From positions 1-38,428 of the forward strand of contig JBDGUI010000016.1 of NCBI GenBank assembly GCA_042216015.1: DNA of 38,428 nucleotides. The letters run 5' to 3'. The position numbers and the translations under genes were made by a program. Shown here piece by piece: positions 1 through 38,428 of this stretch. Every line of letters starts with the position of its first letter. Position 1 is the stretch's first letter. Origin of the DNA: Halodesulfurarchaeum sp. GTDB lineage: Archaea > Halobacteriota > Halobacteria > Halobacteriales > Halobacteriaceae. A model generated the notes under the pieces. It was not told the DNA's origin, did not search any database, and worked only from the letters and a program-made list of their open reading frames with translations.

Positions 1-152
1 CCGCCCTCGAATCCTCGAAGCCGGCCTCTGAACTCGAGGCGAGCGAGGAGTACGAGGAATTGCTCGAGGAGATCGAGGAGCTCGAGTCCGATGCCGAGGC
101 GGCCCTCCAGACCGACGAGGACTTCGAGTCGGCGTTCCGGGATCTGGAGTGA
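1..152 (+). CDS. C-terminal fragment of a HalX-domain protein (haloarchaeal response-regulator type), partial at window edge
   Basis: Frame from nt 3 reads ALESSKPASELEASEEYEELLEEIEELESDAEAALQTDEDFESAFRDLE*, resembling the HalX 'ELEASEEY..L...IE.L' pattern; TGA at 150-152. Confidence 0.6.
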   Translation, partial: ALESSKPASELEASEEYEELLEEIEELESDAEAALQTDEDFESAFRDLE

Positions 153-272
153 CGAATCGGGACCATCACTGATCCCATCAATTGGTGGGGCAGGTCGAGA
201 GGACAGCTGGACCGCAAACAGCCGGTCAAAAGCGGTAGTCGGCACCTCGGGAACGCGAAAAACGGCGACGCC

Positions 273-803
273 TCAACCCAACAGGAGCTTCAGCCGGGGA
301 TGCTGCTCGACGAAGTCCAATTTCTCGAGCCAGACGTCCAGGCCGATGATCCGTCCGGCCCCGAACGCGCCCAGGCCGAACAGGAGCAGGACGTAGACGA
401 CGTGATCGTCGATGAGCCACCCGTTCTCCAGGGGGAACGAGGCGAGCCAGTAGAAGGTGAACATGATGCCCCCGAAGAACGAACTGAGCCGAACCAGCGT
501 ACCGAACAGCAGGCCCAGTCCGATGAGCGTCAGTCCGACCTGATTCAACGGGGTTACGAGCCACGACCAGTCGTTGGCGATGACCGTCCAGATGCCGACG
601 AAGGGGTTCGAATCGGCGACCCCGTACAGGAGGAAGGACTTGGCCGTCCACGTGGGATCGGCAACCTGCTGGATGCCGGCGGAGAAGAACACCCAGCCCA
701 TCACCAGCCTGAGGGCCAGAAGCGAATACCCGATCCACGTGTCCGAGTACTCGAACGATACGTCCCGCCCGAAGATTTGGGTTTCGAGTTTCTGTTCGCT
801 CAT
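273..803 (-). CDS. DoxX/DoxD-family membrane protein
   Basis: Start MSEQKL at 803; LALRLVMGWVFFSAG, LIGLGLLFGTLVR, IDDHVVY and GAGRIIGLD motifs; ~4 TM helices; begins 1 nt after the stop of the upstream lipoprotein. Confidence 0.85.
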   Translation of the reverse strand: MSEQKLETQIFGRDVSFEYSDTWIGYSLLALRLVMGWVFFSAGIQQVADPTWTAKSFLLYGVADSNPFVGIWTVIANDWSWLVTPLNQVGLTLIGLGLLFGTLVRLSSFFGGIMFTFYWLASFPLENGWLIDDHVVYVLLLFGLGAFGAGRIIGLDVWLEKLDFVEQHPRLKLLLG

Positions 804-804
804 C

Positions 805-1401
805 TTAGCCGATGGTGAACTGGTCGACCACGACCGACGGGTCGAGGTCGATCGACGCCTTCGGTTCGACACGGACCTCGTAGTCGTAGGTCCCGGAGTC
901 GGTCGACACGTCGGTCGGTAAGCTGCCGCCCCAGCCGACGGTCGCGAACTGTTCGTGGGCCCCCGTCCAGGCGAGCTCGATCGGATCGAAGTCGGCCTCG
1001 GGGAAGACGACCTCGACCGATTCGATCACGTCCTCGCCGAGGAACGACCCCGTCGCGCTGTCGTAGACGCCGACGACGAATCCGATCTCCATGCCCGGGG
1101 TGAACCGGTTCATGGAGTTGCAGGAGGTCGTCGTGCTCGACCCCCCGCCGCCGTCTCCGGGATCCTCGGTCGTCGTCGTCTCGGTGGTCACCGTCGTGTC
1201 CGACGGCGTGCCCTCGCCATCGTCTCCGTCGCCGACATTGTCGTCCCCGGGCCCGGTGAGGTAATTACACCCGGCCAGACTGACGGTGGCCCAGGTGGCG
1301 ACGCCGGCGGCCACGCGACGACGGGTGAGACCGCTCCCGTTCGATTCCCCTTCGGCCGGACCCCCACCGGCCGCTTCGGGGTCGCTGGATGTCTCTTCCA
1401 T
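805..1401 (-). CDS. Tat-exported lipoprotein with one Cys/His beta-domain, function unknown
   Basis: TRRR twin-arginine motif, lipobox SLAGC, Thr/Gly linker, acidic composition; paralog of 4266..5345. Confidence 0.8.
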   Translation of the reverse strand: MEETSSDPEAAGGGPAEGESNGSGLTRRRVAAGVATWATVSLAGCNYLTGPGDDNVGDGDDGEGTPSDTTVTTETTTTEDPGDGGGGSSTTTSCNSMNRFTPGMEIGFVVGVYDSATGSFLGEDVIESVEVVFPEADFDPIELAWTGAHEQFATVGWGGSLPTDVSTDSGTYDYEVRVEPKASIDLDPSVVVDQFTIG

Positions 1402-1429
1402 ACTGGTACTTGAATTTGTTCGTTGTTTT

Positions 1430-1437
1430 TACTTAAG
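1430..1437 (-). promoter_or_regulatory. Putative TATA box for the lipoprotein-DoxX operon
   Basis: CTTAAGTA on the minus strand ~30 nt upstream of ATG 1401, in an AT-rich patch. Confidence 0.45.
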
Positions 1438-1567
1438 TGTACCTAAGCGCGGCGTCATTACCAGCTCGCAGTAATGGACCGGCTATTTATTAGGCGCCGA
1501 TGGGGTCTTGCACACAGCGGCGATCGGTTTCGGGGCTGGCTGTGGTCCCGGGCAGACACTCCAGGCA

Positions 1568-2725
1568 ATGGCGCTCCTCCAACACTCCGGTCGTGGTCGT
1601 TCCCCGCAGACCGTCCGCACGGTGGCACTCGTGGTGCTCATCGTCGTGGGTGGGACGCTGGGATCGGCCGTTTTCCCGCTTCTCACCGCCTGGCCTGGGG
1701 GCGGTATGGAGGTGGTCGACGTCGGTGTCGCGGACGGGACGGATTCGATCCTCGTCACCGTCTCGCGGCCCGTCGGCGGGGATCGCACGCTCCGGATCGA
1801 GGGGGGTGATGGGGCCGTCGTCGATCCGGATGCCGACATCGCGTTCGTCCCCAGTGAGCAGCTTCCGGCCGAGTTGGAGCCCCTCGTGGGCAACCACCGG
1901 GCCGGTGTCGGCAGGGTCGGGCCGTGGGCGGTGGTGGGACGGCTCTCCGTCGCAAGCGTGAACATCGGCGGCAACGACGTCTCCGTCGTCGCACCGGCGA
2001 ACGGATCGGTCGATCCCGCACGAAAGGCGTACTTTCTCCGCCAGTTCGTGGGGCCATATCGCCTCGATGCTGGGCCGTCCGAACGGATCACCATCTATGC
2101 CGGCCCGAGTGACCTGCCCGGCGTCGGCCGGATGTATCCCGACGACACCGGTTACGTCACCCAGCGGGGGTTCTGGGACGGCGAGGCCGCGAGCGTCTGG
2201 ATCCACGAGTACGTCCACGCGCGACAGAACTTCCAACTCGCCGAGGAGATGCGGTGGTTCGAGGAGGCCAGTGCAGTCTACCTGTCCATGCGGATGCTGG
2301 AAGAACAGTACGGACCGGTCACCGAGCGCGACGTCCGGCGCCGATTGGCGTCCCTTCCGGACGGTGAACCCGTGGCGCTGGCCAATCCTGCGGCCTGGCG
2401 GCGCTCACACACGGACTACCGACGCGGGGCCAGGTTGGTCGCCCGCATCGACGACCGGATCCGCTCGAAGACTGGGGGCACCCACACCGTCCTCGCGGTC
2501 ATCAGACGGCTGAATGCGGCAGACGGTCCCGTCGGTATCGAGCAGTTCGTATCGACGCTCGAGGCGATCACCGGGGCGGAGGAAGACTGGGTCCGCGATC
2601 GGATCACCGAGCCACCGGCGTCAGTCTCGGGCACCTCCTCGCCCGCGGAGCCGTCGCTAGCTCCTGGCGCCGATGCCCGATCGGGGTTGTCGGGAGGGGC
2701 GCGGGGCCGGTATCGAAACCGATAA
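1568..2725 (+). CDS. Membrane-anchored gluzincin-like zinc metallopeptidase
   Basis: N-terminal hydrophobic segment; HEYVH followed by WFEEASAVY (HExxH plus distal E); start uncertain. Confidence 0.65.
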   Translation: MALLQHSGRGRSPQTVRTVALVVLIVVGGTLGSAVFPLLTAWPGGGMEVVDVGVADGTDSILVTVSRPVGGDRTLRIEGGDGAVVDPDADIAFVPSEQLPAELEPLVGNHRAGVGRVGPWAVVGRLSVASVNIGGNDVSVVAPANGSVDPARKAYFLRQFVGPYRLDAGPSERITIYAGPSDLPGVGRMYPDDTGYVTQRGFWDGEAASVWIHEYVHARQNFQLAEEMRWFEEASAVYLSMRMLEEQYGPVTERDVRRRLASLPDGEPVALANPAAWRRSHTDYRRGARLVARIDDRIRSKTGGTHTVLAVIRRLNAADGPVGIEQFVSTLEAITGAEEDWVRDRITEPPASVSGTSSPAEPSLAPGADARSGLSGGARGRYRNR

Positions 2726-2757
2726 GCGATGTCCGCCGAAGTGTGACCTATTCGGCC

Positions 2758-4179
2758 ATGAGCGATGAGTCCGACTCCGAACTGGACGGTCCCCGCGGGG
2801 AGACCATCCGGGAAGCGAGCACGCTTCAGGTCAGCACGTCCGAGGGCTTCGTCCACGACACCGTGCTGTTGAAGGGGATCAACCTGCCGGCGAACGAGAC
2901 GCTGACCGTCACCTGGCGGGGCTTCGATGGGACCTGGCGGATGGGTGACTCCGGCCGGGTCATGGGGCCCCAATTTCGGGTGAACGAGGAGGAACGGTTC
3001 ACCGTCGAGACGGACCAGTCGCGCTCGTTCAAACGGGAGTGGACCGTCGAGGAGAACTTCGGCGGCGAGCACGCGTTCGAACTCTGGGCCGGGGACGTGA
3101 AACTCGACACCGCGAGCTTTCACGTCCACCCCCACTTCGAACTTGACCGGACGGAAGCGCCGGTGGGGGAGACGTTCCGACTCACCGGCTACGGACTCGG
3201 GTCGGATCAGCGGACATCGCTGTACCAGGTGACCTGGGACAGCGCCTACGTGGGGTACATGATCGGCGTCATGGAGCGGGGGACCGCGACCGCGGAGATC
3301 CGGGCGGCCGGCCCGCCCGGGGACCACACGATCGGCGTCTGGCGCAACTACGCGGGGATCCCGTTGCTCCAGAACTACACCCAGACGCCGGCCGGGGACA
3401 TTTCCCCCGGCCGACCGACCGATTGGACGGTGCAGGTCACCGAACCCGATGACAGCCCGCCGGTGATGGAGACCGAAGCCATGTTTCCGGAGGACCCGAA
3501 CGACGCCCACATCCCGGATGTGGAGGCGTCGACGGGGAGCTCGATCTCCGTCGAGCCCAGTTCGGGGCGCCCGGGGACGGATGCCGTCGTCTCGGGGCGG
3601 GGATTCCCTCCCTCGACGCCGGTCGAACTCACGTGGTTCTCCCGGGGCGGGGAGCAGTTCGCCGGGGCGCCGGTCGGGCCGGCCCCCCGGCCCGACGTGC
3701 TCCCGGACGTGACGACCGACGAGGAGGGCACTTTCCAGGTCGATATCACCGTCCCGTCGGACGTCGGCGCGACACGGCCGATTCACGCGCTCGTCGACGG
3801 CCAATCGGTCGCGGCGACGGGGTTCGTGTTGCAACCGGAGGCCGTCGACATCACCCCTCGATCGGGACCGGTCGGCACGGAAATCACGGTCTCGGTGACC
3901 GGCATCGGGTGGCAACAGATCGAAAGCGCCTACGCCGTGCTGTATGACAACAAACCGACCGGTTACGTCATCGGCGACCTCGCCGACGAGGGCCTCGTCG
4001 AATTCACGGTTCAGGCCTCGGGCGAACCGGGGTATCACTTCATCGACTTGGTGCCGCTGATTCACGACACCGAAACGGCGGACCTCGATCTCGACTACAA
4101 GCCCCACCTCTCGTACCTGGACAACCATCCGGGTCGACTGCTCCCGGGGATTGGCTTCACCTTCGAGGTCACGAACTGA
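2758..4179 (+). CDS. Uncharacterised beta-sandwich (Ig-like) repeat protein, copy 1
   Basis: Acidic ORF with internal duplication and C-terminal KPHLSYLDNHP; clear paralog of 15831..17279. Confidence 0.8.
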   Translation: MSDESDSELDGPRGETIREASTLQVSTSEGFVHDTVLLKGINLPANETLTVTWRGFDGTWRMGDSGRVMGPQFRVNEEERFTVETDQSRSFKREWTVEENFGGEHAFELWAGDVKLDTASFHVHPHFELDRTEAPVGETFRLTGYGLGSDQRTSLYQVTWDSAYVGYMIGVMERGTATAEIRAAGPPGDHTIGVWRNYAGIPLLQNYTQTPAGDISPGRPTDWTVQVTEPDDSPPVMETEAMFPEDPNDAHIPDVEASTGSSISVEPSSGRPGTDAVVSGRGFPPSTPVELTWFSRGGEQFAGAPVGPAPRPDVLPDVTTDEEGTFQVDITVPSDVGATRPIHALVDGQSVAATGFVLQPEAVDITPRSGPVGTEITVSVTGIGWQQIESAYAVLYDNKPTGYVIGDLADEGLVEFTVQASGEPGYHFIDLVPLIHDTETADLDLDYKPHLSYLDNHPGRLLPGIGFTFEVTN

Positions 4180-4233
4180 GTGGCGCCGATAACGATTCGG
4201 CCTGTAGCACTCTCCAGCAGCTGCTGATCGAAG

Positions 4234-4244
4234 AAAAAAAAAAA
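4234..4244 (-). terminator. Oligo-T archaeal terminator
   Basis: A11 on + (T11 on -) ~20 nt after the stop of 4266..5345, between convergent genes. Confidence 0.6.
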
Positions 4245-4265
4245 GAACGGAAGTCCGCGGCTCGC

Positions 4266-5345
4266 TTACTGTTTGATGACCGTGAACTGGTCGGCGGCAG
4301 CGCCGACGATCTTCCGGTCCGCCTCGTCCACACCGGCGATGTCGATCTCCCACGCGTAGGTCCCGGTGGGCAGGGTCTCGGGCTCGGTGAGCGTGCCCTC
4401 CCAGTGCGGGGCGGTGTGAGCATCGCCGATACCGGAGATCCACTCAAGCTCCACGGAGTCGAACTTGTCGGTATTCGGGAACTTCACGGTGATCGATTCG
4501 ACCGTCGTGCTGGAAATCTTCTGCGCGGAGGCGTCGTCTTCGGGCACCGTGGTCCCGGAGGTCGTCGTGCCCTCGGGGGCCGGCGCGCCGACGATCTTCC
4601 CGGTTTCGGTCTCGTAGACCTGGACGTAGAAGGTGACGTCCATGGACGGGAGGAACTCGCGCTCGGGCGCACACGTCCCGACGAATCCCTTCGTGCCCTC
4701 CGGCGCCGGGTGACCGTTCCAGTAGGTCTCCGTCGAGACGTAGAAGTCCGGCATCGTGTCCTCCACGATGGAGAACGTGCCGGTGCTGACGCCGACGGTC
4801 GTGAAGTTGGCGTCGTCGCCCCCGGTGATTTCGATCGTGTAGGAGTGCTCGCCCATCTTTATGTCGTCCGGGATCTCCCAGACGGCCTCCCAGATCGGGG
4901 CGGCGTGTTCACCGGACCCGCCCTGCCACGGGGCGTCCACGGTCGGACCGCCCTCGATGTTCACCGACACCGAGTCCAGGGTGTCCGCGCCCAGGACCTC
5001 GCCGCTGGCGGGGTCGTAAATTTTGATGTTCCACAACGCCTTCATTTCGGTCGTGAACGACCGGGTCGGCGCACAGTCGTCGGTGAAGCCCGAACCGAAC
5101 GAACCGGTCGCCGCCATCTCGTCGGTCACGACCAGGTTCTCCGGCTGGGCCGCCGGCGTGGTCGTCTCCGGAGCCGAAGTGGTCGTGGTCGGTTCGGTCT
5201 GCCCGCTACATCCCGCGAGGCTCGCAGTCGCCCAAACCGCCGCCCCTGCTGCCATCAGGTTCCGCCGCGAGACGGACCCACTTTGATCGTCGTCATCAGT
5301 GTGGCTGTCGATGCCTGTATCCCCAAGCCGAGTTTTCCGACTCAT
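4266..5345 (-). CDS. Tat-exported lipoprotein with two tandem Cys/His beta-domains, function unknown
   Basis: SRRNLM Tat motif, SLAGC lipobox, two repeats beginning CAPxRxF. Confidence 0.85.
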   Translation of the reverse strand: MSRKTRLGDTGIDSHTDDDDQSGSVSRRNLMAAGAAVWATASLAGCSGQTEPTTTTSAPETTTPAAQPENLVVTDEMAATGSFGSGFTDDCAPTRSFTTEMKALWNIKIYDPASGEVLGADTLDSVSVNIEGGPTVDAPWQGGSGEHAAPIWEAVWEIPDDIKMGEHSYTIEITGGDDANFTTVGVSTGTFSIVEDTMPDFYVSTETYWNGHPAPEGTKGFVGTCAPEREFLPSMDVTFYVQVYETETGKIVGAPAPEGTTTSGTTVPEDDASAQKISSTTVESITVKFPNTDKFDSVELEWISGIGDAHTAPHWEGTLTEPETLPTGTYAWEIDIAGVDEADRKIVGAAADQFTVIKQ

Positions 5346-5373
5346 CTCATCCGAAGAGAACGGGAGGACACCC

Positions 5374-5380
5374 TTAAAAA
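5374..5380 (-). promoter_or_regulatory. Putative TATA box
   Basis: TTTTTAA on the minus strand ~30 nt upstream of ATG 5345 (leaderless-type spacing). Confidence 0.5.
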
Positions 5381-5708
5381 TTCACCGCGGTTCCCGGCCG
5401 CTGAGAAATGTGGGTCTCGGCACGCTCTGCGTGACCTGAAGCCACGAATTGGCGTCAGAATATCTGTGACATACGTAAACGAAGCCCTCACGATACGACC
5501 CCTTTATCCGATCCTTCGGCACCGAGCGGAATCGACCTCGGCTGCGAGCGAAGTGTGACTGACACAATCACGCCCCGGTGGCGGAAATCGTTCAGCGACG
5601 ACCGGCAACTGGACGGATCCCCGGCTCGTGGCCCTGAACGGACACGTTTGGACCGTAAGTGGTGGGAAATTCGAACGCCTTTTCCGGGGTCCCCGCCTTT
5701 CATCGGAC

Positions 5709-6230
5709 ATGGCGAACGAGGCCAGTGAGACCCCAGTGGATGAAGACGGCGCCGGCGAATCCGGGGCCGACAACAAGCGCCATCTCGAGTTCTCGGACGC
5801 CGTCGAGATTCCGGCCCCGAAGACTGAGCTCTGGGACACCATTTCTGATCCGGCGACCCTAACCGAATGTGTCCCCGGGGCGGAGTCGATCGAGCGCGTC
5901 TCGGAGCGCAAGTACACCCTCGAGATCACCCGCGGCGTCAGTCACCTCTCCCTCTCGCTGTCTGGGGAGGCGGAATTCGTCGAGATGAACGCCCCCGATT
6001 CCATCGTCACGAAGGGCAGCGCCTTCGAGAGCAAGACCGGGAGCACCTTCGAGATCCTCGCGGCGATGGAGATCAACGAAACCGACGCGGGCTGTGAACT
6101 CGTGTACACCGCGGAGGTCGAGTACTCCGGCGGGGCGGCCTCGCTGACGAACTCCCTGCTGAAGCCCGTCGTCGAACGGGACGTCGACACGTACTTCGAC
6201 AACGTCCGAGCGGCCGTTCAGGGGGACTGA
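5709..6230 (+). CDS. CoxG/SRPBCC (START-like) ligand-binding protein
   Basis: IPAPKTELWDTISDPATLTECVPGAESI N-terminal motif typical of CoxG; C-terminal helix. Confidence 0.8.
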   Translation: MANEASETPVDEDGAGESGADNKRHLEFSDAVEIPAPKTELWDTISDPATLTECVPGAESIERVSERKYTLEITRGVSHLSLSLSGEAEFVEMNAPDSIVTKGSAFESKTGSTFEILAAMEINETDAGCELVYTAEVEYSGGAASLTNSLLKPVVERDVDTYFDNVRAAVQGD

Positions 6231-6248
6231 CTCCTCGATTTCCGTTCC

Positions 6249-7088
6249 TCACTGCCAGTTGACGAGGACCTCCTCGAGCTTGTGGACCGCCCCGAAAATC
6301 AGCAGTTCGGTCGCCGAAACCGTGAAAATTCCCGCGAACATGGCGGGGGTTTCGAGGCTGCTGTTGTACTGGAGGATGAGGGCGCCGATCCCGGACTTTC
6401 CGAGGAGGAATTCGCCGACGATCGCCCCGGTGAACGCGAGGATGATGCAGATCTTGAGCGCCGCGAACACCGAGGGCAATGAGCCATAGAGGTAGACGTG
6501 GCGGAACACCTCCCGGCGGTTGGCGGAGAAACTCTGCATCATTTCGACCAGTTCGACGTCCGTCGATTTGAACCCCGAGAGCGTGTTGACCACCATCGGG
6601 AAGAAACTGATCAGGAAGCTGATGACGACGATGGAGTTGAACCCGAACCCGAACCAGATCAGGAACACGGGCAGGAGGGTGACGACGGGGATCGACCGGA
6701 TGACGATGATGTAGGGGTAGAAGGTCTTCTCGATCGTGGCGGAGTAGGCCATCGACAGCGCGAGCAGGTAGCCGGTCACGACGGTGGCCGAAAAGCCGAT
6801 CGAGAACTCCACCAGGGTCACCCGCATCGCCGAGAAGATGTGCACGTACTCCTCGAGGAAGGCCAGGAAGATCGCGGAGGGGGTCGGCAGCAGGTAGCTC
6901 TCGATGCCGAACGCGGGAATGAGAAACTCCCAGGCCACCAGGATCGCCACGGAGGCAGCGGTCGGCAACAAGACGTCCCGCGGTTCGACGTTCTCCGGCA
7001 ACAGCGAGACGAGGGGCGCGAGCCGATCGGGCAGCGACAGCAATCCCGAATCGGTGCCGGTCCGGATCGTTCGATTGGGGCGACTCAT
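6249..7088 (-). CDS. ABC transporter permease, NitT/TauT/SsuC family
   Basis: LLPTPSAI, IPVVTLLPVFLIWFGFG, FFPMVVNT, AIVGEF motifs; ~6 TM helices. Confidence 0.92.
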   Translation of the reverse strand: MSRPNRTIRTGTDSGLLSLPDRLAPLVSLLPENVEPRDVLLPTAASVAILVAWEFLIPAFGIESYLLPTPSAIFLAFLEEYVHIFSAMRVTLVEFSIGFSATVVTGYLLALSMAYSATIEKTFYPYIIVIRSIPVVTLLPVFLIWFGFGFNSIVVISFLISFFPMVVNTLSGFKSTDVELVEMMQSFSANRREVFRHVYLYGSLPSVFAALKICIILAFTGAIVGEFLLGKSGIGALILQYNSSLETPAMFAGIFTVSATELLIFGAVHKLEEVLVNWQ

Positions 7089-7228
7089 TGGTTGCTCACC
7101 CGTACTGTCGGGATCCGCTTATCCCCATCTTTAACATATGCCTTTCTTTAAGTGGGGTCCTGAGGCTGCAGACGCTGTCCCACTGCGAGCGATACTGTGG
7201 TCGCATTCGTCAGTCGACGGTCCCTCGG

Positions 7229-7999
7229 TCAGGAGAGACCCAACTGCTCGCGGAGGTACTGCTTGGTCTGGGAGAAGGTGTCGGTCCGTTCGACGTCCAA
7301 CCGCCGGTTCCACCGGGGTCGCTCGATGTCGATCGCGACCTCGGCGTCGATTCTGGCCGGCTTTTCGGACATCACGAGGACCCGGTCGGCGAGGTAGATC
7401 GCCTCGTCGATGTCGTGGGTGACGAAGAGGACCGTCTTCTTCTGGTTGGTCCAGAGCTCGAGGAGATCGGACTGGAGGACGTCTTTGGTCTGGGCGTCCA
7501 GGGAGCCGAACGGTTCGTCCATCAGCAGGATTTGGGGATCGACCGCGAGCGCGCGAGCCAGCCCCACCCGTTGTTTCATGCCACCGGAGAGCTCGGCCGG
7601 GTAGCTCTCCGCGAAGTCCGCGAGCCCCACCTGGTCAAGCCACTCGAGGGCGATCTCGCGCCGTTTTGCTTTCGTCATATCCTCCTGGACTTTCAGCCCG
7701 ACGGCTACGTTCTCCAGCACGGTTTTCCAGGGGAGCAACTGGAAGTTCTGGAACACCATCGCGATGTTGGGGTCCGGGCCGGTGATGCGGGAGCCGTTCA
7801 CCTCGAGGAACCCGGTCGAGGGCTCCGTGATCCCGGCGATCATCTTGAGCAACGTCGTCTTCCCACAGCCAGAGGGCCCGACGATGACCACGAACTCCTC
7901 CTCCTCGATGGCGAAGGAGAGGTCCTCGAACACCGACAGCTGCTCGCCCTTCTTCTGGTGCCGCTTCGAGACGCCCTGCACCTCGATTGCTCGGTTCAT
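7229..7999 (-). CDS. ABC transporter ATP-binding protein, NitT/TauT family
   Basis: Walker A GPSGCGKT, signature LSGGMKQR, Walker B LLMDEPF, H-loop VTHD; start taken at MNRAIEV. Confidence 0.93.
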
Positions 8000-8348
8000 C
8001 GGATGGGACTCGGGAGTGTCGTCGGTCCGATCGGCTCGCCTCGGTCGGGGGCGGTCCTCGCTGCCGTCATCGTCCGGACGGTGTCGAGATGGGGTTCCAG
8101 GGGCGGTCCACCGTCGAACGCAGGGAGTGACAAGAACAGAATCCGGGGCCGGCAAAGTGAGGATGGCCTGCAGCCTTCATGGCCGGTTCGAGGGGTTCAC
8201 GCTCCCTATGGTTTCGCGTGAAAATGTGAATCCTTTAAACCCGTCTCCCCGATTCGCGGCCCGCCGTTGGACCGAAGATCGGCGGGTCAGGGATCCCCGT
8301 TCCTCGACGGAACGAAGCTTTCAAGCGACCTCCGTCGGTGAGTTCGGT

Positions 8349-9359
8349 ATGACCGTCTCGCTGTCACTCGGCTGCAAAGCCTACCCGTGGATCGAGCCGC
8401 TGATCGACGGCGACGTCTCCCCGACAGCCATCGATCTCTCCGTCCTTCCGGGCCACGTGAGCCCGGTGTACTTCGACAGGTTGCTCAGAAGCGAGGAGAT
8501 CGACGTCGCGGAACTGTCCCTGGGCTCGTATCTCGCCGCGACGGAGATCGAGGAGGACTTTCAGGTGTCGGCGATTCCGGTGTTCCCACATCGGCGGTTC
8601 CGACCCGGGTTCGTCTACGTCCAGGCAGACTCGGACATCGAGACGCCGGCCGATCTGAACGGCGCGACCGTCGGCATGCCGAACTGGCAGTTCGCCGCCG
8701 GCCTCTGGGCCAAGGGGATCCTCGCCGAGCATCACGGTCTGGACCTCCGGTCCGTCGAATGGGTCACCTCTGGCCGGGAAATCGTGCCCCTCTCGCTCTC
8801 CGCGGACTTCGACGTGGCGGACGTGTCGATGAGGTACGACGCCCCGCTCGAAGCCGGTGGAACGGGCGCCCTCAAGACGCTCCAACTGCTGATCGAGGAC
8901 GGGACGATCGACGCCGTCATCACGCCCACGGAGTACCGAAGCGACGGGGTCGAACGACTCTTTTCGAACCCCTACGAACGGGAGCGGTCGTACTTCGAAG
9001 AGACCGGCGTCTTCCCGATCATGCACATGATCGCGATCCGGGACGACGTGCTGGCCGACCACCCCTGGATCGCGAACGAGCTGTACGACGCCTTCCGCGA
9101 AGCGATGGAGCAAACGGTCGCCGAGTACACGGAACAGGGCTGGTTCAAGCGATCCCCGCTGGTCTGGAGCCTGGCGGCCATCGAGTCACAGCTCGAGGCC
9201 TTCGACGGCAACCCCTGGGAGTACGGGCTGACGGAGTACAACCGACGGACCCTCGAGACCGGGATCCGGTATGCCGCCGAGCAGGACATCATCGGGGCGC
9301 CGATGCCCGTCGAGGAGCTGTTCATTTCCGGTGTCGGTCAGAACCCCTTCCTGGAGTGA
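8349..9359 (+). CDS. 4,5-dihydroxyphthalate decarboxylase-like protein (periplasmic-binding fold, no signal peptide)
   Basis: DVAELSLGSY, IPVFPHRRFR, YFEETGVFPIMH and NPWEYG motifs of the Pht5/OphC-like family. Confidence 0.75.
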   Translation: MTVSLSLGCKAYPWIEPLIDGDVSPTAIDLSVLPGHVSPVYFDRLLRSEEIDVAELSLGSYLAATEIEEDFQVSAIPVFPHRRFRPGFVYVQADSDIETPADLNGATVGMPNWQFAAGLWAKGILAEHHGLDLRSVEWVTSGREIVPLSLSADFDVADVSMRYDAPLEAGGTGALKTLQLLIEDGTIDAVITPTEYRSDGVERLFSNPYERERSYFEETGVFPIMHMIAIRDDVLADHPWIANELYDAFREAMEQTVAEYTEQGWFKRSPLVWSLAAIESQLEAFDGNPWEYGLTEYNRRTLETGIRYAAEQDIIGAPMPVEELFISGVGQNPFLE

Positions 9360-9490
9360 TCGGTCGATCCCCTCACAGTCACACAGTGACCGGCTGCCGC
9401 CATCGGTGTAGCAGCGACCCGACCGGGGGAATCCTGGCGAATTCCCGTCCGTATGCCAATTCCTATTATGCCCCGTGTCGAATCGGCGGT

Positions 9491-10054
9491 ATGGATCACC
9501 GAATCCTCGTCGGGGTCACCGGGGCGACGGGCCAAGTCTTCGGCATTACGGCGCTGGAACTCCTCGAGGAGCGCTCCGACGTCGAGACTCACTTGGTGCT
9601 CTCGGATGCAGCGGCCCGAAACATCGATCAGGAGGACGAGCGCTCCGTCGCCGCAGTCAGGGACCTCGCGGACCACGTCTACGACAACGGAAACATCGGT
9701 GCGGCGATCGCCTCGGGGTCGTTCCCGGCCACCGGCATGCTCGTGGCCCCCTGTTCGATGAACTCCCTCTCCAAGATTGCTCACGGGACGGCGGACAACC
9801 TGCTCCTCCGGGCGGCGGCTGTCACGCTCAAGGAACGCCGAAATCTGGTGGTGATGCCGATGGAGAAGCCGTTCTCCCGCATCGGCCTAGAGAACATGCT
9901 CGCCGTCACCGACGCGGGCGGCGTGATCATACCACCGTTGCTCTCTTACTACACCGAGGGGCGATCCCTCGACGCGATGACCCGGCGAACTGTTGCCCGC
10001 GCGCTCTCTCAGACTGGCCTCGAGATGGAGTACGAAGCGTGGGAGGGGCAGTAA
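9491..10054 (+). CDS. ubiX: Flavin prenyltransferase UbiX
   Basis: ILVGVTGATG, IASGSF, VAPCSMNSL, NLLLRAAAVTLKERR motifs. Confidence 0.93.
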   Translation: MDHRILVGVTGATGQVFGITALELLEERSDVETHLVLSDAAARNIDQEDERSVAAVRDLADHVYDNGNIGAAIASGSFPATGMLVAPCSMNSLSKIAHGTADNLLLRAAAVTLKERRNLVVMPMEKPFSRIGLENMLAVTDAGGVIIPPLLSYYTEGRSLDAMTRRTVARALSQTGLEMEYEAWEGQ

Positions 10055-10061
10055 TCGAGCG

Positions 10062-10592
10062 ATGGAGCGCTCAGCGTCACGAACCGACACGAAGGGGACG
10101 GGACCGACGGAATCCGGGGACCAGAAGGCGTTGGTCGTGTACTACTCCCGGACCGGCACGACCGAAAGCGTGGCGGAGAAGATCGCCAATCAGCTTCCGG
10201 ATCCGGACGTCGCTCGAATCCGGCCGCGTCGAGAACGTCGGTATCTCTCCTGGCTGGTCCGCTCGGCGATCCCCGGCTCGACGGTGGCGATTCACCCGGT
10301 TTCGGCCGATCTCTCCGCGTACGACGCGGTGTTCCTTGGGTCCCCGAAGTGGACCCTCTCGTGTCCGCCGGTCAACGCGTATCTCGAGGACGCCGACCTA
10401 CAGGGGAAGACCGTCGGACTCTTCGTGACCTATGGCGGCTTCGACGAGGAACGCTTCACGCGCTCGCTCGCGGACCGGCTCCGATCACGGGGCTGTGCGG
10501 TCCCGGCCACGCTGCTCGTCAAGCGCGATCGGGCGAACGGGGACCACCTCGAGGACAGAGTGAACCGGTTCGTCCGTGAGGTTCTGGGGTAA
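10062..10592 (+). CDS. Flavodoxin-family protein
   Basis: FMN phosphate loop YYSRTGTT, YDAVFLGSPKW, GLFVTYGG; starts 7 nt after ubiX. Confidence 0.85.
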   Translation: MERSASRTDTKGTGPTESGDQKALVVYYSRTGTTESVAEKIANQLPDPDVARIRPRRERRYLSWLVRSAIPGSTVAIHPVSADLSAYDAVFLGSPKWTLSCPPVNAYLEDADLQGKTVGLFVTYGGFDEERFTRSLADRLRSRGCAVPATLLVKRDRANGDHLEDRVNRFVREVLG

Positions 10593-10628
10593 TCCGGGGC
10601 CGCTGTCCAAAACGTCCGTCGCGGCCGC

Positions 10629-12056
10629 TCAGTTCGACGGATTCAACAGGTCGCCGAAGCGGTCGGTCAACTCGGCCTCGAGGTCCTCGCCGATCTTCGT
10701 GTCCGCCGGGAACTCGTCCTTCCAGTGGTAGGGCTTGGTGGCGTCGATGACGGCTCTGGTGTTCGTCAGGTCACCCTCTGCCTTCTGCTCGGGGTGCAAG
10801 GTCGGGTTGAGCGGTGAACTCACACAATCGGTGACGATCTGGATGTCCTCCTCCGGTTCGGATCGACTCACCATCGCCCACAGCACCTGGTTGACGTCGT
10901 GGGCGTCGATGTCCTCGTCGACAAGCACGGTGTAGCGACCCTCCCAGACGCCGGCGGGGAGCGAGATGGCCTGCATCCCGACCTGCGTGCTGTGGCCGGC
11001 GTACTGCTGTTCCATGGAGATCACCTGGAACCAGACTCCGGGGAGCATCGTGTTCACCTGATCGATGCCCGTGACCCCGACCCGCTCGAGCTGACTCCAG
11101 AGCTGCCCCGAGGCCCGCGTGTTCGACATCGCGGCGGCGGCGATCGCGACGTTGTTGAAGCCCAGGACGATCGGTTCGTCCCGGTAATACACGCGCTCGA
11201 CCACGAACGGAGCGAGCTCCCGAGGCCCCTTCCCGTAGTAGCCGGTCCACTCCGCGAACGGTCCCTCGACGACCGGCTCCCGGTCCGGGTAGACTTGGCC
11301 CTCGAAGACGAGCTCCGATCGGGCGGGAATCGGGAGGTCCGTGACCTCGCCCTCGATGACCTCCAGGGGCTGGTCCCGCTTCGCGCTCACGTACTCCAGC
11401 TCGTTGATGCCGGAGGGGACCCGCTCGTTCGCCGCCATGAACAGGTCGGGCTGGTGGCCCACCGAGACGGCCGCGGGGAACGGCTCGTCGTTCTCGAAGT
11501 ACGACCGTTGATTGCGTTTGCCGTCACGGCCCGTGTCGATGCTGATCGTGGCCGTGCGCGGCCCGTGCACCTGCACCCGGTACGTCCCGGCGTTGATCTC
11601 GCCGGTGTCGGCGTGTCTGGTCACCACCAGGTCGCCGGTCCCGATGTATCGACCGCCGTCGTGCTCGTGCCAGCGTGGAGCGGGGAACCTGGCGATGTCG
11701 ACGGCCTCGTCGCGGTCGACGTTCTCCGTCACCGGCCCCGAGTCGACCGTGTCGACGGGTCGGGTCTCCGAGACCGACGCCCGCTCCTTCTGGGCGCGGA
11801 TCGCCGTCTCGATGTCGTTTACGGGCTCCTCGCCGAGCGCGAGCAGGACCTGAAGCGGGGTGTCGAGCGCGTTGGTCAGGATCTTCGCACCCGGTTCGAC
11901 TCTGTCGAACCCTTCGAAGAGGAGGCCCGTCCCGAGGCCCCTCCGCCGGGCGAGCTTGGAGATCCCACCCACCTCGAGGTCGAGGTCGGCCCCCGTTACC
12001 CGCTCGAGTTGATCCTCCGCCTCGAGGCCGTCGATGAACTCCCTGAGATCCCTCAT
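10629..12056 (-). CDS. ubiD: UbiD-family prFMN-dependent (de)carboxylase
   Basis: DLREFI N-terminus, GGRYIGT, NAGTYRVQ, EGPFAEWTGYY (catalytic R..E..E), VDEDID, VLWAM, VIDATKP. Confidence 0.93.
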   Translation of the reverse strand: MRDLREFIDGLEAEDQLERVTGADLDLEVGGISKLARRRGLGTGLLFEGFDRVEPGAKILTNALDTPLQVLLALGEEPVNDIETAIRAQKERASVSETRPVDTVDSGPVTENVDRDEAVDIARFPAPRWHEHDGGRYIGTGDLVVTRHADTGEINAGTYRVQVHGPRTATISIDTGRDGKRNQRSYFENDEPFPAAVSVGHQPDLFMAANERVPSGINELEYVSAKRDQPLEVIEGEVTDLPIPARSELVFEGQVYPDREPVVEGPFAEWTGYYGKGPRELAPFVVERVYYRDEPIVLGFNNVAIAAAAMSNTRASGQLWSQLERVGVTGIDQVNTMLPGVWFQVISMEQQYAGHSTQVGMQAISLPAGVWEGRYTVLVDEDIDAHDVNQVLWAMVSRSEPEEDIQIVTDCVSSPLNPTLHPEQKAEGDLTNTRAVIDATKPYHWKDEFPADTKIGEDLEAELTDRFGDLLNPSN

Positions 12057-12059
12057 CCG

Positions 12060-13268
12060 CTAGATGTATGTGGGACTGACGTCGTACTGTTCGAGCTGAT
12101 CGTACAGCGCCGAGGCCGTTTCCACCGCGAGTTCGTGGTGTCCCTCGATGTACTCGTTGGTGCAAATTTCCTCGGCGTCGGGCTTGGACTCGAGCAGTCC
12201 GGCCTGGTGGAACGTCTCGATGGTCGAATCCATCCGATCCATCGGGATCCACCCCTTGCCGTGCTTGTTTCCGACCGCCTTCGGCGGGGTGTAGGCGGAG
12301 AACATCGGCCCGGTGAGCGCGTCGTGGTACTCGGCGTTCCACTTCCGGGAGGATTCGGCTTTCACGATTTCCCGATGCGCGGCCGTCACCTCCTCGTAAT
12401 CGGTGGCCCACTTCTTGACGCCGTCGAGCCATCCCGCCACGATCCGGCTCACCTGATCGGGATGCTCCTCGATGAACTCCTCGTGGGCCAGCAGTCCGTT
12501 CCCCATGTGTCCGAGAACCGCAACCGAGCGCAACGCCCCGGCCTCGATGCCCTTCTGTTCGAACATCGCGAGCTCCTGGGGCACGTATCGGATCATCGCG
12601 TCGATCTGGCCGTCGAGCTGGATCTTCCGCGCGGAGCCCGGCTGGACGTTCTGGAACTCGATCGTGGAGAGGTCGACACCTTTCTCCCGCATCGCCGCCT
12701 TGGCGACTGGGCCGGAACTCCCCCACGGCCACTGGCCGATCGTCTTCCCCTCGAGGTCGGACCAGGTCTCGATGCCGGTTTCCTTCAGGTACACGACACC
12801 GCCGAACGGGCCCATGTAATTGCCGATGATCTTGATGGGTGCACCCTTCTCGATGAGCGGGATCGCTGCGCCCAGTTCCGCTTGGCCCACTGGAGCGTCC
12901 TTGACCGAGATTGCCTTCGCTGCAGCCTGTGACCCCTCGGATTCCTTCACCGTCACGTCGAGGTTGTACGCCGGCCAGGTCCACTGCTCCGCGGCGGTCA
13001 GCGGGGCGAAGGTGCCCGTGTCGTTTCGGTACCACTGCATCTGGAAGTCCAGGGATGCGGGCTCCATCCTCGTCTGCTGCCCCCCCGAGGTCGTCGTTCC
13101 CGCACCGGCGGAGCCGCCGGAACACCCGGCAAGCGCCGTCGTCACGCCGGCGCCGGCCAGCGCGAGGAACCCGCGACGGGAAGCGACACGCCCAACCTGA
13201 CGGTCGCCGGTCCGTGACTTTTCTCCCGACTGATCGGTCCGTGCTTCGGTTTCGGTGGCCGAGTCCAT
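12060..13268 (-). CDS. Tat lipoprotein ABC substrate-binding protein, NMT1/SsuA/THI5 type
   Basis: SRRGFL Tat motif, LAGC lipobox, GIETWSDLEGKTIG, GQIDA; 3 nt upstream of ubiD. Confidence 0.88.
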   Translation of the reverse strand: MDSATETEARTDQSGEKSRTGDRQVGRVASRRGFLALAGAGVTTALAGCSGGSAGAGTTTSGGQQTRMEPASLDFQMQWYRNDTGTFAPLTAAEQWTWPAYNLDVTVKESEGSQAAAKAISVKDAPVGQAELGAAIPLIEKGAPIKIIGNYMGPFGGVVYLKETGIETWSDLEGKTIGQWPWGSSGPVAKAAMREKGVDLSTIEFQNVQPGSARKIQLDGQIDAMIRYVPQELAMFEQKGIEAGALRSVAVLGHMGNGLLAHEEFIEEHPDQVSRIVAGWLDGVKKWATDYEEVTAAHREIVKAESSRKWNAEYHDALTGPMFSAYTPPKAVGNKHGKGWIPMDRMDSTIETFHQAGLLESKPDAEEICTNEYIEGHHELAVETASALYDQLEQYDVSPTYI

Positions 13269-13470
13269 GGATCATGTGCAGCCCGAAAACCACATACCTT
13301 TCATCCGAACATATGGTCCGCTTTATATCCCACTATGTGACGGACACACGCCCCATACCGGCCGGACACGCCGGATTCGGGACCGACCATCGGGTCAGTG
13401 CTGCCAGGGGTGATTATCAGAAGGCAGTAGCGCTCAAAGCGTTTATCCCCGTGTACTGATAGTAGCGTGT

Positions 13471-14094
13471 ATGGAGCAAGCAGCGGACGAGGGAACCACG
13501 ACGGAGCAAACGGACCTCATCGAGGTCTGGCTGGCGGTGGAACCCGCCCCCTCGATGGGTTGTACCTGTGTCGATCGGGAGACCTGGTCGGTGAAGCAAT
13601 CCGTCTCGATGGGGCCCGACGGGATGGAGGCGTGCAAGCTCCTCCTCGACAACAGCCAGGACAGTTCGCCCACGTACGTGCGTTCCGAACCCGACGGTGT
13701 GTGTCCGCGGGCCGTCCTCGAGCGATGTAACTGCATTCCCTCCCTTGAGCGGATCGCGGACGGCAAGCTCTATTACTCGGTCACCATCCCGCATCGGACG
13801 ATTCTCGCCGAGATCGTCGACGGCATCCGGGAGACGGGCGCGACCGTTTCGGTGACCAGCGTTCGCTCCCACAAGGACACCGACCTGGAGACCCCGCTTC
13901 TGACCGAGAAACAGCGGGAGGCCTTCGACACCGCGGTCAGTCTGGGCTACTACGACCGCCCACGGGAGGCGTCCCTCGATGAGATCGCCTCGGAGCTCGG
14001 GATCTCCCGTTCCGCGGTCTCACACCGCCTCTGTGCGGTCCGGCGGCGACTCGCCGATCATTTCGCCGAACAGATCGGCGCGAACGTCGACTGA
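13471..14094 (+). CDS. Bat/HTH-10 transcriptional regulator with Cys-rich N-terminus (DmsR-like)
   Basis: LTEKQREAFDTAVSLGYYDRPREASLDEIASELGISRSAVSHRL HTH-10; N-terminal GCTC, ACK, VCP, RCNC. Confidence 0.82.
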   Translation: MEQAADEGTTTEQTDLIEVWLAVEPAPSMGCTCVDRETWSVKQSVSMGPDGMEACKLLLDNSQDSSPTYVRSEPDGVCPRAVLERCNCIPSLERIADGKLYYSVTIPHRTILAEIVDGIRETGATVSVTSVRSHKDTDLETPLLTEKQREAFDTAVSLGYYDRPREASLDEIASELGISRSAVSHRLCAVRRRLADHFAEQIGANVD

Positions 14095-14296
14095 CCTCGG
14101 TTCGGAACGCGCTCGCCGCCCGGTCGTCGGACGGACTCTGACAGGCTTAAGGCCCCGCTGCTCCTATCCCCGCCATCGAAATGTCAATCGCTGCCCCGCT
14201 CGCTGCCACGGCACGCCCGCCCGTCCAGGTGAGGCTGCCTGACCGGATTCGGGAGACAGTCGATCGCTGTGGACCCAGTCAGGGGGACAGCTGCCG

Positions 14297-15760
14297 ATGA
14301 CGGACCCGAACGTACTGCTGATCGTCCTCGATGGGGTTCGGGCCAGGAACACCTCACTCCACGGGCACGAAAACGAGACCACGCCGGCGCTCGAACGGTT
14401 CGCGGAGCGGGCCACCACCTTCACGCAGGCCCGGTCGCCGGGCATCTGGAGCCTCCCGAGCCACGCCAGTATCTTCTCGGGCCTCGAGGTGGTCGAACAC
14501 GGCGTCACCGATCTCGGGGAGCGGTTGAAACCTGGGAGTACGATCTGGGACGAGTTGGGGGACCGCGGCTACGCGACGGGGCTGTTCACCGAAAACACGT
14601 GGCTCGCGAGCATGGACGTCGGGCTCAACGACCCCTTCGAGACGGTCGAGGGGGCCCAGAACTTCCCGTTTCCGGAAGCCGGGGACCCGAACTTGCCGTA
14701 TCACCGGTTCGCGTCGCGGTCAGGACTCGAACGGTACACGGCGTGGCTCCGGGAGAGCCTCGGGGATTCACATCCCGGGAAGGCCTTCGTCAACGGGCTG
14801 GCAACGAAACTCGCCTGGGATCATCCGTGGCTCCTGCCCGAGTCCTGGGGGGCCGCGGACACGCCTGGGGCCGTCTACACGGACCTGTTCCTCGAGTGGA
14901 GCGAGCAGCAGTCCGGGCCGTGGGCGGCGTGTCTCAACTACCTCGACGCTCACTTCCCCTACCTGCCGCCGACCGATCACGACCAGTGGGGCGGATCCCG
15001 GATCCGTCAGTTGCAGTCCGAGATGGACGATCAGGTCTGGGAGTTCAACGGGGGGACTCGACCCTGGTGGCAACGACGGGCCCTCGCGAGTCTCTACGAC
15101 GGCGGCATCCATTACATGGACGCGGAGGTCGACCGACTGCTGACGGCCCTCGAGGACCGTGGGGAACTCGAGGACACGCTCGTCGTCGTGACCGCCGATC
15201 ACGGTGAGGGGTTCGGCGAGCCGTCCAGAATCAGGCCTGACATGCGGATCCCGGCGCATCTCTCCGGACTGCACGAGGTCCTCCTCCACGTTCCACTCCT
15301 GGTCAAAGGGCCCGGACAGACGGCGGGGACGGTCTCCGACGACCTCGTGTCACTCACCGATTTCCCGACCGTCGTCAGGGACGCGGTGGACGGCGAACAG
15401 GATCCCGCCGAGGCGTTCCGAACGGAGGGACCGGTCATCGCTTCCTCCCACGGGTTGGAGAAACCGATGGAGGAGCGCGCCGGAAACCACGTCACCGACA
15501 CGTGGCGATTCAACGGCGACGCCGTCGCCGTCTACGAGGAGCTGGGGGAGACCGTCCGGAAATCGATGACCTGGCGGGAGGACTACGAGGCCGAGATAAC
15601 CGTCGTCGACGCTCAGACCTCCTGGCGATCCGGGTCGGGGGGACGAAAGCGGGTGCAGGAAGTCATGGCGGGCCTGGCCGATCCCGACGTGACGACGAGC
15701 GGCTCAGAGGCGGTCAGCGAGGAGGCCCAAAAGCGACTCGAGCGACTCGGCTACAGGTAA
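14297..15760 (+). CDS. Sulfatase-like hydrolase (alkaline phosphatase superfamily)
   Basis: PNVLLIVLDGVR, WSLPSHASIFSG, DAHFPY, TADHGE, LHVPL, RLERLGY. Confidence 0.9.
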   Translation: MTDPNVLLIVLDGVRARNTSLHGHENETTPALERFAERATTFTQARSPGIWSLPSHASIFSGLEVVEHGVTDLGERLKPGSTIWDELGDRGYATGLFTENTWLASMDVGLNDPFETVEGAQNFPFPEAGDPNLPYHRFASRSGLERYTAWLRESLGDSHPGKAFVNGLATKLAWDHPWLLPESWGAADTPGAVYTDLFLEWSEQQSGPWAACLNYLDAHFPYLPPTDHDQWGGSRIRQLQSEMDDQVWEFNGGTRPWWQRRALASLYDGGIHYMDAEVDRLLTALEDRGELEDTLVVVTADHGEGFGEPSRIRPDMRIPAHLSGLHEVLLHVPLLVKGPGQTAGTVSDDLVSLTDFPTVVRDAVDGEQDPAEAFRTEGPVIASSHGLEKPMEERAGNHVTDTWRFNGDAVAVYEELGETVRKSMTWREDYEAEITVVDAQTSWRSGSGGRKRVQEVMAGLADPDVTTSGSEAVSEEAQKRLERLGYR

Positions 15761-15830
15761 TTTTCGCGCTCGTCGAAAACCGCGAAGTCGCGAGAAGAGG
15801 TGTTTCTCGACTGTTACTGGTCGCGTCCGC

Positions 15831-17279
15831 CTACTCGACGACTTCGAACGCGAAGTGATGGGCCGGCAGCGGGCGGACGGGGTGGTTGTCGAGATACGAC
15901 AGGTGGGGTTTGCACTCGAAGTCCGGTTCGTCGTCGCCCTGCTCGAAGATCGCGGGGTACACGTCGATGAAGTGCCAGCCCGGTTCGTACGGGGCCGTTA
16001 GCTTCGTCCTGATCACGCCAGGCTCGTCGTCGGAGGTGTTCCCACACACGTACCCGAGCACCTTGTTGTCCACGACGAAGAAGATCGTGTTCTCATAGAG
16101 CGTCCACCCGACGGCGTGGATCTCGACCTCGAACTCCTCGCCCGGGGCCACCTGGGTGGGAGTGATGTTGATCGCCTGGGGCTGGAGCATGAACCCGCTG
16201 ACTGTGACGGACTTCCCGCCGATTTCGGCGGTGATCGCCCGTGTCGCACCGCGGTCGATCGGCGCCTCGAACTCGACCTGGAACTCCCCGTTCTCGTCGG
16301 ATTCGACGGTCGGGAGGACGTCCCGCCGCGGGGCGGGCGTGATAGCCGACCCCTCGATGCGCTTGCCCTCGTGGGTGTACCACACCAGGTCCACCGTCTC
16401 GTTCGGCGGGAAGTGCCGACCCTTGATGAACCCGCTCGTGCCCGGCGGGCCACACGACGGGGTGACCTCCAGGGTCGCATCGGTCTGCTCGTCGATGTCG
16501 GGATAGTGGGCCGGGAGCGGCTCCTCGTTGAGGAGGGGATCGGACCAGGCGGTTTCGGGCGGATTCTCCGGCTCCGTCACCTCCACCGTCCACTTCGATT
16601 GCCGATCGTCGCCCACCGGGCCATACGGCGACTGGGTCTCTGTCTGGAGGAACGGCCAGCCACGGTAGCTCCGCCAGATGCGGAGTTCGTGTTTGCCCGG
16701 CGGGCCGACCGCCCGGACTCGAGCGGTCGCCGTGCCGCGGTTCATCACGCCGGTCATGAAGCCCACCGCCGCGTTGTCCCACGCGACCTGGTAGTTGTTC
16801 ATGACCGGGTTCGGGCCGATACCGTACCCACGCACGGTGAAGAAGTCACCGAGCTCGGCTTCGGTCTCCTCGATCTCGAAGAACTGTCTGATCTCTATCT
16901 CGGTCTGTGCGACCGTGGAGCCGGACTGGTCCTCGAGGGCGATCGTGTGACTGCCGCCGTAATCGGTCGGGATCTCGAAGCGCTCGTCGAAGGTCCCGTC
17001 GGCGTCCGTGGTGACCGACGTGATGTCGATGTTGCGGGGCGAGTACTGCGGGCCGATGATCCGGTTCGATTGGAGGACACCCCAGTCACCGTCCACGGTG
17101 TGCCAATTGACGTCGAAGGTCGTGTCAGCGGGGAGGTTTCGTCCGCGGATCGTCACCGTGTCGCCGACGTACCCCCGATCCTCGTCGAGCATGACCGTTC
17201 CGGAGCCGGTCCCGTCCGAATCGCGGTGCCGGTCCAGGGACTCCGCGATGTCGGCCGATAAATTCGTATCTGATCCCAT
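15831..17279 (-). CDS. Uncharacterised beta-sandwich (Ig-like) repeat protein, copy 2
   Basis: Start MGSDTN at 17279; aligns along its length with 2758..4179 and ends KPHLSYLDNHPVRPLP. Confidence 0.8.
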   Translation of the reverse strand: MGSDTNLSADIAESLDRHRDSDGTGSGTVMLDEDRGYVGDTVTIRGRNLPADTTFDVNWHTVDGDWGVLQSNRIIGPQYSPRNIDITSVTTDADGTFDERFEIPTDYGGSHTIALEDQSGSTVAQTEIEIRQFFEIEETEAELGDFFTVRGYGIGPNPVMNNYQVAWDNAAVGFMTGVMNRGTATARVRAVGPPGKHELRIWRSYRGWPFLQTETQSPYGPVGDDRQSKWTVEVTEPENPPETAWSDPLLNEEPLPAHYPDIDEQTDATLEVTPSCGPPGTSGFIKGRHFPPNETVDLVWYTHEGKRIEGSAITPAPRRDVLPTVESDENGEFQVEFEAPIDRGATRAITAEIGGKSVTVSGFMLQPQAINITPTQVAPGEEFEVEIHAVGWTLYENTIFFVVDNKVLGYVCGNTSDDEPGVIRTKLTAPYEPGWHFIDVYPAIFEQGDDEPDFECKPHLSYLDNHPVRPLPAHHFAFEVVE

Positions 17280-17443
17280 GGCGCCCTCTACGCAACTCCG
17301 ATTACATCTATCCCCGGTGAGCATATCTCGGGATTTATAATGGATCGTGCCGTGCTCACAAGCCACTTGTCCGGGCCGCCAGCGCGCCTGGTGGCACCTG
17401 ATAACGAATCGCACACTCTCCCACGTTCTTGAATTCACAACCG

Positions 17444-17450
17444 TTTTTAT
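17444..17450 (+). promoter_or_regulatory. Putative TATA box for the U32 pair
   Basis: TTTTTAT ~26-32 nt upstream of ATG 17476. Confidence 0.5.
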
Positions 17451-17475
17451 CGTTGACCAAATCGAACCTGGGTCT

Positions 17476-18447
17476 ATGCTGAATATTTTTACCCCGATCA
17501 AATCACTCGAGGGCGCCGAGGAGCTGATCCAACTGGGCGCCGACGAGCTCTACTGCGGGGTGAATCCCGAGGAGTGGGCCGAGCGGTACGAGAACGTGAA
17601 AACGCCCAACCGGAGACCGAACGATCACTCGCAGGTCGAGGATCTCGAGGAACTCGCGGAGATAGCCACACTCTGCCACGAAACGGACGTAAAGCTGTAC
17701 CTCACGCTCAATGATCACTTCTACTCGGACGATCAGGCGACGTTGCTGCGAGAGTTGGTCGAGGAACTTTCCACCTGGGAGGGAATAACGGGCTACATCG
17801 TGGCCGACGTCCACTTCATGACGGAACTGCGCAACGTGGTTGGCGACGACGAGATCCTCGTCAGCACGGGCGCAACCACGTTCAACGGCCACACCGCCGC
17901 GTTTCTGGAGTCCCTCGGCGCGGACGGGATTCACCTCCCGCGGCATCTCACACTCGACGAGATCGAGACGATCGCTCGAACGGCCCCCGACAGCCTCGAC
18001 CTCTATGCGTTCGCGCTGAATTCGAACTGTCTGCTCATCGACGGCCACTGCACGCTGCTCCACAACGCGCCGATCGAGCACGAGGAGTCGTTCAAGGAGC
18101 CCTGCATGCAGACCTACACGCAACGCCTCGCCGACGGCGGCGAGGAACGAACGATCCGGGACGAGACACGGCTGTTCAACGATCCCCACAGGACGGAGCA
18201 GGCGTGTGGCGTCTGCTCGCTGTACCGGTTCGACCAGATCGGCCTCTCCGGGGTCAAGATGGTCGGCCGCAGATTCCCCGTCAGCCGGAAGAAAGCGGAC
18301 CTGGAGGTGCTGGACCACGCCCGACGGAAAACCAGCGAGGCCGATACCGAAGCCGAATTCAGGGACATGCTTCAGGAGACCGTCACCGACCGCGGGATGG
18401 AGTGTTCGATCGACGCCTGCTACTATCCGACGGTGATGGACCGATGA
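17476..18447 (+). CDS. U32-family Fe-S protein, UbiU-like
   Basis: GADELYCG, IVAD, HLPRHLTLDEI, C-x6-C-x17-C...CGVC, GVKMVGR. Confidence 0.85.
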   Translation: MLNIFTPIKSLEGAEELIQLGADELYCGVNPEEWAERYENVKTPNRRPNDHSQVEDLEELAEIATLCHETDVKLYLTLNDHFYSDDQATLLRELVEELSTWEGITGYIVADVHFMTELRNVVGDDEILVSTGATTFNGHTAAFLESLGADGIHLPRHLTLDEIETIARTAPDSLDLYAFALNSNCLLIDGHCTLLHNAPIEHEESFKEPCMQTYTQRLADGGEERTIRDETRLFNDPHRTEQACGVCSLYRFDQIGLSGVKMVGRRFPVSRKKADLEVLDHARRKTSEADTEAEFRDMLQETVTDRGMECSIDACYYPTVMDR

Positions 18448-19238
18448 GCGTGGAAACCGCCGTCTTCACGGACGACGTCTCGACGCTTGCGGCCCTCGAG
18501 GAGGACTACGATCGGGTCTATTTCGGCAACGAGTTTTGCGACAAGCGCCTCCCGGACCCAGAGGCGGTGACCGACGCCTACGACTACTGCACGGAGCAGG
18601 GCCTCGACATGACGCTGGTCTCCCCGATCATGACGCCGATGAAGACGTCGGCGGTCGAGTCGATCCTCGAAGCCGTCGAACCCTTCACGTCGGATCTAGA
18701 GCTCGTGTTCAACGACTGGGGGGTGTACCAGCTGGCCACCGAATTCGGCGACTTCGAGGACCTCGTCGCCGGCCGAACCATGAGCGGCCAGAAACGCGCG
18801 CCCGAGGTGTCCCACCTGACTGGGGACACGGACATCACGCTGGAGGACGGTGGCGCGGTCGTGACCGACGGTGTGAGAGAGCACTTCAAGAAGTCGATCG
18901 TCAACGTCCCGTATGCGAGGGATCACCTCGAGGACCTGGGCGTCGGCCGGATCGAACTCGACGTCCTGAGCCACGACATGTACGACGAGGACGTCCAGTT
19001 CAGCACGTCCATTTACTACCCGTGGAACTTCGTGACCGTGAAGCGCTGGTGTCAGGAGTCGACGTCTGCGCCACTCTGTGACGAAAACTGCGCCGACGTC
19101 GTCTTTTCCCTCGACAACCAACCCGTGACGCCCGAACGGCTGTACAGGATGAACAACGCGATCTTCACCTACAACGAGGACGTCCCCGACCTGTCCTACG
19201 TCGACAGGGAAGTGTTCATCCCCGATCCCGTGAACTGA
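18444..19238 (+). CDS. U32-family Fe-S partner protein, UbiV-like
   Basis: RVYFGNEFCDKR (cf. UbiV VYLGE.VCSKR), VFNDWG, RIELD, C-x8-C-x3-C; ATGA overlap with the upstream gene. Confidence 0.78.
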   Translation: MSVETAVFTDDVSTLAALEEDYDRVYFGNEFCDKRLPDPEAVTDAYDYCTEQGLDMTLVSPIMTPMKTSAVESILEAVEPFTSDLELVFNDWGVYQLATEFGDFEDLVAGRTMSGQKRAPEVSHLTGDTDITLEDGGAVVTDGVREHFKKSIVNVPYARDHLEDLGVGRIELDVLSHDMYDEDVQFSTSIYYPWNFVTVKRWCQESTSAPLCDENCADVVFSLDNQPVTPERLYRMNNAIFTYNEDVPDLSYVDREVFIPDPVN

Positions 19239-19411
19239 CGGCGGTCGACGGGAGCAAATCGGCGCCGTTCGGTTCGGGCTTCGCGGTCGAGTCTCTCAGT
19301 GTGAGCAACGTCGACGAGTTCACCGGGAGAACCCAGGTCGGTGGTGCTCACGCAGCACCACCCCGGATTGCACCGCTCCTGATGCTATGGGATCTGAACC
19401 GAAGGAATCTA

Positions 19412-19562
19412 CGCCCGGCGCGGGATTTGAACCCGACGCAAACGCTCGCACAGCTCGCGTTTGCTTGTTTCAAATCCCGCTGGTTGTTCACGACCGCGTT
19501 CACGCGTTTCGCGACACAGACGAGCTGGTCGCTCAACGGCGTGAGAAAGCGAGAAGCGCCCG
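19412..19562. repeat. tRNA-Asp-derived repeat: 3'-end copy, nested palindrome and copy of the tRNA downstream flank
   Basis: 19412-19435 matches 21313-21336 at 23/24 nt; inverted arms 19420-31/19469-80 and 19438-45/19457-64; 19489-19562 resembles 21246-21318. Confidence 0.85.
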
Positions 19563-19920
19563 TGGACCCGATGGTCACGGTGACCACGACCGGATCATAC
19601 ACCGGGGCGTCCTGAATGAGATAGTAGAGCATTGCCCCGGCAGCGACTCAGGCGAAGACCAGAAACCCCATCCCGACCCAGGAGCCCAGCCTGAGCATCT
19701 CCTCGGCGTCAAATTCCCGATAATGGAACCACATCCCCTCACCCAGCAGGAGGAGGGCAATGACTGCCGGGAAGAGGACCCCGAGGAGAATCTGGCTGAT
19801 GGACATGCTCTTTTCTCCGAGGACGTGCCAGGCCTGTACCAGGAGGGAAACGAGGGCCACACCGAACACCAGCCCGAGCCCGGCGGCGTATCGTCGTCCG
19901 GGCGATGACCACCTTCGCAT
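19556..19920 (-). pseudogene. Truncated membrane sensor region of a histidine-kinase-like gene
   Basis: TM helices similar to the N-terminus of 20095..21159; in-frame TGA at 19648-50 with hydrophobic coding continuing (VAAGAMLYYL...) until the repeat. Confidence 0.6.
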
Positions 19921-20094
19921 CGATTCGTTGTGATGTGCTAACTGAGACCGTATAAAGATCGACGTTTTTTTCGCTCTTTTTCGCTCGATTGGCACCTCGA
20001 TGGACCCCTTCGAGTGGCAGAAACCGGTCTCACCGTCCTCCAAGAACCATTCAGGGGAGAAAAACTAACACATGATCGGCCGTCTGCCCCGACG

Positions 20095-21159
20095 ATGACG
20101 GATCACTCGGGAGGCAAACGGTGGGCCCTCGCCTACGGGATACTCGGGATCGTCGTTTTCTTACTCGGCCTGTTCCATCTGGGTGTCGAACTGGGATCCT
20201 CGCCCCTCGTTCACCAGCTGGTTTCCGGTGCCCTCACGATCCTCATCTCGGGAGGCATCCTCACCGGAGCCCTTTGGCACTACCGCAATCCACTTCCCCG
20301 GGAACGCAACCGTCGCATCACCGCCTGGATTGCCGGGGGTGTCGTGGTGGTGGCTGGAATCGGTGTCGCCAGTCTCTTCGTGGGATCCGAAGCCCTGAAA
20401 CAGAGCGAACTCCGTGAATCGCTCCACCTGATGGGGAGTCTCGGTCTCGCGCTGGGATTTGCCTTCGGGTCCCTGGAGGCCCGGGTGATCGAGGCGACCG
20501 AACTGGCAGCCCGCGCGGAGATCCTCGAGGCCGAACGCGAGCGCCTCGCGATCCTGAATGACCTCCTTCGTCACTACGTCCTCAATGCCATCTCGGTCAT
20601 CGATGGTCACGCCGCCATCCTCGAGCGACAAACCGCCGGTGAAAAACGCGATTCCGCCCGGACGATCGCCCAGGAATCGGATCGGATCACGGCAGTGGTC
20701 GAACGCATCAGTCTCCTCACGAAGACCCGCTGGACACGGGAGGAGGAAACCTCGGCCGACGTTGCAGGCGTGTTGGCCGAGGCGGTTCAATCGCGCTGTC
20801 CGGAGTCGACGTCAGTGGATCTGGTCGACACCGGCCAGGAACTCGTCGGCAACGTGGGGTTCGAAGACGGACTCGTCCTGCTCGCGGAGGGGATTCGGGC
20901 GGCCACCGAGCGGGAGGGGAGCGTCTCCATCGAGGGGGCGGACGGGAAGATACGGGTCACCGCCGCCCCGGTGACCGTCCCGGGGAGTCTCCGGGAGGAA
21001 CTCATGCAACCGGTCGCGACGAGCGTCGGGCTCGAGATCTATCTGGCGAAGAAGGTGCTCGAACCGGCGATTGGCGTTGACGTACTCGAATCCGATGACC
21101 GCGAGTTGATCGTCACGTTGACAGGCCGACCCGTTCGATCGGATGGGACCGGATCTTGA
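20095..21159 (+). CDS. Membrane sensor histidine-kinase-like protein with degenerate ATPase domain
   Basis: 4 TM helices, coiled coil ERERLAILNDLLRHYVLNAISVIDG (H-box); no recognisable N or G1 boxes. Confidence 0.7.
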   Translation: MTDHSGGKRWALAYGILGIVVFLLGLFHLGVELGSSPLVHQLVSGALTILISGGILTGALWHYRNPLPRERNRRITAWIAGGVVVVAGIGVASLFVGSEALKQSELRESLHLMGSLGLALGFAFGSLEARVIEATELAARAEILEAERERLAILNDLLRHYVLNAISVIDGHAAILERQTAGEKRDSARTIAQESDRITAVVERISLLTKTRWTREEETSADVAGVLAEAVQSRCPESTSVDLVDTGQELVGNVGFEDGLVLLAEGIRAATEREGSVSIEGADGKIRVTAAPVTVPGSLREELMQPVATSVGLEIYLAKKVLEPAIGVDVLESDDRELIVTLTGRPVRSDGTGS

Positions 21160-21312
21160 GCCGGGACCGAATTCTTTGAGAGGTCAATTTTTGTGGATCA
21201 GGGACCTTGTGCTTCGTTTCGCGAGACGATTTCCGGGCAAAAATCCACGACCGAATGAGCCGTTTCGGGACACAATGGAGCTGGTCGCTCGCTGTGAGAG
21301 TTTCACAGAAAG

Positions 21313-21385
21313 CGCCCGGAGCGGGATTTGAACCCGCGTCACGACCGTGACAGGGTCGTATGATGGGCCACTACACCATCCGGGC
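21313..21385 (-). tRNA. tRNA-Asp (GTC)
   Basis: Reverse complement GCCCGGATGGTGTAGTGGCCCATCATACGACCCTGTCACGGTCGTGACGCGGGTTCAAATCCCGCTCCGGGCG folds as a cloverleaf; anticodon at 21349-21351; no intron, CCA not encoded. Confidence 0.97.
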
Positions 21386-21412
21386 TGCATCCCTCGGTAA
21401 CTGGGTGATGAG

Positions 21413-21424
21413 TATAAGGCTTTC
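21413..21424 (-). promoter_or_regulatory. BRE/TATA promoter of tRNA-Asp
   Basis: GAAAGCCTTATA on the minus strand ~28-39 nt upstream of the tRNA 5' end. Confidence 0.6.
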
Positions 21425-21560
21425 CAAACGCAACCCCCGTGAGTCGGCCTGCCATCCGGGGGTCTGGCACACCCGACGCGGTTGACAAGACTTATCCGTT
21501 CGCTACCTGTAACAATCTGTAGTATCTCGTGAGCAGTTCTCCCCCCAGCCAGGTGCATCC

Positions 21561-21788
21561 ATGGTCGATGTAAGCAAACACGAACTCGTCCCGGAGCATA
21601 GGGTCCTCGAGGAGACAGACCTCGAGGGCGTTCTCGAAGAGTACGGGATCAAGCGGACCGATCTCCCCAAGATCAAGGCCTCGGATCCGGCACTGCCGGA
21701 GGCCGCGACCGTCGGGGACGTCGTACAGATCACCCGCGACTCCCGAACTACCGATACGGCAACCGTCTACCGACTGGTCATCGAATAA
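21561..21788 (+). CDS. rpoH: RNA polymerase subunit H (Rpo5)
   Basis: [30 protein letters not shown]. Confidence 0.97.
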
Positions 21789-23350
21789 TGCAAGAGGCAA
21801 AACGGCGCAAACTCTCCCGATCGTACTTCTCGAAGGAACGACTCGCCGATCATCACTTCCGCTCCTTTAACGCGTTCCTCGAACGCGGCATGCAGGAGGT
21901 CGTCACCGAGAAAGGTCGCATCGAGACCGAAATCGGCGACAAGGAGGACGAGGAACCCGTCTGGGTCGAACTCGGCGACGTGAGGGTCGTCACGCCCCGC
22001 GTGCGCGAGGCCGACGGTTCCGAGGAACTCCTCTACCCCCAGGAGGCCCGCCTCCGCAACATCACCTACGCCGCCCCGGTCTTCATGGAGATGACGATCA
22101 AGCGCGGCGGCGAGGAGGAGCCCATCGAGGTGCTCGATACGACCGAAACCAAGGTCGGCCGGATGCCGATCATGGTGGGCTCACAGAAGTGCAACATCCA
22201 CGGCTTTTCCGATGAGGAACTCATCGAGATCGGCGAGGATCCCGCCGATCCCGGTGGCTACTTCATTATCAACGGCTCCGAGCGTGTCCTGATGACCAGC
22301 GAGGACCTCGCGCCGAACAAGATTCTCGCGGAGTACGACGAGAAGTACGGCGACGAGATTCAGGTCGCAAAGACGTTCTCCCAGCGCCGGGGGTACCGCG
22401 CCCTCGTGCTGGTCGAGCGGAATCGCGAGGGCCTGCTCGAGGTGTCCTTTCCCAGCATCTCCGGTTCGATCGACTTCGTCACGCTCGTGCGGGCGCTCGG
22501 CCTCGAATCCGACGAGGAGATCGTCCACCGCGTGAGCGACGACCCCGAGATCGTGAAGTTCATGCTCGAAAACCTCGAGGAGGCCGAGGTCCAGACCCAG
22601 GAGGCCGCGATCGAGGAACTCGGCAAGCGAGTCGCCTCCGGCCAGGGCAAGAACTACCAGCTCAAACGGGCGAACTACGTCATCGACCGCTACCTCCTCC
22701 CACACCTCCACGAGGAGGACGTCGAGGAGGAGGACGTGCGGATCAACAAGGCCTACTACCTCTGTCGGATGGCCGAGGCAGCCTTCGAACTCGCCCTCCA
22801 CCGCCGGCAGTCCGACGACAAGGACCACTACGCCAACAAGCGCCTGAAGGTCTCGGGCGACCTCATGACTGACTTGTTCCGGACGGCGCTCAACAAGCTC
22901 GCTCGCGACGTGAAATACCAGCTCGAGCGGGCGAACATGCGAAACCGACAGCTCACCGTCACGACCGTGGTCCGCTCTGACGTGCTCACCGAGCGCCTCG
23001 AGCACCCGATCGCGACGGGGAACTGGGTCGGGGGCCGATCCGGCGTGTCCCAGCTCGTCGATCGCACGGACTACATGGGCGTCCTCAGCCACCTCCGCCG
23101 GCTCAGGAGCCCGCTCTCCCGCAGTCAGCCCCACTTCGAGGCCCGGGACCTTCACGCCACCCAGTGGGGACGCATCTGTCCCTCCGAAACCCCGGAGGGG
23201 CCGAACTGTGGGCTCGTGAAGAACTTTGCGCAGGCGATGGAACTCTCCCAGCACGTCGAGGACGAGCGCGACCTCAAGGCCGAGCTCGCCTCGATGGGCG
23301 TCGAGGGAATTCCGGAGATCACCACCGACCACACACCGGCGGACGATTAA
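21788..23350 (+). CDS. rpoB2: RNA polymerase subunit B'' (Rpo2N)
   Basis: [46 protein letters not shown]. Confidence 0.97.
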
Positions 23351-23351
23351 C

Positions 23352-25178
23352 ATGAGTCAGGGACGAGACGCGAAAGTCTACGTGAACGGGAGCCTCGTGG
23401 GGACCCATCCGGACCCCGAGGGGCTCGCAGCACAGATTCGAGAGGCACGACGCCGCGGGGACGTCAGTGAGATGGTCAACGTCTCCGTCAGCGACCGCAC
23501 CGACGAAGTGATCGTCAACGCCGACGCCGGCCGGGCCCGGCGCCCGCTCCTGGTCGTCGAGGACGGCGAGTCTCTCGTCACCGAGGAGGACGTCGAGGCC
23601 GTCGAGAACGGCGACCTCGAGTTCGAGGATCTGGTCCGGGCGGGCAAGGTCGAGTACATCGACGCCGAGGAGGAGGAGGACATCCTCGTCGCCGTCTCGG
23701 AGGACGAACTCACCGAGGACCACACCCACCTGGAACTCGATCCACAGCTCATCTTCGGGATCGGGGCCGGGATGATCCCATACCCCGAGCACAACGCGTC
23801 GCCGCGGATCACGATGGGCGCGGGGATGATGAAACAGTCCCTCGGGCTACCGGCGGCGAACTATCGCATTCGCCCCGACACCCGGGCCCACCTTTTGCAC
23901 TATCCCCAGAAGGGAATGGTCAAGACCCAGACGACCGAGCAGATCGGCTACGACGACAGGCCGGCCGGCCAGAACTTCGTCGTTGCGGTCATGTCCTATG
24001 AGGGATTCAACATCGAGGACGCCCTCGTCATGAACAAGGGCTCGGTCGAACGGGGCCTCGCCCGATCGCACTTCTTCCGCACCTACGAGGGCGAGGAACG
24101 CCGCTATCCGGGCGGCCAGGAGGACCGCTTCGAGATTCCAGACACCGACGTCCGGGGTTCTCGCGGCGAGGACGCCTACACGCATCTCGACGAGGACGGC
24201 CTCGTCAACCCCGAGACGGTCGTCGATGAGAACAGCGTCCTTCTCGGCAAGACCTCTCCGCCACGGTTCCTCGAGGAGCCTGACGACATGGGGGGGCTCT
24301 CCCCGCAGAAGCGGCGTGAGACCTCCGTTACCATGCGATCCGGCGAGGACGGCGTGGTGGACACGGTCACGCTCATGGAGGGCGAGGACGGCTCGAAACT
24401 CGCGAAGGTCTCGGTCCGGGACGAGCGGATTCCCGAGCTCGGGGACAAGTTCGCGTCTCGCCACGGGCAGAAGGGGGTCGTCGGTCACCTCGCTCCCCAG
24501 GAGGACATGCCCTTCACCGAACAGGGCGTCGTCCCCGACCTGGTTTTGAATCCACACGCACTGCCGTCGCGGATGACGGTCGGTCACGTCCTCGAGATGC
24601 TCGGCGGCAAGGCCGGATCACTCGAGGGCCGACGCGTCGACGGCACGCCGTTCACGGGAGAGGACGAATCGGAACTCCGGGAGTCACTCGAGGAACACGG
24701 CTTCAAGTCCTCGGGCAAGGAGGTCATGTACTCGGGCATCACCGGCGAGAAGATCGAGGCCGAGATCTTCGTGGGCACCATCTACTATCACAAACTCTAC
24801 CACATGGTGTCGAACAAGATCCACGCCCGCTCGAAGGGCCCGGTGCAGGTGCTCACCCGTCAGCCGACGGAGGGGCGGGCACGTGAAGGGGGCCTCCGAC
24901 TCGGGGAGATGGAGCGGGACACCGTCATCGGCCACGGCGCGGCGATGGTGCTCAAGGAACGGCTGGTCGACTCCTCCGATAAGGAGTACATCCACGTCTG
25001 TGGGAACTGTGGCATGTCAGCCGTGGAGAACGTCAATGAACGACGGGTCTACTGCCCGAACTGCGGGGAGGAGACCGACGTGCACGAAATCGAGATGAGT
25101 TACGCCTTCAAGCTGCTCCTCGACGAGATGAAGGCACTTGGAATCGCCCCCCGCCTCGAACTGGAGGACGCCGTATAA
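23352..25178 (+). CDS. rpoB1: RNA polymerase subunit B' (Rpo2C)
   Basis: [34 protein letters not shown]-terminal Zn ribbon CGNC/CPNC. Confidence 0.97.
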
Positions 25179-28091
25179 ATGTCAACAGGACAGAGCCCCA
25201 AGTCGATCGGCACGATCAGCTTCGGGCTGATGGACCCCGAGGAGTACCGCGACATGAGCGCCACGAAGGTCATCACGGCCGACACCTACGACGACGACGG
25301 GTTCCCCATCGACATGGGTCTGATGGACCCGCGACTGGGCGTGATCGATCCCGGACTGGAGTGTAAGACCTGCGGACAGCGCTCGGGCTCCTGCAACGGT
25401 CACTTCGGGCACATCGAACTTGCGGCCCCGGTGATCCACGTCGGCTTCTCGAAGCTCATCCGACGATTGCTGCGGGGCACCTGCCGGGAGTGTTCCCGGT
25501 TGCTGCTCGATGATGAGTCAAAACAGAAGTACGAGGACGAACTCGAGCGCACCCGAAGCCTCGATCAGGACGTCTCGGACGTGACCAAGTCGGCGATCCG
25601 GGAGGCCCGGAAGACCGACGTTTGCCCCCACTGCGGGGAAAAGCAGTACGACATCAAACATGAGAAGCCGACGACCTATTACGAGGTCCAGCAGGTCCTG
25701 GCCGAGGACTACTCCGAGCGGATGGCGATGGCCATGCAGCCGGATCCGGAGGACGAGGAGAGCGAACCCGTCTCACCCAATGAACTGGCCGACGAGACGG
25801 GCATCGCCCTCGACCGGATCAACGAGATCATGTCCGGCGAGTTCCGGCCCCGGAAGGAAGACCGGGAGGCCATCGAACGGGCGCTCTCGACGGACCTCAC
25901 GACCGAGGACATGAACAAGTTGATGCCCTCGGACATCCGGGACTGGTTCGAGGACATCCCCGACGATGACCTCGATGTCCTCGGCATCGACGCCGAGCAC
26001 TCCCGGCCGGAATGGATGATCCTCACGGTCCTGCCGGTGCCGCCGGTGACGGCCAGACCTTCGATCACCCTGGACAACGGGCAGCGCTCCGAGGACGACC
26101 TGACCCACAAGCTCGTGGACATCATCCGGATCAATCAGCGATTCATGGAGAACCGCGAGGCTGGCGCACCACAGCTGATCATCGAGGACCTCTGGGAACT
26201 CCTGCAGTACCACGTCACGACGTTCATGGACAACGAGATTAGCGGCACGCCGCCGGCCCGTCACCGCTCGGGGCGGCCGCTCAAGACCCTCTCACAGCGC
26301 CTCAAGGGCAAGGAGGGCCGATTCCGCGGCTCGCTCTCCGGGAAACGGGTGAACTTCTCCTCTCGCACGGTCATCAGTCCCGATCCCACCCTCTCGCTCA
26401 ACGAGGTCGGGGTTCCCGACCGGGTCGCCACCGAAATGACCCAGACGATGGTCGTCAACGAGAACAACCTCGAGCGGGCCCGCCGGTACGTCTCGAACGG
26501 TCCGGAAAGCCACCCGGGGGCAAATTACGTCAAACGACCGGACGGACGCCGGGTCAGGGTCACCGAGAAGGTCTCTGAGGAACTCGCCGAGCGCGTCGAA
26601 CCGGGCTGGGAGGTCCAGCGTCACCTCGTCGACGGCGACATCGTGATTTTCAATCGGCAGCCATCCCTCCACCGGATGTCGATCATGGCCCACGAGGTCG
26701 TGGTGATGCCATACAAGACCTTCCGATTGAACACCACGGTCTGTCCGCCCTACAACGCCGACTTCGACGGCGACGAGATGAACATGCACGCCCTCCAGAA
26801 CGAGGAGGCGAGGGCGGAGGCTCGTGTCCTCATGCGCGTGCAGGAGCAGATGTTGAGTCCGCGATTTGGGGAGAATATCGTCGGCTCAATCCAGGACCAC
26901 ATCACCGGGACCTACCTGCTCACCAACACGAATCCGACGTTCAACGAGACCCAGGCCCTCGACCTCCTCCGCCAGACCAGCATCGACCAGTTGCCGGCGC
27001 CCGAAACCGAGGACGAAGAGGGGCGACCGGCCTGGACGGGACGGCAGCTCTTCAGCGAACTGCTCCCCGCCGGTCTCGACCTCGAGTTCACGAGTTCGGC
27101 CGGCGACACGGTCGTGATCGAGGACGGCCAACTCCTCGACGGCACGATCGACGAGGACGCCATCGGCGCCTTCGGTGGAGAGGTCGTCGACACGGTCGCC
27201 AAGGAGTTCGGCAAGACGCGAGCGAGAAAACTCATCAACGAGATCTCCGCGCTCGCAGTTCGATCGATCATGCACTTCGGGTTCTCGATCGGGATCGATG
27301 ACGAAACGATTCCCGGGGCCGCCCAGGAGCAGATCGACGAGGCCGTCGAGAACGCCGAGGCGCGGGTTCAGGAACTCATCGAAACCTACGAGCGGGGCGA
27401 ACTCGAGACCCTTCCCGGACGGACGATCGACGAGACCCTCGAGATGAAGATCATGCAGACCCTGGGCAAGGCGCGTGACTCCGCCGGCGACATCGCCGAG
27501 GAACACTTCGACGATGAGAACCCGGCGGTCATCATGGCCCGCTCGGGGGCGCGTGGCTCGATGCTGAACCTCACCCAGATGGCCGGCGCGGTCGGCCAGC
27601 AGGCGGTCCGGGGCGAGCGCATCAACCGGGGCTACGAGGATCGCACGCTCTCACACTTCAAACCGAACGACCTCTCCGCGGAGGCCCACGGCTTCGTCGA
27701 GAACTCCTACACTGGCGGACTGACGCCCAAGGAGTTCTTCTTCCACGCGATGGGTGGCCGCGAGGGGCTGGTCGACACGGCGGTCCGGACCTCGAAGTCC
27801 GGGTATCTCCAGCGTCGGCTCATCAACGCGCTCTCGGAACTCGAATCCCAGTACGACGGCACCGTGCGGGACACGAGTGATACGATCGTGCAATTCGAGT
27901 TCGGTGAGGACGGCACCAGTCCGGTCGAGGTCTCCTCCTCGGTCGACCACGAGATCGACGTGGACGAGATCGCCGATCGGGTCATCGACGCCGAGTTCGA
28001 GGACGAAAGCGAGAAGGCCGCCTTCTTCGGCGAGCGCGATGAGGTGACGAACCTCTCCGAACACGGTGAGAGCTGGGAGGTGAGCCAATGA
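25179..28091 (+). CDS. rpoA1: RNA polymerase subunit A' (Rpo1N)
   Basis: NADFDGD active site, [18 protein letters not shown] bridge helix. Confidence 0.98.
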
Positions 28092-29272
28092 CGGCCATCG
28101 ATAGCGACATCGAGGCCATCGTCGAGGACTCGGAACTCACCCGGCGTCTCAAGGACGATGTCTACGGGACGATCGAGGACCGCTCGGTCACGACCGAGGA
28201 GGTAACGGAGATCGTGGAGGCAGTCGAGGCGCGCTACCTCGACACCAGAGTCGATCCGCTCGATCCGGTCGGGACGGTCTCGGCCCAGTCCATCGGTGAA
28301 CCCGGCACACAGATGACGATGAACACCTTCCACTACGCCGGCGTCGCGGAGATCGACGTCACCCAGGGCCTGCCACGGCTCATCGAACTCGTTGACGCCC
28401 GGAAGGAACCGGACACCCCGATGATGACCGTCCATCTCGAAGAGGAGTTCGCCACGGACCGCGACCGGGCCCACGAGGTCGTCTGGCAGATCGAGGCGAC
28501 GAAGATCCTCGCGCTGGGGGACATCTCGACGAACGTCGCGGACATGATCGTCCGGATCGACCTCAACGAGGACACCCTCCGGGAGCGCTGGCCGACCGCG
28601 ACCAGCACCGAGGAGGTCGTGGGCGAGATCGCAGACACCATTCGCGAGTCACTCGGCGTGGAGGTCAGCCGGCAGGGCCTCGTCCTCGAGTTCGGTCCCG
28701 AGCGTCCGAGCTACCGGGAACTCCTGCAGCTCGTCGAACAGCTCCGGGACGTCGTCTTTAAGGGCATCGAGGAGATTTCCCGGGTCGTCATCCGGAAGGA
28801 GGACGGCGAGGACGGCGAGGAGTTCGTCCTCTACACCGAGGGATCGGCGTTCAAGGACGTCCTCGATATCGAGGGCGTCGACGCCTCCCAGACCACCTGC
28901 AACAACATCCACGAGATCTACGAGGTGCTCGGCGTCGAGGCCGCTCGCGAGGCCATCATCGAGGAGACCCGGGACACGCTCGAGGAGCAGGGGCTCGGCG
29001 ACGTGAACATCCGTCACCTCATGCTCGTCGCAGACATCATGACCAACGACGGCACGATCCAGTCGATCGGTCGCCACGGCATTTCGGGCAGCAAGAAGAG
29101 CGTGCTCGCCAGGGCGGCTTTCGAGGTGACGGTCAACCACCTCCTCGACGCGGCAGTCCACGGCGAGGTGGACGATCTCGACGGCGTCATCGAGAACGTC
29201 ATCGTCGGCAAGCCGGTCAAACTCGGCACCGGCGACGTGGACTTGCGGATGCAGGCCCACCGCTCGGACTGA
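28088..29272 (+). CDS. rpoA2: RNA polymerase subunit A'' (Rpo1C)
   Basis: [17 protein letters not shown] trigger loop, VTQGLPR, ARAAFE. Confidence 0.98.
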
Positions 29273-29273
29273 G

Positions 29274-29696
29274 ATGGTGACCCTCTCCGACGAGGCCGTC
29301 CGGTATATCGCCCTGTTCGAGGATGTGACGGGGGCGACGGCCGTCGACTGCGTGTTCGACGAGAACCACGATCAGGTGCTCTTCGTCGTCACCGCCGGCG
29401 AGATGGGCCAGGCGATTGGCCCGGACGGGCGGCGGGTCAACCGCCTCGAGGAGCGCCTCGGGGAGGACGTCGAACTGGTCGAGGACGCTCCGACTGCAGA
29501 GAGGTTCGTCGCGAACGCGCTCGCGCCCGCGGCTGTGTACAACGTGACTCTCTCGGAGAACGACGACCTCGTCGCCTATGCCGAGGTCGACAGGGCAGAC
29601 CACGGCGCGGCGATCGGGGCGAACGGCAGAAATATCGAGGCCGCAAAGCGGCTCGCGGCCCGCCACTTCGAAATCGACGACATCCAGTTGACGTGA
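29274..29696 (+). CDS. nusA: Archaeal NusA-like transcription factor
   Basis: Two KH motifs (AIGPDG, AIGANGRNI); canonical position after rpoA''. Confidence 0.93.
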   Translation: MVTLSDEAVRYIALFEDVTGATAVDCVFDENHDQVLFVVTAGEMGQAIGPDGRRVNRLEERLGEDVELVEDAPTAERFVANALAPAAVYNVTLSENDDLVAYAEVDRADHGAAIGANGRNIEAAKRLAARHFEIDDIQLT

Positions 29697-29857
29697 AAGC
29701 AACCGGCAGTTTGTCGGATTCTTCCCGCACATTGATGGTTCCCCTTCTGGGAGTCAGATCACTGCGTAAAACCAGGCGGATCCAGCCGCCGTTTTGGTCC
29801 AGCTTTTGCAAGGGCTGTGGAGCAGCTAGCAGCAAACGGTGGGAGTGAAAGACGGTG

Positions 29858-29863
29858 TTTAAG
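29858..29863 (+). promoter_or_regulatory. TATA box of rps12
   Basis: TTTAAG 25-30 nt upstream of ATG 29888, with GAAA BRE-like sequence upstream. Confidence 0.6.
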
Positions 29864-29887
29864 TACGTGGGTAGGTAATCCGAGCGT

Positions 29888-30316
29888 ATGTCGAACGGCA
29901 AGTACGCCGCCCGCAAACTCAAACGAGACCGCCAGAATCACCGGTGGTCCGACTCGGAGTACGCGCGGCGGGAGCGGGGCCTTCGCACCCAGTCCGATCC
30001 GCTGGAAGGTGCTCCCCAGGCCCGTGGCATCGTCCTCGAGAAAGTCGGCATCGAGGCCAAACAGCCCAACTCCGCGATCCGGAAGTGTGTCCGGGTCCAG
30101 CTGATCAAGAACGGCAAGCAGGTGACGGCATTCGCCCCAGGCGACGGCGCGATCTCCTTCATCGACGAGCACGACGAGGTCACCATCGCCGGCATCGGCG
30201 GCGCGAAGGGCCGCGCGATGGGCGACCTCTCCGGTGTCAACTACAAGGTCGAGAAGGTCAACGGCGTGTCGATGATCGAACTGGTGCGCGGGAACGCGGA
30301 GAAGCCGGTGCGATAA
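29888..30316 (+). CDS. rps12: 30S ribosomal protein S12 (uS12)
   Basis: [21 protein letters not shown]. Confidence 0.98.
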
Positions 30317-30317
30317 C

Positions 30318-30950
30318 ATGGCGGAGGAAGAACCCGACGCCGACGTGGAGGAACCGGAGGACGATGCCGAGTCAGTCGAGGAGGAAGAGGAAGCCGTCGC
30401 CCAGCTGTTCGGTCGCTGGGACGTCACGGGTATCCAGTACACGGATCCGAGCACTCGCCGGTACATCAGCGTGACCCCGGTCGCGCACACGATGGGCCGC
30501 CACGCGGCTAAGCAATTCAAGAAGTCCGAAATTAGCGTGGTCGAGCGCCTCGCGAACCGACTGATGCAGACCGAGGAGAACACGGGCAAGAAACAACAGA
30601 CTCTCAACATCGTCCGGGAGGCCTTCGAGATCGTCCACGAGCAAACGGGCGAGAACCCCGTGCAGGTCCTCGTGCGAGCGATCGAAAACGCTGCACCCCG
30701 CGAGGAGACCGTCCGCCTGAAGTACGGCGGGATCTCGGTCCCGAAGGCCGTCGATACGGCCCCGCAGCGCCGGGTCGACCAGGCGTTGAAGTTCCTCGCG
30801 GAGGGAACCTACGGAGCCTCGTTCAAGTCGCCGACCGACGTCGAGGAGGCACTCGCCCAGCAGCTCATCGGGGCGGCCGAAGGCGACGTGCAGACCTACG
30901 CCGTCAACCAGAAGGAGGAAAAAGAGCGCGTGGCTGCGGCGGCTCGCTAG
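30318..30950 (+). CDS. rps7: 30S ribosomal protein S7 (uS7)
   Basis: [39 protein letters not shown]. Confidence 0.98.
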
Positions 30951-31188
30951 GGACTGCCGTTCGAATTCGTTTCCTTCGGTTTTGGTGGTCTGGAGCGGCG
31001 GGTATTTTCGACGACTCGGACGGATTGTAGGTTCGAACGGTTCGGGTTCTTTCGAACTGATACAGAATCTGACAGTTAGTACAATCGGTGCCGAATAGAG
31101 ACGATATCTACAGCACATGTGTTCAGTGGGACAAACGGTTCTTTTTGTCTCCAATATTCATTTCCGGTTGTAAAGAGAACAGTATCTT

Positions 31189-31581
31189 ATGAACCGACGG
31201 CAGATTCTTCTCGGTGGTATCTCTGGAGGTACCCTGCTTCTCGCGGGTTGTTCGTCTCTCGTCGAACAGAACCAATCCAAGGACCCCAAACCTCAATTGG
31301 AAGTGTTCGTGACCAATGGTCTCCAAGAGTCAGTACGAGTTACCATCACCGCGATGCGAGGTTCGACCGAATTCTTCAGTCACACGTACACGTTGGACCC
31401 AGGGAAAGGTGACGAATCGAAATCGTTTGTCGGCACCCCAACGGAAATCCGAGTCTCAATACGGAATGGCCGAACAGTCACGCGGGACTATTCCGTTCCA
31501 GCATCCTGTGAGTCACCAGCGGTCAATGTCAGAATTGAACCGAACACCATCAAAGTGAACAACGGCTGCATTACGGCATAG
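31189..31581 (+). CDS. Small Tat lipoprotein, unknown function
   Basis: MNRRQIL Tat motif, LAGC lipobox, two further C-terminal Cys; visibly lower GC. Confidence 0.75.
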   Translation: MNRRQILLGGISGGTLLLAGCSSLVEQNQSKDPKPQLEVFVTNGLQESVRVTITAMRGSTEFFSHTYTLDPGKGDESKSFVGTPTEIRVSIRNGRTVTRDYSVPASCESPAVNVRIEPNTIKVNNGCITA

Positions 31582-31803
31582 TACAGCTATAGTTGACCCA
31601 TTCGCGCCTCGCATTCAGCACGACACCATTGTTCGCAGTTGAGTAGCTTCAGATGGGCTTGCCGAATATAGCGGGTAGATCCATCGGAACGTCACCGATA
31701 GATGAGCGGGATATGGAACGCGGCAAACGAACGGCGCCGACGCTAAGAGCGGTGCTTCTCCCCACCTGGCATCCTCACCAACGACGATGGTCCTGTGATT
31801 GAA

Positions 31804-32490
31804 ATGCCAGCCGATTCAATTGGGGCCGTGACCCTGAAAACAGTCCTCCACCAGTCGCTGACGAATCCCTGGCTGCTCGGCGTGTGGGCGGTCCTGGTCG
31901 TCGCGTCACTGGCCGTCCTGATCCGCGACCTGCGCGAGCAGCCAATAGGTAGCTTGATGCGGTTCGTGTGGGGATTCACCGTGCTGTACTCGGGGCCGCT
32001 CGGGTTGGCGGTCTACTGGTACTCTGGCCGGAAGCAGATCTCGCGGGATACGATCTGGCGGCGGGGATTCCGGTCGGTCTGTCACTGCTACTCCGGTTGC
32101 GGCGCGGGGGAGGTGACCGGGGTCGTGGTGGCCCTGGGCATTCTCTCGCTGGGAACAGCCCGGGTTGCCGTGGTCACCTTCGCATTCGCCTACTTCTTCG
32201 GCTACGCCATGACGGTGGGCCCACTCATGCAGGAGGGTGTCGGCTTCCGTGAGGCGGTGATTGACGCATTCATTAGCGAGACGCCGTCGATCACCGTGAT
32301 GGAGATCGTCGCCATCGGAACGGATCTGTGGCTCACTGGTGATGCCCACATCGGCCAGATCCTGTTCTGGACGGCATTGATTTTCTCGCTGTCGCTCGGG
32401 CTGCTGGCAGCCTACCCGGTGAACGTCCTGCTCGTCTCATGGGGGGTGAAGTCGGGGATGATGGATCCCCGGGAGATGGCCGCGGACTGA
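31804..32490 (+). CDS. DUF4396-like membrane protein
   Basis: HCYSGCGAGE, SITVME, AYPVN..L...G.K.GM motifs; ~6 TM helices; start uncertain. Confidence 0.78.
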   Translation: MPADSIGAVTLKTVLHQSLTNPWLLGVWAVLVVASLAVLIRDLREQPIGSLMRFVWGFTVLYSGPLGLAVYWYSGRKQISRDTIWRRGFRSVCHCYSGCGAGEVTGVVVALGILSLGTARVAVVTFAFAYFFGYAMTVGPLMQEGVGFREAVIDAFISETPSITVMEIVAIGTDLWLTGDAHIGQILFWTALIFSLSLGLLAAYPVNVLLVSWGVKSGMMDPREMAAD

Positions 32491-32952
32491 AGGAGCACAT
32501 TCCGAACTTCAGTACCTCACGGAGCCCGTTAGTTGCGGGTTTAGCCTGTTGAAATGTGAAAACACCGTGGCGACACACCGGCGGGTCGGATGTCGCCTCT
32601 GGTGGTTCTTCGAGGAATTTATCCGTTTGATCACCTGTACAGAAGAGTATCGACGGCCTGTGCTCCGGCCCCGCGTAGAACGCCTCAAATTAGGACATCT
32701 TCATAGCTGTAGGCCAGTCGTTCGGATGCATGAGGTTGGTGCTGGGATTCGAGTTCTTTCCCTCCCATGAGCCAACCGGGTGGGGTTTTCACGGGAGGCG
32801 TCTGCCATGTCTCTGGAAGGATGCAGTTTGGCAACCCGATTCCAACGATCGATGAAGCTTTTGATGGTTCGTAGATGAGAAAGACTTCGTCGCGTTCGAG
32901 AAGTAAGCCAACAAAAGCCTCATGTGTCCGGATACGAACGTGTGTGAAACAC

Positions 32953-33834
32953 ATGAGACATCCCGGACTCAAGCTGCGGATGGCCGTCGTGGGCGGGATC
33001 CTCGCGGGATTCTATCTCGTCGCCGTCGCCGTCGCAATGGTCGTATTTGGCCAGGGCATCCTCCCCATCGCAATCGCCGGCAGTTTACTCCTCATCGGTG
33101 TCCAGTACAAGGTCGGGAAGTGGATGGCTCTCCACAGCGTCGGTGCCGAAGATCTGTCCGAACAGCAGTACCCACAGATCCATCAGATAGTGGAGAGCCA
33201 CTCCCGGGAGAGGGCTATCACGAAACCCGATTTGAAAATCGCCCGGATGGGAGTGCCGAACGCGTTCGCCGTCGGTCGGAAGGGCGCGGGCGTCATCGTC
33301 ATCTCGGAGGAACTCATCGAACTGTTAGACCACGACGAACTTGCGGGCGTTCTCGCTCACGAAATCGCGCATATAGCCAATCGAGACGTCGTGACGATGC
33401 AACTCGGGCAGGGGATCGCCTCCATCGTTGCCATCGTCGCCCAGTACGTCGTGCTGTTCACGGGCGACAGCGATCTCGCAGATTTCTTCCTCGCAATCGT
33501 CGTCGGTAACCTCGTGCAGTTCCTCGTGATGATCTTCGTCCTCGCTATCTCGCGATATCGCGAGTACGTCGCCGACGCCGACGCCAAGCGCACGATCGGC
33601 TCCGGCGACCCGCTCGCCGAGGCATTGGAGAAGATCCACCGGGGAAATCAGGAGGCTCACCAATCGGGCCGAACTGCCATGCGCGGTCGCTCTCGCGGTG
33701 GTCGGGGCCGGGGAGAGAACCTGGACCAGCAGGTGAGTGCGCTCTGTATTTCGAGCCCCGATCGTGGGTTCCTCCAGCGGATCGTCTCGACTCACCCACC
33801 GATGGAGAAACGCATCCAGCGGCTCCGATCGTAA
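32953..33834 (+). CDS. HtpX-like M48 zinc metalloprotease
   Basis: PNAFAVG, ELAGVLAHEIAH, SRYREYVAD, STHPPMEKRI. Confidence 0.92.
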   Translation: MRHPGLKLRMAVVGGILAGFYLVAVAVAMVVFGQGILPIAIAGSLLLIGVQYKVGKWMALHSVGAEDLSEQQYPQIHQIVESHSRERAITKPDLKIARMGVPNAFAVGRKGAGVIVISEELIELLDHDELAGVLAHEIAHIANRDVVTMQLGQGIASIVAIVAQYVVLFTGDSDLADFFLAIVVGNLVQFLVMIFVLAISRYREYVADADAKRTIGSGDPLAEALEKIHRGNQEAHQSGRTAMRGRSRGGRGRGENLDQQVSALCISSPDRGFLQRIVSTHPPMEKRIQRLRS

Positions 33835-34071
33835 ATGACCGGTATCCGGGAGCTACTCGCGATCACCCTCGGCGTCGCCCTCGGGCTCGTGCTCGTGGCT
33901 GCGCCGCGAGCGGCATTGCGATTGTCCGTGGTCGTCGGCCCGAGCCGGCGGAAGCGAGGCGAGTATGGAAGCAAAGCGGTGATCCCGGAGACGTGGGCGT
34001 GGATCGTTCGTGGACTCGGGGTTGCATCTCTCATTTTTGCCGCGTCCATTGCCTCCCGGACCTTCGCGTAG
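33835..34071 (+). CDS. Small two-TM membrane protein
   Basis: Abuts the protease stop; two hydrophobic helices around RGEYG. Confidence 0.6.
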   Translation: MTGIRELLAITLGVALGLVLVAAPRAALRLSVVVGPSRRKRGEYGSKAVIPETWAWIVRGLGVASLIFAASIASRTFA

Positions 34072-34244
34072 GGGATCCGGTTTACGCGTTCTGTCAAGCC
34101 CCGGACAAGTCCATATCCATCCCTTGGGTGGCAATCGGCTCAAGAGACAGCGGGTATGCTTCGCACCAGCGGACTGTTTCAGTCCCGGGAGCGCGAACCT
34201 GTGGAAACCCAACCCATTTCAGCGCGGAGAGCCACAAGACGATT

Positions 34245-34469
34245 GTGACTGACTCTTCAGACACTGACGACGAAGCGACTGCTAAAGAGGAGACACCCCG
34301 TGGCGCAGCGAAACCGGAAGAACTCGAGGGCCGCGGGAGAGCGGGGGCAAATGAAAGCGAGATTCCCCCGGGAATCCGCGACGACGAGGAGCTGGAGAAC
34401 GACAAGTACGGAGCGGCGCGCGAGATCGCGAATCCGGACCAGCACCGCGACGAGGAAGCATACGACTAG
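34245..34469 (+). CDS. Small acidic hypothetical protein
   Basis: GTG start; highly acidic 74 aa frame typical of haloarchaea. Confidence 0.55.
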   Translation: MTDSSDTDDEATAKEETPRGAAKPEELEGRGRAGANESEIPPGIRDDEELENDKYGAAREIANPDQHRDEEAYD

Positions 34470-34631
34470 CGCCACCCAGTGCTGCTGAAACGTGGTGGTA
34501 CAGTAACGATAGGTTAACGACCCGTCATTCGAGCGTCCCGAGGATTGACAGCCGGAGTGTCGATCGCGCATGGAGGAATGGATGGCGGTATCTTCGCTGT
34601 CCCCGGGCCGATCGAACAACTGATCTCCGCT

Positions 34632-35429
34632 TTACTGACTTCCGTCGCCGGTATCTGCACTCGCTTTGCTCTTCGTCTCCGTTTCGCCCCAGTCGAGGTC
34701 GCGAGACCGGTCGGTCTCCCGGAGGATGAACGGCCCGATGGAGAGCGTGCGCTTCGTCAGGGTGGCGATGCGAAGAATGTAGGATAACAGGAACGCGAAC
34801 GGCCGCAGGGAGACCGCCACGCCCGCGCTCACCACCAGGACGAGGGCACGCACGCCGAAGACGGTCCCCGGGAACAGTGCCGGTTCGAGATAGACGATAC
34901 CCGCGACCGCCGTGAGGAGTGCGGGGATGGACGCGAAAAGCATCGTCCGAGAGAGGTCGATGAGCACCCATTGGAAGTAAAGCGTCTTGAAGTGCTCTCG
35001 CGCCGGCCCGAACAGTTCGAGTGCGTTGATGAGATCGTCGAACGCGTGGTCGGCCTCCTCGGTGAGGATGTCCTCGTTTTCTGCGCGGATGCGGCGGGCC
35101 GCGTACAACTTCCAGGAGTAATTGAAATTCAGCGCGGAGAACACCACGTCGAACTCGCCGAACTGGGAGCCTTCGAGATTGCTCTGGACGGCGTCCGGGT
35201 TCCCCTTCACGTTCTCCGTGAACGCGGCCACCTGATCGTTGAGAGTCTCGTCGTCGATCTCCTGAATGGCGTCAGAGACAGCTTCGGCGTGTCGCTTCGT
35301 GAGTTTCACGAGCGAGCGGAGGAACGCGGATGGCTGGGCGGGACTCACGGGTTCCTCGATGACGTCCTCGACGTCCATCCGGAACGCCATTGCGCCCTCC
35401 ATGCGCTCGCGCTGATCCCCGACCGGACC
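34632..35429 (-). pseudogene. 5'-truncated haloarchaeal membrane protein
   Basis: Acidic coding with two C-terminal TM helices; frame extends upstream as GPVGDQRERMEGAM then runs into the opposite-strand fragment, leaving no promoter room. Confidence 0.6.
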
Positions 35430-35902
35430 ACTTCGGCAGCCCCAACGCGGATGGGGTCCCCGAGACGACCATTATCATTCTCGGAACGATCACCGCGGTG
35501 TTCACCGCCTGGGGGAGGCTTCGGGCGATCACGTCCTTTGCGTCCCTGGCGTTCATCGTCGTGTTTGGATCGGTGAGCGTGCTTGCCTACAAGCATAGAG
35601 ACCACGAAGCCATCAATCCAGTCCCGCCGGCGATCGGTGCAATTGGAACATTCGTGTTCGCCCCCGTGATGTTCTTCAATCTCTACCACCGCAATCCGGG
35701 TACCTTCTGGATGGTCCTGGCTATCGCCGCGATCGTCATCGGCCTGGAACTTCTCTACTTCGAACGTGACAGACTCCCAGAAGAAGTCATCGGCGTCGGC
35801 AAGACGCTCGAGGGAGATCTCGAAGCGGTCGAGCACGATCTCGACGAACTCACCGAAGACCTCCAGACACTCGAGGAATCGGACCGCCCGAAAGAGGAGT
35901 GA
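35423..35902 (+). pseudogene. C-terminal fragment of an APC-family amino acid permease
   Basis: Last ~4 TM helices (DGVP..., AITSFASLAFIVVFG) and acidic tail; no N-terminal part or credible start. Confidence 0.65.
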
Positions 35903-36111
35903 TGGAAGTGGAGAAGGCAGGGATGGGGGGGGGGCGAGGGCGAACCGAAGAGTCGGAAGGGAATAGACGTGGAGTGAAAGAATCAGGAACGAGGGGGGCC
36001 CAGAACGGAATCGGGCCCCTTCAAAGTCGATCTGTGGTGCGTGTACGCATGACGGCGCCTCAGCAGGAAACACTACCCTTTTGAACCGGCGCAGGGAACT
36101 ACGGGTTAACA

Positions 36112-38298
36112 ATGGGCCGACGCAAGAAAATCGTCGAACAGTGTGAGCGGCTCATGGACCATCCGGAGCAGATCCGGAACATCGCGATCGCCGCTCACAT
36201 CGACCACGGCAAGACCACCCTGACCGACAATCTTCTCGCCGGTGCGGGGATGATCTCCGAGGACCTCGCTGGCGAGCAGCTCGCAATGGACACGGAGGAG
36301 GACGAGCAGGAGCGAGGCATCACCATCGACGCGGCGAACGTCTCGATGACCCACGAGTACAGGGACACCGATTACCTCGTCAACCTCATCGACACGCCGG
36401 GCCACGTCGACTTCGGGGGCGACGTCACGCGGGCGATGCGGGCCGTCGACGGGGCGCTCGTCGTCGTCGACGCGGTCGAGGGGACCATGCCCCAGACCGA
36501 GACGGTCGTCAGGCAGGCCCTGCGGGAGAACGTCAAGCCGGCCCTGTTCATCAACAAGGTCGATCGACTGATCAACGAACTCCAGGAGGGCCCCGAGGAG
36601 ATGCAGGAGCGTCTCCAGAACGTCATCCGGGACGTCAACGAACTCATCCGGGGGATGGCCGAGGAGCGCTACGAGGAGGACAACTGGAAGGTCAGCGTCC
36701 AGGACGGTACCGTCGCCTTCGGGTCGGCCCTGTACAACTGGGCGATCAGCGCCCCCTCGATGGCGGCCACGGGCATCGACTTCGGGGACGTCATCGAGAT
36801 GGAGCGAAACGACCAGCGGGTGGAACTGCACGAGCAGTCCCCGCTCTCGGACGTCGTCCTCGACATGGTCGCCGAGCACTTTCCAAATCCGGTCAACGCG
36901 CAGCCGGATCGGATTCCCACGATCTGGCGTGGCGATCCGGACTCACAGCTCGCCAAGGACATGCAGCAGGTCAACAAGGACGGCGAGGTCGTCTTCATGG
37001 TCACGGACATCTCGATGGACCCACACGCTGGCGAGATCGCCACGGGTCGGGTCTTCTCGGGCACGCTGCAGGAGGGCCAGGAACTCTACGTCTCCGGGAC
37101 GGCGGGGAAGAACCGCCTCCAGTCGGTGGGTGTCTTCATGGGTGGCGAACGCGAGGAAGTCGCCGAAGTCCCGGCCGGGAACGTCGCCTCCGTCACCGGC
37201 CTGAAGGACGCAATTGCCGGTTCGACGGTCTCCTCCGTCGAGATGACACCGTTCGAGTCCATCGAACACATCTCCGAGCCGGTCATCACGAAGTCCATCG
37301 AGGCCCAGAACATGGACGACCTGCCGAAGCTCATCGAGACGCTCCAGCAGGTCGCCAAGGAGGACCCGACCATCCAGATCGAGATCAACGAGGACACCGG
37401 CGAGCACCTCATCTCCGGCCAGGGTGAACTCCACCTCGAGGTCATCACCCAGCGCATCGAGCGCAATCAGGGCATTCCGGTTCGAACCGGGGAACCGATC
37501 GTCGTCTACCGCGAGGCCCCGACCCAGGAGTCAGAGGAGGTCCAGGGCATCTCGCCGAACCGACACAACCGCTTCTACGTGACCGTCGAGCCGCTCGGCG
37601 AGGACGTCATCGAGACGATCAAACTCGGCGAGGCCTCGATGGACATGCCCGAACAGGAGCGCCGCGAGGCCCTTCAGGAGGCGGGCATGGAGAAGGAGAC
37701 CTCACAGGACGTCGAGGACATCATCGGGACGAACGTCTTCGTGGACGATACGAAGGGAATTCAGCACTTGAACGAGACGATGGAACTCATCATCGAGGGT
37801 CTGGAGGAGGCCCTCGAGGACGGCCCGCTCGCCGCGGAGCCGGTCGAGGGCGCGCTCGTTCGCCTACACGACGCCCGGCTCCACGAGGACGCCATCCACC
37901 GCGGGCCGGCCCAGGTCATCCCGGCGATGCGCGAGGCCGTCCATCGCGCCCTGATCGACGCGGAGATCCGACTGCTCGAACCGATTCAGGACGTTCGAAT
38001 CGACGTCCCCTCCGAACACATGGGCGCGGCCTCCGGCGAGATTCAGGGCCGACGGGGTCGCGTCGACGACATGTATCAGGAGGGCGACCTGATGGTCGTC
38101 GAGGGGATCGCACCCGTCGAGGAGATGATCGGCTTCTCCTCTGACATCCGGTCGGCCACGGAGGGTCGAGCCTCGTGGAATACGGAGAACGCCGGCTTCC
38201 GTGTGCTCGTCGACAACCTCCAGCCCGAGAAGATCACCGAGATCCGCGAGCGCAAGGGCATGAAGACCGAACTGCCCGAGAGCATCGACTACTTCTAG
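36112..38298 (+). CDS. fusA: Translation elongation factor aEF-2
   Basis: [30 protein letters not shown], diphthamide loop HEDAIHRG. Confidence 0.98.
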
Positions 38299-38373
38299 GT
38301 CACCGGATTCGGGGATTCGGACTGCGTCCGGCAGGCCTTTACCCGCCCCGGGGCAACGTTCGTCCGAACGAAT

Positions 38374-38428
38374 ATGCAGGGTCAACAGCAGCAGGCCTAC
38401 GACCGGGGGATCACCATCTTCTCCCCGG
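38374..38428 (+). CDS. psmA: 20S proteasome alpha subunit, N-terminus (partial)
   Basis: MQGQQQQAYDRGITIFSP carries the YDR gate motif of archaeal alpha subunits. Confidence 0.9.
   Translation, partial: MQGQQQQAYDRGITIFSP

Follow-up and report, generated by a model that had tools for sequence, protein, structure and literature searches.

UbiD/UbiX and U32 genes beside an ABC importer in an accessory locus of Halodesulfurarchaeum sp.

Genes of the locus

The genes of the window (the whole 38,428-nucleotide stretch of Halodesulfurarchaeum sp. DNA analysed here) were identified by Pfam and NCBIfam profile scans, and their start codons were checked. All the genes that an earlier sequence-only reading had named at positions 5709–19238 were found in their places. 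Its identifications held, but its list was not complete: a gene for a TIG-domain protein between the sulfatase gene and the U32 pair had been missed.

The locus encodes an ABC importer, as had been claimed, with a permease, an ATPase, and an exported substrate-binding protein (SBP). The NitT/TauT-type permease (6249–7088, minus strand; PF00528, 91.3 bits) has SaoP, SsuC, and TauC as its top NCBIfam matches, each under its own cut-off, and the ATPase gene (7229–7999, minus strand; PF00005, 120.3 bits) starts with the ATG at 7999. Orthologues of both occur in two metagenome-assembled genomes (MAGs), a Haloarculaceae MAG (G425) and a Halanaeroarchaeum MAG (G424); those of the permease are 67–70% identical and those of the ATPase 64–70%. 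The SBP (12060–13268, minus strand; PF09084 NMT1, 80.6 bits; 73 bits on SsuA_fam, under the cut-off) is an NMT1/SsuA-like extracellular lipoprotein, whose N-terminus carries a twin-arginine signal and a lipobox cysteine (a Tat-lipoprotein signal). A CoxG/SRPBCC ligand-binding protein is encoded at 5709–6230 (plus strand; PF06240, 76.8 bits; ATG at 5709), and copies of it with 51–61% identity adjoin related ABC loci in relatives. The HTH_10 regulator (13471–14094, plus strand; PF04967, 59.7 bits) is rich in cysteine, with seven such residues, and is divergent from the SBP–UbiD operon; its orthologue in L129, a locus of another haloarchaeal MAG, is 69% identical. The overlooked gene (15831–17279, minus strand) encodes IgB, a TIG/Ig-like repeat protein of 482 aa that has weak TIG/Big_6 matches only and an "IPT/TIG domain protein" cluster as its nearest Atlas cluster. 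A paralogue lies in the window at 2743–4179 (plus strand), and orthologues (49–70% identical) adjoin related ABC loci in G002, G009, G011, G208, G424, and G425. The remaining gene of this part (14297–15760, plus strand; PF00884, 116.7 bits) encodes a cytoplasmic sulfatase-like hydrolase. Its W-S-L-P-S-H segment aligns with the formylglycine (FGly) motif of 4upi/4upl, with serine and histidine replacing the cysteine and arginine of that motif, and the segment is conserved in all four close orthologues.

The UbiD-family prFMN-dependent (de)carboxylase (10629–12056, minus strand; PF01977, 183 bits, with UbiD_N and UbiD_C) scores 233.4 bits on TIGR00148, just under the cut-off of 244.85. Its gene is separated from that of the SBP by 3 nt, and the two are predicted to be co-transcribed. 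On the plus strand, UbiX (9491–10054), the flavin prenyltransferase that synthesizes prFMN, passes both NF004685 (209.9 bits; cut-off 188) and TIGR00421 (184.9 bits; cut-off 108.9). Another UbiD and UbiX of the genome are encoded with AcnX genes on contig C20; the window UbiD/UbiX is a dedicated second pair. A flavodoxin (10062–10592, plus strand; PF12682, 48.2 bits) begins with the ATG at 10062, 7 nt 3' of UbiX. The protein encoded at 8349–9359 (plus strand) resembles PhtD, the 4,5-dihydroxyphthalate decarboxylase: its sole PDB sequence match was 9jp7 (E = 1.2e-40, 143 bits), covering residues 4–325. Both proteins are cytoplasmic with the PBP fold, no signal peptide was found in the window protein, and the two, which align over approximately 320 residues, are putative orthologues. 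These matches make the family assignments secure and bear out the earlier identification of UbiD, UbiX, and a second decarboxylase-like gene. We assign to a putative module A the Cys-rich regulator, the plus-strand genes for the PhtD-like decarboxylase, UbiX, and the flavodoxin, and the minus-strand SBP–UbiD genes.

The closest solved relative of the window UbiD is PhdA, a phenazine-1-carboxylate decarboxylase (PDB 7pda; E = 3.4e-82, 280 bits, residues 2–468). The catalytic Glu (GPFxEWTGY) and Arg (GTYR) are conserved relative to PhdA, and a UbiX gene in the same locus as UbiD is a feature shared with PhdA and its UbiX partner PhdB (PMC10850782). However, the similarity is at the family level only, with no equivalog model passed, and the neighbours of the window UbiD are an ABC importer, a PhtD-like decarboxylase, and a flavodoxin. 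The window proteins also score below the curated cut-offs of VdcBCD/BsdBCD (UbiD, 224.5 versus 650 bits on VdcC; UbiX, 214.5 versus 290 on VdcB) and of the phenylphosphate carboxylase beta subunit (UbiD, 231.6 versus 469); the UbiD match to PDB 7ae4, compared as a hydroxyarylic acid decarboxylase/phenylphosphate carboxylase, had an E value of 1.2e-40. The Pfam scan of window genes revealed none of the dioxygenase genes of the aerobic phthalate pathways.

The U32 pair consists of U32a (17476–18447, plus strand; PF01136, 69 bits), a UbiU-like U32 Fe–S protein, and U32b (18444–19238, plus strand), its UbiV-like partner. The two genes overlap by ATGA and would be translationally coupled; we refer to them as module B. 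An hhalign comparison of U32a with E. coli UbiU gave a probability of 98% (E = 2e-13). Cysteines 185/192/210/244 of U32a form a CX6CX17CX33C pattern, and cysteines 32/203/212/216 of U32b form CXnCX8CX3C, which is conserved in the family with the first cysteine far upstream. These match the patterns of UbiU (CX6CX16CX38C) and UbiV (CXnCX12CX3C), both of which bind [4Fe-4S] clusters according to 10.1101/587956, and the adjacency of two U32-type genes is likewise shared with UbiU/UbiV (10.1101/587956, PMC10990095). The UbiU/UbiV-like architecture proposed earlier is supported at the level of the Cys motifs. U32b gave no Pfam or NCBIfam match, and it was assigned to U32 on four grounds: its fold, the arrangement of its cysteines, its constant association with U32a, and a profile match that is weak (a probability of 54% with U32a and of 4% with E. 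coli UbiV). The best and sole Foldseek match of its AF2 model (pLDDT 88.3) at E ≤ 0.001 was the U32 peptidase Mk0906 (5d88), for which VIA gave a Z score of 12.9, a tie with other, generic TIM barrels.

Distribution of the two gene sets

Synteny places the importer genes, together with those for CoxG, the TIG protein, and the HTH_10 regulator, at the same chromosomal position in relatives, with the rpoB operon downstream. Three relatives (G002, G009, and G011) keep these genes without module A and without module B, and the accessory region that holds both modules in the window is missing from 40 relatives. Ten genes of the locus recur in L129 in nearly the same order with 34–76% identity, indicating that the gene clustering is beyond chance. 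UbiD orthologues of at least 60% identity occur at four loci (L112, L113, L114, and L129). Three of these (L112, L114, and L129) have a PhtD-like gene as a direct neighbour, UbiX is nearby in three of the four, and a flavodoxin copy near the L112 orthologue is 47% identical. Such close orthologues were found in 3 of the 400 sampled Halobacteria.

The sequence-only reading had proposed a functional coupling of the two modules. In such a single O2-independent pathway, the U32 pair would hydroxylate the ring after UbiD/PhtD-like decarboxylation of the imported compound, an order mirroring that of UbiD and then UbiU/UbiV in anaerobic ubiquinone synthesis, but for catabolism or modification. The distance of 5.4 kb between the UbiD genes and the U32 pair within one accessory region speaks for this pathway, as does the regulator, which is Cys-rich and weakly DmsR_N-like (20.2 bits, under the cut-off); the convergent sulfatase gene and the TIG gene that intervene speak against it. 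We compared gene neighbourhoods. U32a relatives were found at 74 loci elsewhere; within these loci and up to 10 kb on either side, none contained UbiD and none contained UbiX, and conversely no U32 gene was present at nine loci of UbiD relatives or at L129 (0/10 in all). U32a was found in none of the 400 other sampled Halobacteria, the nine with a UbiD relative among them, nor in the 40 relatives, and four genomes (G321, G351, G208, and G108) possess the UbiD module with no U32a found anywhere. G425 does combine a UbiD cluster (76% identical) with a U32 pair (62–65% identical), but on different contigs, and its U32 pair adjoins a Bat-like PAS-GAF-HTH_10 regulator. In G424, no UbiD orthologue was found (the best UbiD match is 26% identical), and the U32 pair and the sulfatase gene form an operon beside the same ABC genes. 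This U32 operon is divergent from the permease and ATPase orthologues (70% identical), the sulfatase gene then follows, and the pair stands amid 46–70% identical orthologues of the window permease, ATPase, SBP, sulfatase, and TIG genes, which flank UbiD in the window and in G425. Because the G424 operon adjoins the permease and ATPase orthologues, both enzyme sets attach to the same transporter family, which favours a common pathway. The rare UbiD is also present in two of the three haloarchaeal genomes known to carry the U32 pair, compared with 3 of the 400 sampled Halobacteria at 60% identity or above, although the discovery genome makes up one of the two and close kinship of the lineages is possible. 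The independence of the two modules is therefore only partial. The proposed coupling, however, is not supported by the counts at the U32 loci and the UbiD loci, by the survey of Halobacteria, or by G424, and we regard a single integrated pathway as rather unlikely. A complete lack of co-occurrence had been named as evidence against the coupling: no co-localisation was seen at the other loci compared, whereas co-occurrence in one genome was, in G425.

Interpretation of the locus

We favour, with modest confidence, the view that the region at 5709–19238 is a mosaic accessory locus, in which modules A and B are set on an ABC-importer scaffold. The separate occurrence of the two modules elsewhere supports this view, and their partial linkage in G424 and G425 counts against it. 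The scaffold would be a NitT/TauT-type importer set consisting of CoxG, the permease, the ATPase, the SBP, the TIG protein, and the HTH_10 regulator. The Tat-lipoprotein SBP would capture a (hetero)aromatic carboxylic acid at the cell exterior for import, and the PhdA-like UbiD would then decarboxylate it without oxygen, the reaction running in this direction with prFMN made by the dedicated UbiX. The PhtD-like enzyme may take off a second carboxyl group, and the flavodoxin may act in flavin reduction or prFMN maturation. U32a and U32b probably pair as a heterodimer in which each subunit carries one [4Fe-4S] cluster, as in UbiU–UbiV, and their family suggests that they are probably an O2-independent, prephenate-dependent hydroxylase.

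The U32 pair might instead serve the sulfatase-like protein, either hydroxylating the compound of the sulfatase or converting its serine to formylglycine (in the gem-diol form) without O2. In G424, the genes for U32a, U32b, and the sulfatase run in one direction and are closely packed into a single operon, the gaps being about 5 and 1–10 nt, and the sulfatase gene of the window is two genes from the pair. In addition, FGE was not found in any of G000, G009, G424, and G425, and a true anSME in G425 only; serine occupies the FGly position in four of four close orthologues; and distant U32 pairs reside in qhp operons, which are systems with a hydroxylated protein residue. However, sulfatase homologues (E ≤ 1e-80) are present in 88 of the 400 other sampled Halobacteria, none of which has U32a, and the G009 sulfatase is 66% identical in a genome with no U32 pair, FGE, or anSME. 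The histidine of the motif lies where maturases need arginine, any sulfatase match was found at just 3 of the 74 U32 loci, and the G425 pair is not adjacent to the sulfatase gene, leaving this proposal little chance. A housekeeping RNA hydroxylase unrelated to its neighbours would agree with the action of the U32 members TrhP and RlhA on RNA (PMC10990095) and with TrhP being the second NCBIfam match of U32a. U32a scores 35.8 bits on the TrhP model against a cut-off of 534, however, and absence from all 400 sampled Halobacteria and all 40 relatives is not a housekeeping-like distribution. TrhP and RlhA each act without a partner protein; the U32a/U32b family is a conserved two-gene pair, and we consider a role of this kind very unlikely. 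The chance that U32a and U32b are genuine orthologues of UbiU/UbiV for anaerobic quinone synthesis seems close to negligible, despite the similar architecture and Cys motifs and the UbiD and UbiX genes nearby. U32a reaches 42.2 bits on the UbiU equivalog model (cut-off 440), a very long branch leads to E. coli UbiU, far from the haloarchaeal clade, in a quick tree, and no SCP2/UbiT was found in the source genome (86.6% complete). The window UbiD scores 112 bits on the E. coli-type UbiD model (cut-off 788), and its gene is apparently co-transcribed with that of the importer's binding protein. The non-quinone role anticipated by the sequence-only reading is consistent with these results, no quinone context having been found for the window pair, unlike UbiU–UbiV–UbiT.

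Within the mosaic reading, module B belongs to a hitherto uncharacterised subfamily of U32, which travels as a cassette of two genes among widely differing pathways. A U32b homologue adjoins U32a in 60 of the 74 loci, whose contexts include quinohemoprotein amine dehydrogenase (qhp) operons (11/74), radical-SAM neighbours (32/74), and B12-radical-SAM neighbours (17/74). The pairs in the qhp operons of anaerobes (e.g., L065, Desulfosarcina variabilis) belong to the same two-protein family, with 25–32% identity to U32a and U32b, but differ in having the gene order b–a. Their neighbours are genes for the qhp alpha and gamma subunits, a radical-SAM protein, an ABC exporter, and a subtilase, and in the quick tree they fall in the half opposite to that of the haloarchaeal clade.

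Gene content and setting of the locus

Genes were chosen by GC3 frame bias and confirmed with Pfam and NCBIfam scans, and their starts were checked by script. On the left, a CoxG/SRPBCC gene (5709–6230, plus strand; Pfam/NCBIfam) is followed by the genes of an ABC permease (6249–7088, minus; PF00528) and an ABC ATPase (7229–7999, minus; PF00005), which are divergent from those of a PhtD-like PBP-fold protein (8349–9359, plus; PDB 9jp7), UbiX (9491–10054, plus; NF004685 and TIGR00421), and a flavodoxin (10062–10592, plus; Pfam/NCBIfam). The genes of UbiD (10629–12056, minus; PF20695, PF01977, and PF20696) and an NMT1/SsuA-like binding protein (12060–13268, minus; PF09084) are divergent from those of a Cys-rich HTH_10 regulator (13471–14094, plus) and a sulfatase-like protein (14297–15760, plus), the latter two assigned with Pfam/NCBIfam. 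A TIG/Ig-like gene (15831–17279, minus) is divergent from U32a (17476–18447, plus; PF01136) and U32b (18444–19238, plus), which overlap by ATGA. The gene set listed for the locus in the sequence-only reading was confirmed by the Pfam and NCBIfam scans and the start codons; the TIG/Ig-like gene had been omitted from that reading.

The window corresponds to a complete 38.4-kb contig (C16). The assembly comprises 1.68 Mb in 51 contigs, with a completeness of 86.6% and a GC content of about 64%. A sequencing-run search found the window DNA in two DNA runs, both of a salt-lake metagenome that may be its source, and in no RNA run. The tRNA-Asp gene and the rpoB''/B'/A'/A'' operon lie downstream of the locus, indicating that the region is chromosomal. 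Because the genome has a gene for haem-copper oxidase subunit I, the organism is not a strict anaerobe. A search of the window at the Rfam gathering threshold found only the tRNA-Asp. Within 19405–19612, about 150 nt (19411–19562) are 79–82% identical in two same-genus genomes (G002 and G011), and the minus strand contains a T-arm-like GGATTTGAACC. The segment may be an intron-containing tRNA; neither ARAGORN nor Rfam called a tRNA there.

The TIG/Ig-like gene has a paralogue at 2743–4179 (plus strand). The two are in inverted orientation, bracket most of the locus, and match no Pfam family above the cut-off. Their orthologues accompany NitT/TauT-type ABC loci in six other genomes: the same-genus G002, G009, and G011, the sampled genome G208, the Halanaeroarchaeum metagenome-assembled genome (MAG) G424, and the Haloarculaceae MAG G425.

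The importer and the decarboxylase module

The NitT/TauT-type ABC transporter is complete, consisting of the permease, the ATPase, and the binding protein. A twin-arginine signal and a lipobox Cys mark the binding protein as exported, and the transporter is therefore an importer. None of the ABC genes in the window passed a substrate-specific equivalog model of NCBIfam. The genes of the binding protein and UbiD are separated by 3 nt, which led us to conclude that UbiD is co-transcribed with the binding protein of the importer.

UbiD is covered over its full length by the three domains of its prFMN-dependent decarboxylase family, UbiD_N, UbiD, and UbiD_C, each above the cut-off (PF20695, 32.2 bits; PF01977, 183 bits; PF20696, 77.9 bits). 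Its best solved relative is PhdA, a phenazine-1-carboxylate decarboxylase (7pda; E = 3.4e-82, 280 bits), followed in the PDB by BsdC/VdcC (7ae4), HudA, HmfF, TtnD, Fdc1, E. coli UbiD, and AroY. The available text of the PhdA paper (PMC10850782) names a catalytic Glu and a conserved Arg, and the GPFaEWTGY and GTYR stretches of the window UbiD align with these residues (Glu269 and Arg159, with an offset of 6 in the chain numbering), both of which are identical. The protein passes no NCBIfam model: it scored 231.6 bits with phenylphosphate carboxylase beta (cut-off 469), 224.5 bits with VdcC (cut-off 650), 153 bits with the futalosine-pathway decarboxylase (cut-off 496), and 112.1 bits with the equivalog of E. 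coli UbiD, a 4-hydroxy-3-polyprenylbenzoate decarboxylase (NF008175; cut-off 788), and narrowly missed the broad subfamily TIGR00148 (233.4 bits, cut-off 244.85). UbiX, the cognate flavin prenyltransferase for UbiD, passes both NF004685 (209.9 bits, cut-off 188) and TIGR00421 (184.9 bits, cut-off 108.9). The single PDB match of the 8349–9359 protein is a 4,5-dihydroxyphthalate decarboxylase, PhtD (9jp7; E = 1.2e-40), which covers residues 4–325 of 336; by this full-length similarity to a solved enzyme, the protein is classed as PhtD-like.

A second UbiD (6673–7977, minus strand) and a second UbiX (about 4503–5018, minus strand) are encoded at 3392–7977 of another contig of the same genome (C20), adjoining genes of both AcnX subunits, large and small, and an MVD-like gene. 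We take this AcnX/UbiD/UbiX/MVD-like set to be that of the archaeal mevalonate pathway, which would be unusual for Halobacteria. The presence of the second pair indicates that the UbiD and UbiX of the window are a dedicated extra pair. Paralogues resembling the C20 UbiD, 25–32% identical to the UbiD of the window, were found in 10 of 11 same-genus genomes and, elsewhere in the family, in only 1 of 13. Together with their own importer, UbiD, UbiX, the PhtD-like protein, and the flavodoxin form a compact candidate set through which a new prFMN substrate might be identified in a halophile, and the module could also reveal how prFMN matures when oxygen is scarce.

The U32 pair and its distant relatives

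U32a matches PF01136 (69 bits, cut-off 22.4) and passes neither the UbiU equivalog NF047963 (42.2 bits, cut-off 440) nor the TrhP model NF011996 (35.8 bits, cut-off 534); the RlhA model was absent among its NCBIfam matches. Alignment of a profile of 17 U32a relatives with E. coli UbiU using hhalign gave a probability of 98%. C185, C192, C210, and C244 are invariant in all 17 sequences, forming a CX6CX17CX33C pattern compared to CX6CX16CX38C in UbiU. In U32b, C32 is invariant, and C203, C212, and C216 are conserved in at least 90% of 28 sequences; the pattern is CXnCX8CX3C compared to CXnCX12CX3C in UbiV, with the first Cys far upstream in both (UbiU and UbiV patterns as given in the available text of 10.1101/587956). 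These four-Cys patterns match the [4Fe-4S] motifs of UbiU and UbiV and are predicted cluster sites. With tblastn, a U32b homolog turned up next to U32a in 60 of the 74 loci, an adjacency of genes like that of UbiU and UbiV.

No Pfam model was matched by any of eight U32b-type small subunits scanned (that of the window and seven others), and the U32b of the window has no NCBIfam family. A profile search placed 2,321 representative clusters in the U32b family at E ≤ 0.001 and 1,893 at E ≤ 1e-10; its members include window 18444–19238 and the protein matches P0024–P0173. The AF2 model of U32b (pLDDT 88.3) is a TIM barrel. In Foldseek, the U32 peptidase Mk0906 (5d88) was the top hit and the sole match at E ≤ 0.001 (E = 1.6e-4, TM 0.51–0.54). 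VIA gave 5d88 a Z score of 12.9 (198 residues, rmsd 4.0), tied with CutC (13.1) and with many TIM barrels at about 11. The hhalign comparison with E. coli UbiV, covering an N-terminal YxGxxxCxKR stretch, was too weak to be used alone (4.3% probability, E = 0.0094). Neither U32a nor U32b had a usable sequence match in the PDB.

The sequence-only reading had noted no UbiA, UbiT, or methyltransferase gene in the window, and our searches agreed: SCP2/UbiT (PF02036) had no match in the genome (86.6% complete), and neither UbiA nor a methyltransferase was found among the Pfam-scanned genes of 4266–23350. The locus puts a UbiU/V-like pair in a haloarchaeon without an evident ubiquinone pathway. According to the available text of PMC10990095, functions are assigned to only a few of the U32 subfamilies, namely UbiU/V, TrhP, and RlhA.

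The distant U32 pairs (25–35% identical) occur in two settings distinguished by gene order. We clustered 876 ORFs from 74 loci, chosen greedily and limited to those of at least 90 amino acids, and annotated the representatives. The order a-b is found in Omnitrophota, Planctomycetota, Bathyarchaeia, and others, with radical-SAM proteins (32 of 74 loci), B12-radical-SAM proteins (17 of 74), aminotransferases, and glycosyltransferases as neighbors. The order b-a is found in Desulfobacterales, Thauera, and others, and lies inside quinohemoprotein amine dehydrogenase (qhp) operons in 11 of 74 loci (L065, L048, L050, L057, L058, L061, L068, L069, L071, L072, and L101). In a quick ML tree built from 48 rows (cluster members of 280–420 amino acids, the U32a of the window, that of locus L029, and E. 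coli UbiU), the three haloarchaeal sequences grouped as a clade with full support, on a long stem in the a-b half; the branch of E. coli UbiU, in the opposite half, was very long. Members of the U32b-type family are found in widely differing pathways, and their lineages are, judging by name, mostly anaerobic.

In the Desulfosarcina variabilis chromosome (L065:3972–13394), the qhp genes are ordered alpha subunit, radical-SAM, gamma subunit, beta-propeller, NapC/NirT cytochrome, U32b, U32a, ABC exporter, and subtilase. No flavin monooxygenase was found among the 11 ORFs scanned at 3972–16192 of this locus. In aerobes, QhpG dihydroxylates a Trp of the gamma subunit using O2, as stated in the available text of PMC7876137. 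The U32 pair of the qhp operons may be an oxygen-free substitute for QhpG. Recruitment of the U32 cassette seems to have occurred elsewhere too, qhp operons without a visible QhpG-like gene being one example. A search of the available literature found no paper joining U32 and quinohemoprotein amine dehydrogenase.

Distribution of the two modules

The sequence-only reading had grouped UbiD, UbiX, and the U32 pair as a candidate O2-independent aromatic modification system, calling their linkage unproven. Among 40 relatives, 11 of them of the same genus, none possessed a UbiD more than 32% identical to that of the window, a U32a, or a real U32b. In a wider sample of 400 other Halobacteria, UbiD relatives (E ≤ 1e-40) were found in nine genomes (three of 62–63%, one of 48%, and five of 35–37% identity) and U32a in none. 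The 20-kb stretches around these nine relatives contained UbiX in seven cases, a PhtD-like gene in two, a flavodoxin gene in one, and a U32 gene in none. A word search of 5.8 billion proteins with U32a returned 17 matches including itself, 15 of which were of haloarchaeal type with at least 54% identity. A scan of genome collections yielded 74 U32a loci, taken with as much as 10 kb of flanking sequence; none contained UbiD or UbiX, and three had any sulfatase match. A metagenome scan with the haloarchaeal U32a alignment found five loci, all of at most 34% identity, and missed the contig of protein match P0004 (10.6 kb), whose U32a is 80% identical. The sequence-only interpretation is supported in part. 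For each module, the proposed chemistry is reasonable, and the lack of a quinone role is supported; the coupling of UbiD to U32 rests on the genome studied here and one related MAG and is contradicted by most of the comparative evidence (0 of 74 U32 loci with UbiD, 0 of 9 UbiD loci with U32). In G208 (L114:9115–10529), a UbiD orthologue of 63–64% identity matches in two pieces in different frames, suggesting a frameshift or a sequencing error. Another PhtD-like gene lies after it, as does a TIG gene.

Gene order in the haloarchaeal genomes also bears on this point. In a Halanaeroarchaeum MAG (G424, locus L030), the permease and ATPase genes (both 70% identical) are transcribed away from U32a (58%), U32b (55%), and the sulfatase (66%), which are followed by the binding protein (46%) and a TIG protein (56%). 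The best UbiD-family match in this MAG is only 26% identical, and it therefore has no UbiD orthologue. One contig of a Haloarculaceae MAG (G425) carries ten genes of the window in the order TIG protein (70%), sulfatase (71%), regulator (69%), PhtD-like protein (70%), binding protein (52%), UbiD (76%), ATPase (64%), permease (67%), CoxG (58%), and an unknown gene, g02 (34%). UbiX, flavodoxin, and the U32 pair are not on this contig; the U32 pair of this MAG (62% and 65%) neighbors a Bat-like HisKA_7TM-PAS-GAF-HTH_10 regulator on another contig, of 8.1 kb. Three same-genus genomes (G002, G009, and G011) have the scaffold at the syntenic place, with g02, CoxG, ABC genes, an NMT1-type binding protein, a TIG protein, and HTH_10 regulators, and neither the decarboxylase module nor the U32 cassette. 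In the syntenic left flank of G011 (L023:2848–5091), NrfD-type and 4Fe-4S ferredoxin-type genes lie just upstream of the scaffold; their sequences resemble polysulfide reductase subunits, which hints at a sulfur-respiring lineage.

The decarboxylase module and the U32 cassette are thus separable, and would have been inserted separately into a variable importer scaffold. A shared pathway is still conceivable, since the same transporter, sulfatase, and TIG orthologues accompany both modules and two of the three U32-bearing haloarchaeal genomes possess both. In such a pathway, an imported aromatic acid would be decarboxylated and then hydroxylated with an organic oxygen donor in anoxic brine. We consider it unlikely that U32a/U32b is a catabolic O2-independent ring hydroxylase acting on the product of UbiD and the PhtD-like decarboxylase. 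If it were, U32 hydroxylases would gain their first substrate that is neither a quinone nor RNA, and their first in Archaea; more generally, if the U32 pairs are hydroxylases, prephenate-type oxygen-free hydroxylation would extend past quinones and RNA. The value of the locus lies in an uncharacterised UbiU/V-like subfamily and a compact prFMN module with its own importer. A literature search on haloarchaea, UbiD, UbiX, and aromatics found nothing on topic by title or abstract.

The operon in the Halanaeroarchaeum MAG prompted us to consider the U32 pair as a formylglycine maturase for the sulfatase. Among solved structures, this sulfatase is closest to the arylsulfatase-type proteins 4upi and 4upl. 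Its formylglycine position reads W-S-L-P-S-H, in which Ser replaces Cys and His replaces Arg, and S-L-P-S-H departs from the C/S-x-P-x-R motif. The W-S-L-P-S-H sequence is kept in all four close orthologues and, as a strict pattern, in 8 of 19 more distant loci. In the four genomes searched (that of the window, G009, G424, and G425), no FGE (PF03781) was found, and the anSME model TIGR03942 passed its cut-off in G425 only. Sulfatase homologs (E ≤ 1e-80) were found in 88 of the 400 other Halobacteria, all without U32a, and the U32 pair is therefore not an obligate partner. The maturase idea was largely rejected on three grounds: sulfatases of this family commonly occur without U32, G009 has none of the maturases, and His stands where Arg would be needed in the motif. 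No paper joining U32, sulfatase, and formylglycine was found in the literature searched. The sulfatase-like proteins (window 14297–15760 and loci L132–L150) constitute a widespread haloarchaeal cytoplasmic family, often encoded in tandem with further sulfatase paralogues.
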